Assembly (NCBI GenBank): GCA_965240325.2
Contig: OZ251238.1
Coordinates: 1,426,001 to 1,490,000 of the forward strand
DNA: 64,000 nucleotides
Direction of reading: 5' to 3'
From: Rebecca billardiae RCC1528
Lineage: Eukaryota; Protista; Haptophyta
Part shown: piece after piece, positions 1-64,000 of the stretch
Position numbering within the stretch: the first letter of the stretch is position 1
How the letters are laid out: each line of letters starts with the position of its first letter
Notes under the pieces: generated by a model
The model's input: only the letters and a program-made list of their open reading frames with translations
What the model was told of the DNA's origin: nothing
Database searches by the model: none
Position numbers and translations under genes: made by a program

Positions 1-148
1 TTAATAATAGTAGATCGGCGACAGCAGGCGCCGAGTCTGTATGCGGTGGCCATTATTGCGCATATCATATATACTACGCGTATTCGCATGCATCGTCAGC
101 ACGTCGCTGCTCGCGTAATAAGTACTGCTACTGCCGTTATTGCTTCCG

Positions 149-817
149 CTACAGTTTATTGTCCCATCGCGTCGTCGTCCACCAGACGCCCGCAACGTTC
201 CGGCTCACGCGCGGGCCGCGCACGAGGCCGAGGCGCGTGAGCTGCGCGTCCGTCTCCGCGTAGAACTTCTTGTCGCCCGTGTCGCGCACCGCCCACCGGT
301 CCACTGCCACCGTCTGCGCCGCGACGTCGAGCAGAAAGACGCCGCGCGGCCGGAGCACGCGCACGACCTCTTCAAAGAACTTGTCCAGGAAGGGAATGTG
401 GTCGGCGACGTTCGAGAAGACGACGTCGACCGTGCGCGTGGCGAACTGGATGTTCATCGCGTCGCCCTGCAGCACGAGCGACGCGTTGCCCGGGAAGAGG
501 TCGATGCCGACGGCGAACGCGCCAAGACTCTGGAAAGCGCGGACCTCGCCGCCCGCGCGCGCGCCCACGCAGAGCATGTTCCTCCCGCGCAGGTTGAGCT
601 TGAGCTTGCTCAGGCCGTTTCGCTGGTAGAAGGTGCGCACGTCGCGCTCGGTGTGCCTGTCAAACGCGCTGAGGATGTGCTTCTCCCTCAGCAAGTCGAT
701 CTTCGCCCCCTGCTGCGAAAGATACGCCGTCCGGTTGAAAGCGCCGCTCGACGGATCGACGGCGAGCGCCACACTTGTGACGGCGAGCAGGCAGACGCCA
801 AGCGGGGTGGCCAACAT
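149..817 (-). CDS. SAM-dependent class I methyltransferase (Methyltransf_11-like) with N-terminal signal peptide
   Basis: Motif I-like MLCVGARAGGEV, VGIDL, GDAMNIQF, VDVVFSNVADH and EVVRVLRPRG. Hydrophobic N-terminus after the ATG at 817. Confidence 0.8.
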   Translation of the reverse strand: MLATPLGVCLLAVTSVALAVDPSSGAFNRTAYLSQQGAKIDLLREKHILSAFDRHTERDVRTFYQRNGLSKLKLNLRGRNMLCVGARAGGEVRAFQSLGAFAVGIDLFPGNASLVLQGDAMNIQFATRTVDVVFSNVADHIPFLDKFFEEVVRVLRPRGVFLLDVAAQTVAVDRWAVRDTGDKKFYAETDAQLTRLGLVRGPRVSRNVAGVWWTTTRWDNKL

Positions 818-1338
818 CGGTGCCGCGGGCCCGCAGGCGTAGCCAGCGGGTGGAGCTGCTGGCGATGCGCCACGGCCCCAACCGCGAGGCCCGCGCGAAG
901 CTTGCCTCGATGTCCGGTGCGGCAAGGGGAGGCGCGCATCAGGCCGCCGCCATTGTCATTGTGAACGCGCGCGGCCAAGAAATCCCAGCAAGAATGCATG
1001 GCCGCCATTGTTCATCATAAGTGATGACGGATGAGTCATCATCAATCTGATCGCGGTGTGTCGGCCGGACTGACACTGTCACTGACTGAGTCTTAGAACT
1101 CATCAGTATTCATCAGACTCATTATGAGTCACTGATGAATGGCGGGGGGACGGCCTCGTGAGGACCTGCCTTGCACTCCCTCAGGCCACTCCCACTGGCG
1201 CAGATTCTGCTCATCACTGATCACAGCGCTATCTAATATCTATGAGTCACGCTGATGCCACCTCGGCTGCCCCGGGCTTGCTGGGCTCAACCGTCGTATC
1301 GTCGCCGCGCGTAGACTAGTGCCGTAGACCGCGTAGTC

Positions 1339-3368
1339 TCAGTCTGCCCGGATGTGCTCGGCCACGAGCAACGCCGCGTTGCGCCCGGCGATCGCCTGCG
1401 TCTCCATGCACGAGACGGGCGACTCGAGCGCGCCGGCGTACGCCACACCTGCCGGCGCCATAGCAAGGGTCGGGGGCCGCGCGGGAGAATAGTCAGATGC
1501 AACAACAAGACAGCAGGACTGTGACAATGGCGGGCACGCGTTCAGACTCCGAGTGGCAGGGCACGCGGCGGCTATGATCAGCGAAGCGCACACGCAAGGC
1601 GATGCGGAACAAAACGCGCGAGCGCGAGCGCGGGCCTCTCTGCGGAGCGCAAGAAGGGCACGACGTTGCAGCGGACGGCCCGGGTATCGCGGCGCGCGCG
1701 CGCGCGCGCGGCGCACCCTTCGCCAGCTCAAAGTCCGGCCACTCCGCCGTCGGCAGCAGCCGAGGGTACGCCCCCGGACTTTCCCAGACCGCGCGCACCG
1801 CGTCTCCCGAGCGCCCCTCGAGGATTTCGTCAAGCTGAGTGTCGCTGAGCGGCCGGCTGGAGAAGAGCTTGTACACCCTGCGCCGCGCGGCCGCGCGCGC
1901 GAGCGGCGGCGGCTTGCCCGGCTTCGCCCGCGGCGGCGGCTTGCCCGCCGCCGCGGCCGCCGCGGCGGAGGCGAAGCACCGCTTCGCACCGGCTGCGTCT
2001 GCCGGTGTCCCGGCTGCGTCCGCCGGAGCCCCGGCGGCGCCCGGGGCAGCGGCGCCGCCGGTGCCGCCTGCGCACGTGGCGGGCTCGGTGTCGTTGGCGG
2101 GCGTGGCGTAGCCCTGCACGCCGATGGCGAAGTAGCCATCCTCGCCGGCATCGGCGGTCGTCAGCACCGCGCCCGTCCGGGAGGCCGCCTCCTTCCCGAA
2201 TTTCTTCGGATTTAATTGCGCCGCCTCGACAAAGGTGGCATGCGTGTGCACGAAAGGCCGCTCGCGCGGCGGCGCGGCGGAGCCACCGAGGTCGAGCATC
2301 AGCCCGGAGGCCTCGAGCGGCGCGGCGATCACCACCGCGTCGAAGGCCTCCGTCACGCTCAGCGCACCCGCCTCGCCCCCGCCGGCACTCGCCGGACCGC
2401 TCGTCACGCTGAAGCCGCCGCCGGCGCCGCTGCCGCTCGCGGCGACGCGCCGGACGGCGGTGCGCAGCCGGACCTCCGCACCGGACGCCTCGAGCACGCG
2501 CGCGCCGAGCTGCTGCGTGCCGCCCGCGAGCCGGAAGACGTCGCCCTCGAGCGCGGCGCCTGCACCGCGCGGCGGCCCGTCCGCACGGAGGGGCGGCGGC
2601 GCAGTGAGGCGTTACGCTCGCGCACGACGGCACGAGACCTCGCGATCGCACGGGCGCGCGGCGCGCACCGGCAAGCGAGACGAGGTCGACGAGGGCGTTG
2701 AGCTGGTCCGCCGACTGCATGTAGTTATCCCGCGACGCGCCGTCCACGAACTCGCGCACGAACCTGTCCTCGATACCCAGGCGGGTAAAGTAAGTACGCG
2801 CGTCTATCTGCGTCGAGTCCCACAGCCCCAGCTGTTGGAACATCGCCGAGGGCGAGGCCCAGAAGGCGCCCTTGTCCTGCAGCTCGTACACGGCGGTGAG
2901 GTTGGCCACCGTCGCCTTCAGCGCCGTGCGCAGCTTCAGCGGCGACACGCCGTACCGCCAGAGCACGCGCAGGCCGAACAGGGCGGACGAGGTGTCCGCT
3001 CGAAAAAGAATCGACTTGCCATCGGTGATCGCGAGGTCGCCGGGCGGCGGCTGGGCCTTGGTGAGGTTGAACTGGGCGATCCAGTGAACGAGGTACGCGT
3101 TGAGCGAGCTGATCGTCGTCGCCCCCTCGTCGATCAGCAGGCCGCCTGGGCCGCCCCACGTGCGCGAGCGCATCCGCCCGCCCGTCTCTGCCGCGCGTTC
3201 GAACACGACGACGCGCGCGTCCGGGCGGGCGCGCGAGAGGAAGTAGGCAGCGGAGGCGCCCGAGATACCAGAGCCGATGATAGCCACGCGAGGCGCCGCT
3301 TCCTCCGCGCTCGCTAGGGCTAGCGCCGCCGCCGCGAGCGCGAGCACACGCCGGACGGCGGTCGTCAT
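1339..3368 (-). CDS. PCYOX1: Prenylcysteine oxidase/lyase (FAD-dependent); exons 3368-2669, 2559-1717, 1448-1339
   Basis: Signal peptide, VAIIGSGISG and FE...GGR FAD motifs, FDAVVIAAPL, C-terminal SCMETQAIAGRNAA. GT-AG introns 2560-2668 and 1449-1716 join three ORF frames. Confidence 0.85.
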
Positions 3369-4062
3369 CGATCGTCGGGAGGACTTTGCGCTGATGACCG
3401 ACGCGGCAAGACGAAATCACGCGAAAATCACCCCTTCTGTACACCCGCTTCACCGGACACTATGGTACAAAATCACAGCTCTGATTTTGCGGCGGCAGTG
3501 GGCCAGTCGTGGCCGGCGACCAACGACTGTCTGTGAGCGTGTGATGACTGTGAGGCTTTGCGGGCCGCGGTACGGGTAGGCCCTAGGCCTAGGGCTAGCG
3601 TGTGGACAGCCGTGTCTGCCGTGTGGACGTGTGGACTGTGGTGACAGAGTGTCGACCGGCGCGACTCGGACTGCATCGTCCTAGCCTACCTGAGTCTTCT
3701 ACACGACCTCGTCTGAAGGTCGACGGCTGCTGGTCAGTGGTCTGGCGCAATCCGACTTGCCGGGCAGCTCCGCAGCGCCCGTGGCCATCAGCTCACTCTG
3801 GCGTGTCGGACCCGCAACCGGCGCGGCGGCGTCGGCGGGCCCGGCCGCGGGCGGACCACCGTCACGTCTTAGCCCTCGTCCCGTCTCGCCCAGCTTCAGA
3901 CTGCGGGGGCCGATGGCGGAGCCCACGACCCACGGCCGCAGATTGCCCGACCTCCACGTGCCCAGCGCCTCCCTCGCCCCCGGGCCGCCAGCGCGAGCGC
4001 AGGCCGTCAGCGCACGCCGCGCCGCCGCGGCGCGAGGCCGAGGGGGGCTCGGGAGTGCGCGC

Positions 4063-5573
4063 CTAGTACTCCTCGCCCTCCTCCTCGTCGAACTCGCCCT
4101 CCTCCTCGGCGGAGGCGTCCTGGTACTGCTGGTACTCGGAGACGAGGTCGTTGAGGTTCGACTCCGCCTCGGTGAACTCCATCTCGTCCATGCCCTCGCC
4201 CGTGTACCAGTGGAGGAACGCCTTGCGGCGGAACATGGCGGTGAACTGCTCGGAGATGCGCTTCATCACCTCCTGCATGCACGTCGAGTTGCCGACAAAC
4301 GCGACGGCCATCTTGAGGCCCTTGGGCGGGATGTCGCAGATGGACGACTTGATGTTGTTCGGGATCCACTCGACGAAGTACGACGAGTTCTTGTTCTGCA
4401 CGTTAAGCATCTGCTCGTCCACCTCCTTGGTCGACATGCGGCCGCGGAAGAGCGCCGCCGCCGTCAGGTAGCGGCCGTGGCGCGGGTCGGCGGCGGCCAT
4501 CATGTTCTTCGCGTCGAACATCTGCTGCGTGAGCTCCGGCACGGTGAGCGCGCGGTACTGCTGCGAGCCGCGCGAGGTGAGCGGCGAGAAGCCGATCATG
4601 AAGAAGTGCAGGCGCGGGAACGGCACGAGGTTGACGCCCATCTTGCGCAGGTCACTGTTGAGCTGGCCCGGGAAGCGCAGGCAGCACGTCGACGACGACA
4701 TGACGGCGGCGACGAGGTGGTTGAGGTCGCCGAAGGTGGGCGTGGTGAGCTTGAGCGTGCGGAAGCAGATGTCGTACAGCGCCTCGTTGTCGAGCAGCAG
4801 GCACTCGTCCGAGTTCTCCACCAGCTGGTGCACCGAGAGCGTCGCGTTGTACGGCTCGACGACGGTGTCCGACACCTTGGGCGACGGGAAGACAGAGTAG
4901 GTGGCCATGATGCGGTCGGGGTACTCCTCGCGGATCTTCGAGATGAGGAGCGTGCCCATGCCCGAGCCCGTCCCGCCGCCCATCGAGTGCGTGATCTGGA
5001 AGCCCTGCAGGCAGTCGCACGACTCCGCCTCCTTGCGCACGACGTCGAGCACCGCGTCGATCAGCTCGGCGCCCTCGGTGTAGTGGCCCTTGGCCCAGTT
5101 GTTGCCCGCGCCGGACTGGCCGAAGACGAAGTTGTCCGGGCGGAAGATCTGGCCGAACGGCCCCGAGCGCACCGAGTCCATCGTGCCCGGCTCGAGGTCC
5201 ATCAGGATCGCGCGCGGCACGTACCGGCCGCCGGTCGCCTCATTGTAGTACACGTTGATGCGCTCGAGCTGGAGGTCCGAGTCGCCGTGGTACGTGCCGG
5301 TCGGGTCGACGCCGTGCTCATCGGAGATCACCTCCCAGAACTTCGCGCCGATCTGGTTGCCGCACTGGCCGCCCTGGATGTGCACGATCTCACTGCGCGG
5401 CGCGGCGGCCGGCGTAACCGCAAGGAGAAACCGAAACGCGGCACGCGCCGGTGAGTGCGGGTCGACGGGGCCGCCGCGCGGCGGGGCCGCGTGGGGACCG
5501 CGTGCAGGGCCTCCCACCCGCGCCCCCGACGCGCACCCCGCGCGCCGCGCGCCCGCGCGTGCGCGCACCGCAT
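4063..5573 (-). CDS. TUBB: Beta-tubulin; 5-nt first coding exon ATGCG (5573-5569), intron 5568-5393, exon 5392-4063
   Basis: Splicing restores [24 protein letters not shown] motif and acidic C-terminal tail present. Confidence 0.99.
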
Positions 5574-5804
5574 GGCTGCGGCGAGGGAAGCGGCGGGTGA
5601 ACACGGGCCCGGGGGATGTGGAGCAACGCTGCAGCGGCCAACGCTGCGCCACAGAGCCAAAAATTCGAACGCCCTTTTCAAACCGCCGCCGCCGTCGTCG
5701 CCACCTGCCGGGTATCTGCGGCGTATTCAGACTCGCCGGGTATTTTGTAACTGGCTCGTCCGGGCGCCCCGGCGCCGCCGCCGGACTTCCTTCCATCCGC
5801 CAGC

Positions 5805-7217
5805 ATGGAGGCCGAGCAGGACGGCCCCCTGAGCCTATGCGCCCTGTGCACGCGCGTGCTCGTGCGCCACCGCGAGCTCCTCGACGCGGTGGGCGACGTG
5901 CCCGCCGAGCTCCTGATGCCTCTCCTCCTCCGTTTCGACGCCGACGAGCTCGAGGCCTTCGAGCAGGCCAACCCGCACCACCGCGACGAGACGACGCATC
6001 TCTGGCGCGCGTTCTGCGCCAACGCCGACGCCGACGCCGCGCAGGAGGGCGGCGCGCGGAACTGGCGGGCCGTGTACGCCATCGAGCGCGCCGTGCGCAC
6101 CTCGCGCCTCCAGCGCGCCGCGAGCCGCGTCCAGTCGCGCGCGGCCGAGGAGGAGGCGCGGCTGAGGCGGGTCGTGGTGCTCGAAGATCGTCCGCACCGC
6201 CCAGACGATCGGCTGAGGATGGCGGCGGCGGCGGCGGCGAGGCGCCGTGCCGCGCCGACGGCCCCGCGGGCCCTCGGCCACGCGCGCGCGCCGAGCGGGC
6301 CGAGCGCACCCGCGCCCAAGCGCGCGCGCACGGCCGCGGTGCCGTCACCACGCCGGTCACCGCCGCCGCGTCCTGCGCCAGCGCACGCTCGGCCGGCAGC
6401 GCCGTGCGCGCGCGCGTCGCCGGCGTCCAGCTCGGCGCTGCCCAAGGCGCGGCAGCAGCCGCCGGGCAGCGCACCGCGCGTCGCGCCGCGCATCGCGCCC
6501 ACGCACATCGCGCCCGCGGGCGGCAGGGCGACCGCCGCCTCGCACGTCGCCAGCCGAGCGGCGGTGCCGGGTGCCAGCCCCGCGCGCGCTGACGCGCGGC
6601 CAGCGCAGAGCGCAGCCGAGGCGCGGGCGCCGCCACAGCCGGCGGCCAGGCGCCCAGGCGCGCCGGGGGCCGCAGCGACGCGCACCGCGCCGGCAACGCC
6701 GCCGAGACACGCCACGGGGCCCGCCGGAGTGCCCACCCGGCTGCCGGCGCCGCCGCAGCCCTCGCCCACGGCCAAGCCAACGGGTGCGCTGCCCCTGGCC
6801 AATGATTATTGTAAGGCTGGCGCGCCGCCCGCGGCCGTGGCTCACAAGCCCGCCGCGACGGGCCTTGAGAAAGCTGCAGGGGCGCTGCGCGCTGGCGCGG
6901 CGCCCGCGGCGGGACCGGCCAAAGCCGCGAGCGCGGCTATGCGCAGTGCCACCGACGGCGTGTGCGGTCCGCGTGGGCCCGCGGGCAGAGCCCCCGCCGT
7001 GCTGGGCCGTTGTGCCCAGCCAGCGGCCGCGGCGCGGCGCGTGACCGCGCCAGGCGTCACGCCCTCCGGCCCAGCTGGCGCCGGCCCTGGCCCGGTGGGT
7101 GCGCGCGGTGCCGGCACGCGCGAGGCGCCGCAGGCGTCGAGCAGAGAGGGGCGTGGCAGTGGCCCCGCCCCGCAGCAGGGCCTGCTCGAGATGGACATCT
7201 TTGGCGGCGCGAGCTGA
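5805..7217 (+). CDS. Elongin-A-domain protein with long Pro/Ala-rich tail
   Basis: BC-box-like [12 protein letters not shown], then [31 protein letters not shown] and WRAVY, typical of the Elongin A domain. Head-to-head with tubulin. Confidence 0.7.
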
Positions 7218-7483
7218 CGCTGTGGGGCGTGGCGGCGCGCGCTGCTGCAGCTGGCGTGCTGCTGCAGAGCCGCCACGCTCTTACGCTGCGCGGCCGCGCG
7301 CTGGCCATTCGCGCGTGCGACTGATGAGGCTCAGCAGCGGCAGCTTAGCGGCAGCTACAGTAGCGTCGTTGGTCATCATGCCTCATCACTCATGGACATG
7401 GTGCAGTACTCTGAGTACTATACTGACTACACTGATGCGTATGTCGTGTGTACATACGACGATCCATGACGATGATCAGCTCG

Positions 7484-7596
<113 letters not shown>

Positions 7597-7769
7597 ATGA
7601 CCGTGCTCCAGGATCCGTGTGAGTGCCTTAGTGATAGTCCGATGGTGCTGAGTCGCCAGACAGCCTGCGAAAGTCGTCTTGCGAGCATGCAGGGACTCAG
7701 CGCCGTAGTCCGCCTGAAGGCGGGCAGCACGCTGCACGGCGCCGCGGGGATCAGCGCATCGCGTCGTCA

Positions 7770-9296
7770 TCAGCGTGATGCAGTAGCAGTGGCAGCGCCA
7801 GCAGCGCCGCCGTGCGCGCCGACGAGGCTGGGCTTGCTCGGCGCGGCTGTTCCCGCCGGTGCCGGCCGCGTGCGATTCGCCTCGAGCAGCGCCGGCACTC
7901 CGGAGCGGAGCAGCACGGCGCGCCGGAGCGACGCGTCGGCGGCGCGATCGGCCGACCACGGACCCAGCCCGGCGCTGAGCAGCGCGTCGGCGTCGGCGTC
8001 AGGCTCGAGGTAGGGCGTGACCTCCGCGACGTCCGAGGCGTTGAACGCGAGCGCGAGCGAGTCCTTCGTCGCGAAGAACTGCCGGCGTGGCGCCTCGCGC
8101 CACCGGCGGCACGGCCGCTCCCCCGCCGCGTCCGAAGGCTCGTCCTCGCCCAGGCTGAACATGCGCCAGCCCGCCGGCCACGCGCCAGGCGGCAGCCATC
8201 GCCAGTGCCGCTTGTAATCGTTCTCGCCCGTGACCACGACGTTGGGCGGGCAGTGGCGGAAGCGCGCGAAGTGGTACGCGCGGCGCGCGCGGCTCCAGTA
8301 CACGTCGAACACCTTGCCCGGCGGCGCGTCGGGCGGCAGCTTGTACTGCTGCAGAAAAAGCGCAGATTTGGACTTGTCGTGGAAGACCATGGTGGCTTGG
8401 TCGACGCGGCCGCGGCCAAGCGTGTTGTCCATATGCAGCGGGTTGTTCCAGTCGTACAGCCGCAGCGGCGCGTCGGCGAGGTACCGGTGCATCAGCCAGC
8501 CCAGCCACACGTCGTCCGCGAGCAGGTCCCGGAATTTCGTCGCGATCCGGCCGTCGGACAGCCCGTGCGCAACGACGTGAACTTTCCACGAAACCGCCGA
8601 GCACGACGGGAACGCGCGCGCGAGCGCCAGGCTGCCGTGCCCGTCCATGAGCGCGAGCGCGCGCGCGGCGGGCGGGGTCTGCACCACGCGCCGCGCCAGC
8701 TCGGGCGAGAGCGCCACGAACGACGCCACCGGGAACGGGAACGGGCCGTCGCACAGCTCAGGCTTGCTGCGGCACGCGAGCTTTCGCTTCTGCGTCGCCT
8801 CGAGCGCGAAGAAGCCAAAGGCGATGGGGCAGCCGGCGGCCTCGACCCAGCAGAAGTAGCGGAAGAGGCTCACCGCCGTGAGCGCCGACTCGTGCAGCCG
8901 CTCCGTCAGCAGCGCCGAGCGCAGCGACGGCAGGTGGATGAAGACGTCATCCTCGCACTTGCTGATGAACGACGCCGACGGGAACGCGTCGACTGCCCAG
9001 GCGAACCAGACGAGCTGCTTCACCGCGGCGGCGTGGGAGACGGGCCCCGTGTAGTTCACCACGAGCACGTCGTCCAGGCCCTGCGCGAACACCGTCTCGC
9101 GCAGCTGCGCGCCCGCGTCGATGACGATCCGCACGGCGACGTCGCTCGGCACGTTCGAACGCTGCAGCCACGTCTGGCGGATGTCGCGGATGAGCGTCTC
9201 GCGACCCGGCGCGGTGATGATGCCGAGGGCGAGCAGCACGTTGGCGAATGTGCGCGGCGTGCCCGGCGCGACGGCCGCGTGCTGCGCCCCGAGCAT
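7770..9296 (-). CDS. Glycosyltransferase, GT31/galactosyltransferase-like
   Basis: [20 protein letters not shown] (DxD-type motif), GPFPF and ADDVWLGW. The true start may be further upstream. Confidence 0.75.
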
Positions 9297-9683
9297 GGCG
9301 CACACGGCGGCCGCGAACGCCGCGCGCTCCCGGTCGCGCCGGACGTTCGCTGACGTCCAGGGGGACTAATTCTATGATTTAAAGACACAGGCACGAGGGC
9401 GCAGCTCTCCTGATTCGTCTGTCGAAGTACTGAATGGAGTTAATGGAGGATGTCGCTGGAGCGCGTTGGCCGCGGGTGAGGGAGTCGTCGTAACCGATGC
9501 TGATCACACGGTCACTGAGGTAGTAGGCGCCCGGGGATGCCGCTGTTTTGCAGTCGTCGTCGGCCTTGGTCATCATGTAGTTGCCCGCGTCGTCGTCGTC
9601 CGAGGCTGTTCAAGTTGATGCCGTAGTGCGGGTAGTGGATGTGGTCGCCCGGGCCGGTGTGCGCGGCCTAGTGGCCTTGCCGA

Positions 9684-9810
9684 GTTGAGGGAGTAGTCGC
9701 CCTTGCCGTTGAGGAAGTCGTCGTCCTTGCCGTTGAGGAAGTCGTCGCCCTGGCCGCAGAGGAAGTCGTCGCCCTTGCCGTTGAGGAAGTCGTCGTCCTG
9801 GCCGCTGAGG
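9684..9810 (-). repeat. 24-bp tandem repeat, about 5 copies (GGCGACGACTTCCTCAACGGCAAG)
   Basis: GTTGAGG/GCWGAGG recurs at 9684, 9708, 9732, 9756, 9780 and 9804 on the + strand. Translates to GxxDDFLN octapeptides. Confidence 0.9.
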
Positions 9811-9863
9811 GTGCCTGCGCTGCCCAACCGGGCGCGTCTGGCGCGCCAGCGCCGCGCGCGGCT

Positions 9864-10637
9864 CTACGCCAGTGACGGCGGCACGGCGGCAGCCAGGTCA
9901 CGGGGGGGGTCGGCGAGGGACGCGGTGCGAGCCTGCTTGGCCGGCTTGGCGTCGCTCCCGCCAGCGGAGGAGGGCCCATCCTCCTCCGCCGGCGTGGACG
10001 GCTCGGTCGCCGCGCGCTTGCCGGCTGCCGCGGCGCCGGGGGGCAGGACCAGGCGGTAGTTGGACTCCCCGAGCGCCGGCCTGGCCTGTTGCACCTCGGG
10101 CCCGTCCGACGGCGCGGCCGCGGTTGGCGGCTGGGGTGGCGGGATGGCATCGTCGGAACCCTCCCCCTCGGGCTCCTCCGCCTCCGGGCCGGCGGGGTCC
10201 GCCGCCTGTTGGTCGGCCGGCTGAGGAGCAGGGCGGCGCGCAGCGGCGGGCGGCGCGGGCGGCACAGGCGGCGCGGGCGGCACGCCCCACAGGTTGTGTG
10301 GGACGCGGGCGGCGCCGGCGATGCGGCGGCTCGGCTTGAGCGGCGCGAAGAAGATGGGGTGCTCGGGGTCGATGGGCATGAAACGGAGGCGGAGGAAGAT
10401 CAGGTTCACACCGCCGGAGTAGATGTTGGTCTCGACGTGCTCACCGTTGGTCACGTACTTGTTGATGTCGGGCACGATCTGCTCGTAGAGGGCCCTGTGG
10501 AACTGCACGAGCGTCATCGTGGGGCTAACCGGGAGCGTGAGGGACACGTCCTTCGCCTGGGTTGCGAGGTCGGCCGCCGACAGCGCGAGCATCTCCTGCG
10601 TGAGCTCCGTGGTGCACGCCGTGAAAATGTTCGGCAT
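9864..10637 (-). CDS. Hypothetical protein with globular N-terminal half and low-complexity C-terminal half
   Basis: Open frame with gene-like GC3 bias; no family motif recognised. Confidence 0.55.
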   Translation of the reverse strand: MPNIFTACTTELTQEMLALSAADLATQAKDVSLTLPVSPTMTLVQFHRALYEQIVPDINKYVTNGEHVETNIYSGGVNLIFLRLRFMPIDPEHPIFFAPLKPSRRIAGAARVPHNLWGVPPAPPVPPAPPAAARRPAPQPADQQAADPAGPEAEEPEGEGSDDAIPPPQPPTAAAPSDGPEVQQARPALGESNYRLVLPPGAAAAGKRAATEPSTPAEEDGPSSAGGSDAKPAKQARTASLADPPRDLAAAVPPSLA

Positions 10638-12224
10638 GCACAGGCTGGTGGCCACCCTTGTCCACGGGCGCAGGAATTTCGGGTGGGGATTTTCTTTTCC
10701 GAATATGTTGGTGATGCCGTGAGAGCACCACCAACCTCTGCCGCTGGCGGCTGCACTAACAGCGCGCTGGGCGGCGCTGGAGGGGCGAGATGGGCGCCGA
10801 CTGCGCGCCCTCCTGCGGTAGTTGCGTGCCCGCGAAGGCGGTGCGCGTGGTTGAGCGCGGCTGAAGAGCAGCTATTTGCGTCGTTCCACCGCTCGCCGTT
10901 CGGAATCACTGCATCCGCCGCGCCTCAGGCCATCGCGTGCGCCGCACCATTCACCAACAAGGAAGTTGTGTGCATTCCTCGGCTGACTGCACGCGTGCCG
11001 CGAGCAGCGGCGTCGGCGTCCGGCACTTGGTTGCACTGGGCAATGCCCAGGTAGTTTGTGCACGCGTCATCGCTCGTCACAGTACGCTGCCTGGCATGCG
11101 CATCTGCACTGGTCACACAGCCGTCAAACTGGCACGATCGAGCATCACGCAGCTGTCGGCATCGACCTACGGCAAGGGTCGTGTGAGCATGGAAAGCACT
11201 GACATGCGCCCTGCTGGATAGTGATGTAGTGAGCACATTCTCGCGTGAAAGGAGCGCGCGCCATTCAGGCCCCGGAAGCGGCGTCGGGGCTGGATGCTCA
11301 CGTCTTAGGCAGGCTGATGCTGCCTTCCGGCTGCACGGGTGCGTCTATCAAGGCTGACCGTGTGTGCACGATGCGCACCGTCAAGTTCGACACGAACGTC
11401 CAGACGTGAGCTACTGCTTGACAAGGTAGTATACACACATTCATACACGCGCCATGTCATCCGAGGAGGCACATACACGCAGGCCATCATGGGCCTCGTT
11501 CAGGTATATTCTGCATCAGCACGCATGCATGCACGTACTAGCTCGGGCCAAGATTGACGTCGGAGCACGAGTCAGGGAGTTCAATGCCGGGGCAGAGCTG
11601 GACAGCGGTCACGTGTGTGGCCACTCCGCGCGAGCGCACATGCTCCGCGTCACCGCATATCAGCATGGCGTGCGCTGCAACGTCATCGTCGGGCCAGAGC
11701 GCTTGTTCGACCAATCGGCTCGCATGAAGGATGCAATCAGCACACCTGAACGCAGCTGTTCGCGGACCCGCGCTCATGCGCGGCGGCGCAAGGCAGCGCC
11801 GTGCGTACAGTGTAGGCCTCGCCACGCGGAAGCGCACGCTCCGTGTTTGTCTCGCCTCGAATGGCGCACGCGGGGGAGCGGCTGGCCGTGTGGCGGTGTG
11901 CACAGACATGCTGGCCCGAGGCAAGTACAGCCGAATGCGATGCGCGGCGCGAAGCGGCGCATGGCACTTCAGCACGACTGCCCAGCTTAGCTCGCTGGCT
12001 CTGCGCTCGCGGGATCGTCCACACGCTCGGGAGCGCGGCGCCGTCGCCCGCTCGCCCGAGACGCACGCGGCCGCCGCGAAGCGCGCGGCTGAATAAATGA
12101 AAAGCGGAAATAAAAAGCGCGCCGATTTTCTCCGACCCTGGGTGCCGTGTCCCCAGTGGCTGGCTGGGAGTTGCGCTGGGCCGGCGAGATCAGACCAAAA
12201 TCAGACTGATGAGTGAGGAGAGCC

Positions 12225-13481
12225 ATGCCGCGGCGGGTGCCAAGATGGGCCGGGCGCGAGCGCGTCTGGCCCGCGCCCGAGGCGTACGTGCGCCGGGCCA
12301 TGTCGGGCTGGCTCACCGACGCGCGCCTCCCCGCCGACGTGAAGCTCGCCGTGCACATGTCCCTGCTTAACCTCCTCGCCTGCGGCGCGACCGCTTCCAT
12401 CATCGGCACGACAGGATCTGGGATGGCGGTCTGCTGCCCGCCGCGCCCGCTGGACGCGCTGGGCTCGCTCGAGGCGAAGGACGTGGGCCGGCTCGAGTGC
12501 GCCGGGCTGATGCAGATCTTCGCCGGCATCCTCGACTTCATCGCCACCGTCGTCCTCCTGCACCTCGTCGTTGGGAACGGATCGTCGTTTGGAATTGTTC
12601 TCTGGGCTTCCATTCTCGCGGTGTGCGGCGCGCTCTCCGTGAGCGCCGGCGTCTCCTGCCGCCGCGCCGCCAGCCTATACCTGGGCGGAGAGGGGGAGGA
12701 GGAGCTGCCCGCCATGCCGCGCTTCTTCGTCGCCGACGCGCAGGAGGAGCCGCCCTCGCCGCCGCGCGGGCCGCCGCTCCGGACGGTGACCTTGCATGCA
12801 GCTGAGGACGAGGAGGAGGAGGAGGGCGCCGCGGCGCTGCTGCCGCGCACGAGCGCGCACGGCGCGGGCGCGCACGAGGCGGGCCGGTCGAGTAGCGCGG
12901 GCGCGGACGGGCATGGGCAGCACGCCGCGCCACCGTACGCGCCCGCGGCTGCCAGCGCCGCCCACGCCGCCGCTCCGGAGCTTCCAGGGCGTGTGCCCGA
13001 GTCGCGCGCGCTCGCGCCAGGCGCTCCGCCGGTGCCCGTGCGCCGGGGCTGGGAGATGGGCGTGGGGATGGCGGCGGCTGGCGGCGCGGATGCTGCGCCC
13101 GCCGCGCACGAGGGTGCAGCGAGCGGCAGCGGCCCCAGCGGCAGCGCGGGAGGCGCGGCGCGCGCCGCGGATAGTACATCTGCCGGGCGCGAGGAGATTG
13201 AGCTCGTTCCCGGAAACTTCCCGGCCCGCGGTCCGGTGCCACTGGCGGGCGGCCGCACGGCCACGGCGGCGGCTGGGGGCCGCTGCGGGCAAGTGAGTCC
13301 TTATTCTGGCGCGGCGGCTGCCAACGAGCTGCCGACGACGGCGCCCAGCAGCAACGAGCCCAGGCCAGGCTGGCCCAGCCCCAGCCCCCAGGCGCCGCAT
13401 GAGCAGAGCGGCGCCGCCACTGCAGACGATGTCGCTCCCACCGCCGCTCCGTCCGAGCAGCGATGCCAGCCGCCTCGATAG
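12225..13481 (+). CDS. Hypothetical membrane protein (about 3 TM helices, long disordered tail)
   Basis: Hydrophobic stretches LAVHMSLLNLLACGATASII, LMQIFAGILDFIATVVLLHLVV and FGIVLWASILAVCGALSV. Confidence 0.6.
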   Translation: MPRRVPRWAGRERVWPAPEAYVRRAMSGWLTDARLPADVKLAVHMSLLNLLACGATASIIGTTGSGMAVCCPPRPLDALGSLEAKDVGRLECAGLMQIFAGILDFIATVVLLHLVVGNGSSFGIVLWASILAVCGALSVSAGVSCRRAASLYLGGEGEEELPAMPRFFVADAQEEPPSPPRGPPLRTVTLHAAEDEEEEEGAAALLPRTSAHGAGAHEAGRSSSAGADGHGQHAAPPYAPAAASAAHAAAPELPGRVPESRALAPGAPPVPVRRGWEMGVGMAAAGGADAAPAAHEGAASGSGPSGSAGGAARAADSTSAGREEIELVPGNFPARGPVPLAGGRTATAAAGGRCGQVSPYSGAAAANELPTTAPSSNEPRPGWPSPSPQAPHEQSGAATADDVAPTAAPSEQRCQPPR

Positions 13482-14440
13482 TACGGATCGGCGTCTCGAG
13501 TCGTCGTCATCATCCTGCTACGCTGCTGACTGCGCGCCGTGCTGACGATGAGGACCGACGCCGCCCAGCCGACACCGACACGACCCGTCACTATTCGCCA
13601 CGGGCGCATCATCATCACCCGTTGCGGGCCGTTGGCAGCAGTCAGCGCCACCGTGGCCGTGCTCCGCGCCGTCCGTGCCTCCGGCGGAGCAGCCTGAGCC
13701 GCCCCGCCGCCCCGCGGCCGGCCCGGAGTGCCGAGTGGCCGCGGACCTGCGCACGACTGCCAGCGGCGCGCCGATTTTATCGCGGCGGCCGATACCGTAT
13801 TCAAATTCACTAATTGCTTCCGCACTGCTTATTGCCTTTAATACTACACACCGTGCTGGCCGACGACGATTGCGCGGCGCCGCGGCCTGACCGGACCGGC
13901 GGACTGTTTAGCGCGGGTCCGCTGTCGCTCGGATCGACCGCGGCCGGCGCCGGCGCGCTGCGGCCGCGGGGCCGCCGGATCCGGGATCGCGACGTATATC
14001 ACTGCTGCTATATATTGCTTGCATCATGACTACTACTGCTAGCTAGCTACTACTGATGCTGCGCTATTGTCTATCGTCGTACTCGTACTCGTAGGCTTCA
14101 GCAGCCGACTGTGAGGCACTCATGTGCTTACTGACACGGTCAACAGTGTCAGCATCACCGCTACCGGCTACGAGTACGACAGTCAAGTGTCATGAGTCGA
14201 GTTGGAACTCTTCAGACAGTCGTCGATCATGCAGCATCGGACTCGGTCAGCAGCGGAGTAGCTGCGGAGACGCGAGCGGCGTACAGTAATACTGATGAGT
14301 TGTACTGACAATCGCCTCGCGAGTTCAGGGACAACCGACTGCCAAATGAGTTAATGATGGCCCGTCGCGCGCGGCCCGGCACACACACCCCGCCGCCGGC
14401 AGCCACACGGCGCTCGCGGGCTCCGGCGCGGGGCGGCCGC

Positions 14441-15564
14441 TCACGCCGACTTGAGCTCGATGTTGGCCGCCTTGAGCTCGCCCGCGTCCTCCTCGCTGAG
14501 CGCGTTGCCCGCGACGCTCATTTTGCGCAGGTGCTTCATCTGCGTCGGCTTGAAGCCGAGCGAGTCGAGGGCGTTGTTCTCGAGGTACAGCCCCTTGAGG
14601 TTCTCAAGGCTGGCGATCGTGCCCGGCAGCTTCGTCAGCTTGTTGTTCTCCAGGTTGAGATCCTCCACCTCGCCGAGCTGGCCGATCTCGGCCGGGAGAT
14701 TGCTCAGCCGGTTGTGGTCGAGGAACAGCCCTTTGAGCGACTTCAGGCTGCCGAGCTCGGGCGGGATGGCCACGAGGCGGTTGTGGCTCAGCCGCAGCTC
14801 GCGCAGCTGCGCGAGCTGCCCGATCGACGCGGGCAGCTCCGACAGCGCGTTCGATCGCAGCGAGAGCTCCGTCAGCGCGCGCAGGTCGCCGAGCGCCGCC
14901 GGCAGCGCGCCGAGTCGGTTCTCGTCCGCGTACAGTCCCTCGAGCTGCGTGCACGCGCAGAGCGAGGCGGGGAATTCGCGCAGCGCGTTGCGCGAGAGCA
15001 TGAGGCCCTTCAGCGCCGCGCACCCGCCGATCGAGCCGGGCAGCGCGGGCAGCGCGTTCCCCTCGGCGAAGAGGCCCTCCAGCTTCGTCAAGCGGCCGAG
15101 GGCCTCCGGGAGAATCGCCAGCCGCTTGTTGTTGCGCGCGTGCAGCTCGGTGAGGTCTGCGAGCTGGCCGAGCTCCTCGGGGAGCGCGGTGAGCGAGTTG
15201 CCGTCGAGCACAAGCGTCTCGGCGGAGCTAAGCGAGAAGACAGCGGCCGGCACTTCTTGCAGCCCCTGCGCGCGCGCGCACCCGGGCGAAAGGGTAGGCC
15301 GTCGCGCCGCGCGCGCACGGCGGTCACCAGGGCCGAGCTCGATGGGCACGCACGTCTCCGCGGGTGCGGACGAGAGCCATGACTGCCCACGTGCCACCCC
15401 GCCAGCCGCGCCGCGCCGCGCCCTGCGCCGCGCACGCGCGCCGCCGCGCGCTCGCCGCGCGCTCGGGCGCTCACCTTGTCTTCCAAGTCCACCTCCGTGG
15501 CGCCCTCGTCGAGGTCAAGGTCGAGGGCCTCGTTGAGCGCGGCGAGATCCTCGGCCAGGCCCAT
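14441..15564 (-). CDS. Leucine-rich repeat protein; exons 15564-15475 and 15265-14441
   Basis: About 11 LxxLxLxxNxLxxLP repeats. GT-AG intron 15266-15474 joins MGLAEDL...EDK to GLQEVP. Confidence 0.9.
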
Positions 15565-16068
15565 GGGCTGCCGCACGTCTGGCGCCGCCAGACGCCCCCG
15601 GCGCAGCCTCGGCGCGCTGCGACGCACGCGCGCTGTCGGTCCCTTCGTCGCCTGCCGCCCGTGCACCGAGACGGCCTCCTTCTTGGCTTTTTCTCAAGTG
15701 TCAGTCTCTCACGCAGAAGGCTCACCGCGAGCACAGCTACACTTTGCTAATTGATTCGGAACGATGGCTGCCGTGGCCGCGTTCTCGGTGACCCATTACT
15801 CACATTGCTAGGCGAAATATCGATCTGGAGATCTTGGGCGGCCGAGCGCGCGCGAGCACGTGGCACACGAGATACCCACGTCATATTATGCGGCACAGTC
15901 TGAAGTCTCTAACACGCAATAGTAGGACGCGCCGGCTTGGAGCCGGCTCTGTCCTCCGTGGATTTTGCCGGCTGCCGCCGTAGCTTTTCCCGGCAGCAAC
16001 GCGCGGCGCGGCGGCGGCCTCGCCTGTCCACAAGCAGCAAGCCATGGTGGCGTCCACGGCGTGAGTCG

Positions 16069-18180
16069 ATGATGGAGGCCCCGGAGAGGCTGCGCATCAG
16101 CGTGGACACGGCCGACGAGGCGCTCCGACGCTTCAAGCACGTCCCCGGCTTCGCCCAAGCCTACCTGCGCGCGCGCCGCCAGCAGGCGCCGCTTGAACAC
16201 TTCCTGCCACTCGAGCTGCCCCTCGTCGTGGACGCGCGCGACGTGGCGGTGCAGTTCGGCGAGCCCGCGGCGTGGCGCGCGGGGATCGCCGGGCGCATCT
16301 GCGCGGGCGACCTGCGCATCGCCACCCTCGACGTCGGCCACGTGCCCACACGCGCGCGCCCGTCGTCAACCCTCCCTTTCGGTTCAGTCACGAGTCCGCC
16401 GCCGGCGCGCGCCGCGGGGAGCTCGCTGAACGGCGCGTCGGACGCGGCGACGTCGAGCCCTATCGTGGCTGACGACGGCAACGTGCACGCGCGCGAGGGC
16501 CTCGCCACCGCGCCGCACGCCGCCAGCCTCTCGCGCCACCCACATCACCACCACCACCTGTCGCTCTCGGCGCACCACCACCACCATCATCACCACCATG
16601 GGCTGCACGGCGCGGCGGGCGGGCGCGGCGGCGGCAGCTCCAGGTACTCGTCGCGGCTCAAGTACGGCGCGTGCGCGGCGCAGGGCCCGGTGCCGCACAT
16701 GGAGAACGAGCACACCATGTGGCGCGGCGCGACCGCCTCTTGGCCCACGCTCACCGTCTGCTACATCGGCATCTTTGACGGTCACGGCGGCAGGCGAGCG
16801 GCGCAGTTCTGCCGCGAGCAGATGATGTTCAACATCATGAGCACGGCGGAGTACGTGCAGCACCTCTCGGCGATCGTTGACGAGGAGCTCCCGCCCTCGC
16901 GCACCACGAGCACCGCCTCCGCCTCGCTGCCCCCGCCCGTCGAGTCCGTTAGTCGATCCGCCTCGGCGCCGCTCCGGTCGCACGACGTCGACGATGCCGC
17001 CGTCGCGACCGCGCCGCCGCCGCCGCTCGCGCACGCGGCGGCGTTGGCGCACGCGGCGAACCCAGAGGCGCCGACGGCGGCGGAGGCGGGCGTGGGCGTC
17101 GACCGCGAGCTGCTGCACACGCGCGGCACGCCGCTCCCGCCGCCGCGCAACGACCCGGGCGACAGTGGCCGCCCCGGCGCAGCCGCCGGCTCGATACTGC
17201 CGCGGGCGCCGCCGCCGCCGCCGCCGCCGCCGGCGATCGACATTGGCGGCGCTGCGGCGCCCGGCGGTGCCGGCGGCGACGTGGGCGGCGCGGGCGGCGC
17301 CGCTGCGGCGGCTGCGGCCGCGGCGCACGCCGAGCACCGCGCCATGCACACCGCGCTACGCGAGGGCTTCCTCCGGACCGACCGCGACTTTCTGAGGACG
17401 GTTGTGAGACCGGACCTGGGCTCTGGCGCGGGCGCGGGCGCGGGCGCCGCTGCCGGCGGGCCGCCGGCCGGCGGCGGCTCCGAGGAGGCGCCGATCACGG
17501 ACTACGTGGGCTGCACGGCGCTGACCGCGCTGCTCGTCGACGACACGCTCTTCATCGCGTGGGCCGGCGACTGCCGCGCCGTCCTCTGCCGAGGGGGCCG
17601 CGCGCACGCGCTCTCTGCAGACCACCGCCCGGGCTGCGAGCGCGAGCGCTTGCGCGTCGAATCACTCGGCGGCTTCGTCGCGGACGGGCGGGTGGGCGGG
17701 TTCCTGGGCGTGTGCCGCGCGATCGGCGACTTCGACCCCAAGTCGGGCGCGAAGCTCACCGGACTCTCCGCCACGCCGGACTCTGCGCACATCCGCCTCT
17801 CCGACAAGGATGAGTTCTTAATCCTCGGCTGCGACGGGCTTTGGGAAGTCGTGTCGACGGAGGCGGCGACCGCGCTCGCGCGCGCAGAGCTGCTGGCGTA
17901 CGGCGACGCGCAGATGGCGGCGGAGCGGCTGGTCGAGGAAGCGCTGAAGCGGCACGTCGACGACAACGTCACCGTGCAGGTCGTCACCTTCGGCAACAGC
18001 TTCAGCTCCGACCTCGACGGCAAGGGCGGCGCGGGCAGCGCGCCGCGCGAGCGGCCTCGGCTCAAGCTGGCGCCGCGGCGCGCACCCGTGAACGGCGGCG
18101 GCTCCGCGAGCGCGGCGCCGTCGCCGGGCACGCCGCCGGCCGCGGGCGCGCGGCACGCCCTCACGCCGCCGCCGCCCTGA
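16069..18180 (+). CDS. Protein phosphatase 2C (PPM family) with poly-His segment
   Basis: GIFDGHGG, GCTA, AGDCRAVL, DHRP, RAIGD, ILGCDGLWEV and DDNVT motifs. Confidence 0.93.
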   Translation: MMEAPERLRISVDTADEALRRFKHVPGFAQAYLRARRQQAPLEHFLPLELPLVVDARDVAVQFGEPAAWRAGIAGRICAGDLRIATLDVGHVPTRARPSSTLPFGSVTSPPPARAAGSSLNGASDAATSSPIVADDGNVHAREGLATAPHAASLSRHPHHHHHLSLSAHHHHHHHHHGLHGAAGGRGGGSSRYSSRLKYGACAAQGPVPHMENEHTMWRGATASWPTLTVCYIGIFDGHGGRRAAQFCREQMMFNIMSTAEYVQHLSAIVDEELPPSRTTSTASASLPPPVESVSRSASAPLRSHDVDDAAVATAPPPPLAHAAALAHAANPEAPTAAEAGVGVDRELLHTRGTPLPPPRNDPGDSGRPGAAAGSILPRAPPPPPPPPAIDIGGAAAPGGAGGDVGGAGGAAAAAAAAAHAEHRAMHTALREGFLRTDRDFLRTVVRPDLGSGAGAGAGAAAGGPPAGGGSEEAPITDYVGCTALTALLVDDTLFIAWAGDCRAVLCRGGRAHALSADHRPGCERERLRVESLGGFVADGRVGGFLGVCRAIGDFDPKSGAKLTGLSATPDSAHIRLSDKDEFLILGCDGLWEVVSTEAATALARAELLAYGDAQMAAERLVEEALKRHVDDNVTVQVVTFGNSFSSDLDGKGGAGSAPRERPRLKLAPRRAPVNGGGSASAAPSPGTPPAAGARHALTPPPP

Positions 18181-18644
18181 CGCCGCCGCGCCGCGCCGCG
18201 CCGACGCGCGCGATGGCGTCGCTGCGCCGAGGCTGCGCGGTTCCGCGCCTCGGCTTCGGGCGCCCCGGGCCCGGGCCCCGGGCCCGGCCCGCCCGGGACG
18301 ATCAGACGACTCTGCGTCTGTAGTGAGTGCGGATCTCCAGGGCGCGCGCCCTTTGGATGAATAGTTTGCCTTTGGCTGGCGCGGTAAATACGAATGTAGG
18401 GCTGACTCGAGCCCGCAGAGTCTGGTGCACAGCTTGATGCTGCACTCACGGAAGGCGAAGCCACGACGGCTGTCGGCTGACAATGGTGGGAGCAAAGCCA
18501 AAGAAATAAGCTGGAGATTTCGTCGCGCTTTTGCGCAGCTGCGCACTGGACCAGAACTCACCGCTGCTCCGCCTCCTGTTGACCGCCTCGGGTTCAGCAT
18601 GGCCGCGTCGATACACGCATGCGTAGCTAGTAGTGTAGTTTTTT

Positions 18645-20210
18645 ATGACCGTCGCCACCGTCCACGTGTCCGCTGCACGCGCGGCGGCGCTGCTCGTGCT
18701 CGCGCTCACGTGCTTACCCACGCTGCTACTCGCTCTGCCGGCTGGCGATGCGGCGGATGCGCGCTCGGCGCACACGCGTCACGTGCGAGCGCCCGCCCTG
18801 CTCGCGGCGGATGCGGCTGACGAGCTGCACGACAGCACGGCCACGGCGGCGTGCGACGGCGGCGCGTGCGAGACGAATGCGACGGCTACTCCCGCGCCCA
18901 AAGACGACGCGAAGTCCTCTGACACCACCACCGAGCACGCGGCCGCGTCTGCCCCGGCGCCGCGTTCGCGCAACGAGACGCTGCCGACGGCGGGCGATGT
19001 GGGCGAGCCCGAGGCGCACGACGAGCGGCTGGAGACGGCGCTGTGCCTCCAGCGCATCGGCCGGGAGGACAAGCACGTCCTCTTTTCGCCAGAGACGGTG
19101 CTCGAGAAGCTCGGCCTTGCGGCGGTGGTGCTCCTGGCCGTGGTGGGCGCGGCGTTTATGGCAGGGCTGGTGGCCAGGGCGTATCGCCGCGGCGGTTGGA
19201 AGCACTTCACGAAGGCGGTGATGATGCTCGACGGCGCGCTGCTTGCGACCATCGACGGTGTGACGGACGTGCTCCTTGGAGCCGAGTGGCTCCGGTGCGG
19301 CCACACCGTCTGGGCGGCGATCGCGCTCGGCTGCGTCGGGCTGAACACGCTGGCGGCACTCGTCTTCGGCGCGGGGATGGGCGCCATCCCAGGCGGGGAC
19401 TCGAAGTGCGAGCGCGCCGGGGCGGCCGTGACGAGCGTGCTGCAGCTTTGCGCCGTGCACGCGGCGGTGGTGCGCGTGTGGCGAGGTGAGCACGTCGACC
19501 CAGTTGAGGCAGCGGCAGTGCTCGAGCTCAAGCAGTTGGAGGTGGCGCTCGAGGCGGCGCCGCAGGTGTTCGTGCAGGGGTACGTGCTGCTGTGGCTGGG
19601 CACGGAGCGCGCGTCGGCGCTGTCGTGGGTCTCGCTCGCCGTCTCCGTCGCGGGCATGAGCCTCGTGCTCGGCGACGTCCACGCCGACGATATGCGCCTC
19701 GCAGACTATCCCGGCGCGCGCGACGGCGGCGGCGCGAGATGGGCGGCGCGCGCGCTCGGTCCGCTCGGCGTGGTGAGCCGCGCGCTGCCGATCGCGCTGT
19801 TCGGCTGCGCTTTCGGCAACTGGCTCGCGCCGCCGCTGCTCGGCGCGTTCGCCGTGCTCGTCGCCCTTGTGCGCTCCACGCAGAGGCACGATCGCGGGTA
19901 TGAGGCGTGGGGCTATGCAGTGTTCTTCTCCTTCCTCTACTACGCGGCCACGCCCCTTGTGTGGCTGCAGGGCGACACCAGCGCGCGCGGCGAGGCGCGC
20001 ATCGTCGTGTGGACGGCGGCGGCCGAGCTCGCGCTCGGCGCCACAGCGCTCGGCGCGCCGTCGTATTGGCGCGCCGCGCAGCCCACCGGCTTGCTGGTGG
20101 TCGCCGCGTGCGTGTTCGGCGTGTGCTGGCTGGGCCGGCTGGGCGCAGCCGCCGTGCTGCTGCGCGCCAAGGCGGACCATCAGAGCGAGGCGCTACTGGC
20201 GCTGCGCTGA
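18645..20210 (+). CDS. XK-related multi-pass membrane protein (scramblase-like), paralogue 1
   Basis: Signal peptide, DGVTDVLL, LEAAPQVFVQGYVLL (XK ExxPQxxxQ motif) and multiple TM helices. Confidence 0.75.
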   Translation: MTVATVHVSAARAAALLVLALTCLPTLLLALPAGDAADARSAHTRHVRAPALLAADAADELHDSTATAACDGGACETNATATPAPKDDAKSSDTTTEHAAASAPAPRSRNETLPTAGDVGEPEAHDERLETALCLQRIGREDKHVLFSPETVLEKLGLAAVVLLAVVGAAFMAGLVARAYRRGGWKHFTKAVMMLDGALLATIDGVTDVLLGAEWLRCGHTVWAAIALGCVGLNTLAALVFGAGMGAIPGGDSKCERAGAAVTSVLQLCAVHAAVVRVWRGEHVDPVEAAAVLELKQLEVALEAAPQVFVQGYVLLWLGTERASALSWVSLAVSVAGMSLVLGDVHADDMRLADYPGARDGGGARWAARALGPLGVVSRALPIALFGCAFGNWLAPPLLGAFAVLVALVRSTQRHDRGYEAWGYAVFFSFLYYAATPLVWLQGDTSARGEARIVVWTAAAELALGATALGAPSYWRAAQPTGLLVVAACVFGVCWLGRLGAAAVLLRAKADHQSEALLALR

Positions 20211-20861
20211 CGGCTGATGAGTCACTGCTGAGCGCGTGCGCGCATTCACTTGCTGTGATGCGCAGTGTCAGTCTTCGGATTATGACGATCGTCGCAGACG
20301 ACGTGATGCAGTGCTGCTGACGATGGCATCCGATGGCTGAGTGCACTATAGCAGACGATATACTGATGCTGTATACTGCATCCTGCTGTATATATAGTCA
20401 GCTGCTATAGCACGCAGCAGTATCATCATCATCTATCACTCATTATAATCCGTCCGAAACTCGGGCGAAACTGAGTATAGTGAGTAGTGCCGATGATGAC
20501 GATATATGATCGTCATCGTCGTCATCATCATCACTCAAGTCAGGCAGTCTGGCGGGGCACTCGGCCGGCGCGCGGCCCACCCGGGCCGGGCGCATAGTAG
20601 TGTACAGAGGCGGTGGCGACGACGAGGATCCGCCGGTATGCTTATTGATGCTGCTCGTCGGTGATGTTGTACAGCACGCGGGCAACGCGCGCGCGTCGCG
20701 TCTGGGCCGCACCCTCGGCAGCGCTTGCACTCCGGGCGCACCAGGACGCGTAGTCACAGTGTAGGGGTGAGTAGGAAGAATGAACCCGCGCCAGCGTTCC
20801 GGCTCGGGAGGGGCCCCCAGGCCAGCGGCCGGCGCGGCGGCGGCGGCGGCGCGCGCTCAGC

Positions 20862-23723
20862 TCAGTTGACGGCGACCATGGCGGCGTGCGGCATCATCTG
20901 CGCCGGGGCGTGCGCCTTGCGCGAGCGCTTCGCCAGCTGCGCCACCTCGCCGCGCGAGCCCCACGCGCTCCCGCGCCTGTACTGCGCGTACTCCCGCCGG
21001 TACCGGTTCAGCTTCTCCTCGTCGACCGCCTTGACAAACGGCTCGGGCGGCGGCAGCACCACCTCGGGCACTGGCACCTCCGGCAGCGGCGGCGTGGGCG
21101 CGCGCTCGGCGTCGGGGTCGGCGCGGCTCGGCGCGGCCGTGACGACAACCGTCGGCACCGCCGCGGTCGGCCGCGCCGCCGCGAGCTGCGGCGCGGGCGC
21201 GCACTGCACGCAGCCCTCGGACACGTCGCGCCGCGCCGCGTTCGCCTGCAGCGCGGCGTGCAGCTCGTCGACGCTCGTGTCGAAGAAGTAGGTGCCGTTC
21301 TCCGCGTCAGTGGCCATGCCGCCGATCGCGGCGCAGAGGCCCATCGCCGGGTTCTTGAGCGTGTGCTTGTCGAAGCGCATCTGGCGCACGAGCTTGTCCG
21401 CGTCCATCGAGCGCGGCACGAACGTGGGCAGCCCGGTCGCGCCGATCAGCTCGTAGTGCTCGTCCACGACCGCCTGCGTGCAGATGCCCTTGCGCAGCGC
21501 GATCTCGGCGGAGACGCACATGCCGATGGCGACGGCCTCGCCGTGGAGCAGCGGGCGGTGCAGCGGGCCGCTCCACGAGAGGTGCTCGACCGCGTGCCCG
21601 ATCGCGTGGCCGTACTGCGGGCACACCTCGTTGTAGTCCGTCTTCTCGTACGCGTCGAGCGTCGGCGCCTTGATCTCGAGCGCCGCCTTGCAGATGCGCT
21701 CGAGGTACTCGCCGTCCGTGAGCGGCTTGCCCGCGCGCAGCGGGTCGACGATCATGTCGGTGAGCTCGCGCGACTGCGTGAGCCCGTGCTTGAGCGCCTC
21801 CGAGATGCCGTTGAGGATGTGCCGCTCGCTGAGCGTCGAGAGCGCGTCCGGGTCGATCGCGATCGTGCTCGCCGGGTAGTAGCAGCCGAGCAGGTTCTTG
21901 CCGAGCGGGTGGTTGACCGCCTGCTTGAAGTCGAGCGCCGCGTCGAAGGTGGACATGGTGGTGGTGGGCAGGTGCACGAGCGAGATGCCGCGGTACAGCA
22001 TGCCCGCGAGCACGCCCGCCAGGTTGTTCACCACGCCGCCGCCGAGCGAGACGATCGCCGAGTTCTTGTTGATGCCGTTGCACAGGATCTCGTCCGCGCA
22101 CGCGCTCAGCACGGCCATCGTCTTGTGGTGCTCGGTCGAGGGCTCGCCCGCGGCGTCGGCGAGGTCGGAGGGCATCGCGGTCTTGTGCACCTCGAGCCCG
22201 GCGGCGCGGAGCCCGGCGACCACCTGCTCGCCGTAGATCCCGTCCACCACCGTGTCCGTCACCACGTGGATCGGCGCGCCGTGGCACTTCTCGGGCAGGA
22301 AGTGCTTCGCGTGCGCCGCGAGCGCGTCGAGCTGGAGCAGCCCGCGCCGGATGATCACCTCGGTGTGCAGCGGCTTGCCGTCGCGGCCAAAGGTGTTGCG
22401 GTAGAAGCCGCGCTCGTCGACCTCGCCCGCCTTGAGCAGCGGCTGCCCCGCCGGCGCCACGTTCACGTTGAGCGCCGGCTTCGCGTCGAAGTCGAACCAC
22501 GGCACGCGCGCGAGCCGCGCGCCGGAGGCGTTACCCGAGTTACCCGCGTCCAGGGCGTCGAGCCGCGCGAGCTGCTCCGGACTCAGCTGCCAGTCGAGGA
22601 CGGCGAGGACGGGCGAGGCGAGGTGCGGGAGGACGACCGCCGTGCCGCGCTGCACGCCCCAGCGGAGCAGCACCTGCGCCGCCGTCTTGCCCGTCTGCGC
22701 GCCGATCTCCCGCGCAATCTCCGCCATCTTGTCCGAGTGAAAATCGGTCGCGCCAGCGCCGAACTGCGCAGCGCGGCCGAGCGCACAGGCGCGAGCGCGC
22801 GCGCGCGCGCGCGCGAGCGGTGGCAGGGCGGACGGTCGGTGAGACGGGGCGGCGGGCGCGGCGAGGCGGGTGGATACGCGGGCTCCCGCCGCACTGCCGC
22901 TGCGCGCACGCACCTGCGCCGTCGGGAGGTGCGCCACGAGCTGGACGTCAAAGCCGCGGCAGTCGGCCAGCAGCTGGCGCTGCGGCAGCAGCGGGTGGGC
23001 CTCGACGTGGAGCGAGCGCGGCTTGAGGGTGCAGTCGGCGAGGAGCTCGGTGAGCATGCGCGCGTCGAGGTTGCACACGCCCAGCGCGCGCACGAGCCCC
23101 GCCTGCACCAGCTGCTCCATCGCGCCGTACGTCTCGGCGATGCCCGCGCGCGCGCCGCTGTGCACGAGCGCAAAGCTTGTGGCGTCGGAGCCGGGCGTCA
23201 TGCGCGCGGGCCTGCGCGCGGACGAGGAGCGGGCGGCGTGGCGGGCGTGGGGGAGCGGGTGAGCGGGGTGTGGCTGCGCGCGGGGCGGCGCGGCATGCGG
23301 CTGGGCGCTCGTGCGCGCACGCCCGCGCGCAGACTTGGCCCAACCGCGCGCGCGGCTGCGGCGCCGGCGGTTACGGGGCGCGGCGCGCGCGCGCGCGCAC
23401 CAGTGCATGGCGTACTCGTCGAGGTACTCGAGGCCGAGGTTGGCGAGCGTGCGACGGCAGGCCTTCTCCACGTCCTCGGGCGCGGCGTCGGCGCACCACA
23501 ACTTGGCCACGACGTAGAGCTCCTCGCGCGTCACGTCGCCCGCGTCGATCGCGTCGCGGATGGCCACGCCAACCTCCTGCTCGCGGCCGTGGATCTGGGC
23601 GACGTCGATGAGGCGGACGCCGGCTCGGATGGCGTCGCGGATCGTCTTGTTCACGTTGGTCGTGCCGTCCATCGCGTCGGAGAGGCCGACGAGCGGCATG
23701 GGGCGGTACGTGTTCGAAAGCAT
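20862..23723 (-). CDS. Fusion of aldo-keto reductase and 2-deoxy-scyllo-inosose-synthase-like sugar-phosphate cyclase; exons 23723-23401, 23211-22914, 22763-20862 (about 840 aa)
   Basis: AKR part: RLIDVAQIHG, VVAKLW, YLDEYAMHWP (completed by splicing), GVCN, EAHP, AQVLLRWGVQRG. Cyclase part: SLGGGVVNNLAG, YRGISLVHLPTT, DFKQAVN, GKNLLGCYYP, SEALKH, QYGHAIGHAVE, HGEAVAIG. In-frame GT-AG introns 23212-23400 and 22764-22913. Confidence 0.85.
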   Translation of the reverse strand: MLSNTYRPMPLVGLSDAMDGTTNVNKTIRDAIRAGVRLIDVAQIHGREQEVGVAIRDAIDAGDVTREELYVVAKLWCADAAPEDVEKACRRTLANLGLEYLDEYAMHWCARARAAPRNRRRRSRARGWAKSARGRARTSAQPHAAPPRAQPHPAHPLPHARHAARSSSARRPARMTPGSDATSFALVHSGARAGIAETYGAMEQLVQAGLVRALGVCNLDARMLTELLADCTLKPRSLHVEAHPLLPQRQLLADCRGFDVQLVAHLPTAQVRARSGSAAGARVSTRLAAPAAPSHRPSALPPLARARARARACALGRAAQFGAGATDFHSDKMAEIAREIGAQTGKTAAQVLLRWGVQRGTAVVLPHLASPVLAVLDWQLSPEQLARLDALDAGNSGNASGARLARVPWFDFDAKPALNVNVAPAGQPLLKAGEVDERGFYRNTFGRDGKPLHTEVIIRRGLLQLDALAAHAKHFLPEKCHGAPIHVVTDTVVDGIYGEQVVAGLRAAGLEVHKTAMPSDLADAAGEPSTEHHKTMAVLSACADEILCNGINKNSAIVSLGGGVVNNLAGVLAGMLYRGISLVHLPTTTMSTFDAALDFKQAVNHPLGKNLLGCYYPASTIAIDPDALSTLSERHILNGISEALKHGLTQSRELTDMIVDPLRAGKPLTDGEYLERICKAALEIKAPTLDAYEKTDYNEVCPQYGHAIGHAVEHLSWSGPLHRPLLHGEAVAIGMCVSAEIALRKGICTQAVVDEHYELIGATGLPTFVPRSMDADKLVRQMRFDKHTLKNPAMGLCAAIGGMATDAENGTYFFDTSVDELHAALQANAARRDVSEGCVQCAPAPQLAAARPTAAVPTVVVTAAPSRADPDAERAPTPPLPEVPVPEVVLPPPEPFVKAVDEEKLNRYRREYAQYRRGSAWGSRGEVAQLAKRSRKAHAPAQMMPHAAMVAVN

Positions 23724-24237
23724 CTCGGGCGTGTCGGCGGTAGGTCGGTCAACGCCTGGCGTTGCGCGGAGGTTGGTGTTGAAGTTTGGATCCGCCGGTG
23801 AATCGGCGGTTACGACCGGACTTGAATGTTCTGGGGTTGCGGGAAAGTTGATGACGAGCCGATAAGAATCGGCTAAAGCAGCCGGTATTGCCAGTATTCG
23901 GATGGTACTTGTGTCGCAATCCCGCGGAGTGATTCTTCGAATCTGAGCACAATACATAGCGCGTCCGCCGCTGCCCTCGTCCCTCGTCGACAGCGCCTGC
24001 CTTGTTGTCAGCCAATGACCATGCATCGCGGGGTAAGCCGGGGTAAATAGCCTCCAGCGTCCGCCGCCGCTGAAGCTTCCGAATCTCCTCCAGCCGCATC
24101 GGGTCTGATCCCGGCGGGTAAGCAACCGACCGTTCGTTGATGGTGAGACCAAAAAAGTAGGAGCTCTCAACCGGCCAAACCGACCAGCAGCCAACTCCGA
24201 GCACTCACCCGGCGCACGCATCAACGCACGCATCAGC
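23724..24237. promoter_or_regulatory. Probable bidirectional promoter of the AKR-cyclase and WrbA-ABM-ThuA pair
   Basis: 514-bp lower-GC spacer between divergent ATGs. GAATC/GATTC at 23800, 23866, 23931, 23939 and 24081; GAAnnTTC at 23824 and 24072. Confidence 0.55.
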
Positions 24238-26081
24238 ATGGGCCGCATCCTCGTCTTCTACCACTCGAACACGGACTGCACGTCGCAGATGGGCAAGCTC
24301 GTCGCCGCCGGCGCCGCGCAGATCCCCGGCCACGAGATCCGCCTCCGCTCCACCGAGGACTGCACGCACGCGGACGTGCTGTGGGCGGACGGCCTCGCGG
24401 TCGGCACGCCGACCAACCTCGGCGGCATCGCGTGGCGCATGAAGAAGTGGTGGGACGAGTTCGCCGCGGACAACTGGAACAAGTGCGACGGCAAGCTCTG
24501 CACCGTCTTCTCCTCGCAGGGCGGGCACGGCGGCGGCGCCGAGATGTCCTGCCTCGCCATGTCGACCGTGCTGATGAACTTTGGCTTCCTCAGCTTCGGC
24601 GTGACCGACTACGTCGACAAGATCCACACGCTGCACTACGGCGCGGTGGTGGCGAAGCAGCCGCGGAACGAGCACGACCGGCTCGCGTGCGAGCGCCTCG
24701 GCCTGCGCCTCGCCGAGTGGGTCGCCGTCTACGTCGACGGGCGCAAGACGCTCCACCCGCTGCTCACGACCAAGGCTGACGACGCCGCAACCGCCGAGAA
24801 GGCCAAGGCGGAGGACGCGGCGAGCGCGCCGGCGGGCGCGGCGCGCGCGGTGCACGTGGTCGTGACGAAGGAGGTGCCTGAGGCCAACCAGGCCGAGTGG
24901 CTCGGCATGGCCGAGAAGCTCGCGCACCACACGTGGCGCGAGCCGGGCGTGCTCAAGTACAACTTTGTCAAGTCGGCCGACTCGCCGACGCGCTTCGTGA
25001 TCACGGAGGAGTGGGCGTCGATGGCGCACCTCGAGGCGCACTTCGCCACCCCGCACTTTACCACGTACGTGCCCAAGATGGACGCCATCTCCGAGACCGT
25101 CTCGATCGACAAGTGCGTCGACGCGCTCGCGCGCCGCCCCGCGGGCAGCGCGCTGGTCGAGTCGCTCGCGGTCGGCGCCGAGCGCAAGCGCACCGCCCTC
25201 GTCTTCAACAAGGTGCGTGGCGCGCGCGCGCGCGCGCGCGGTGTGTGTGCGCGCGCTCGACCCGAACCGCCGCGCACCCGGCGCGCAACGCCGCGCTCAC
25301 GCTGCGCGCCCGCCGCCGCACCCCGGCACGCGTCCGCGCGCTCGCACGCCCGCAGGCGACTGCCTACCGGCACGACTCGATCGACGCCGCGACCGAGTGC
25401 ATGTGCCGGCTGCTGGCCGAGCGCGGCTGGGCGTCGGTGGTGTCGGACGACTCGTCGCTGCTCGAGAAGGGCACGGCGCGGCCGTTCGACGCGATCGTCT
25501 TCGTGAACAACTCGGGCGACATCTTCGACCCGGCCAACGAGGCACTGAGCGAGCACCTAGCCGCGGGCCGCGGCGTGCTCGGCGTGCACGCGGCGCTCGC
25601 GTGCTTCCTTACGGGCGAGTGCGCGGCCGGGCACACGCTGATGGGCACGAAGACGGACGTGATCCGCGAGCTGTACGGCGCGCACTTCCGCAACCACCCG
25701 CCGCCGCAGCAGGCGACGCTACACGTGCACCACGACGCCGCGGCCGAGCTCTCGCCCGCGTTTGCGGAGCTGCCGCCCTCCTTCAGCCACCACGACGAGT
25801 TCTTCAACTTCGACGTCGACCCGAGCGCGGGCGCGGACGACGTGCGCGTGCTCGTCTCGGTCGACGAGAAGACGTACGAGGGCGGGCTGCACGGCGAGCG
25901 CCACCCGCTCGTGTGGAGCCGCGCGCTGGGCGAGAGGCGCGCGCCCGTCTTCTACTCGGCGCTCGGCCACTTTGCGCACGACTACGACGCGTCCGTCGCG
26001 GACACGAGCCGCGTGCAGGCGGTGCTGCGCGCCGGCCTGGACTACGTCATCACGCAGTCGGCGCCCGTCGCGCCGGCATAG
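24238..26081 (+). CDS. Triple fusion of WrbA-type flavodoxin/NAD(P)H oxidoreductase, ABM (dimeric alpha-beta barrel) domain and ThuA-like domain; exons 24238-25212 and 25356-26081 (about 566 aa)
   Basis: WrbA part: ILVFYHSNTDCT, ADGLAVGTPTNLG, FSSQGGHGGGAE. ABM part: EPGVLKY, FVITEEWAS, HLEAHFATPHF. Intron 25213-25355 restores LVFNK-ATAYRHDSI; ThuA motifs GVHAA, FRNHP, DEFF, HPLVW and FYSALGH follow. Confidence 0.88.
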
Positions 26082-26429
26082 GCGCCGAGAGGCGGCGCTG
26101 CGCCGGAGCACGTGGCCAACTATGCTCAGGGTTGGCGACGGCGGCGCCGGGTCGCGGAGTTTCCTTTCCGTGGGAGTACCAGTACCGTTTATAGCGATGA
26201 GTGATGCTGCCAGAGTGCGACGACTAACGAATAATCAGTACAGTCGTACGTCACAGTCAGTCAAGTCAGCTACTATAGCTACTATAGCGCATCGCCGTCA
26301 TCAGCAGATCATCTACATCACCGCCTGCTGCTATGCGATCGGATCGGGCCGAGGCCCGAGCAGTGCAGCTGAGCAGCAGTCGTGACCGAGTGTAACGGCG
26401 ACACTCGACAGCAGGCACTGATGATATGA

Positions 26430-26431
<2 letters not shown>

Positions 26432-26518
<87 letters not shown>
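26432..26518. repeat. (TA)n microsatellite
   Basis: Uninterrupted TA run. Confidence 0.99.
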
Positions 26519-26519
<1 letters not shown>

Positions 26520-27507
26520 TTATTGACTCGATCCGCCATCACTGATTATTGAGATACGCGTTCTGAAAACGGTATATCTCGTCGCGTCATTTCATCATCG
26601 CGCGTCGTCATCGACGACATCGAGTCGTCATACTACATCGCCGTACGGGCTGATTATATTCGATCATCAGCTGGCTGCCGCGCCCCGGACGCCGACTCAG
26701 CGGTCGCGACGCCTAGCGCGCAGCCTATAGCCCACGCGGCTGCGGCGCTATGCGCGACATCACGGTTGACTAGTCTAGTGCCATCCGAACGTACTCTGAG
26801 TTGATCCCCGCGGGCCCCTGGATGACTACCAATTACCATGCGGCCGTCCGTAGCCCGGGCATCAGGCGGAGGCGCGGCAGCCGTAGCGGGCGTAAGACCG
26901 AGTCAGCATGTCTGTCCGTGGCGATTGGCGTGGCCGCCCCGACGACTGTCGACCCAGCGCGGACTGTCACTGACTCTGCCGTCTGCGGATCCTGCCATCC
27001 GCCTGGCCGTGCTGCTGATGCGTCATCATAATCGATTGCACTCTCTCAGTGCCACTACACTACTAATTTGGGCCTACAGCTGGGCGTCACGCGGACTACT
27101 CTCACTGCTCAACATATATCGTCAGACATCAACACTCTCGATCGGATGTACTTCGCCTTCGGCGTCGGACTGTAAGTAGTGACTGCTGCCGCTGACTACT
27201 CAGTTATCTATACTCATTGTCAATATATATATATAGTATATACTATATATATACTATATATATAGCTACCAGTGGTGTGCGCGGACACGGGACAGTAGTC
27301 GGACTAGTCGGCGGGCGGCGCCCGATTTAAACCGCAGCAGCAGTTATAAGGCAGTAGGCGCAGCAGTTATTTATTAGCGCGCAGCAGCGCTGACGCCGCA
27401 CAGACGACTACGACTGTCGGATCAGCCCGACCGCTATATATATGAGCATCATCATCATCAGTAGCTATCGTGAATAAAATTACATCGGCGGCATGTACGT
27501 GTCTCGC

Positions 27508-28539
27508 TCATCCAGGCGATGTCGGCTCGCTCATCGCCACCGGCGGCAGCTCGGTCAGCTGCGTGCGCGGCCTGACCGCGCCGGCACAGCAGCAGCAGCC
27601 CTCGCGGCAGCGGCGGAGCAGCCGCGACGTGCAGCAGCCGGCCGCGCCGCCCCCGTCGGCCGCGCCCCCCGCGCGCGCCGCCGCGAAGCGCTCCGCGATC
27701 TCCTCGAGAGAGTGGCCCTTCGTCTCGGGGATGTAGCACGCGACGAACGCGCCCGCGGCCAGCGCGACCGGTACGAACGCCAGCCACGCGCCCGCGGGCG
27801 AGAGCGCGAGCTGCATCGTCAGGAACGAGGCGGAGATCACGCCGGCGACGATGCGCGTGATGAAGAGCGCGAGTGACATGCCGACCGCTCGCACGCGCGA
27901 CGGAAAGAGCTCGGCGCAGACGACGTACACGAGCGGCGAGAAGCCGAGCGAGAACGAGGCCATGTACGCGCACAGCCCGACGATCGCGAGCGCGGGCGCG
28001 CCGCCGCTCGCGGCTGCCGCCGCGAGGACGAGCAGCGAGCAGCACAGCCCGGCCGCGCTCAGCAGCAGCATCGGCTTCCGGCCGACGCGGTCAAACAGGC
28101 TTGCGCCGATGCCGAGGAAGAGAAGCTTGCACGCGCCGACGCCGGTGATCGCGAGCAGCGTGTCCCTGCGCGAGCGCACGCCCGCCAGCCGCACGATGTG
28201 CCCCGCGTAGTACACCAGCGCCTCCGAGCCCACCGCCTGCGAGAAGAACGCCAGGCCGAGCCCCCGCCACACGAGCGCGCGCGTCACGCCGTCGCGCGCG
28301 CAGAGCGCGTCGGCGATTGACGAGCCGGCGGCGGCGGGGCCGGTGGTTTCGGGGTCGTCGGCGGCGGGCTTGCTCGGCGCCGCGCCCGCCCCGCCGACGC
28401 CGCCGACGCCGCTGTCCCCACCGCCGCCGCTGTCCCCACCGCCGCCGCTGTCCCCACCGCCGCCGCTGTCCCCACCGCCGCCGCTGTCCCCACCGCCGCC
28501 GCTGTCCCCACCGCCACCGCTGTCTCCACCGCCGCCGCC

Positions 28540-28577
<38 letters not shown>

Positions 28578-29268
28578 CGCTGCCGCCGCCGCCGGCAGCG
28601 CTTGCGCTCACAATGTCCCTCAGCTGCTGCTCCGCCGTCTCGGGCGTTGGCGAGATGTCGAGCAGCACCTGGCGCGCGCGCTCGATCTTGCCGCGGTGGA
28701 CGAGCCAGCGCGGGCTCTCGGGCAGCAGCGGGAGCAGCAGCAGCAGCGCCACCGGCGGCAGCACGCCGACGGCAAACATCCATCGCCAGCCGCTCGGCGC
28801 CGCATAGAACGCGAGCCCTGACGCATACCCGAGCAGGATGCCCCCGTTGGTCGCGACGTCGCCGAGCGCGACGAGCGCGCCGCGGTGCTCGGCGGGCACG
28901 AGCTCGGCGGTGAGCACGGGCGCGACCACCAGCGCGAAGCCCACGCCCACGCCCTGCAGCAGCCGTCCGAGGAAGAGCACGAGGAAGCCGGGCGCGACCG
29001 CGATCGCCGCCGAGCCGACGAGGAACGTCACGTTGGCGAGCGCGATGCCGACGCGGCGTCCGAAGGCATGCGCGACCCAGCCGGCGGCGACGCCGCCGAA
29101 CGCGGCGGCGATGTTCATCACGCCCACGGCGAGCTCGTGCTGCACGTCGCTCAGCCTCAGCTCGTCGCGCATGGTGAGCGCGGCGGACGCAATCACTCCC
29201 TGGTCGTACCCCGAGAGCACGGAGCTCGCGGTGGAGACGGCGATGGCGAGCACGAGCGCACGCTTCAT
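27508..29268 (-). CDS. MFS sugar-porter family transporter (polyol/inositol type)
   Basis: LSGYDQGVI, FGRR, GRLLQGVGVG, AEL..P...RG, WRWM, PESPRWL, DRVGRKPML, AELFPSRVRA and PETKG.SLEEI. Confidence 0.95.
28411..28592 (-). repeat. 18-bp coding minisatellite (GGGGDS about x7) plus poly-Gly in the transporter central loop
   Basis: GCTGTCCCCACCGCCGCC units every 18 bp from 28411 on the + strand. Confidence 0.95.
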
Positions 29269-29758
29269 GGCGGCGGCTCGAGCGCCCAGGCCGGGCTAGG
29301 GGGGTCGGCGAGGGGCGCTCGAGGGGCGGGCTAGAGCCGCTCGCCAGTCGCGCCCGTCGGTCGCCAATGCGCTGAACGGCAGCTGTGATGCAGATGACCG
29401 GTTGGCATCAAGCAACTTTTTTTTGTTTTTCCGCGGCTTGTGGCCTCCCGCCTCCGCCTTGAGTTCCGACGATCTCTCGGTGATGAGCCAGCCAGCGCTG
29501 ATCAACCGGAGGCTGTTCGCCGAGCTCACGGATACAACACTTGTATGGGCGGCATCCTATGGAGCCGGGTAGGGCGGTACGCGCTTTAGGAAAAAGATCA
29601 AGGGAGGAACCTTCTGGCTATAAGATTCCGTCCGCCGCTGCCACCTCCGCACCAAAGTTCGCGGTCGGTGCCGGAATCGGAGGAATCTCATTGGCTCGGG
29701 CGCTCCCAACGCACACCCGTCCAACCCGCCGTCGTCTCCTGCAAACTCACTCGTCGGG
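29269..29758. promoter_or_regulatory. Probable bidirectional promoter of the transporter and SDR pair
   Basis: 490-bp lower-GC spacer between divergent ATGs. GATTC at 29624, GAATC at 29674 and 29683, GAAccTTC at 29607. Confidence 0.5.
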
Positions 29759-30778
29759 ATGGCAACTCCTTCGTGGTACGCGCACCTCCTCAACAAGCCG
29801 AGGGGCGAGGCGAAGCCGCAGCCGAGTGAGCCGCAGCGCATCCTCGTGAGCGGGACCACCGGCTGGATTGCGAGCGGCGTCGCCAAGGAGCTCGTCGCCG
29901 CCGGCCACTCTGTCACCGGCATCGCGCGCCGCAAGACGGAGATCCCGGGCGTGAAGTCGCTGCAGGCGGACCTGCTCTCGGCGGAGTCGCTCAAGATCAT
30001 CGGTGAGCACGGGCCGTTCGACGTGTTCATCCACCTCGCCGGCTCGCTCGGCTGGTGCTCCCTCGAGCAGGGCGTGGACATCAACGTCGCGGGCACGCGC
30101 AAGATTGTGCAGGCGGCGCTGGACGCAGGCTGCAAGCGCGTGATCGTCGCGAGCACCGTCGCGATCATCGGCACGACGGCGCCGCGCTTCCCGCCGAAGC
30201 GGCTGCCGCTGCGCGTAGACGACCCATTTGTCGGCTCCGCCTGGCCGTACGCCCTCTCCAAGTACATGGTCGAGGAGCAGGTGGCGTTCATGTCGCAGTC
30301 GGACGCGTGTGAGGACGTAGACTTCATCGTCGTGCGCGTCGGCGCGACCGTGACCGACCCCCCGGAGATCGTGCACAAGGACGGCGTGGTGAACGGGAAG
30401 GAGGTGTCGTGGCCAGTCGAGCCCGCGCGCTGCACGGACAAGCCGTACGACGCGGCGAGCGAGAAGGTCTTCGTCGAGGACGCCCTGTGCGCGGTCGCGT
30501 ACTCGGACCAGGTGGACTGCCTCGTGCACTGCGCCGTCCGCTGCCCCGTGCAGGCGGGCGTGCGCCAGATCGCGTGCGTCGCGCCGCGGCTGTACAACAT
30601 CGACCCGGTGCCCGCCCTCTTCGAGTCGTGGTACGGCGCCGAGGTCGCCAAGGGCATCGACACATCGTTCTACGACGACCCGGCCAACCTGCATGCGCCG
30701 ATCTACGACCTCGGCCCGGGCAGGGCGCTCGGCTGGGAGCCAAAGGTCGACCTGCTCGCGTGCAAGCTGGCGAAGTGA
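29759..30778 (+). CDS. NAD(P)-dependent epimerase/dehydratase (extended SDR)
   Basis: ILVSGTTGWIA Rossmann motif, FIHLAG, INVAGT, VIVASTVA, YALSK catalytic motif and LGWEPK. Intronless. Confidence 0.92.
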   Translation: MATPSWYAHLLNKPRGEAKPQPSEPQRILVSGTTGWIASGVAKELVAAGHSVTGIARRKTEIPGVKSLQADLLSAESLKIIGEHGPFDVFIHLAGSLGWCSLEQGVDINVAGTRKIVQAALDAGCKRVIVASTVAIIGTTAPRFPPKRLPLRVDDPFVGSAWPYALSKYMVEEQVAFMSQSDACEDVDFIVVRVGATVTDPPEIVHKDGVVNGKEVSWPVEPARCTDKPYDAASEKVFVEDALCAVAYSDQVDCLVHCAVRCPVQAGVRQIACVAPRLYNIDPVPALFESWYGAEVAKGIDTSFYDDPANLHAPIYDLGPGRALGWEPKVDLLACKLAK

Positions 30779-32049
30779 AACCGGCCCTGCGCGCCGGATT
30801 TCGATGGGCGCGGCCTGCTCAATGCGCTGCCGACACCGACGACCGACGTGAGTTATTTTCACGGATCCGGCGCGTCTCGGACTCGGTCACTGCGTCAATG
30901 ACGATGAGGGCCACGCAGCCGAGACGCGTATGACATCAATACATACGTCGTCATATATCTACTAGCGGTAGCGTATACTGCGACGAACAATCGCGACGCC
31001 TGCGCTCTCACGTGCGCTATATATATAGCTGCATGCGCGCGTATAATAGACGCGCTAGACTCGGCCGATCGCCCAGATGCGCGCGCGTACTGCGTCTAGC
31101 TAAGCGCCGATTCGGACTGATCGTCCGGTCATCATCAGCAAGTCGGCAGGCTTAGGCTAACCTTAGGGCTTACTGGGCTTAGGCAGCGCGAACGGTAGTG
31201 ACTAGTGTGACTCGGACTCTGACTGAGTGACCGTCGTGGGCGTGATATGGCCTAGCAGTAGCTATCAGCCAGGCTCAGGCTGAGTGTACTACTGCGGACG
31301 CAGAGTGGACGACTCATCATGCCGGACAATTATATATGCGCTGTTGGCGTTGCTGTCGTGACGATAGACTGGGCGCGCGTCCGCCCGACGCCAGCAGGGC
31401 TCATCAGTCGATCATCGCGATCATCCGCCACTCATCCGACCGGATCATATCCGAGTCGATCATCGTCATTGCGGCGGGCCCGAGCGGCCGAGCAGCACGG
31501 CAGCGTAGGTAGGGAGTGGCAGCAGGCACGGCGCAGCCGCAGCCGACTGCCGAGCCGCCGGGCGCCGGGCGGGCACTGCATCATGCTATAGTTTGCTACT
31601 GCTACTACTAGCCAGCGCTACAGCATTGAGCAGTCGGATGTCATCAGCAGCATTATAATATATATATATAACTATATATATATATTAATATGCTCGATGA
31701 TGACGCCGATGACCGTCGTACTGTATAGCTCTTCCGTCTTCGGCGGCGCGGCGCGGCTGACTTCATTCTTCAACTTGCTACTGACGAGGAAGTTTGCAGC
31801 GTGAGCATAACGCGGGCTCCATCCGCGCCAGCGACCGCGTCTCAGCACGCGCACGGTCCGAGCAGCCCCGCGGCACGCCGCCGGCGCCGGCAGCAGCACA
31901 GTGCGGCTTCCGCCGCGCCGCGCCGCGCGCGCGGATGCAAGCGGCAGAGCGCGGGCGGCTGCGCCGCTGAGCCCGGCGCTGCCCTCAGCCCGCGGGGTCC
32001 GGTGCCGCCCTGTCCAGTCCTGTGGACATCGCCGTGTTTGCGAAGCGGC

Positions 32050-32670
32050 AGCCGGCCGCGTCGATCGGGCGCACGTGGAGCTGCAGCGCGTGGCCGTGGC
32101 GGCGGACGCGCGCGCCGCGCCGCTGCTGCGCGCGCTCAAGCTGTGGGCGCGCCGCCGCCGGCTGAGCGACGCGTCGCGGGGCAATCTCGGCTCGATCTCG
32201 CACGGCGTGATCGCTATCTCGTTCCTGCGGAGCGGCGGCGGGAGCGGCGCGGCGGGGTCCGGGCACGCGGCTGTGCTGCTCGGCTTCTTCGAGTGGGCGC
32301 TGCTCCGCCTCGCCCTCCCCACGCCCGCGCACGACGGCGGCGGCGCCGGCAGCGGCCCGGCGCCGGCGCGGCGCCGGCGGCAGCGGTGCGCCAGGGCCGC
32401 GAGCTTATGCGTGCACGCGCCGCCGGCGCGCGTCGCCGACGCCGACGCGTCGGTGCTGGCGGCCCCGCCGGGCACGCCGTCTGACTCGGCGCTGCGCCCA
32501 CCGCCGCACGTCGCCGACCCCGCCGCGGGCGGCGGCGCGCGCAATCTCGCCGAGGGAGATGGCCGCGATCTCGCGCCCAATCTCGCGCGCTCGCTCACGC
32601 CGCAGCGCTGGGCGGCGCTTGCCCAGGAGTGGTGGCGCGCGCGCGCGCTGCTGCGCGGCGCGCTGGGCGG
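32050..32670 (+). pseudogene. Fragment resembling the PAP-associated (C-terminal) half of Cid1/TUTase nucleotidyltransferases
   Basis: LLRALKLWARRRRLSDASRGNLGS, LLGFFEW, HVADP and NLARSL. No ATG start and no DxD catalytic domain found upstream. Boundaries approximate. Confidence 0.45.
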
Positions 32671-33500
32671 CGGCGGCGGCGGTGGCGTGGATGAGGAGGG
32701 CGTACGTGTCGGTGCCGTGGGCGCGAGGGCTGGTTCGAGAGCGTGCTCTGCGCACCCGCCACGCCGCGCGTCCGACCGCCGCGCGCCAAGCCGCGCCGCC
32801 GGCCCGCCAAGCCGCGCCGCCACACGCCCGGCCGGGGGCCCCTCCCCGCAGCAGCGGCGGCGACGGCAGCCGCGGCAGGCTTCGACGGCGATGGCGGCGC
32901 CAAGCGACGCAGGAGACGGTGGTGACGCGTGCCTCCCTCGCCGACGAGGACGAGGGCCAGCGCGCGCGCCCTCTGCGCACGCGGGCGGCACTGTGGACGC
33001 TCCAGCGGCCCGTGCGCGCCGCCGCGCGTCGCGCGGCTGAGGGCGGCGCGCTTATGCCAGGCGTGCCGCAACGGAGCAGCAGCCGGCACCTGGCCCGCGG
33101 CAAGGCGCAGCGGCGCCTCTTGCGCTCGGTGGCTGCGCGAGGACGTGCGCGCGGCCGCTGCGCAGCGCCTGCGCGGTGCAAAGCCGCCTCGTCGCTGCGC
33201 GCTCACACGGGAGTCAGCAACGCGACCCGTGAGACGGTGGCGCCAGCGTATTCGCCCGTGCCGATATGTACATCACACAGTAGCCGACTCCGACGCGCAA
33301 GCTGCCGCGTGGCGGTGATGGTGATCACCGCCCTTGCTCCCGAGCATACTGTAGGGGCAGACAGACGGACGTCTGCCATCGCAGTGGCGACGTTTGGAGC
33401 GCTTCGTCAGTCGAACGGCGCGGACGCCGGACGGCGCGATTTCTGCTGCGAATCGCTTCATCAATTTCGAGCTGCGTATCATTCTTCTGGCGCCGCACGC

Positions 33501-35123
33501 ATGGCCCACGGCACCTCGCGCGTCTCGGCTGCACGCGCGGCCCCGCTGCTCGTGCTCGCGCTCGCGTGCGTGCCCGCGCCGCTCCTCGCCCTGCCGCTCG
33601 GCGATGTGGCGGCTGCGCGCTCGGCGCACACGCGTCACGCGCGAGCGCGCGCCCTGCTCGCAGCGGCCGCGGCTGACGAGCTGCACGACGGCACGGCCGC
33701 GGCGGCGTGCGATGGCGGCGCGTGCGAGACGAATGCGACGGCCGCCTCCACGCCCCAGGACGAGGCGAATGCATCTAACAACAACACCGAGCACGCGGCC
33801 GCGCCTGCCATGCCGCCGCTGCCCAATGGCACGGCGCGCGAGCCGAGCGCCCCCGCGGCTGCAGACGAGACGCTGCCGACGGAGGGCGATGCGGGCGAGC
33901 CCGAGGCGCACGACGAGCGGCTGGAGACGGCGCTGTGCCTCCAGCGCATCGGCCGCGAGGACAAGCACTTCCTCCGCTCGCCAGAGACGGTGCTCGAGAA
34001 GCTCGGCCTTGCGGCGGTGGTGCTCCTGGCCGCGGCGGGCGCGGCGTTCATGGGGGCCCTGGTGGCCAGGGCGCATCGCGGCGGCGGCTGGGCGCATTCC
34101 AAGAAGGCGGCGTTGATGCTCGGCGGCGCCCTGCTCGCAACCACCGACGGCGTGACGGACGTGCTGCTCGCGACCGAGTGGTACCGCTGCAGCCACCACG
34201 GCTGGGCGGCGATCGCGCTCGGCTGCGTCGGGCTGAACACGCTGGCGGCGCTCGGCTTGGGCGCGTTGGGGGGCTTCATCATTGGCAGGGCCCCGAGCTG
34301 CAGCGAGCGCGCCGGCGCGGCCGTGACGAGCGTGCTGCAGCTCGGCGCCGTGCACGCGGCGGTGGTGCGCGTGTGGCGCGGCGAGCACGTCGACCCAAAG
34401 AAGGCAGAGCATGTGCTCCGCCTCAAGCAGTTGGAGGTGGTGCTCGAGGCGGCGCCGCAGGTGTTCGTGCAGGGGTACGTGCTGCTGTGGCTGGGCGCGG
34501 AGCGCGCGTCGGCGCTGTCGTGGGTCTCGCTCGCCGTCTCCGTCGCGGGCATGAGCCTCCTGCTCGGCGACGTCCACGCCGACGATATGCGCCGCGCTGA
34601 CTATCCCGGCGCGCGCGACAGCAGCGGGGGGGACGGCGGCGGCGCGGTGTGGGCGGCGCGCGCGCTCGGTCCGCTCGGCGTGGTGAGCCGCGCGCTGCCG
34701 ATCGCGCTGTTCGGCTGCGCTTTCGGCAACTGGCTGGCGCTGGCGCTGCTCGGCGCGTTCGCCGTGCTCGTCGCCCTCGCGCGCTTCGCGCTGAAGCGCG
34801 GGGTCGGGAGCGTGTGTGGGGCGTGGATCATGGCAGGTATCGCCTCCTTCCTCTACTACGCGGCCACGCCCCTTGTTATGCTGGAGGGCACCACCAGCGC
34901 GCGCGGCGAGGCGCGCATCGTCGCGTGGACGGCGGCGGTCGAGCTCGCGCTCGGCGCCGCCGCGCTCGGCGCGCCGTCGCCCTGGCGCGCCGCGCAGCCC
35001 ACCGGCTTGCTGGTGGGCGCCGCGTGTCTGCTTGGCGTGTGCTGGCTGGGCCGGCTGGGCGCAGCCGCCGTGCTGCTGCGCGCCAAGGCGGACAAGCAGA
35101 GCGAGGCGCTGGCGCTGCTCTGA
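33501..35123 (+). CDS. XK-related multi-pass membrane protein, paralogue 2
   Basis: Colinear with 18645-20210 and shares long identical stretches such as HDERLETALCLQRIGREDKH and EAAPQVFVQGYVLLWLG. Confidence 0.78.
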   Translation: MAHGTSRVSAARAAPLLVLALACVPAPLLALPLGDVAAARSAHTRHARARALLAAAAADELHDGTAAAACDGGACETNATAASTPQDEANASNNNTEHAAAPAMPPLPNGTAREPSAPAAADETLPTEGDAGEPEAHDERLETALCLQRIGREDKHFLRSPETVLEKLGLAAVVLLAAAGAAFMGALVARAHRGGGWAHSKKAALMLGGALLATTDGVTDVLLATEWYRCSHHGWAAIALGCVGLNTLAALGLGALGGFIIGRAPSCSERAGAAVTSVLQLGAVHAAVVRVWRGEHVDPKKAEHVLRLKQLEVVLEAAPQVFVQGYVLLWLGAERASALSWVSLAVSVAGMSLLLGDVHADDMRRADYPGARDSSGGDGGGAVWAARALGPLGVVSRALPIALFGCAFGNWLALALLGAFAVLVALARFALKRGVGSVCGAWIMAGIASFLYYAATPLVMLEGTTSARGEARIVAWTAAVELALGAAALGAPSPWRAAQPTGLLVGAACLLGVCWLGRLGAAAVLLRAKADKQSEALALL

Positions 35124-35306
35124 GCGTGCGCGCACATGCATCATCGTCAGACGATAGATCGATAGACGATCGAGAGCAGAGGGATCGAGATCATCAGGTC
35201 ATATGAGATCAATGTCGTAGCAGTTAGTCGTCGCGCGTAGCAGTATATCTAGATTCTAGACCTAATGTAACTAGCGTATTAATAAATTTAATCAGTATAT
35301 ATATAA

Positions 35307-37941
35307 CACAGTGCAGGATTGGAATTTTCCGTGACGCTTCGGACGGTCCGCAGCTCGAGTCAGCGAATCCGGTCTCGGCCGGACAGTGGAACTCGGGTGG
35401 AAGCCGCGACTTCGCGGCGGACGGAGCCTCAAACGAGCGGTGCCTCGGCTCGCGGCGCGATCTACTCGGCGAAGACCGACGAGGCTGCTCGCGGGCCCGA
35501 CTATGCGTCGACGCGGGCTGGGGTCGTCTTCCGCGTGGCGCTGGGCAAGTTCCTCGCCGCCCTGACGGGTGCTCTCCTTTCGCCCTCACGGCGCGCGCGG
35601 TGCGTTTCGCGAGCTTCTTGCATGCGCCGCCCGCGGTTGCGCCCGAGCCTGATGCTTCAGTCGACACGGCAGGTGGCTCGCGCAGGGTGGGATTGTGTGC
35701 GGGTGCCGCTGGCGGTGCGTCTCACCCTCCTGAAATTGTGTGGGAGGCTGTGACATTGCACGCGTACACCCCGCCACGCCCGCGGCCCGCCCGCGCAAAC
35801 GCCGCGCCGCGCAGTTGTCTTTGACCTCGAGCGAGCCTGAGGCGTGGAGGCGACCGACGGCGGGGTGCGACTTGCCCACCGACCCGAGCCGCATCACCCA
35901 GCGCAGCCTCGCCCGCGACGACGCTTCGCCTGGCTGCCACTGCTCAGCCGCGTGCAAGGCGGGCTGGGCGACGTCTTCATGCCGAGCGCGGCTGCAGCGC
36001 AGCACGCGAGAGGCTGGAGCGCCATGACGCGGATGGCGGAGCGGGCTTTGGGCTGGCTGGCATGAGCCGCCAGGCTGTACCGTCCGCGCAGATCGCGCTC
36101 GGCCCGGCCGCAGCCCTCCTGAGCGCGCGCCTCAGAGCTGAGACTGATCACGTGCACGCGCACAAGCCACACTGCCGTGGCTGTGTCGAGCAGCTGCGTG
36201 TGCTCGAGGCGCGGCGCTCGCACGGGCCACGCGGGCGCAGCGGGTGCGCGCAGCTGGCGCACGCAGTGCCACGTCCTGCCGCGCCAGTTTGGCGGCCGTC
36301 CGCCCCCCCGAGCTCGAGTTCTGCGCGCTTTGCGACCGCGCGGCCGGCCGCGCCCATCTTCATGCTTGGGCACGCCAGCATGGCCGCCGCCGGGCCTGCT
36401 GCGCGCGCCGAAGCTGGAGGGCGGAGGAGGGCGCTGGGCTGCTCCTACGGCGTGCTGCAGCCCGGGCAGGCTTTTCCGCGGCGCGGCGAGGCCGTCGCGC
36501 CTGCTCGCCGCCGTCGAGTCGCCCGTGCTGAGTGACCGTCGGCCGCATGTGCTCGGCGGCACCGCAGGCAGGCGTCCCATACCAGTGTGCTCGAGCCGCT
36601 GCGCGCACCCAAGGCGAGCTGCTCGAGCGGGCTAGGTGGGCCCACGGAGTGCGCGCAGCTGGCGCACGCAGCCCCGCGTCATGGGGTGTCGGTTTGACGG
36701 TCGCCAGCCCCCGTGGGCTCGAGCTCTGTGCGCTTCACCACGGAGGTGCCGACGGCGCCCCGCGGCGCGCAACGGCGTGGCAGCATGGCCGCCGCCGGCG
36801 CCGCCGCACATGCCGCCGCTTACGGGCAGTCGAGAGCTTGGGGCAGCACCTACGGCATGCTGCAGCTCGGGCGGGCTCTGCCAGCCTGCTGTGGCGTGAT
36901 CGCGCATTTTCCAGACCGTCGACTCGCCCGCGCTGCATATTTGTTTGCTGCGCGTGCTCGACGGCGCCGCTGCTGCCGCTACGGCCGCGCGTTGCTGCGT
37001 CGCGAGCGAGCCCGATGCGAGCTGAACGGCGGCGTGCTCATCGCTGCTGGCGCAGATGGGCGCGTCATGGTGGCCACGCACGATGCTGAGTGCTCGCGCG
37101 TGCCAGACGAGGCGCGTGCTCGCGCTGTGGCTCAATGTCCGGCAGTGCGCGTGGCAGGCCGCAGCTGCTCGACCACAGAACCAGCGGGCAGTGATCGGGC
37201 TGCGCGCGCGCAGCTGATGGCGGCGAACGAGCGAGCCCGCACCGCCGCGCAAGGGCTGGGCGACTGGCGCCGAGGTGGCGCGCACGTCGTCCGCTGCCGT
37301 TGGCATCGCGGCGGACGCTTCAAGCTCGTTCGGCCGGCGTGTTTTCTCCGACGCCCACCTGCGAGCGCTGCCGGCACCGTGCTCGGGCGTCAGTATCGGT
37401 GGGCTCGAGCACGCGTGGTGAGGCGCTCGGAGCGGTCGACGGCTATGATCGGGCAGCGCACGGTGGGCGCAGGCCACGCGCACGCCAGCGCCCCGCGTGG
37501 CGTGGCTTCACGGGGCGCAGCCACCAGGAGACTGTGCTGCGACGAGCTCGGGCGCGCTCGGGCGCCGCTGCTCTGCATTTTCCCGAAAAATCGGTTTTCG
37601 TGCCCTCGACCGGCGGTATGCCGCCGGGGTGGCCGCAGCTGCGCTCGGAGCAGCGCGCACGGGCACCGCCGTGTGCGCCCGCCCGCTTTCGCCGCCGCCG
37701 AGCTCGAGCACAGCGCTGCGCGGGGCTGCGTAATGCCAACGGCGCATGATTTTTTGCCCGCGCCGAGCGCGCGTCGGCGCGCGCAGCGCGCTCAGGTGTG
37801 GCCTGCTACCAAGGTCTGTGCCACGATTCGACGCGCCTATGGTGCGCCGAATTTAGGCGCACCGCTTCAGAATTGTCCGATGATTCGACTAGTGGTGCGG
37901 ACAACTTAAAACGTCACCCTGAGCAGTTTTCCGGCACTGTG
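35307..37941. mobile_element. Non-autonomous/decayed DNA transposon with CACAGTG-initiated imperfect TIRs
   Basis: Left end CACAGTGCAGGA; right end reverse-complemented CACAGTGCCGGA. GTGACG sits at offset 25 on both ends and GTCCGCA at offset about 40. AA on both flanks, AT-rich insertion site, no intact ORF. Confidence 0.7.
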
Positions 37942-38221
37942 AAATTATTACTATAATAATAATACTATATACTCTATAGTATAGTCATCGCGCATATATT
38001 CAATCTGCTGCTGTAGGATTATATATATATATATATATTATATATAATACATATATATATATATATTATATATGATGATCCGAGCACGGGTGCATGACCT
38101 GCAGCAGCATGGAGTAGATGCGTTCATCCGAGTTCAACAGCAGCAGTCCGGGGCCCACGCGCCCACGGCGCCCACGCGCCTTGGGCATCTATCATAGCGC
38201 CTGGCAGTGGCAGGTCCGAGC

Positions 38222-39601
38222 CTACGGGATGCGCTCGCCGATCTCGCCCTCGCCGTCCCAGTCCTTGCCGACGCGCTCGCTCGCGAAGATGGGCAGCCGG
38301 TTGCGCATGTGCACGCGGTCGATCTCCCACAGCACGTCCACGGGCAGCCCGCGCCGCCCCTTGCCCGAGGCGCCGAACGCGCCGAGGTTCTGCTCGAGCT
38401 GCTCGGGGCTGGTGCAGCCGACGAGGCTCGAGGTGACGAGATCGCGATCTCGGCTCCAGCGGAGCGCGAGCTCGGCGAGCGGCATGCCGGCGCGCTTGGC
38501 GATGCGCGCGTACTCGCGCGTCGCCGCGCCCGCCGGCCCCGAGCGGTACCGGTACAGCGTGCGGCCCCAGCCGTACTCGTCCATCCGGCCACGCGGGCTG
38601 CCGAGCCTCCGCCGCGCCTCGGCCTCGTTGGCGTTGTCGACCGCCGCCGGCTCGTCGAGGTACTTGCCGGTGAGCATGCCGCCGGCGAGGACGTTGTACG
38701 CGAAGAAGCCGGCGTTGAGGTGGCGCGGCGACGACGCCTCGCTCACGCCGTTCTCCTCCGCCCGCCGGTCGAGCAGCGAGAAGTCGTTCTCCATCACCGA
38801 GGGTCCGGGCACGCCCAGCTGGCGCGCGGCCGCGGCGGTTAGGCAGAGCCCAACCGCGTTGTCGTTGCACATGCCGTACGCGCGGATCTTGCCCTGCTGC
38901 ACGAGGCCGCCCATCGTCCTGGCGAGCTCCTCGAACGACGCGCCGTTCTGGTACCACGGCATCCCCTCCATGTCGCGGTGGTACATCAGCGACTGCCCCC
39001 AGTTGGACTGGGGTGTGTACCGCGCCGGCCAGTGCAGCAAATACACGTCGAGATAGTTGGTCTGCAGCCGGCGCAGCGAGCCGTCGAGGTCGCGCACGAT
39101 GTTCTTGGGCGTGACGTTCGCGCCGCCGGTGATCTTCGACGCGAGCACCAGCTTCTCCCGCCGCCCTTTTCCCTTCGCCGCCCACCGCCCGATGATCTCT
39201 TCGGTCAGGCCCTCCGGCTTGCCCTCGCGGTCGTCGCTCGGGATCGGGTACTGCTCGGCGGTGTCGACGAGGTTGACGCCGGCGTCGACGGCGCGGTCGA
39301 GCATGGCGTGGCATAGCGCCTCGTCCGGCGCGTTGAAGTCGGTCGAGCCCCAGCGCTGCGTGCCCAGGCCCATCTCCGAGACGGCGATGTCGGTGCCGCC
39401 CAGCCGGCGCAGCCGCATGCCGCCCGACTCGCTCACGACCTCGTTGGTCCGGCGCGGCGCGGCGGCTGAGGCGCGGGAGGGCCAGGGGAGCCAGCTCCCG
39501 GCGAGCACGCTCGTCTGCACCGCCGCGCGCCGCGTGAGCGCCGGCTGCGCGCCGCGGGCCGCGGCCGTAATCAGCAGCGGGATGAACGCGGAAGCCGGCA
39601 T
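38222..39601 (-). CDS. Aldo-keto reductase, Tas-like, with N-terminal targeting peptide
   Basis: LGGTDIAVSEMGLGT, NLVDTAEQYPIP, LASK, YLDVYLLHWPARY, GKIRAYGMCN and LAGGMLTGKY. Confidence 0.93.
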   Translation of the reverse strand: MPASAFIPLLITAAARGAQPALTRRAAVQTSVLAGSWLPWPSRASAAAPRRTNEVVSESGGMRLRRLGGTDIAVSEMGLGTQRWGSTDFNAPDEALCHAMLDRAVDAGVNLVDTAEQYPIPSDDREGKPEGLTEEIIGRWAAKGKGRREKLVLASKITGGANVTPKNIVRDLDGSLRRLQTNYLDVYLLHWPARYTPQSNWGQSLMYHRDMEGMPWYQNGASFEELARTMGGLVQQGKIRAYGMCNDNAVGLCLTAAAARQLGVPGPSVMENDFSLLDRRAEENGVSEASSPRHLNAGFFAYNVLAGGMLTGKYLDEPAAVDNANEAEARRRLGSPRGRMDEYGWGRTLYRYRSGPAGAATREYARIAKRAGMPLAELALRWSRDRDLVTSSLVGCTSPEQLEQNLGAFGASGKGRRGLPVDVLWEIDRVHMRNRLPIFASERVGKDWDGEGEIGERIP

Positions 39602-39919
39602 CGTCTCCGCTCGGCGCTCGCGTGCGACGCCCGCGCCAGCGGAAAAGCTAGCTGGGAAAATCGTAAATCTAGCAGCGATTTTTCGTCGTCGACGACGAAA
39701 AATGTGCGGAACGATGGCGTCGCGACCGTTCAGCCAAGCCCAAGCCCAACAAGTCACCCGTCGCCCGCGCCGCGGGGCTCCCGCCCCGGTGCCACTGGCA
39801 ATGGCATCTGCCATGCGCAGCGGCGCTCGCACGGCGGCGGCCGCCTCCTCACAACACGACGAAGGAGGCTGGCCGCCGCCGCGCGCGCATGCCGGGGCGT
39901 CGCGAGCCATCAAGGCTCG

Positions 39920-39972
39920 CGAAACGTCAGCGCGCACCGCGCCCAAAGGTGTGGCGGTGGCGCGTCATTTCG
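39920..39972 (-). promoter_or_regulatory. Candidate SECIS element in the 3'UTR of the PDI-like selenoprotein
   Basis: Minus strand reads cgaa-ATGA-cgcgccaccgc-cacacctttgggc-gcggtgcgcgc-TGAC-gtttcg. It has an AUGA/GA core, a paired upper stem and a lower stem, but lacks the apical AA. Confidence 0.65.
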
Positions 39973-40053
39973 GGGCCCCGCGGGGCGGGCGGCGGGCGGG
40001 TGGGCTTGGGGCGTGGCCGCGGCGCGCCGGCCATCAGGCGGGCCGCGGCGCGC

Positions 40054-41164
40054 TCACAGCTCGTCCTTGCTGCCGGCAGCGCCCTCCGCCTTGGCGAGCT
40101 GCTTCAGGATGCCCACGCGCTGCGAGAGCCACTCCTGAAGCTCTGGCTTCATCTTGCCTGCGCTCTGCGCCGGCCGGGGGCGCACGCGCGGCGCGGCGGA
40201 GGCGCGGCGCGCGGCGGAGGCGCGGCGGCGCGCGGCGCAAGGGGCGCGTGGCATGGGCGCGGCGCGAAGGGCGCGCGTGGCGGCGGCGGCGAGGCGGCGA
40301 GCGCGCTTGGGCGCGCAGGGCCGCGGCGAGGAGGCGGCGAGGCGCGCGCGCGCGCGGCGGCAGCAGCGTCGGCGCAGCGCTGCGCAGCGCAGCACACAGC
40401 ACACCTTCATCTTACTCAGCCGCGCGAGCTCGGCGCCGACCACGCTCGGGTCGTCCGCCATCTTGGCGCGCCAGGTGTCGGTGAACTTGAGCTCCTTCTC
40501 CGAGCACCCCTCGCCCGTGCCGACCGCGCAGAGCGCCGTCTCGCCCGCCTCGCACACGTACTCCACCATCGCGCTCGGCTGGCCGAGCTCGTCGCAAATC
40601 TTTTGCGACGTTTTCTGCTGGTACGGCCTCCCGCCGTAGCCGGTCTCCTTGTTGAAGTACCGGTGGGTGGGCCAGCCGCCGCGGCCGGCGGCGAAGTCGG
40701 CGCCGTGCGCCTCGGTCACGCGGTCGTCCTGCAGGTTGATGTCGCCGAAGGCGACGTCCGTGTTGTTCTCGAAGAGCTTGGTCGCCGCGTTCCACGCCGG
40801 CGCCTGCTTTACTCATCAGCCTCAGCCTGACGAGGCGATGATGCGGACGAAGAGCGTCTGCGAGCGCCGCGCGCGCACGAGAGAGAGCGGGCGCCCGCTC
40901 AGCACGGGGCTTCCCGCCAGGAGACGAGCCGGGCCTCCGCAGAAGATCGCCCCGTCCTCAACGGCGGTGCCGAGGAGGCGGGGGGCGTCGACACGGAGCG
41001 GCGCGATGACGCGCGCGCGCCGCGCAGGCGCGCACCTTGTCCGCGTCGACGGTGTCCTTGATCACGCTCTCGACGTTGTCAGACGTGAGCTTCGTCACGC
41101 GGTCCCAGTGCCCGTCATCGTAGATCCCCGCGAGGAGCGCGGTGACGAGGAGAGCGCCCGCCAT
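40054..41164 (-). CDS. ER thioredoxin/PDI-like selenoprotein with GUGUU motif and KDEL; exons 41164-41036, 40857-40405, 40164-40054 (about 230 aa)
   Basis: Signal peptide, VTKLTSDN, then after the intron TLFVRIIASSG-TGA-G-TGA-TGA-VKQAPAW at the WCGHC position. FGDINL and GWPT follow; C-terminal KDEL; SECIS-like hairpin downstream. Confidence 0.88.
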
Positions 41165-41294
41165 GTCAGCCAGGCAGCCAGCCAACCCGCCAAGCTCCGC
41201 CAGCCTCCGCGCTCGACGGGCGAGGCCTGTTGATCTCGTCACTGGAACGCTCATGAACTCGCCCGGACTCGTCCGGGCTCATTTTTGAGCCGAT

Positions 41295-44200
41295 ATGACC
41301 AGCCCCGAGCGGCTGACCAACGGTCTTTTCGCCGCCACCGCCGCCGCCCCGTCGCCGAGCCCGATGAGCGCGAGCGACGTGCTCCCCGCCGCCGAGGCGC
41401 CCGCGCTGGACGCGGGCGCTGTGCTGCCGCTGAGCGGCTTGCCCGATGGGCCCGTCCCGGCCGACCTCCTCGGCAAGGCCGTCCAGGTCACCGAGCTCAA
41501 CTGGCTCGGCGAGAACAAGGACAAGCGCAAGTGCGCGCGACCGGCCGACCGCGCCGCCACGAGCCGCAGTGCCCGCGCGCTTGGGGCGCGAGCGTGCGCG
41601 ACCTCACGCGGCTCGCCATACCGCGCCGCGCCGCCGCCCGCCCGCCCGCCCGCCCGCGCGCGCCCCAGGGTCGCCCTCTCGGACGGCGAGCACTTCTTCC
41701 GCGCGCTGCTCGGCGCGGCCGTCGACACGGCGGGCGAGGTGAAGCTGGGCGTGGTCGTGCGCGTGCTCACGGCGAAGCTGATCACGATGAAGACCAAGTG
41801 CGCGCGCGCCGCGCCGCCGCCGCCGCGTCGCGGCCCGATGCACGCGCGCCGCCGCCGCGCGCGCGCCGCGCGTCCGCTTACTGGCGGCGCGCCGCGCACC
41901 CGCGCACCGCCGCCGCTCGCCGCGCACGCGCAGCCGGATGCTGGTGCCGCTGACGCTGGAGGTGCTGGGCGACGGCGCGGCGTACGAGACGATCGGCTCG
42001 CCCGTGCTCGTGTCCACGATCCCGGCGGACGGCTCGCAGCCAGCAGCGCCGCCGACGTCCGACGTGGCTCCCGGCTCCGTCGCTGCGGAGCCGTCCGCCG
42101 GGGCGGCCGACGGAGCGGACGAGCCGGCGGCGAGCGCGGCCGCGGATACGGAGATGCCCGACGCGGTGGTGAGCTCGCCCGAGCCAGCTGCCAAGCCCAC
42201 GGCGGCCGACGACGCGAGCGGCGTGCCGGCCGGCAGTGCCGTCACGCCCGCGCCGGCGCCCAAGCCGAAGGCCGCGGCCGCCGACGACGACGACGCCGGG
42301 ATGGCGACAGTTGAGAAGTCCGGTGAGTCCGGCAAGATGGCGGAGGCGACGCCGGCGAAGCGCGAGCGCGACGACGGCGCGTCGGCGGGCGTGCTCAGCG
42401 CCGGCGCCATCCTGCGGCTGTACGAGGCCGCGGGCGACCAGAAGGCCGTGAACGCGGTTCTCACCGACTCCCCTCTCTTCCAAATTGCTTCCATCAAGAA
42501 GGTCGAGGGCGCCGCCATCGACAAGTTCAAGTGCGCGCGCGGGGGGCGGGGGCGGGGGGCCGGGCGCGCGGCGCGCTGCTCGCGCTCGCGCCGCCGTGGG
42601 CCCGCCCGCCACGCCGCGCCCCGGTGCTGACGCGATGTTCGCCGCGCGCGCCGCGCCGCGCGCGCCCCCCCCTCCGCCCCTGTCTCGCGCGCGTGCCTGT
42701 GTGCCTGCGCTGCGCTGTGCTGCGCTGCGCTGCGCTGCGCTGCGCTGCGCTGCGCTGCGCTGCGCTGCGCTGCGCTGTGCTGCGCTGTGCTGCGCTGTGC
42801 TGTGCTGCGCTGCGCTGTGCTGCGCTGTGCTGCGCTGCGCTGCGCCGACAGGGTGAATCTTTCCGATGGCAAGCACTACATGCCGGCAGTGCTCACGCCG
42901 CGGCTGAACTCGCTGATCCGCGGCGCCGAGGGCGGCGTGGCGCTGCAGCAGTACGGCACGATCCGCGTCACCGCCGCCATCTGCAACGTGATCTCCGGCC
43001 GCCGGTGCGCGCGCGCGAGCCGCGGCGGGCCGCGCCTGCGCCCGCGCGCGCGCTGCCCGCGGTGCCGCGTGCTGCGCCCGCGCCCGCGCCGCCCGGGTGC
43101 ACGGCCTCGGCCCGATCGGCGCTGCCGCGAGGCGCGTGCGACCCGCGGGACGCTCGGGCCGCCGCGCACGGTCCCCACGCTCCGAGCCCGCCGCTGGCAC
43201 TTGGGCGCGCCGCTGGGCGGCGCCGCGCGCCCGCGCGCGCCGCGCTCAGCCTCGCCCGTCCGCGCCGCGCCCCGTCCGCGCCGCGCCCAGGGTGATGGTG
43301 GTGTCAGGCATGGAGGTGACGTCCGCGGCGCCGCTCGCGTGCGGCCTCGTCGGCCAGCCGGCGTTCGCCGACGCGGCGCTCGCGCCGGCCGACACGCTCA
43401 ACACGCCCACGCCCGCCGCGCCGCCCGGCGGCGCGAGCGGGCTCACAGAGGCCGCGGAGCGCGGCTCGGTGCACCCGATCGCGGCGATTCGGCCGACTTC
43501 GCGCCGCGTGTCGCTCAAGGTGCGCGCGACGGTGGTCGACCCTGTGCGCACGTTCCAGCGGGGTGAGCGCGAGGGCAAGGTGCTCAACGTCGAGCTGTGC
43601 GACGAGGTGCGTGCCGCGCCGCCCGCCGCGCGGCCCGCCGTGCCGCCCTCCATGCCGCGCACCGCGCGCGCGCCGCGCCGCGCCACTCACGCCGCGGTAC
43701 TGCTGTGCGCGCGTTGTCGCGCGCGCGCGCGCGCACGCGCGGCGCGGCTCAGTCGGGAGAGATCCGCGCGACGCTGTGGAACGAGGCGGTGGACAAGTAC
43801 GTGGACGTGCTGGAGGAGGGCGGCGTGTACCACGTGTGGACGACGCCCGCCGCGCGCGCGCCCGTCAAGATGGCCAACAAGAAGTTCGCGACCGGCTCGA
43901 ATCCGTATGAACTGTCTCTTGACGGTGCGTGCCGGATCGAGCGCGTTGCGGAGGCGGCGGCGGGCGGCGCGGGCGCGTTCGCGGCGCTGCAGCCGATGCT
44001 GAGCCTGACGGCGGTGAGCGGCCTCCCGTCCAAGCCGACCAACGCCGCCGTCGACGTGATCGGCGTCATCGCCGACGTCGGCGCGCTCACCAGCATTACC
44101 CACAAGGCGTCGGGCCGCGAGGTGTCGAAGCGGACGGTGACCATTGCCGACGCTTCGGGCGAGGGCGGCGGCGGCTCGACGGTCGAGGTGGCTCTGTGGG

Positions 44201-45153
44201 ACTCGCAGGCGGAGAAGGTGGGCGAGGCGATGGCGCCGTCGGACGGCCACGCCACCGTGCTCTGCCTCAAGGGCGTGCGCATCTCAGACTGGAACCGCCG
44301 CTCGCTCGCCACCAACCGGGGCACGCAGGTGCGGCCGCGCGCGCGGCCGCGCGCGCGGCCGCGCGCGGCAGCGAGCGCGTGCGCCGCGCCGCGCCGCGCC
44401 GCGCCGCCGGCTCACGCGCGGTGTGCGCCGGCCCGCGCGCGCGCGTGCACGCAGGTGTCCGTCGACCCGCCGCGCGACGAGGCGGAGGCGGTCCGCGCGT
44501 GGTGGCTCGCGCGCGACGGCTCCGCGCAGCTCGAGCCCGTCTCGGTGAACGAGCGCGCGGGCGGCCCGAACGGTGCGGGCGGCGCGGGCGGTGACCGGCT
44601 CAACGAGAATCGGATCGACCTCGAGATGGCGCACCTGGACTCGCCGCTCGGCGCGGAGGCGGGCGCGAAGCCGGTGTGGTGCTCCGCGCGCGGGTACGTG
44701 CTCAAGCTCCAGCTCGGCGAGAACCGGCCCCTCTGGTACCCGGCGTGCCCCAGCTGCAACAAGAAAATGACGGGCGACGAGGAGACGAGTTTTTATTGCG
44801 AGGGCTGCAGCCAGTCGCACGCCGAGGCGCAATTTCGGTACATCCTGAGCGGCGCGGTGGTGGACGCGACGGGGCGCGCGTGGGTGTCGCTCTTCAACGA
44901 GACGTCGGAGAAGCTGCTCGGCATGAAGGCCAACGACCTGCGCCAGCTCCGCGAGATCTCCGCGGAGAAGGCCGAGGCGGAATTCCGGAAACTCGACTGC
45001 GCCGGCCCGTTCAACATGCGGCTCAAGCTCAAGCGCGAGGACTATAATAATGAGCCGCGGCTGCGCGTCACGCTGATCGAGGCGGTGAAGGTGGACTACG
45101 CGGCGGAGGCGCGCGTGATGCTCGCGCAGCTGCAGGGCGCCAAGCTCACCTGA
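41295..45153 (+). CDS. RPA1: Replication protein A 70-kDa subunit; introns 41531-41668, 41798-41933, 42531-42851, 43005-43290, 43607-43752, 44329-44454
   Basis: GEREGKVLNVELCDE-SGEIRATLWNE, VKMANKKF, VDVIGVI, zinc finger YPACPSCNKK...CEGC, and RYIL...DATG. Confidence 0.93.
42706..42845. repeat. (GCTGC/GCTGT)n pentanucleotide microsatellite in RPA1 intron 3
   Basis: Direct reading of the sequence. Confidence 0.95.
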
Positions 45154-45942
45154 CGCGCGGCGCGACGCGGCGCGACGGCGCCGTCCGCGCGCGCGCGCGC
45201 GAGCGCCGCGCCGCCGCGGCCGGCCTGACGGCAGCGGCGCATGGTGCGGCGCACGGCCATGGGCATGGCGCCGTGGGCGCGTGCGCGGCTCGTGACGGCG
45301 GCTGGCCACCCGACGCCCGTCGCGCGGGTGGACGAGGAGGGCGGCGCCGCCGTGTGGCGCCGGCGCCGCCGCCACGTGCGCCGTGCTTGCCCGCGGCGCG
45401 CGCCGCGGCCGGCCAAAGTCTGAAATGCCAAAGTGCCAAGTGCCAAGCGCTGGCCGCGGCGCGCGGCGCGGGCCCCGCGCATGGGCGCGCGCCGCGCCCG
45501 CAGCCTGGGCCAGGCCGGGGTCGATGGCAGGCTGCTGTGTACACGCGTCCCGTCGGCTGCGCAGGGCCTCGGTGGCGAGGCGCGGCACGGGACGTGCAGG
45601 TGTGCCGCCTGGCGCCTGCGTGGACGGATCCGCGTCGTCACGGCCTCAGCGTGAACTCCGCCAGCGCCGTCGTCGTGACCAAAGCCAACGGCCGGGCGGC
45701 CCAGTCTGCCGCTTCGCGTTTCAGACTCCTAGTCCGGAGGTCGCAGAACCGGACTATGGTAGCTGGTCCGGGGGAATCCGGCTGTCGTCGTTACTCTTGG
45801 GCGCACGTTTCGCCAGGCGGCGGCGTCTCCCGGCGATGCGGAACCTGATGCGAACCGCGTCATCTGACCGAGCCCGCGCGCTTCCACTTCCGCGCGCCGG
45901 TGTAACTGGCAAGGTCGCACGCAGTAGGGGGCGACGACGACG

Positions 45943-46678
45943 ATGATCATGCGCCCGGTCCTCGCGGCCGCGCTGGCGCTGACGCTGGTGGCACTGCCCG
46001 CCGCGATCGCCACGTCGAGTCCGTCGCCGCCGCCGTCCCCTCCTCCGCCGTCGCCGCCGCCGTCGCCTCCGCCGCCGCCGTCGCCGTCGCCGCCACCACC
46101 GTCACCGCCGCCGAGCCCGCCGCCCACCCCGCCGCCGAGCCCGCCGCCGCCACCGCCCTCGCCGCCGCCGCCCTCGCCGCCGCCCTCTCCGCCGTCGCCG
46201 CCGCCCAGCCCACCTCCGCCCCCATCGCCGCCGTCGCCACCGCCGCCGCCGCCGAGCCCGCCGCCGCCGTCGCCGCCGCCGTCGCCACCGCCGCCGCCGC
46301 CGCCGTCGCCGTCGCCACCGCCGCCGTCGCCACCGCCGTCGCCGCCGCCGCCGTCGCCACCGCCACCGCTTCCACCGCCGTCGCCGCCGCCGCCTCCCAG
46401 CCCGCCGCCGTCGCCGCCGCCGCCGCCGTCGCCGCCGCCGCCGCCGCGGCCGCCGCCGTCGCCGCCGCCGCCGCCGCCGCCGCCGCGGCCGCCGCCGTCG
46501 CCGCCGCCGCCGCCGTCGCCGCCGTCGCCGCCGCCGTCGCCACCGCCGCCGTCGTCGCCGCCGCCCTCCCCTCCGCCCAGCCCGCCGCCACCCTCGCCCA
46601 GCCCGCCGCCGCCGACGCCGCCGCCGTCGCCGCCGCCGCCGACGCCGCCGCCGCCACTGCCGCCGCCGTCGCCGCCGC

Positions 46679-46713
<35 letters not shown>

Positions 46714-46958
46714 TCGCCGTCGCCGCCGCCTCCCAGCCCGCCGCCTTCTTACGACGAGCCGCCGCTCCCGCCCACGCTGCCGACCTCGCCCTCGCCGCCG
46801 CCGCCGCCGCCGCCACCCGCGCCGCCACCGTGCCCGCCGCCGTCGCCGCCGCCGCCGCCGCCGCCGCCGATGCCGCCGCCGTCGCCGCCGCCGCCGCCGT
46901 CGCCGCCCACGCCGCCGCCGTCGCCGCCGCCGCCGCCGTCGCCGTCGCCGCCGCCCCA

Positions 46959-46994
<36 letters not shown>

Positions 46995-48474
46995 CAGCCC
47001 GCCGCCCAGCCCGCCGCCGCCGTCCCTCCCGCCCAGCCCGCCGCCGTCGCCGCCGTCGCCGCCGCCGCCGCCGTCGCCGAGCCCGCCGCCGCCGAGCCCG
47101 CCGCCCGCCAACACAATCGCGAAGCTCAACTCGTTCCAGCGGTGCCTCGAGGAGCCCGCGCAGTGCCACTCGATCGCCTTCCTCGGCACGGTCACCTCCG
47201 GCACCATCCCCACCGAGATCGGCGAGCTCACCGAGCTCGTCACCTTTGGCACTTTTGACGAAGCGCGTACCGGCGTGACGGACGCGCCGGCCGGGCTGTC
47301 TGGGACGATCCCGACCGAGATCGGCAAATTGACGAAGCTTGAGGACGGGTTCGCGGTGTTCGACTCGCCGTCGCTGGGCGGGCGGATGCCGAGCCAGATC
47401 GCGCAGTGCACGCTGCTCAACACCATCTTCTTCCGCGACGTCGGCATCTCGCGCCTCCCGTCCGAGCTGGGCGAACTTTCCACGAACTTTCACCACCTGA
47501 TCGTGAGCTCGGAGCCCGCCGGCCCGGGTGGCTCCCTTGGTAGTTGGGTGCCGACGCAGCTGTTCCACGGCGGGCTGCGCACGCTGCGCCTGCGCAACCA
47601 GGCGAGCATGGGCGGCTCGCTCCCCACGCACGTCGGCCTCGCCACCAACCTGCGCGAGCTCCGCATCACCGAATCCGGTCAGACGGCAACGATTCCGACC
47701 GAAATCGGCGAGCTGCGCGTGCTCCAAGATTTGAAGCTAGTCGGCGCGAAAATGTCTGGCGTGCTGCCGACGGAGCTGGGGCTGATCGGGCGGAAGCCGC
47801 CGCGCGTGCAGGCGGTCTCGGGCGACGTCGTGCCGCGCACCGGCGGCGCGCTCACCTCCATCCACCTCGCGTACCTCGGCCTCGGCGGCACCGTCCCAAC
47901 AGAGATTGCGGCGATCGGCCCTCGCACGCGCGTCTCCGGCGAGCTCGCGCCGACGTGCGTGCTCAACAACCCGGCCGAGGTGCTGGAGCTGAGCGCGGAC
48001 TACGAGGACAACTTCCTGCGCGAGCCGCCCACCAAGCTCTCCGGCAGCCGCTCCGGCTTCACCGCCACCTGCCTCGAAAGCCTCGAAATCTACCCGTCGC
48101 CGCCGTCGCCGCCGCCGGCGCCCAAGGGCGCCGCGGACGACGGCACACAAGTCAACGGCCGACTGACGGTCGAGGGCTCTCTGGACACGTGGACGGCGGC
48201 GGTGCGGGAGGCGTTCCGCCGCGCGCTGGCCGCGCAGCTCGGCGTGTACCTCTCGCGCGTCCTCATCCGCTCGCTCGCCGCCGGCTCCGTCACCGTCAAC
48301 TTCGCCGTGCAGCAGGTCTCGGGCGAGTACTCCGATTCTACTTCTGTGGAGCAGAAGCTGCGCACGGCCGGCGTCGTGTCGGCCATCAAGCAAGGCGTGC
48401 AGGACGCGACCGGGCTGGCGGTGATCAGCGGGATCGCGGTGACCGGCACCTCGTCGCTCGGCTCGAGCGGCGGC

Positions 48475-48509
<35 letters not shown>

Positions 48510-48672
48510 GAACCCGGGGAGCACACCCACCGCCGCAGCCGTCGAGGATCCAACCGTCGGCATCGCCGTCGGAGTCGCCATCGGCGGCTGCTGCTGCCTC
48601 GCCCTTGTCGGCTTCGGCGTGTACCAGTTCGTGCTGCGGCCAAAGGCGCAGGTCGGCTCCGGCGCGGCGTAG
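45943..48672 (+). CDS. Cell-surface protein: signal peptide, extensin-like SPPP array, plant-type LRRs, single C-terminal TM helix
   Basis: About 370 aa of S(P)2-6 repeats, GTIPTEIG-type LRRs, TM VGIAVGVAIGGCCCLALVGFGVYQFVL and a short tail. Confidence 0.85.
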
Positions 48673-49840
48673 GCGCCGCGCCCTCGCGCCTCCCCCGCGC
48701 GCGCCCGCGCGCCCCGCGCCCGGGCTGCTGGGCCACACCGACCGAGCTCGACAGCTCGTCGGTCGGCGGCGCCGGCGGCCGGCTGGGGTTGTGTGTCGAC
48801 CGTCTGTGTCGGCGCCGCGCGGTGCCGTGCGCCATGGGCCGTGTGCCCCGCCCGGGTGAGGTGCTACTGCTCCCAGCCACGTGCCACCTGCATGGAGTCC
48901 GCAGGCCACGCGTCGTCGGCGGAGCAGCCGGCGTTTCGCGTGGCGGCGCAGGCCGGAGCAAGCCCACGCCAACTCTCCGCGCGCTGTCCGTCAGGTCCGG
49001 GCCTGTCGCGGCTGTCGCCCGACTGAGTACTGACGGCTGACCTGGTCCTGCAGGCGGGCGGGCGGCGTCAGTGTTACCACCCGCGCAGGCTAGTCAGTAC
49101 TTGAATAGGATCATCAGATATTAACTTTGATTGGCGCGTGCACTGCGTGCACACGCCCAGCACACTGGTCCGTGCACTGCACTCTGCGACTGCAGTACTT
49201 ACCGTGCACACGGCACGCAGTCTGCCTCAGTGCGACACCCGAGCCCGCCCCGGCCGGCCCCGGGGGCGGGGTACTGATGTCTGATACTCCCGCGACTCAG
49301 TAGTTACTACCACCCCGCACCCGGCCGGCCCTGACGGCTGACCCGTGGCCGTGTTATTGGCCGCGGTGACCGGGCTAATGAACGCGACCGCGTCAGCCCG
49401 GCGGCGGCAGGCCGGGCCCGGGGGCCCGGCGCGACCCGCCGAGCCCGCTCGGCACAGGCTCCGCTGGACGGTTCGCGGTGCTGCGGGCCAAGGTGCCACA
49501 ACGCCAGTGGCGAACACGTGCGGCCGTCCGTGATACATGATGCACTGCCCAGCGGCTAGGTGGCACGGGCTGATGAGTACCCGCTGAGTCGGCCGCTGAG
49601 TACAGCCCGCCGCCCAGCCCCGTAACCGTGAGAGTTTGGAGTGAAAGGCCGAGGCGTCAGCGTGGTGGGCGCGAGTGCGGGTGACCGGCGCCTCTCCCTC
49701 TCTCCCCTGGCACAACCGCCCTTGGCACAACAACGGAGCCGCGCCGCGGCGCCGACTCGGCCCGGCAAGCACGTCGCCATAGTCCGTCTGGGCGGGCCGA
49801 CTGGCGATCTTGCGCCAGCATGAGCGCTCAGATCAGTCAA

Positions 49841-49885
49841 GGCTCAGATCGTAGGCGGCGCGCCGCGCGGCCTACGATCTGAGCC
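49841..49885. repeat. Perfect 16-bp inverted repeat with 13-nt spacer
   Basis: GGCTCAGATCGTAGGC (49841-49856) pairs with GCCTACGATCTGAGCC (49870-49885). Confidence 0.9.
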
Positions 49886-50111
49886 ATAGCCGTCCGGGCG
49901 CGAGTGCGTGGTGGGCGCGAGTGCGGGAGGGAGAGGCGCAAAGCGAGCACACAGAGGGCAGGCCCCGAGCCACGAGCGAAAACCGAGATAGCAGCGGCGC
50001 GAGTTTCCGTCTCAGCACCCGAGCACCGCAGCCGCCGGCGGGTGCGCCGTGATGAGAATGCCGGGCGCGCGACCGCCAAGCGTCGCGCCCCGCGCGCGGG
50101 AGGGCGGCAGG

Positions 50112-51379
50112 ATGCGCGTCGGCACGCGCGCACGCGCCGTGCTGCTCGCGCTACTCTGCGCGCGCGCGCGCACGGCGCGGAGCCCGCCCGTCACGCTCTG
50201 CGTCTCGCGCGCCGAGGGGCTCCCGGACGCCGACCCCGGCAGCGACGAGCGCGATGTCTCGGATGTGTTCGCGCAGTGGACGACGACCGGCGCGCGGCGC
50301 GAGTGCAAGTCGGCGGTCGTGCCGAACGCGCTCGCGCCCGCGTGGGCGGACGGTGCGGCGTGCTGCACCTTCCGCCCCGCCTCGGGCACGCCCGCCTACG
50401 CCCTTTCCTTCTTCGATTCGGACGTTTTCAAATCGCAGATCCTGGCGTCCATTGCTCTGGTCGAGGGGAGCGGCGGCGCGGCGGCGGCGGCGGAGGGCCG
50501 CGCGGACGGCGGCTCGTCGGGCCCGCACGCGCTCGAGCCGTCGCAGTGGCAGTGGGTGCCGCTCCGCGTGCCGCCGGCCGACGGCGACGTGGCCGAGGCG
50601 CGCGGCGGTGGCGGCGGCGGCGGGGCCACAGCTGGCGGCAATGCTGGCGCGCCGCCGCGCCCCGCGGGGCGTGCGCTCGTGTGCCTGCGCGCGGAGGGCG
50701 CGGAGGCGTGCCGCCCCGTCGTGGACGACGCGGCGTACGCCGAGTGGGCCGGCGCGGGCGCCGCTTCGGGCGGAAGCGCCGCCGTGCCGGAGGGCTGGGG
50801 CTCGGCGGTGCAGCATCGGGCAGTCCAGTGGGCACAGGACTCGCTCGGGTCCGGTGGCGGCGGCGGCGGGCCCGGCGCGGGCGTGCACGTCGTGCGCGGG
50901 GGCAGGGCCACCGCCGGCGGCCGCGCGGCGCGCACGCCCAGCCCAGCCGGCGGGCGCCAGGTGCACGGCTACGTCCAAGCTCCGGGCGGCGACCGCGGGG
51001 CCTTTTCTCGAGCGCACCCGCCGCCCAGCCCGCCGCCGGCGCGGCCGGCGCGCGGCGGGCGGGCTGGCGGCGAAGGCGAAGGCGGTGGCGCGACGGAGGG
51101 CGGGGTCGCGGGTGGCGCCGCCGCCGAGCCGAGCGCCGAGCCCGCCGCGCCGCGGCCGTTCGAAGGCGACTCTTGGCTGCGCGCGCTAGAGCTGAGCGCA
51201 AGCGCGCGCGCCGACGCCGACGCGGACGCCGGCTCGGCGGGCGGCGCGGCGGGTGGCGGCGGGCGCTCGGCGAGCCAGCTGCTCGCGCTGCGCACGCCCG
51301 CGCACGCGGCGGGCGGCTCGTCGGGCCGCGTGCTCTCGGGCTCGCTGCGCGCCGCGTGCGACGGCGCGCTGTCCGCCTT

Positions 51380-51434
<55 letters not shown>

Positions 51435-54232
51435 TCGGCGAGCGCCGAGCCGGCGTGCTCCCTCCGAGGGGTGGCCGTGCCGGCCTCGCCGGACGCGTGG
51501 CTGGAGGCGCAGCTCGGCGCCTCGGCGTGCGCGGTGCAGGGGCCGCAGTCCGGGGCCGGCGGCGCAGTCCGGATCTTCGAGTGCCCGGCGCACGCCGTCC
51601 GCGCCGCGCTCGGCGACGCGAATGTGCATGGCGGCACCGCCAGCCTCGTGCTCACGCTGCGCTCGCCCCAGCGGGCCGCGGCCGGGCGCGGGGGTGCCGG
51701 CGGCGACGACGCGCCGGCGGTCGCGCGCTACACCGTTCTGCTCAGCGGGCCGCTGGTGAGCGCGTGGGCGCGGCCGCGCGCGGATGGCGCCGGCGCCGCC
51801 GCCACCGGCGCAGCAGCGCAGCCCGCCGGCGCCGCGCCTGCGGTTGGAGCGCTCAGCGGCGGCGGCGGCGGCGGCGAGACCGGCGCATTCGGGTCGCTCT
51901 GGCTGACCGCGACGACGGCGGCGAGCGCGGCGGGTGGCGCGCGCGGCGCAGACGCGCCGGACGGCGCCGCGCCGCGCGCAGCCGAATCGCCGAGCGTCGT
52001 CCTTCCGATCCGGCCGCCATTTTCGGCCGCCGGCTCGGCGCCGCAGCCGTCGGCGTACGACACGCGAGCGCCGCGCGGCGCGCGCGCGCTCACTGTGAGC
52101 GCGCTGGTGCAGCGGCCCGCGACGATCCAGGCCGTGGTCACGCGCGCGGGCGCGGCGGACGGCGGCACCGCTTCGTCGGCTTCGGCAGTTACGCTCGCGG
52201 CCGGCGGCGTGCCATTCGGCGCCGCGGCCGGGCGGCCATTGTTCAGCGCGCGGCTGGACGACCCGCCCGGACTCTGGGAGCAGCTCGCGCCCGGACTGCC
52301 CTCCGCACAGCGGGCGGGCGGCGCGGCCGCGGACGGGCCGCGGGTGTTGGTGATCACGCTGAAAGCGCGCGACGTCCAGACCGGTCAGCCGCTCGGCGGC
52401 GCGCTCAGCGTGCGCGTGGCCGTGCCGCCGGCTGACGATGGCGCGGCCGGCGGCGGCGGCGGCGGCGGCGGCGCGAGCGCGGACGCGCGCGGCGGCGCGC
52501 TCGCGGGCGCGCGCTCGGCGCTGAGTGCGTGGCGGCTGCCGACGGGCGCGGATGGCGGCGGGCCGCACGGCGGCGCCGGCGCGGACGGCGCCGGCGGCGA
52601 CGACGACACTCGCCTTGGCCGCTGGGTGGTTGCCGCGGCCGTCGCGGCGTGCTCGGCGGTGCTACTGCTTGTTCTCTGTGCACTGGGGTGCGCGCTCGGC
52701 GGCGGGCTCTGCCGCCGCGGCGGGCGCGAGGTCGACGGCGGGCCGAAGCACGCGGTGGTGCGCGCGGACGACGATGCCGCCGCCCACAACGGCGGCGGCC
52801 CGCTCCTGAGCGCACCGCGCCGCGCTGGTGGCAGCGGCGGCCACACGCCGACCAGCCCGTTCAATCCGTTCCTCGCGCCCTCAGCCGGCGGCTCTCCGCC
52901 CGGGCTGCTGCTGACGCCGTCGGCGGCGGCGGGCGGCACTGCGGCCGGCGGCGGCACGGAGCACCGCTCGGGCGCTCCCACCGTCGGCGGCGCGGGCGGC
53001 GGCCCGGCGGGGCTCGTGCGCGGGCACTCGTTTCCCGGGAGCGCCGGCGGCGGCGGCGCGTGCGCGCCGCCGCCGCGGCTCCCGTCTTGGAGAGCGTCTG
53101 CCGTGGCGGAGGGTGGCGGGCCGGGCGGCGCGCCGCGCGCGCGCGTGATCGGCGGGCCGGCGCCGTCCGACGGGTACGGGTACGGGTACGGAGGCGGGTA
53201 CGTGCTCGCCTCGCGCGCGGAGGCGGAGGCGGAGGAGCGCCGCGCGGCGGAGCGCGCGGCGGCGCGGCGCGCGCTCGCGGCGGATGAAGCGGCCGCGCGC
53301 CGCGACAGCGCGCAGCGCGCGAGTGCTGACTCGTCCGCGGCGGCGGCGGCGGCGGCGGCGGCGAGCGCGGCGGCGACCGCCGCGGCGAACGCGTCGGCTG
53401 AGCAGCGCGAGATGCGCTCGCAGATCTCCCAGCTGCTGCAGGCGCAGGCGCAACTGACGGAGCGACTCGCGTGCATGCAGCTGTCAGGCGGCGCGCCGAG
53501 CGCGCGCGGCGGCGGCGGTGGTGTGAGCTGGGATACGCGCACGCACGCCGCCGCCGCGTCCGCCGCCGCCGCGTGCGCTGACCGGCTGCCGTATCGCGCC
53601 GAGCGCGCGCTCACGCCGACGGAGCGGGGCTCCGCCGCCGCGGCGCGCGGCGGGCTCCGCGGGCTGCTCGCGCCGACGGCCGACGGCGCGGCCGGGGCGG
53701 CGGAGGGTCAGCAGCTGACGGCCGCCGCCGCCGCCGCCGCGCCGCCGCCGCAGCCGCCGCCGCAGCCGCCGCCGCAGCCGCCGCCGCAGCCGCCGCCGAG
53801 CGCCGCTGTCGGCGCGGGCGCGGCGGTGGGCGCGGTGGTGGCGTGCGGCGTTGTGGCCGCGGCCGCGCCCGCCGCCACACCGCCGCCCGCGCCCGCCGCC
53901 GCGCCCGCGCCCGCGCCGCCGGGCGGTTGCGACGCGGCCGCGCCGCCGCACCGCTCGCGCCTGCGCTCCGCGCTCGGCCGCGTGATGACTGCGCCGCCGT
54001 GGGGCTTGCTCGGAGGCGGGATGGCGATGAGCGCGGCCGGCGCGGCGGCGGCGGCGGGCGGCGTGGGCGGCAGCGGGCCGCCCTCGCCGCAGACGCCGAA
54101 GGCGCCGCCGTCGCCCATGGCGGCGGAGCTGGAGCCGCGGCCGGCCGCGCGGCCGCCGATGCCGCCGCCGCCCGCGCTGCCGCCGCCGCCGCCGAGCGCG
54201 AGTGGAGCGTCGCCGCCGCCGGCCGCGCCGAG

Positions 54233-54271
<39 letters not shown>

Positions 54272-54776
54272 TACAGACGCCGCCGCGCCCACGGTGCACC
54301 GCGCGGCGACCGTTGGCTCCGGCCTCGGCGGCGCGTGCGCCGCGTGCGCCGCCGCCGCCGCCGCTTCCGCCGCGTCCGGCCGCGCGTCCACGCCCCCGGC
54401 CGGCCTGGCGCGCAAGCACTCCGCGCCGGCGCTCGCGTCCGTCACCAACACGGCCGAGCTGATGAAGCGGCACCTCCGGCGGCGCGTCAACATGCGGCTG
54501 GTCGAGCGCAAGCACGAGGTGCTCGCGTTGCTGCGCGAACTCGCCGAGGGCGAGGGCGTGCGGCGCGCGCTCGCGTCGGCGGGCGCGCCGCGCGCCGGCG
54601 CCGCCTCTCCGCCTGAGGACGCGCCGCCGGCCGGCGCGGCGGACGCGCCCGAGCTCGCCGCCCTCGACGGCTACTACACCGAGCTCAGCGCCCGCTTGGA
54701 CGGGCTCGGCCTCACGCCCGACGCGGCAGAGCGCTGGGACTCGAGGCTGCGTATCCCGCGCAAGCAACACGCGGCG

Positions 54777-54821
<45 letters not shown>

Positions 54822-55523
54822 TCAGCCGTCAATGACAGCGCCGCCGCCACGCCGCCGCCGCAGCAGCCGCAGCAGCCGCAGCCGTTTCACTACAGCGAGG
54901 CTGAGCTGCAGACGGCCGCGGCGGCGCACGGCGCGCACGACACGCTCGCGGACTTCGTCGTCGCGACGCGGCAGGTCGCCGCCAAGGCCGCCGAGCTGCG
55001 CGGCGCGTGCGCCGGGGCGAGCTTCGCCGGCGCTGACCCGGAGGCCAAGCTGGCTCGGCTGGCGGACTCGCTCGCGCGCACCTCGGCCACGCTTGACGAC
55101 TGGTTCGCGTCGGGCGCGGGCGCGCGCGCGCGCGCGGGCAAGTGGGCCGCGGCGTCGCTGCCCGCGCCCGCGCTCGAGGCGGCGGCGCGCGCGCTCGCGC
55201 GAGAGGCGCTCTCAGTGCCGTGGTATGCGGCCGTGCTCGCGCTGAGCGAGGCCGCGCGCGCGGACAAGGAGGGCGCGCGCACGCGCGGCTTCAAGCTGGT
55301 CAAGGCGCGCTCGCACGTGCGGCGCGCGCGCGAGATCTGCGCGGACGCGCGCGCGCGCACCGCGGGCGCCGAGGGCGGCGCCGCCGCCGCGCCGTGGCCC
55401 GCCGAGCTCGCATCGAAGGAGGAGGAGCTAGCGCAGGCCGAGGCGCGCATCGTCGCGGAGGTGGGCGCGGGCGGCGCCGAGACCGAGTCTGCACTCGCCG
55501 ACGAGCTCGACGACGCGGTGTAG
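50112..55523 (+). CDS. Large type-I membrane protein: signal peptide, C2-like domain, TM helix, coiled coil, poly-Pro tract, helical C-terminal domain
   Basis: C2-like TLCVSRAEGLPDAD, SDVF, NALAPAW and FFDSDVF. TM WVVAAAVAACSAVLLLVLCALGCAL; PPPPPPPPPPP tract. Confidence 0.65.
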
Positions 55524-56108
55524 CAGCCGCTGCTAGCCTGCGCCTGTGGCGGGGTCGATCGATCGAGCACTTCGAGCGCAGGAGGGCTGACGATCCGCGG
55601 GCCATGATGATGATGCCGACTCGGACTCAACCGTCTACGGCGCGGTCGTACTGTCCGTAGTTACAGTAGTGAGTAATAACTAATATATATATACGACTGT
55701 ATATATAGTACATCAGTATTACTCACGGCGTCGTCATAGCAGCAGTCGTAGTCGCGTATATATAGTTGCTGATGACGCGATATCTAGACGCGAGTCTCCG
55801 GATCGTCGGATGATCGTAGTCATCCGCGTGCGCTATACGTCAATATCGTCGTCATCATCATATATATATATATCGATATACGACAGAGGCGGCGCGGCAT
55901 CAGTCGGTCGCGTTGTAAGCTACTGCTGCTGCTGCTATGCTCGTCGGCCCCGAGTCCTGCTCGGTCGTCCCGGCGGTCGTCTGCGCGAGACCGGCAGCCT
56001 GAGCCGGGGCCCGCCGGGGGCCACGGCCGGGCAGAGGCCGACGCCGAAATAATATGCGGCGGCATGCCAGCGCGGCGCAATTACGCGGCGCGCGGCGGCG
56101 CACACTAA

Positions 56109-56581
56109 GGGCCGTTCTTCACCCCGCCGCGAGCAATTCGGCGAAATGCGGCGAGTGCATTTCTTGTAATTGCGGGCATGCAGCCATCATGGATTCGTCG
56201 AATCGCCGTGACCCGGCGACCCCTGTTTGCAAATTCGCCGACGAACCCACAAAACAGGGGCCTGACAATGCTGCGGCGTCTGGGTTCGGCGAAAGTTGAG
56301 TTTACATATATATACGAATCCGTATTCACATCCCAACTTTCGTCGCGAATCGGTCGATCGAGATCCTATTGAGATCGATGGTCCGTCGATTTTGGGCGCG
56401 GCGCTGGAGTTTTTTTCCCTCGCGATCAAAACACAATCTTCGAGGAATCAATTATTTAAATCCGAATCGAGCGAGGGGGCTCAAGTGAACGGCCCGTTGG
56501 CGAGCGCCTCCGAAAATCGATTCGCCGAACGACTTTGCCGCGATAATTTTTTCGCGCGGCGGGGTGAACGAAGAACGGCCC
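56109..56581. mobile_element. MITE, PIF/Harbinger (Tourist)-like
   Basis: TIRs GGGCCGTTCTTC-ACCCCGCCGCG, with a 4-nt insertion in the right copy. Flanks TAA and TAC. Internal TTCGGCGA/TTCGCCGA repeats; non-coding. Confidence 0.75.
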
Positions 56582-56630
56582 TACTATTATAAGAGTTGCA
56601 CATTCACTGCTGATCTGGCGACGAATAATT

Positions 56631-58323
56631 GACAGGTTGCACGGAAAAATGACCGCCCGCGACTGACAGATGTTACATTCCCAGTGGACGCGACCTGTCC
56701 ACCCGTCTTTCGGTACATGGCGCCGTCGCCGTGCGCTCGGAAGCGGCGCGCGCTCTCGCGCGCTGCACGATGCCCGCTGTTGCGGGTGCAGCGCGCCACT
56801 CCGCGCCTCGATCGGCCTCTTCCTGCTTGAGTAGCATGTACCGAAAGTCAACCACCCTTGAGCTCCAATCGCGACATCGCGCAGCCGCGCGGCACGTTCA
56901 CGTGGCATCTGAGTCGCAGAGGGCAGCAGAGCAGGCCGTCTCAGCCTGGAAGAGTTCCAGGCCCGGTGTGAAGAGAGGTAGCAATGCAAGGTGGATACGT
57001 GCCATGCACATCGCAGTCTGGCCGCACACGACGTTCGCAGCCTACGACTCGCGCGTGCGTGCTTGCGCTCGGCCACGTCCATGCATCAGCTGTGCATGCA
57101 TTGGATGGAGCGCGCGCGCGACTGGTCTTGCACATCACGTTGCGCAGCAACAGTCGCGGGGGGAGACACGCGACACTCATAGAATGCGACAACCTTGCAA
57201 TGTTCATCCAGCGCGTGTTGGTGAGGGTCGAAAAGCTGGCGGCGGCTACCTCTCAATCGCTCGGTTGCACTTGATGGTGCATGCGCGCCGGCCGGAGCGC
57301 TGAAGTGTCAGAGTCGTGGCATGCTCGAGGCTCTTGGATGAGGAGACGGCCGCTACGCAGTCTATCTATGTCGTCAGCATGAAGAACGGCATCCACGCAC
57401 GACGCCTCTCGAACGCACACGTGCTTCCGCGCTGTGACACGCATCGACAAGAACTGCTCGGCAGGCTGACGAGGCACCACGCCTCACTCACGCCCAAGAA
57501 CAGCAGGGCGAGTGCTAAGGAGCGGGCGAAGGAAGCTGTCACTCGCTGCGGCAAGGACGCTCTTACTGTACGAATGGTCAGTGAGCCCTACATAGCCTTC
57601 TTTGTCTCGCGTGAGCGCAGCACCAAGGGTGAGGCGCGAGGTGTTGCGCAGACGGTCGCACAGGCTCACGTAGACAGCTCGATGGTGATCATCGAAAGCT
57701 TCTATCGAGTGTTCAGATGCAGAGCGCGTGCGTACACCGAGCAGGAGCTGACGACCTACATGCTATCATGCCACGCGTGGATCTCCCCGCCGGCCCACAA
57801 GTCGCTGACGACTTACTGTCGAACTCGAATGCTCGCGCGCGGCACTGCTGGCGAAGGCTGCACTCGTCGACGAGCTCGGTCCGATCATGACGGTTTGCCA
57901 TACTGCGCGTGGTGACGGGCGTTGGCGGGCTCGAGGCGGATGGCGCGGGCGGTGTGAAGCAGATAGAGCCGGGCGTGTGCGCTCGCTCCGAGACGCGTCG
58001 AAGGGAGGACTGTCTCCAGCTGCCTGATGATCCTGGTCGAGAGGGTGATGCTGCTGTGGCTTTGCCGTCTCATCACGCGACGTGTGCTGGGATGATGACA
58101 GTCACTGCCGACGGCGAGGGTGTCCCGGCTGTGCTAGCTCAAGGGATGTAGCGCACGCGGACAAGTCCTGACGACACGCGCATTCAGCTAGTCATCATGC
58201 GGGGCTGCATCGACACGCGAGGCGCGCGCCACCCACGAGCGGCGAGTGGGCGGGCGCCATCCTTCAGCTAGGCGCCGTCTCTGAGAAATGTAACACCAAG
58301 GACAGTTTCCTGCGCAACCTGTC
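56631..58323. mobile_element. Decayed TIR DNA transposon flanked by AATT
   Basis: Ends GACAGGTTGC and GCAACCTGTC, with inverted GGAAA and TGTTACATT blocks further in. AATT at 56627-56630 and 58324-58327. Only fragmented ORFs inside. Confidence 0.7.
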
Positions 58324-58470
58324 AATTCGTCATCCGCGGCCGAACACGCGCGACTGCGCGAATAATATACTTAAATTATATATATATATATGCTGAAATA
58401 TTTTGCAGCATGTAGTGTATACATATATGTATATGTAACAGACGATATGTATATATATATATATACTATA

Positions 58471-61400
58471 TGATGTTTATTCCGCCTTACCAGTTCCCCG
58501 GTCACGCAGGGGCTTATCACAGTGTCCCTGCGGACGTCGTCAGCAGCGTCGTCCGTGCGGACGAGCGGGCGGTGCGGGAGTCGTCCGACACGGGTCACAA
58601 GTCAACGTCAAGGGCAAACGGCGGCCACCAGTAAACTGATAGGCCGGTCGTTAGACCAATAGCGCCGGGGGAAAACGTATATACGTAACCGGCGGCTTGC
58701 GTTCGCCTGCGGGCAGCGGCGAAAGCAATAGGATTAGGGGCCGAGCGCGCTCGCGCTGGTTCAGGGAGGGCAGGTACGACAGCGAGTAGTACCTGGGACT
58801 CGACCTCTCCTGGCGGTTGGATCCAAGCGCCTGGAAAGGAAAAGAAATCGTGCACGGAGGAAATTCGGGATTAATACAACACCCCCCCTCGACATCATGC
58901 CGAAGGCGGCGGAGGTGGTGGAACAGCATGCAGTATCGCCACGACGTGCTTGAGAAAAGTACTCGTCGCGGTAGCCTTGGTCATGATGTCGGACCGGTTG
59001 TCGTCGGTCGACACCTTCTGGATCAGCACGGCGCCGTCGGCTTGCGCGCGCCGCGTGAAATGGTACTTCACGTCAATGTGCTTGGTGCGCTTGTGGTGCA
59101 CCGGGTTGTTCGTCAAATCGATCGTGCCCTGGTTATCCTCGTAGATCACCGTCGTGGGCTCCACGACCGGCTCGTTCAAAAACGTGACCAGGTCGCGCAG
59201 GTAGATCACCTCGCGGCAGCACTCGCTCAGCGCGATGTACTCCGCCTCGCACGTAGACAACGCGACCACGCTCTGCAGTCCGCTGTGCCACGAGATCGGA
59301 ACCCCGTTGTACATAACAAGGTATCCCGTCGTAGAACGTCGATCTTCACGATCGTTCGCCCAGTCCGAGTCCGCGTACGCCACCAAATCAGGGTGTTGTG
59401 CGTGCGTCGCGTGCCGGAAGAGGATGCCGCGCCGACGCGTGCCGAGCAAGTATCGGAGCGTGCGCTTCGCGGCGGTCAAGTCGTAGAGCCGGGGATTGGA
59501 CATCCGGCGTGCCAGCATGTTCACAGCGTGTGCGATGTCGGGGCGACACGTCGTCATGCAGTACATGAGGGCACCGGTCATCTCCTGGTAGTGCTGGCGG
59601 TCAGCGCGCAGCAGGAGGGCTTGCAGCGGGCGGGGGATCTCGCGCGTCTCGCTGCACTCGGGGGTCGGTGGGTGGCGCTCTCCACTCAGGTGGAAGCGCT
59701 CGCACACATCACCGGTGTACTGGTTCAGGTGGGTAAAAAGTCCGTCCACCGTGGTCTCAAATTCGGCGCCAAGGAACTTGCTCAGGCAGTCCGCGCCCTG
59801 CATCTCGTAGTGCGTCAGCAACGCCGTCATCAGCGCGTCCAACGCGTTCTTGTCCTTCGAGATGTTCATCATCAGCAGATCGTCGACAAAGTGACCGACG
59901 AACACGTAGCCGCCATCGACTGCCTTCGAGTAGATGCACGGCGCGCTCGGGCACGGCTCGAACCCATGTTCGAGCAAACACTTACGCAAGTGTAGGTACC
60001 ACACGCGCCCGGCCTGGCGCATGCCTGGGAGCGCCTTCACAAACTTCGCGACCACCTTCGAGCCGAGCGGCGTCGAGCTCTTCGGGGTGTAGCCAGGCGG
60101 GAGCGGTGTCATCACCTCCTCGCCCTCCGGCAGGTCGCTGTTCAGGTATGCGTGCCGCACGTCGGCGGGTCGCATCTCCACGATCTTGGCGCTCGCCGCG
60201 TCCGTCATCGAGACGCCTTTGGCCTTGAGCGCGACCGCGAGCATCAGCCGCAGCTGTTCTGGTCGTATCGTCGGGGCGAACACCTCATTGAAGTCGATGC
60301 CCTCGCGCTGGCGGAACCCCTGGGTTACCAGCCGCGCCTTGAACTTGATCACTTCGCCATCGGGAAGCGTCTTCACGTCGAACACCCACTTGACAGGAAT
60401 CGTCCTCGTGTTGTCCGGCACAATCACCTCGAAGAACGTGTGTCTCACGCCGTGCGCGTCGAGGTGGTCGTGGCAGGCCTGCATCCAGAACTTGGCCTCG
60501 GGCGACTTCATCGCCTCGTCCCACGTCGTGGGGATGGTGATCGGCACACCATTCATCCGCGCGATCGTCGTCGCAGCGAATGCCTCGAAGCTGTTCTCCT
60601 TGGTAGGTTCCTCGCCCGCGGCCTGGAACGCTGCCTCGGTCACAGCCTGCACCGTCTGCGCGGCGGGTCTGCTCCGCCTCGCTCGGTCTCGTCGCATCGG
60701 GTCGTAGTCGCGCGGCAGCTCGGGCGCCGCGGACTCACCAGCTCGTGCGTCGTCATCGCCTCCGGCGTCATCGCCGTCGGCGCTCGGTCGCGCAGCTTCG
60801 CTCGCCGCGCCACCGTCGTCATGAGCAGCAGCGCCGCCGTCATCGGCCGCGCCGTCCTCAATCTCAAAATGCTCGTCGCCCTCGCCGGTGAGCTCGCCGT
60901 CAGCGGCGTCTCCCAGCTCAGTCTCGGGCTCGGCACTGTCATCGCTGGTCGCGAACGGAGTGTGCCTCCCCTCGACCAGCGACCGCTCATCAATGATGTA
61001 CACGTCCTTTGAGTGTATCACCTGCTGCTGCCCGTCATCGAGCAGCACCTCGCGCCCAGTCCAGCTGTCCTCTCGTGAGGATGTTCGGGGCGCTCGCAGC
61101 ATCGGCCTCAGCGGATGCCGTGAAGGGTATGGATCGTCTCCTTTCCCATCATCATCGAGCTCGTGCTCGACGTTGTCGATCACGAGGACCATCCAGGCCC
61201 CCGCCGCGGTGTCGTCACCGCAAGTCGTGCCACACGCGGGCACGTCAATGCTCGCGCGGTTCGTACCGCGCGTGCAGCCGCCCTGCAGGCGGAGGACATT
61301 CGAGGTTGCGTAACGGATGTCCTTCTGGTAGTCACCGAACTCGTACACCACGCCGTGCGTGGGCATCTGGTTCGTCTGCGCGCTTTCACTCGGCTGCTCA

Positions 61401-61929
61401 ATGCAGAGCGCGCTGCACGCGAGCATCATTGCCCGCGCGTTCGTCGCGACACCCGCGACGCTGCGACCGGTTGGGTGGGCCATGCCCGGTGGTACGTGGG
61501 TTCACACGCGTGAGCTCATGATGTTTATTCCGCCTTACCAGTTCCCCGGTCACGCAGGGGCTTATCACAGTGTCCCTGCGGACGTCGTCAGCAGCGTCGT
61601 CCGTGCGGACGAGCGGGCGGTGCGGGAGTCGTCCGACACGGGTCACAAGTCAACGTCAAGGGCAAACGGCGGCCACCAGTAAACTGATAGGCCGGTCGTT
61701 AGACCAATAGCGCCGGGGGAAAACGTATATACGTAACCGGCGGCTTGCGTTCGCCTGCGGGCAGCGGCGAAAGCAATAGGATTAGGGGCCGAGCGCGCTC
61801 GCGCTGGTTCAGGGAGGGCAGGTACGACAGCGAGTAGTACCTGGGACTCGACCTCTCCTGGCGGTTGGATCCAAGCGCCTGGAAAGGAAAAGAAATCGTG
61901 CACGGAGGAAATTCGGGATTAATACAACA
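58471..61929 (-). mobile_element. Ty1/copia LTR retrotransposon, internally deleted (3459 bp)
   Basis: 411-bp LTRs at 58471-58881 and 61519-61929 with TG...CA ends. TSD CTATA at 58466-58470 and 61930-61934. Polypurine tract next to the 3' LTR. Confidence 0.97.
58895..61483 (-). CDS. Copia-type reverse transcriptase plus RNase H, without gag, protease or integrase core
   Basis: VKWVF, FKARLV.QGF.Q..GIDF, FVDDLL, RPDIAHAV, YADSDWA, ALSTCEAEY, EDNQG and RTKHIDVKYHF. Confidence 0.95.
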   Translation of the reverse strand: MAHPTGRSVAGVATNARAMMLACSALCIEQPSESAQTNQMPTHGVVYEFGDYQKDIRYATSNVLRLQGGCTRGTNRASIDVPACGTTCGDDTAAGAWMVLVIDNVEHELDDDGKGDDPYPSRHPLRPMLRAPRTSSREDSWTGREVLLDDGQQQVIHSKDVYIIDERSLVEGRHTPFATSDDSAEPETELGDAADGELTGEGDEHFEIEDGAADDGGAAAHDDGGAASEAARPSADGDDAGGDDDARAGESAAPELPRDYDPMRRDRARRSRPAAQTVQAVTEAAFQAAGEEPTKENSFEAFAATTIARMNGVPITIPTTWDEAMKSPEAKFWMQACHDHLDAHGVRHTFFEVIVPDNTRTIPVKWVFDVKTLPDGEVIKFKARLVTQGFRQREGIDFNEVFAPTIRPEQLRLMLAVALKAKGVSMTDAASAKIVEMRPADVRHAYLNSDLPEGEEVMTPLPPGYTPKSSTPLGSKVVAKFVKALPGMRQAGRVWYLHLRKCLLEHGFEPCPSAPCIYSKAVDGGYVFVGHFVDDLLMMNISKDKNALDALMTALLTHYEMQGADCLSKFLGAEFETTVDGLFTHLNQYTGDVCERFHLSGERHPPTPECSETREIPRPLQALLLRADRQHYQEMTGALMYCMTTCRPDIAHAVNMLARRMSNPRLYDLTAAKRTLRYLLGTRRRGILFRHATHAQHPDLVAYADSDWANDREDRRSTTGYLVMYNGVPISWHSGLQSVVALSTCEAEYIALSECCREVIYLRDLVTFLNEPVVEPTTVIYEDNQGTIDLTNNPVHHKRTKHIDVKYHFTRRAQADGAVLIQKVSTDDNRSDIMTKATATSTFLKHVVAILHAVPPPPPPSA

Positions 61930-62050
61930 CTATACACACACACACTCTACGCGTTATGTATAATAATTGAAAGGGATCGATTGTCGTCGCGGCGTCGATG
62001 ACGTACGGATGATATATCGAATATATCCTGCTGCCGAAAGAATCCCTTGA

Positions 62051-64000
62051 TCAGAGCGAGACCCACTTTTTGGATGCGTTGAAGTGGAACGTCTTCCGGC
62101 CCAGCACCGCGCCGTGCGAGGGCGCGTAGTAGGCCGGGCCGGGCGCGCGGCCGGCTGCGCCGAGCGCGGGCGCGGCGGCGGCGGCGGCGGGCGGGCGGCG
62201 CGCGCGGACGGGAGGTGAGCCTTTGCTTTTTGAATTCAAAAGGGCCCCGTGATGGTCTTTGGCGGCCGCGCGCGCGCGCTGGCCGCCCGGCCGGCTGGCC
62301 GCGAGCGAGGGCGGCGCCGTGGCTGGGCATGATGCGCCGCGCGGCGCGGCGCGCACCGTCTGGGCCCGCAGCCGTCCTGCTCACGCCGCTCATGAAGACG
62401 CTCGACGAGATCGCCGCCTCCTCGTCCACGCCGCGGAGCGTCTTGTGCCCGGAGGCGGTGGGCGCGTTGCGCGTGTCATACGCGCCCGGCCCCGGCGTGC
62501 CTTGGAGCATCACCCGCGAGTGGCGCTGCACCGGGTGGCCGAAGCGGTCCTGTGTGCGCGCGGCGGCGCGAGAGGGCGGCAGGCGGGGCGATCACGGCGC
62601 GCGGCGGGCGAGCACGGGCGTGTGAGGGCGGGACTTGAGAGCGCGCGCGAGCCGCGCCGCGCGGCGGCAGGCGCGACGGCCACGAGCCGCGCGGCGGCGG
62701 GCGGGCCGGGGCGCGCGGCGCAGCGGCCGCGTGTCGCCGCGACCGCGCCCCGGCCCGGCCGCCGGGGCGGGGCCGCGGCGGCCGGGCCGCACGGCGGCCG
62801 GGCGCGCACGCGCGGCCCCGCCGCCGTGCGCGCTCGGCCGCTGGCGCCGGCGCCCGGACCGTGCCGCCGCCTCGGCAGGGCGCGGCGCGCGCGCGGCGCG
62901 GGCGCCGGCGAGCGGGCGGCGGCGCGCGCGGGCGCGGGCGCGCAGGCAGTCTGTTGCACGAACCGTGTTTCCAAATCGAAAGACGTGAGAAGGCCCGGCG
63001 GCGGCGTTCTTTGCGTAGGCGTCGGTGACCACCTGGGGTGCGTACGTGCCGGGCCCTGGCGTCACCGCCGCCGCGAGCGCCGGAGGCACGCCGCCGCCCG
63101 CGCCCACGCCCACCGCGCCGCCGTTCGGCGGCGGCGGCGCACTCGAGACGCCGAGTGTGATTTCTCTCGGAAGCTTTGGCGCGGCTGAGTTCGGCTCGGA
63201 GAGCGTGCGCGCCACGCCGGAGGCGAATGGCGCGCTCGGCCCGCGGTGGAAGCCGTCGCGCCCGGACGCGCCGTGCGCCGGCCGCGGGTCGTACGCGCCT
63301 GCGCACGGCGGCGCAGCGCGGTGCGGCGCACGCGCGCGTCGGCCGTCGTCGCCGGTGGGTGCGCCGTGGGCAGCCGGCGCTGTAACCGCATCTGTAACCG
63401 CATCTGTAACCGCATCTGTAACCGCCAACAGGGGCGGGCGCGCGCGCGACGCACCTGGTCCGGGCGCGTCGCGTCCGGAGAGGAGCGCGGCGCCCGTCGC
63501 CGCCGCGAGCGTCGAGTTGGGCGGCGGGAAGCGCGGGTTGGTGGACGCGAACACGTGGCTCTGCTGCTGCGCGCGGCCGGGGCCGTGCGCGCCGCGGCCG
63601 GGCGCGGCCGCGGCCGCCGCCTCGCCGAGCGGCGGGGTTGGGTCGTAGCTGCCCGGACCCGGCAGCGGCCTGCTGTCGGCGCCGTCGGGGCGGAGCGCGC
63701 GCCCGCCCTTCGCCGGCTGGAACGGCCGCGACACCGCGCGCGCGTCCGAGCCCGTCGCCTTGTAGCGGTGCGAATCGTAATTGCCAGGTCCAGGGCTGGC
63801 TCGCGCGCCGGCGGCGGCGGGCGCGGTGCGGCGCGAGCGCGAGGCGAAGCCGACGCCGTAGCCGCGCTTGCCGATGGAGGGCGCGGAGCGGAGCACCGTC
63901 GAGCCCCCCGCGTCGTACGCGCCCGGCCCAGGCGCGTCGCTCACGCTGTCGAGCGAGAAGCGGCTTGCCTGCGAGCCGAAACCCTCGCGCGCGCGAGTGT
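62051..64000 (-). CDS. SHIPPO-repeat (PGPGxY) protein, ODF3/STPG-like flagellar protein; multi-exon, 5' end outside the window
   Basis: Repeated PGPGAY, PGPGNY, PGPGSY, PGPGTY and APGPAYY motifs across minus-strand frames, separated by GC-rich introns. Confidence 0.85.
63380..63425. repeat. 12-bp tandem repeat CTGTAACCGCAT, about 3.8 copies, probably intronic
   Basis: Direct reading of the sequence. Confidence 0.9.

Follow-up and report, generated by a model that had tools for sequence, protein, structure and literature searches.

The window (the whole 64-kb stretch of DNA that was analysed) comes from a GC-rich haptophyte alga and carries four neighbouring genes, A to D. An earlier note on this DNA had placed them in two divergent pairs. 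Pfam domains and coordinates bore this out, since all four were confirmed in place with the domains expected. Genes A and B diverge from a 514-bp intergenic region and genes C and D from one of 490 bp. XK-related genes lie to either side, along with a PP2C gene; none of these neighbours is related to the four. The features are as follows.

20862..23723, minus strand: gene A, AKR::sugar-phosphate cyclase fusion (Pfam; tblastn of P0175 and the L007 protein)
23723-23401, 23211-22914 and 22763-20862, minus strand: exons of gene A, with introns 23400-23212 and 22913-22764 (tblastn exon borders; GT..AG read from the DNA)
22500..23723, minus strand: AKR domain of gene A (Pfam)
21219..22400, minus strand: cyclase domain of gene A (DHQ_synthase and DHQS_C; signature YNEVCPQYGH)
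23724..24237, no strand: A/B bidirectional intergenic region, 514 bp, with the 14-mer CGTCCGCCGCTGCC at 23962-23975
24238..26081, plus strand: gene B, flavodoxin-like (FMN reductase/WrbA-related)::ABM::ThuA fusion (Pfam, PDB match, splice sites, P0264/P0266 match)
24238-25212 and 25356-26081, plus strand: exons of gene B, with intron 25213-25355 (splice sites)
27508..29268, minus strand: gene C, sugar-porter MFS transporter (Pfam Sugar_tr, 2e-84)
29269..29758, no strand: C/D bidirectional intergenic region, 490 bp, with the same 14-mer at 29629-29642
29759..30778, plus strand: gene D, extended SDR of a very small family (Pfam Epimerase, 1e-21)

Within the 64 kb, the exact 14-mer occurs only in the two intergenic regions, and this element shared by both bidirectional promoters speaks for the cluster. 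Both introns of gene A are in-frame and bounded by GT..AG. The start at 24248 given earlier for the gene A open reading frame proved to be a read-through, and 23723 is where its homologues begin. Aldo_ket_red (1.9e-30), DHQ_synthase (3.3e-27) and DHQS_C (1.4e-21) lie on one reading frame, and the AKR-cyclase junction falls within a single exon. The AKR and cyclase exons are collinear in the same way in Pavlovales sp. CCMP2436 (L001). The spliced model of gene B matched a 567-aa MMETSP transcript protein (P0264) from end to end. The best named matches come from Pavlovales sp. CCMP2436 and Diacronema lutheri at 68-74% identity, which supports the kinship of the organism with the Pavlovales suggested before.

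Judged from its sequence, the cyclase of gene A is a member of an undescribed clade of sugar-phosphate cyclases with the signature NEMxPQYGH. Its closest solved structure is DOIS (2D2X, 7e-40), but plant DHQS matches at 3.6e-39, so the similarity to DOIS is no higher. The cyclase had been taken for a DOIS of the BtrC family. This identity was not upheld because Gln occupies the position of the catalytic Glu243, Glu that of Gly239, and the protein belongs to a separate Gln clade. These two replacements and a third, Phe242 to Pro, are invariant in the family, and the Gln was present in 111 of the 111 members checked. In a FastTree phylogeny of 137 sequences, the cyclase falls in the Gln clade with a support of 97. 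The sister is a DOIS-type Glu clade (support 98), which was recognised by motif alone and contains no named DOIS. The eukaryotic part of the Gln clade is monophyletic (support 100). Alignment to 2D2X shows that the metal ligands Glu183, His246 and His262 of DOIS are conserved. The aligned protein also has equivalents of the DHQS residues R130, D146, K152, N162, E194, K197, K250, H271, H275, H287 and K356 (A. nidulans numbering). The cyclase thus retains the machinery of a working enzyme.

Most homologues are publicly annotated as 3-dehydroquinate synthase, in line with a reading in which the four genes are unrelated neighbours and the cyclase is the ordinary enzyme of the shikimate pathway. 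We regard this reading as extremely improbable. Arg264 and Asn268 of AroB are replaced by Glu and Gln, the TIGR01357 score of 199.6 is below the AroB cut-off of 305, the clade is separate, and the adjacency and fusions of the genes recur. Two other assignments were also rejected. For EboD/DEIS, TIGR04425 gives 144.3 where its cut-off asks for 400, and ebo-type neighbours are lacking. The C7 cyclases EEVS/DDGS are weaker matches (ValA 4P53, 2.3e-26, and DDGS 5TPR, 4e-17, vs. 7e-40 for DOIS), a judgement by strength of match. The absence of an aminotransferase, claimed before, was borne out among the scanned ORFs of the window and at two further loci, L006 and L007.

We found the gene B family at eight independent loci. 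At four of them (the window and, on other eukaryotic contigs, L006, L007 and L014) it adjoins a cyclase from the clade of gene A. The four-gene arrangement therefore exceeds chance. Genes A and B are head-to-head in the window and in tandem at L014. At L007, on a eukaryotic contig of 29% GC, gene B and an AKR::cyclase gene are convergent. L006 carries the cyclase (-), an adh_short SDR (+), gene B (+), a phosphomannose isomerase (PMI) gene and an MFS gene, with a gene C-like MFS downstream of the cyclase. L007 and L014 are 74-75% identical, yet they differ in arrangement. The A-B adjacency thus takes four arrangements in three deep lineages, widely separated from one another in the cyclase phylogeny. 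The synteny check proposed earlier came out in favour at these distant loci (L006, L007 and L014) and against elsewhere: linkage is absent from Prymnesium (L003, L004), Pavlovales sp. CCMP2436 (L001), L005 and L008, and gene D linkage is absent in Diacronema lutheri (L093).

Genes B and D are demonstrably coupled in function; at L035, a D-like SDR, 45% identical to gene D, is fused with ABM, FMN_red and ThuA in one 1,057-aa ORF. The ABM and flavodoxin domains come in permuted order at L008 and L011, and in Monosiga ThuA is a separate gene adjoining a flavodoxin::ABM gene. As in a eukaryotic metabolic gene cluster, non-homologous genes are linked beyond close relatives, D and B are fused, and an MFS transporter recurs. 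This recurrent adjacency and fusion in distant protists sustains the view of the four genes as a functional unit. Because distant marine protists, too, have these genes side by side or joined into fused proteins, a single pathway leading to a ring-shaped sugar alcohol is very probable. To our knowledge, genes for such a cyclitol pathway have never been described.

The AKR domain of gene A had been proposed as a reductase. The domain is present, but the full Asp-Tyr-Lys-His tetrad is not: Asp, Lys and His are kept, and the general-acid Tyr is His (motif IDVAQIHG), as it is in the CCMP2436 orthologue. The catalytic Tyr is retained in L007, P0122 and P0175, and P0121 and P0134 have a degenerate AKR domain. 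The Tyr to His replacement here and in CCMP2436, together with the degenerate domains, suggests that the fused AKR of gene A may not be the reductase of the pathway.

Gene D, described before as an SDR epimerase/dehydratase, is an extended SDR by its Epimerase match and its motifs (GxxGxxG as GTTGWIA, YxxxK as YALSK), with only 12 homologues at E<1e-10. It did not qualify as an SDR of the 4,6-dehydratase type. The Ser/Thr motif, ASTVAIIG, was compared by eye with the 4,6-dehydratase motifs and is without the acidic pair (TDE or TSE) that follows their catalytic Ser/Thr. No recognisable dehydratase was found in the cluster. In gene C, Sugar_tr covers both halves of the protein, the best PDB match is GlcP (7e-52), and the central loop has a Gly-rich GGGGDS repeat (about 28384-28596). 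Gene C is thus a sugar porter, as had been claimed; the polyol/inositol label is a lead from Atlas neighbours only, which carry the names polyol/monosaccharide transporter.

The flavodoxin-like domain of gene B best matches an Aquifex 'flavodoxin' (PDB 2ARK, 1e-65). WrbA proteins match it only at about 1e-8, and Pfam Flavodoxin_2 is below its cut-off. The ABM domain (PF03992) scores 57.8 bits (cut-off 23.1; 1.2e-15) and matches YgiN-type proteins, and the ThuA domain (PF06283) scores 119.2 bits (cut-off 33.4; 3.9e-34). Sequence searches found no solved-structure relative of the ThuA domain, nor did we find a description of ThuA family chemistry in the literature. The pathway steps that the earlier note assigned to ThuA, ABM and WrbA are conjectural. 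When a flavodoxin-like reductase is paired with ABM, quinone/quinol chemistry is the typical setting; a plain deoxy-cyclitol route needs none of it, and this counts against the cyclitol proposal.

The cyclase family is widespread in marine protists, far beyond the Pavlovales. Besides haptophytes, its carriers include diatoms (among them Cylindrotheca), pelagophytes, red algae, a cryptophyte, a chlorarachniophyte, a euglenid and choanoflagellates. Of 20 loci from the bacterial sister clade, 17 have an adh_short SDR no more than 4 kb away from the cyclase, which it usually adjoins directly. Many of these loci also carry an APH kinase, a cyclase-fused NTP-transferase and a CDP-alcohol phosphotransferase, and GT4-rich loci were seen in Burkholderia and Rhodopseudomonas. 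As a ketoreductase accompanies the cyclase in the bacterial sisters, the logic put forward at first, in which the cyclase acts and ketoreduction to a cyclitol follows, is well supported.

We consider it rather likely that the locus is a genuine biosynthetic cluster, maintained in evolution, whose product is a carbocyclic polyol of six carbons (cyclitol). By the chemistry of its family, the gene A cyclase would convert a hexose 6-phosphate (G6P or M6P) to a 2-deoxy-inosose through phosphate elimination and ring closure, with the NAD+/metal mechanism that all DHQS-like sugar phosphate cyclases share. A dedicated ketoreductase, to judge from the fusion and the conserved pairing, would then reduce the ketone; this would be the fused AKR here and a classical SDR elsewhere. 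Genes B and D form one tailoring module, which is proposed to alter the hydroxyl pattern by oxidation, dehydration/isomerisation and reduction; one option is that a second OH is removed via a 1,2-diketone to give cyclohexanetetrol. The sugar-porter MFS would carry the product or a precursor. PMI genes adjoin two of the clusters, which suggests mannose-6-phosphate as the cyclase substrate in place of G6P. All four proteins begin directly with catalytic domains; the pathway is therefore predicted to be probably cytosolic, as would be fitting for a compatible solute. The foremost candidate for the end product is a deoxy-cyclitol osmolyte. Among the sequencing runs listed, none was of RNA, and the single environmental run containing the stretch covered hardly any of it.

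Pavlovales contain 1,4/2,5-cyclohexanetetrol. The cyclase family also occurs in choanoflagellates and a euglenid, from which no such osmolyte is known, and this counts against the cyclitol proposal. Reports of cyclohexanetetrol exist for Isochrysis and for two diatoms, Chaetoceros and Nitzschia (PMC7998644, PMC5334607); a related diatom, Cylindrotheca, has the cyclase family. Cellular reductases readily reduce DOI to quercitols (PMC7348060). A narrower version of the cyclitol proposal holds that the product is specifically 1,4/2,5-cyclohexanetetrol or quercitol, made from G6P via 2-deoxy-scyllo-inosose (DOI). Such a route is chemically feasible: DOI would lose the OH para to its CH2 by beta-elimination, and the resulting 1,2-diketone would be reduced twice, by AKR and SDR, to the 1,2,4,5-tetrol pattern. 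DOIS is the nearest solved structure, and the compound is reported in Pavlovales, Isochrysis and diatoms, with the cyclase family in haptophytes and diatoms including Cylindrotheca. We nevertheless hold this version to be unlikely: the Glu243 of DOIS is Gln in gene A, no dehydratase was identified in the cluster, and the family ranges much more widely than the known producers. The PMI genes also suggest M6P, whose cis-diol product would not match the all-trans tetrol.

Alternatively, the carbocycle may be oxidised or aromatised to a redox-active hydroxyquinol, hydroxybenzoquinone or reductone-like enediol with a role like that of gadusol, the flavodoxin-like protein being an NAD(P)H:quinone reductase and ABM a quinol monooxygenase. 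The E. coli quinone reductase MdaB and ABM quinol monooxygenase YgiN are a known functional couple; the flavodoxin-like domain is related to the WrbA quinone reductases, and ABM matches YgiN-type proteins. DOI readily dehydrates to benzenoids. PMC7348060 names it as a precursor of benzenoid metabolites. However, a polyol accounts better for the sugar/polyol porter and for two or three domains of ketoreductase type (AKR, SDR, adh_short), and the bacterial sisters reduce, phosphorylate and nucleotide-activate their product, which implies a stable cyclitol. A redox-active product thus seems quite improbable.

The same bacterial operons (CDP-OH_P_transf, NTP_transf::cyclase, SDR and APH) and GT4-rich loci would agree with a cyclitol that serves as a building block and is phosphorylated, nucleotide-activated and attached to lipid or glycan. 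The eukaryotic clusters seen have a sugar-porter MFS instead of any kinase, nucleotidyltransferase or CDP-alcohol transferase, and we give this fate a very low probability. For the deoxy-cyclitol solute, the widest form of the proposal would make this locus and its relatives the hitherto unassigned pathway to the marine-protist deoxy-cyclitols (1,4/2,5-cyclohexanetetrol in Pavlovales, Isochrysis and diatoms, perhaps also thraustochytrid quercitol), with a cyclase of a new substrate or product class (the Gln clade) and a new four-domain SDR/ABM/FMN reductase/ThuA tailoring system. This form is tentative and rather unlikely. If it is true, the ThuA family would gain its first defined chemistry.

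Among known systems, DOIS shares with the gene A cyclase the fold, the metal ligands, the Lys loop '..K-Q-A-V-N' and the lack of the carboxylate-binding Arg of DHQS. It differs in having Glu243/Gly239/Phe242 for Gln/Glu/Pro and in its aminotransferase/aminoglycoside context, which is missing here, where the carriers are eukaryotic. AroB agrees in its Pfam domains and in the residues that bind NAD, metal and phosphate, whereas its Arg264 and Asn268, which bind the DAHP carboxylate/phosphate, correspond to Glu and Gln. EboD/DEIS, too, is a DHQS-like cyclase, and its cluster, known from algae and bacteria, is cryptic in other respects (PMC12904256, PMC5133447), and its substrate, M6P, is the one hinted at here by the PMI genes. 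Its neighbours (UbiA prenyltransferase, TatD-like, xylose-isomerase-like and EboF) are all missing here. The gadusol locus of vertebrates and green algae (EEVS + MT-Ox), discovered by gene neighbourhood (PMC4426668, PMC7826186), also joins a eukaryotic sugar phosphate cyclase to a multidomain tailoring oxidoreductase fusion. EEVS, however, is a C7 (sedoheptulose-7-P) cyclase and a distant relative, and in place of the methyltransferase of that locus we find AKR, flavodoxin, ABM, ThuA and SDR. The bacterial NTP_transferase::cyclase(::APH) fusions share the clade, the NEMxPQYGH signature, 42-47% identity and a ketoreductase alongside. Their product is activated and transferred into glycoconjugates, whereas the eukaryotic clade is combined with AKR, flavodoxin/ABM/ThuA, extended SDR and MFS.

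The four genes A to D belong, in the reading we favor, to a genuine set of clustered and fused genes that is conserved among protists and centered on a new clade of sugar phosphate cyclases (the Gln clade); this set most probably yields a C6 cyclitol. Pfam searches confirmed that all four genes exist as described in the earlier note:

Start at 23723, minus strand: gene A, an AKR::cyclase fusion whose homologues align from 23720
23400-23212 and 22913-22764, minus strand: the introns of gene A, both in-frame
24238-25212 joined to 25356-26081, plus strand: gene B, flavodoxin-like::ABM::ThuA, 566 aa
28384-28596: central loop of gene C, a sugar-porter MFS, encoding a GGGGDS-type Gly-rich repeat
Gene D: an extended SDR, its GxxGxxG and YxxxK motifs both intact

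At about 70% G+C, the window carries genes with short GT..AG introns, and the closest named homologues are from Pavlovales (68-74% identity in Pavlovales sp. CCMP2436, 70% in Diacronema lutheri), which fits a Pavlovales-related haptophyte other than these two sequenced strains. A search of sequencing runs with the A/B pair returned no RNA run and, among runs of any type, one environmental sample with 10% of the words, in five short contigs without joints. The gene D protein of the window itself was matched only on one 3.5-kb contig. A/B and C/D are divergent pairs with intergenic regions of 514 bp and 490 bp. Within the window, the exact 14-mer CGTCCGCCGCTGCC occurs only in these two bidirectional promoters (23962-23975 and 29629-29642), and its 10-mer core is found 10 times compared to 2.9 expected. 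The shared 14-mer, noticed post hoc, is a weak hint that A-D may be co-regulated. A long (TA)n-type microsatellite occupies the convergent B/C 3' region at 26318-26542. XK-related genes on either side and a PP2C gene, all unrelated to the cluster, flank the block. The XK-related (PF09815) paralogues, at 18645-20210 and 32559-35123 and both on the plus strand, bracket it as if it lay between tandem duplicates.

The AKR::cyclase fusion is real: a single exon holds the last part of the AKR domain, the cyclase domain (22400-21219) and the roughly 30-residue linker between them. An ORF start at 24248 was rejected, since the upstream frame is read-through and homologues begin at about 23720. The AKR and cyclase exons are likewise collinear in Pavlovales sp. 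CCMP2436 (L001), and uninterrupted AKR::cyclase proteins of 776-795 aa were found on contig L007 and as the homologues P0121 and P0122. In the AKR domain of gene A, His replaces the general-acid Tyr, a change kept in the CCMP2436 orthologue; in other fusions the Tyr is retained or the AKR domain is degenerate. A second, weak AKR-like coding stretch lies outside the cluster (38726-39382, minus strand) and matches the AKR domains of L007 and the homologue P0175 at 26-28% identity. The gene B protein aligns over its full length with transcript-derived proteins of 567-569 aa (P0264 and P0266).

The cyclase family is far more widespread than Pavlovales, and its eukaryotic members form a single clade with support 100. 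Named members were found in diatoms (Entomoneis and Cylindrotheca), an ochromonad, the pelagophytes Aureoumbra and Chrysophaeum, haptophytes (Pavlovales, Prymnesium with three copies, and Pleurochrysis), the red algae Porphyridium (two copies) and Erythrolobus, Rhodomonas and Norrisiella, the euglenid Jenningsia and the choanoflagellate Salpingoeca.

Protists seldom have conserved multigene clusters or recurrent fusions. Relatives of the cluster emerged when we searched from gene B homologues rather than from the cyclase. L006, a 169-kb eukaryotic contig with 44% GC and a retrotransposon, carries within about 15 kb an intron-rich MFS gene collinear with gene C, a cyclase, a classical SDR (adh_short), a flavodoxin::ABM::ThuA gene, a type I phosphomannose isomerase (PMI) gene and a second sugar porter. 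On L007 (1.24 Mb, 29% GC), the gene B homologue and the AKR::cyclase gene are tail to tail, and on its relative L014 (74-75% identity) the cyclase is followed by gene B in tandem. Counting the head-to-head pair of the window, A and B are arranged in four different ways across three lineages that the cyclase tree places far from each other. A same-clade cyclase adjoins the gene B family at 4 of 8 independent loci of that family, much more often than chance would give in eukaryotic genomes. The adjacency of A and B holds in L006, L007 and L014, but not everywhere. No partner genes neighbor the cyclase homologues at four loci (two in Prymnesium, L005 and CCMP2436), A-type and B-type genes are on different contigs in Porphyridium and CCMP2436, and the gene D orthologue of D. 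lutheri is surrounded by unrelated genes.

Fusions tie the remaining parts together. On contig L035, a single 1,057-aa ORF (1492-4665) encodes extended SDR::ABM::FMN_red::ThuA. Its SDR part is 45% identical to gene D with the same YALSK motif, and the gap between SDR and ABM is only about 10 residues. This fusion is telling because the gene D family is so small (12 matches at E<1e-10 among 5.8 billion proteins). In L035, L008 (10001-11752) and L011 (972-1985), ABM precedes flavodoxin(-ThuA), reversed relative to the flavodoxin-ABM-ThuA order of the window, and the L035 fusion contains two ABM repeats. The reversed order and the doubled ABM indicate that the same domains were joined or shuffled more than once. 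Monosiga has a flavodoxin::ABM gene with ThuA as a separate adjoining gene; the neighbors of L008 are housekeeping genes, with no cluster partners. Cyclase, ketoreductase, flavodoxin/ABM/ThuA and D-type SDR are evolutionarily coupled, and the sugar porter is coupled to the same set more weakly. The cluster and fusions give function predictions for the ThuA and ABM domains, which are without known chemistry in eukaryotes.

A metagenome scan with the gene B alignment, whose patterns fell in the flavodoxin domain, gave 77 bacterial stand-alone flavodoxins (L015-L092) and only three eukaryotic loci. These bacterial proteins, of about 185 aa, share 50-60% identity with PDB 2ARK and with the first domain of gene B, and no ABM, ThuA or cyclase was found near them, suggesting that the flavodoxin domain may have entered eukaryotes by transfer. 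We do not read the cluster as the relic of a bacterial operon, since flavodoxin/ABM/ThuA partners are missing from the bacterial relatives; their absence argues that the cluster was put together in eukaryotes.

The closest prokaryotic relatives of the cyclase are NTP_transferase::cyclase fusions (42-47% identity, same signature), some with an added APH or GHMP kinase domain. A genome scan queried with a single bacterial fusion protein gave no match; a scan by alignment of species-representative genomes yielded 20 loci. At 17 of these, the cyclase has an orthologous adh_short SDR no more than 4 kb away, mostly immediately adjoining. In L096-L104 and L002, from CPR bacteria (Saccharibacteria, Magasanikbacteria) and uncultured Gammaproteobacteria, the order CDP-alcohol phosphotransferase / NTP_transferase::cyclase / adh_short SDR / APH kinase / IspD-like is conserved. 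This apparently undescribed operon has the appearance of a pathway to a CDP-cyclitol head group. In L105-L113 (Paraburkholderia atlantica, Burkholderia diffusa, Trinickia symbiotica, Rhodopseudomonas palustris BisB18 and others), a stand-alone same-clade cyclase and the same SDR lie amid GT4 glycosyltransferases, UDP-GlcNAc 2-epimerase, DUF5672 and an ABC transporter, which suggests a carbocycle-containing surface glycan. Bradyrhizose and caryose are carbocyclic sugars in O-antigens of related bacteria. The natural reading of the bacterial gene content is that the cyclase would make an inosose and the SDR a cyclitol, followed by phosphorylation, nucleotide activation and transfer. If so, these sister operons suggest that CPR bacteria and Proteobacteria decorate their cell envelopes with cyclitol phosphate in a way not yet described.

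The bacterial pairing gives independent support for a cyclase-then-ketoreductase core in the alga. In this core, the place of the reductase would be taken by the AKR, and in L006 by the adh_short SDR. The earlier note had proposed a pathway from G6P through deoxy-inosose to a quercitol or cyclohexanetetrol osmolyte. Recurrent adjacency, fusions and the bacterial cyclase-SDR pairs uphold its linked cluster with this core, but neither its DOIS membership nor its exact scheme.

Hexose 6-phosphate would be cyclised to 2-deoxy-inosose and reduced to a deoxy-inositol, which the B/D module would then tailor. For 1,2,4,5-cyclohexanetetrol, the predicted route is a simple one: the hydroxyl para to the ring CH2 would be eliminated to give a 1,2-diketone, and two ketoreductions would lead to the tetrol; two reductase types are present in the cluster. 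Inosose dehydratase performs a comparable elimination in inositol catabolism, and diketone isomerases such as LsrG belong to the ABM-fold enzymes. LsrG is a weak match to the ABM domain of gene B. We know of no chemistry for ThuA, and sequence searches found no solved relative of this domain. Against the exact scheme of the earlier note stand the His in the AKR and the lack in gene D of the acidic pair typical of sugar 4,6-dehydratases. In addition, a flavodoxin-like reductase with ABM more closely resembles quinone/quinol chemistry, and the product might accordingly be oxidised or aromatic rather than a saturated cyclitol, which we regard as improbable.

In two clusters unrelated to each other, a type I PMI gene lies directly beside the gene B homologue (L006, 11849-14835, plus strand; L035, about 895 to 665, minus strand, divergent), and none was found near the cluster of the window. 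These adjoining genes point to mannose-6-phosphate, which EboD/DEIS uses (PMC12904256), as a possible substrate. A manno-derived ring would need epimerisation to yield the all-trans tetrol.

Algal deoxy-cyclitol osmolytes have been known for decades. Proto-quercitol is cited in the literature as a thraustochytrid solute. Cyclohexanetetrol has been reported from Isochrysis galbana and the diatoms Chaetoceros muelleri and Nitzschia ovalis (PMC7998644, PMC5334607), and DOI made by BtrC has been converted to quercitols by yeast reductases (PMC7348060). The presence of the cyclase family in haptophytes and Bacillariaceae (Cylindrotheca) is compatible with an osmolyte; it is also present in choanoflagellates and a euglenid. 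That the product is cyclohexanetetrol or quercitol is a tentative proposal that we consider rather unlikely. Our literature search, on cyclohexanetetrol, algal DOIS, this domain combination and ThuA chemistry, found no description of the cluster or the clade and no gene named for these osmolytes, for which the cluster offers candidate genes.

Sugar phosphate cyclases open the routes to aminoglycosides, validamycin, acarbose, mycosporines and gadusol. Their large, so far undescribed clade in marine protists would imply an unrecognised, probably abundant, carbocyclic metabolite of marine plankton. An aminoglycoside pathway was rejected as a reading of the cluster. The catalytic residues of the gene A cyclase are intact: alignments to solved structures show every NAD, metal and phosphate residue in place, and the enzyme should therefore be active. 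Residues are numbered, and their roles assigned, as in DHQS and DOIS. In a FastTree phylogeny of 137 members rooted on DHQS, the non-DHQS part splits into a DOIS-type Glu clade, identified by motif alone (support 98), and the large Gln clade (97), into which the gene A family falls. The signature (D/N)(F/Y)-N-E-M-x-P-Q-Y-G-H is nearly invariant among 111 relatives. EboD was rejected by score (144, cut-off 400 of the EboD-type NCBIfam model), as was a C7 cyclase, EEVS (2e-26) and DDGS (4e-17) being much more distant than DOIS (7e-40). Plant and bacterial DHQS are nearly as similar as DOIS (3.6e-39 and below), but the carboxylate-binding Arg264 is replaced by Glu. This loss rules out DAHP as the predicted substrate and, with a score of 199.6 under the AroB cut-off of 305 (NCBIfam), excludes an ordinary DHQS. 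Among solved structures, B. circulans DOIS (2D2X) is closest and also has the Lys loop K-Q-A-V-N, so that "DOIS-like" in the earlier note is apt for the nearest known relative. It is wrong as membership, given the separate Gln clade and three changes in the substrate pocket: Glu, Pro and Gln occupy the positions of Gly239, Phe242 and Glu243 in DOIS, and of Arg264, Leu267 and Asn268 in DHQS.

Follow-up and report, generated by a model that had tools for sequence, protein, structure and literature searches.

Which reaction is carried out by a sugar-phosphate cyclase (SPC) with DOIS-like motifs when it is encoded in the genome of a haptophyte? SPCs are known for their parts in the shikimate pathway and in the formation of aminoglycosides, C7-cyclitols and sunscreens. 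The gene considered here lies on the minus strand of a 64,000-nucleotide stretch of Rebecca billardiae DNA, the whole of which we call the window. A homology-guided model places it at 20862..23723 (-), from an ATG start codon at 23723-23721 to a stop codon at 20864-20862, with three exons that encode an AKR-SPC fusion protein of 840 amino acids. Exon 1 (23401..23723) carries the N-terminal AKR part and ends in ...AMHW with a split codon (TG|G). Intron 1 (23212..23400, 189 nt, GT..AG) is stop-free and in frame, and its excision restored the AKR 'HWP' motif and the '..VHSG..' segment of the homologues. Exon 2 (22914..23211) encodes the central AKR part. Intron 2 (22764..22913, 150 nt, GTGCGT..CAG) is likewise stop-free and in frame, and at its position the aligned homologues have no insert. 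Splicing of both introns is thus predicted from homology. Exon 3 (20862..22763) supplies the C-terminal AKR part, a linker, the SPC domain, a C-terminal tail and the stop codon. Since 22763 is the acceptor of intron 2, the span described in the earlier note is this last exon only. Contamination was considered and was ruled out by the spliceosomal-type introns and by a G+C content equal to the 70% of the window. No part of the sequence was marked as resembling human DNA.

The AKR domain extends over residues 1 to about 300 (22485..23723 (-), with the introns inside this span) and matched Pfam PF00248 at 1.9e-30, with 106.4 bits against a cut-off of 24. For the AKR of a near homologue, the closest solved relatives were the aldehyde and aldose reductases AKR1A/1B/4, which form polyols. 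The Asp-Tyr-Lys-His catalytic tetrad of the AKR superfamily is incomplete in the R. billardiae protein: Asp40, Lys75 and His107 are present, and the alignment places His45 (codon 23589..23591 (-), in IDVAQIHGRE) at the position of the catalytic Tyr. This Tyr was kept in 25/27 other fusions, and a His was also found in Pavlovales sp. CCMP2436. Because of this substitution, reduction may be weak or altered in these two species. The AKR-SPC architecture itself is shared with Pavlovales sp. CCMP2436 and with about 40 eukaryotic clusters of public proteins, including one from Nitzschia inconspicua. The tail (20865..21224 (-), about 120 amino acids) is rich in Pro and Ala and had no Pfam match. It contains a conserved-looking terminal motif (20934-21038) that the Chrysophaeum taylorii homologue P0067 also carries, at its N-terminus.

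Residues 326-720 (21225..22409 (-)) form the SPC domain, which matched Pfam DHQ_synthase (PF01761; 3.3e-27, 94.8 bits against a cut-off of 24.2) and DHQS_C (PF24621; 1.4e-21, 77.4 bits against 27.6). Its top PDB sequence match was the DOIS BtrC (2d2x) at 1.2e-39, a homology far beyond chance. The AF2 model of the domain (pLDDT 94.9, pTM 0.92) has the two-domain DHQS fold. A Foldseek search returned TM values of 0.76-0.78 against 6lk2, 2gru and 3zok, which include both DHQS and DOIS, and this fold search did not tell the two activities apart. In the alignment the GGG of the NAD motif, the catalytic Lys equivalent to BtrC Lys141 and the three metal ligands, namely the Glu of SEALKHG, the His of YGH and the His of HGEA, were invariant across all SPC groups.

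The motifs on which the earlier note had based its assignment are all present in the minus-strand translation. GGGVVNNLAG (22014..22043) is the Gly-rich NAD motif and has Asn at the position of BtrC Asn108 and of the DHQS Asp. DFKQAVN (21912..21932) holds the equivalents of Lys141 and Gln142 of BtrC, and its Asp-Phe before the catalytic Lys was specific to the clade described below. GCYYP lies at 21873-21887. The segment NEVCPQYGHAIGHAVE (21585..21632 (-)), from which the quoted QYGHAIGHAVE comes, has Glu at the DHQS Arg264 position and Gln at the position of BtrC Glu243 and DHQS Asn268, followed by a metal-ligand His and a second His. The reference motifs given in the note were also borne out. 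BtrC reads GGGLTGNVAGV, IKQAVN, GFYYP and EYGHTIGHAIE, with the Glu at residue 243 by counting, and the 34 DHQS-type sequences have GD (34/34), K-T/V, F-x-Q and N-x-GHT (34/34). The alignment columns were computed here. Asp146, Arg264 and Asn268 follow the A. nidulans DHQS numbering, and the roles that we assign to BtrC Glu243 and to DHQS Arg264 and Asn268 are presumed ones, combined with these alignments.

The cyclase falls into a large uncharacterised SPC clade that we call clade X. In an 87-row LG+C20 PMSF tree, the grouping of clade X with the eukaryotic sequences had support of 100/99, as did the grouping of DOIS with both, and a quick tree of 144 rows had the same topology. The eukaryotic members were monophyletic and came from amoebozoans, choanoflagellates, red algae, stramenopiles and haptophytes. 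The clade also occurs in bacteria and in one Asgard archaeal MAG. The matches listed in a scan of genome contigs were largely generic aroB ones and did not include the close prokaryotic relatives; among them a single Myxococcales MAG stood out, with 37% identity. Clade X is a further large SPC clade, present in many protist lineages and in prokaryotes, with an active-site signature of its own. The cyclase nested neither within DHQS nor within the sedoheptulose-7-phosphate (SH7P) cyclases, the placements that the earlier note had named as speaking against its reading, so the tree does not contradict that reading on this point. Clade X appears as the sister of DOIS in the best tree, a relation that is not secure. 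In AU tests (iqtree2, 42 rows, LG+F+G4), an arrangement in which clade X and the eukaryotes join DHQS, and DOIS joins the SH7P cyclases, was not rejected (p = 0.166; for this third constraint the tree search used -fast).

Clade X is repeatedly, and in several independent forms, coupled to a ketoreductase, an AKR in eukaryotes and an SDR in prokaryotes. In Salpingoeca rosetta the AKR adjoins the cyclase head-to-head and bears the same unusual C-terminal motif. An SDR directly follows the cyclase in 4/4 prokaryotic contexts, and in Parcubacteria it is fused to it in NTP-transferase-SPC-SDR proteins.

The role that we judge likeliest, and on balance probable, is conversion of a hexose 6-phosphate through a deoxy-inosose to a deoxy-cyclitol. 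The fusion gene would encode a cytosolic two-domain enzyme whose C-terminal domain is a putative NAD+- and metal-dependent clade-X cyclase, beside DOIS. If it works as DOIS and DHQS do, this domain would first oxidise the hexose 6-phosphate; loss of phosphate, a reduction and ring opening would follow, and an aldol step would close the carbocycle, yielding a deoxy-inosose. Phosphate elimination would probably proceed without the base that Glu243 provides in DOIS, because in clade X this residue is Gln. The ring ketone would then be reduced with NADPH by the N-terminal aldose-reductase-like domain, giving a deoxy-inositol, that is, a cyclitol of the quercitol type. The likeliest substrate is glucose 6-phosphate. 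As clade X contains no assayed enzyme, substrate and product are assigned by analogy. The domain make-up, the membership of clade X, the active-site residues and the recurrent link to a reductase are direct results of the analysis, from which the order of steps and a role of the product as a compatible solute are inferred.

The strongest competitor is DOIS-like chemistry on a different substrate, which we regard as unlikely though a serious contender. It is favoured by clade-specific residues near the catalytic Lys and the metal site: Asp-Phe precedes the Lys where DOIS has Ser-x, His follows Glu-x-x-Lys where DOIS has Asn, Glu occupies the Arg264 position and Gln occupies position 243. Such differences from DOIS could mean another hexose phosphate or another epimer, and EboD, a recent addition to the known SPCs, is a precedent for a new SPC substrate (PMC12904256). 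Against this, nothing points to any particular alternative, glucose 6-phosphate is the abundant cytosolic hexose phosphate, and several substrate-side positions are as in DOIS.

We find it very improbable that the gene is a true DOIS orthologue that the alga acquired from a bacterial gene cluster for an aminoglycoside (2-deoxystreptamine) and then repurposed. BtrC is indeed the top PDB sequence match (139.8 bits), the best plasmid tblastn matches are DOIS-annotated genes, and the cyclase has the fold, NAD motif, metal ligands and Lys141 of BtrC. Of the DOIS rather than DHQS signatures that had been claimed for it, Asn108 in place of the Asp of GD, Gln142 after the Lys in place of Thr and Tyr-Tyr-Pro in place of F-x-Q all hold, and the carboxylate-binding Arg of DHQS is absent, as in DOIS. 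However, the sequence lies outside the DOIS clade. The AU test rejected an exclusive clade of eukaryotes and DOIS that left out clade X (p = 0.0009), and the clade-X family profile scored higher on DHQS structures (285.8 bits) than on BtrC (248.2 bits). BtrC led plant DHQS by only 2 bits for our cyclase, whereas real DOIS-clade genes, from aminoglycoside-like clusters, show leads of 70-90 bits. The Gln at the BtrC Glu243 position, which had been singled out as possibly changing mechanism or product, is present but is no local oddity. It is typical of clade X (35/36 eukaryotic, 52/60 prokaryotic and 43/43 further sequences), while all 7/7 DOIS-clade sequences have Glu.

Genomic context and taxonomic spread do not bear out the proposed horizontal acquisition from an aminoglycoside-type cluster. 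The nearest prokaryotic relatives lie in glycan or teichoic-acid-like clusters with an SDR alongside, no 2-deoxystreptamine cluster or DOI aminotransferase neighbour was found around them, and the eukaryotic family is monophyletic over several supergroups. DOI aminotransferase, radical-SAM dehydrogenase, glycosyltransferase and deacetylase genes surround the Sodalis and Burkholderia DOIS references and were absent from the window and from around the clade-X genes examined. DOIS is thus partnered by DOI aminotransferase and 2-deoxystreptamine genes, whereas the present gene is eukaryotic, intron-bearing and fused to its partner, a ketoreductase of the AKR type.

We give scarcely any credence to a divergent DHQS of the organism's shikimate pathway. 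Homologues are named '3-dehydroquinate synthase' in databases, DHQS structures give the clade profile its highest scores, the fold resembles DHQS and DOIS equally well, and the domain shares fold and overall reaction type with AroB and the AROM DHQS domain, with a profile similarity equal to or above that to BtrC. However, none of the three DAHP-specific residues (Asp146, Arg264 and Asn268), each found in 34/34 DHQS-type sequences, is kept here; their places are taken by Asn, Glu and Gln. The NCBIfam aroB equivalog TIGR01357 scored 197.6 bits against a cut-off of 305 (homologues, 224-273). The AU test rejected a grouping of the eukaryotes with DHQS (p = 0.0001), no tree grouped them with the aroB references, the shikimate-pathway context is absent, and an aldose-reductase-like fusion partner is foreign to that pathway. 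An SH7P cyclase (EEVS, EVS or DDGS), of the kind that vertebrates and some algae use to make gadusol- or mycosporine-type sunscreens, has eukaryotic precedents (PMC4426668, PMC7826186) but is hardly credible here, as ValA (95 bits) and DDGS (64 bits) scored far lower, the two reference SH7P cyclases fall across a branch with 100/100 support, and the gene has no methyltransferase-oxidase or ATP-grasp partner. The vertebrate and green-algal EEVS + MT-Ox (gadusol) systems do resemble the fusion in that a eukaryotic SPC works with a tailoring enzyme encoded next to it or fused to it (PMC4426668, PMC7826186), but they use another SPC clade, a heptulose substrate and a methyltransferase-oxidase.

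The proposed conversion of a hexose 6-phosphate to a deoxy-cyclitol would connect the fusion to a known group of solutes. Deoxy-cyclitols are reported osmolytes of haptophytes, diatoms and thraustochytrids (PMC7998644; Fujii 1995 and Garza-Sanchez 2009, cited in PMC5334607; Kobayashi 2007, cited in PMC7686483; Jakobsen 2007, cited in PMC5794333). Their biosynthesis was only guessed at in a 2026 paper, via myo-inositol (PMC13490583). Full-text literature searches returned no paper on the prokaryotic clade, nor any in which deoxy-scyllo-inosose or the clade-X family is tied to protists. We tentatively propose, as a wider hypothesis about which we are more doubtful than about the conversion itself, that the AKR-cyclase fusion is the missing enzyme with which marine protists begin, independently of myo-inositol, the synthesis of their deoxy-cyclitol compatible solutes, that the prokaryotic relatives supply nucleotide-activated cyclitols for surface polymers, and that together they represent a new SPC functional class. 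Candidate solutes would be the 1,4/2,5-cyclohexanetetrol of pavlovophytes, Isochrysis and diatoms and, in other organisms, quercitols or 'deoxyinositol'. The tetrol might be reached from the hexose 6-phosphate through the deoxy-inosose, with dehydration and reduction later. If this is true, these salt-stress solutes are made by a previously undescribed route, for which the fusion gene is a concrete, clonable candidate.

In the window, the neighbours of the fusion gene include a flavodoxin-ABM-ThuA gene, an MFS transporter and an epimerase-type SDR. They do not form a conserved cluster with the cyclase, since at seven other loci a search of about 8-10 kb around it found none of the three. The window holds no ebo-type neighbours. 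EboD, compared here through published descriptions and a published tree only, is an algal SPC that converts a hexose 6-phosphate to a deoxy-inosose outside aminoglycoside pathways (PMC12904256). It differs in being plastid- or bacterium-encoded and part of a six-gene ebo operon, and in the tree of Yurchenko et al. it falls with the SH7P-using part (PMC5133447). The prokaryotic clade-X modules, which are SPC-SDR operons and NTP-transferase-SPC(-SDR) fusions, share with the R. billardiae gene the SPC clade, the Gln signature and the pairing with a ketoreductase, and differ in having an SDR instead of an AKR. Their clusters contain kinases, nucleotidyltransferases, a CDP-alcohol phosphotransferase and glycerophosphotransferases, a gene set that points to a nucleotide-activated cyclitol for surface polymers.

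The gene at window positions 20862-23723 (minus strand) encodes an aldo/keto reductase (AKR) joined to a member of an unstudied sugar-phosphate cyclase clade, clade X, next to the synthase of 2-deoxy-scyllo-inosose (DOIS). This fusion probably makes a deoxy-cyclitol. In this window of ~70% G+C the gene falls within a single 1128-aa ORF (20862-24248, minus strand), in which a Pfam AKR domain is followed by two domains of the 3-dehydroquinate synthase (DHQS) family. The frame is unbroken because the two introns, each a multiple of three in length, contain no stops, so that ORF finders see one frame; it continues upstream of the likely start for another 525 nt. Interruption points of the AKR sequence were located by comparison with homologues. 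Excision of intron 1 (23212-23400, minus strand, CACTG/GTGCGC...CGCAG/G, 189 nt) rebuilds the AKR 'HWP' motif, joined to the conserved '..VHSG..IAETY.AME' segment; intron 2 (22764-22913, minus strand, 150 nt) is GT-AG. The three-exon model (23723-23401, 23211-22914 and 22763-20862, all minus strand) rests on homology and gives a predicted spliced product of 840 aa. The model is backed by full-length fusions that are colinear with it (762-843 aa, 70-73% identity) and by Pavlovales sp. CCMP2436, in which the exon order is identical and the annotation breaks the gene up into two, one for the AKR and one for a truncated cyclase. The C-terminal tail ends in the motif PPxEFV...L..R..Y..YR.G.A.G..GEV.QL (20934-21038, minus strand), for which there was no Pfam match; Chrysophaeum taylorii homologue P0067 has it at its N-terminus (residues ~10-60), immediately ahead of the cyclase domain.

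The third exon is exactly the span in which the earlier note had recognized a cyclase resembling the butirosin DOIS, BtrC. All four quoted motifs are found there and the BtrC motifs cited in the note match the printed alignment; the feature is real and its motifs were read correctly. In residue numbers counted along that alignment, EYGH has its Glu at 243, IKQAVN its Lys at 141 and GGGLTGN its Asn at 108. Searched alone, the span had BtrC (2d2x, 1.2e-39) as its best solved-structure match, with a plant DHQS only 2 bits behind and ValA (EEVS) and DDGS far below. The window protein, its homologues and real DOIS genes all scored below the cut-off of every NCBIfam model. Hundreds of protist relatives (46-75% identity) come from Pavlovales, Prymnesium parvum (three paralogues), diatoms, ochromonads, Chrysophaeum, Rhodomonas, Porphyridium (two paralogues, one auto-named DOIS), Salpingoeca, Monosiga and Stygamoeba. 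Prokaryotic relatives follow at ~35-47% identity, many of them ~625-aa fusions with an N-terminal nucleotidyltransferase.

Reference cyclases for phylogeny were annotated genes from the plasmid collection: two DOIS genes from aminoglycoside-like clusters in Sodalis and Burkholderia, a DOIS-named gene from Streptomyces, two sedoheptulose-7-phosphate (SH7P) cyclases, three aroB genes with aroK or shikimate dehydrogenase as a neighbour, and a single gene of the DHQS family. The Sodalis and Burkholderia clusters hold DegT aminotransferase, PIG-L deacetylase, glycosyltransferase and radical-SAM/SPASM genes, and their DOIS genes score 70-90 bits higher against BtrC than against any DHQS. A quick tree of 144 rows and a careful tree of 87 rows (LG+C20 PMSF; support as ultrafast bootstrap / SH-aLRT) concurred. 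The eukaryotic cyclases were monophyletic (100/97) and nested within clade X, a large prokaryotic clade (clade X plus eukaryotes 100/99, branch 0.50). The DOIS clade (99/88) grouped with clade X and the eukaryotes without the aroB types and SH7P cyclases (100/99). In topology tests on 42 rows, placement of clade X as a whole with DHQS was not rejected (p = 0.166), in agreement with the clade profile, which scored DHQS structures at up to 285.8 bits versus 248.2 for BtrC. Membership of the DOIS clade was ruled out by rejection of an exclusive eukaryote+DOIS clade (p = 0.0009), and identity with DHQS by rejection of a eukaryote+DHQS clade (AU, p = 0.0001). An AF2 model of the cyclase (pLDDT 94.9) matched DHQS and DOIS structures equally well. 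These results therefore indicate that the enzyme, in which the earlier note saw DOIS rather than DHQS signatures, is neither a DHQS nor a member of the DOIS clade. The preferred position of clade X is next to DOIS, although some doubt attaches to it.

In the active site, the position of BtrC Asn108, the Asp of the DHQS GD motif, is Asp in 34/34 DHQS-type sequences and Asn in both the DOIS clade and clade X with the eukaryotes; the residue after the catalytic Lys is Thr/Val in the former and Gln in both of the latter. BtrC Glu243 corresponds to Asn in DHQS types (34/34), Glu in DOIS (7/7) and Asp in both SH7P cyclases. The Gln noticed there in the window gene is present, but it is clade-wide (35/36 eukaryotic and 52/60 prokaryotic sequences, and 43/43 further fusions). 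Four residues before this N/E/Q position, DHQS types have Arg (34/34), which is DHQS Arg264, the binder of the DAHP carboxylate; DOIS has Gly/Ala and clade X with the eukaryotes Glu (eukaryotes 35/36). As in DOIS, the pocket would therefore suit a substrate that lacks the carboxylate of DAHP. Clade X differs from DOIS in a signature of its own, which includes Asp-Phe before the catalytic Lys (DHQS types Gly-Gly, DOIS Ser-x) and His after E-x-x-K (Tyr/His and Asn, respectively). The amide of clade X in place of Glu243 resembles the arrangement in DHQS, where the phosphate itself probably acts in elimination. Glu243 of DOIS was reportedly proposed by Nango et al. in 2008 as the base for this step.

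The earlier note had pointed to horizontal acquisition, with DOIS known from bacterial aminoglycoside clusters. Neither the single eukaryotic clade inside clade X nor its branching order fits a gene captured recently from a producer of antibiotics; in that order Stygamoeba is followed by choanoflagellates and red algae and then by a clade of red-plastid algae in which the AKR fusions lie. Rather, these features argue for an old acquisition, after which the gene would have descended vertically or spread from eukaryote to eukaryote. Five sequences from metagenomes make up the prokaryotic sister group (support 85/86).

Function is indicated most strongly by the ketoreductases, of two unrelated folds, with which the cyclase is repeatedly paired. 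Eukaryotic cyclases carry an N-terminally fused, aldose-reductase-like AKR in ~40 protein clusters, Nitzschia inconspicua included. Salpingoeca rosetta has a separate AKR gene head-to-head with the cyclase, 1.3 kb apart, and this AKR and the fusion have in common the unusual C-terminal motif 'R-F-V-R-x-P-W-(W/F)-x-F'. In prokaryotes a 240-250-aa SDR gene directly follows the cyclase in 4/4 contexts examined, one a Thorarchaeota MAG, and in Parcubacteria-type proteins a single chain combines a nucleotidyltransferase, a cyclase and an SDR. The catalytic Tyr of the fused AKR is kept in 25/27 other fusions, including those at 70-73% identity. It is His in the window gene (IDVAQIHGRE, 23589-23591, minus strand) and in Pavlovales sp. 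CCMP2436 (LDFAPVHENQ; locus L016, ~7259-7612), a pavlovophyte-specific change. A few fusions (P0121, P0132) have wholly degenerate AKR sites.

Reduction of the ketone of the cyclase product would yield a cyclitol, whereas in aminoglycoside pathways the corresponding ketone is transaminated. Prokaryotic clade-X clusters also hold APH-like and GHMP kinases, nucleotidyltransferases, CDP-alcohol phosphotransferase, glycerophosphotransferases and glycosyltransferases, which suggests that an activated cyclitol is incorporated in surface polymers. The eukaryotic genes are without such partners, which fits a free cyclitol. Prokaryotic clade X (loci L001, L097, L098, L099; proteins P0303, P0305, P0308, P0309, P0140) occurs as a cyclase-SDR module in glycan or teichoic-acid-like clusters. 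It also exists in fused form, either nucleotidyltransferase-cyclase(-SDR) or GHMP-kinase-cyclase, with Parcubacteria/Patescibacteria and the Thorarchaeota MAG as hosts. This module suggests an undescribed nucleotide-activated cyclitol pathway.

A 2026 review of cyclitol synthases (PMC12904256) covers DHQS, aminoDHQS, DOIS, EEVS, EVS and DDGS as well as the new DEIS (EboD), but a DOIS-like enzyme of eukaryotes is not among them; our full-text literature searches returned no paper linking deoxy-scyllo-inosose with protists. Cyclohexanetetrol has been reported in Isochrysis and diatoms, cyclitols as compatible solutes in Pavlova, and proto-quercitol in thraustochytrids, and according to a 2026 study it is still not known where 'deoxyinositol' comes from (PMC13490583). 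The AKR-cyclase enzyme is a candidate link to these solutes.

Head-to-head with the fusion gene, across a 514-bp common upstream region, lies a plus-strand gene (24238-26081). It encodes a weakly flavodoxin/WrbA-like part and an ABM domain (1.2e-15); a ThuA domain (3.9e-34) follows in a second frame, beyond a likely intron. Next to this gene come an MFS sugar/polyol-type transporter (27508-29268, minus strand; Sugar_tr 2e-84), broken by a long Gly-rich (GGGGDS)n insert, and an adjoining intronless NAD-dependent epimerase/dehydratase-type SDR (29759-30778, plus strand). The transporter and SDR could serve a cyclitol pathway. None of the three genes was near the cyclase (within ~8-10 kb) in seven other loci, in which transporter and SDR are not syntenic with it.

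Two metagenomic relatives have repeated cyclases. P0268 (935 aa, JGI metagenome) has two DHQ_synthase N-terminal and three DHQS_C matches and looks like a cyclase duplicated in tandem within a single chain. Loci L101/L102 (ENA metagenome contig_14110) form a tandem array of at least 4 identical cyclase genes (unit ~3.5 kb), each unit with a 115-aa antisense ORF without a Pfam match, and the array adjoins a 2334-aa reverse-transcriptase gene.
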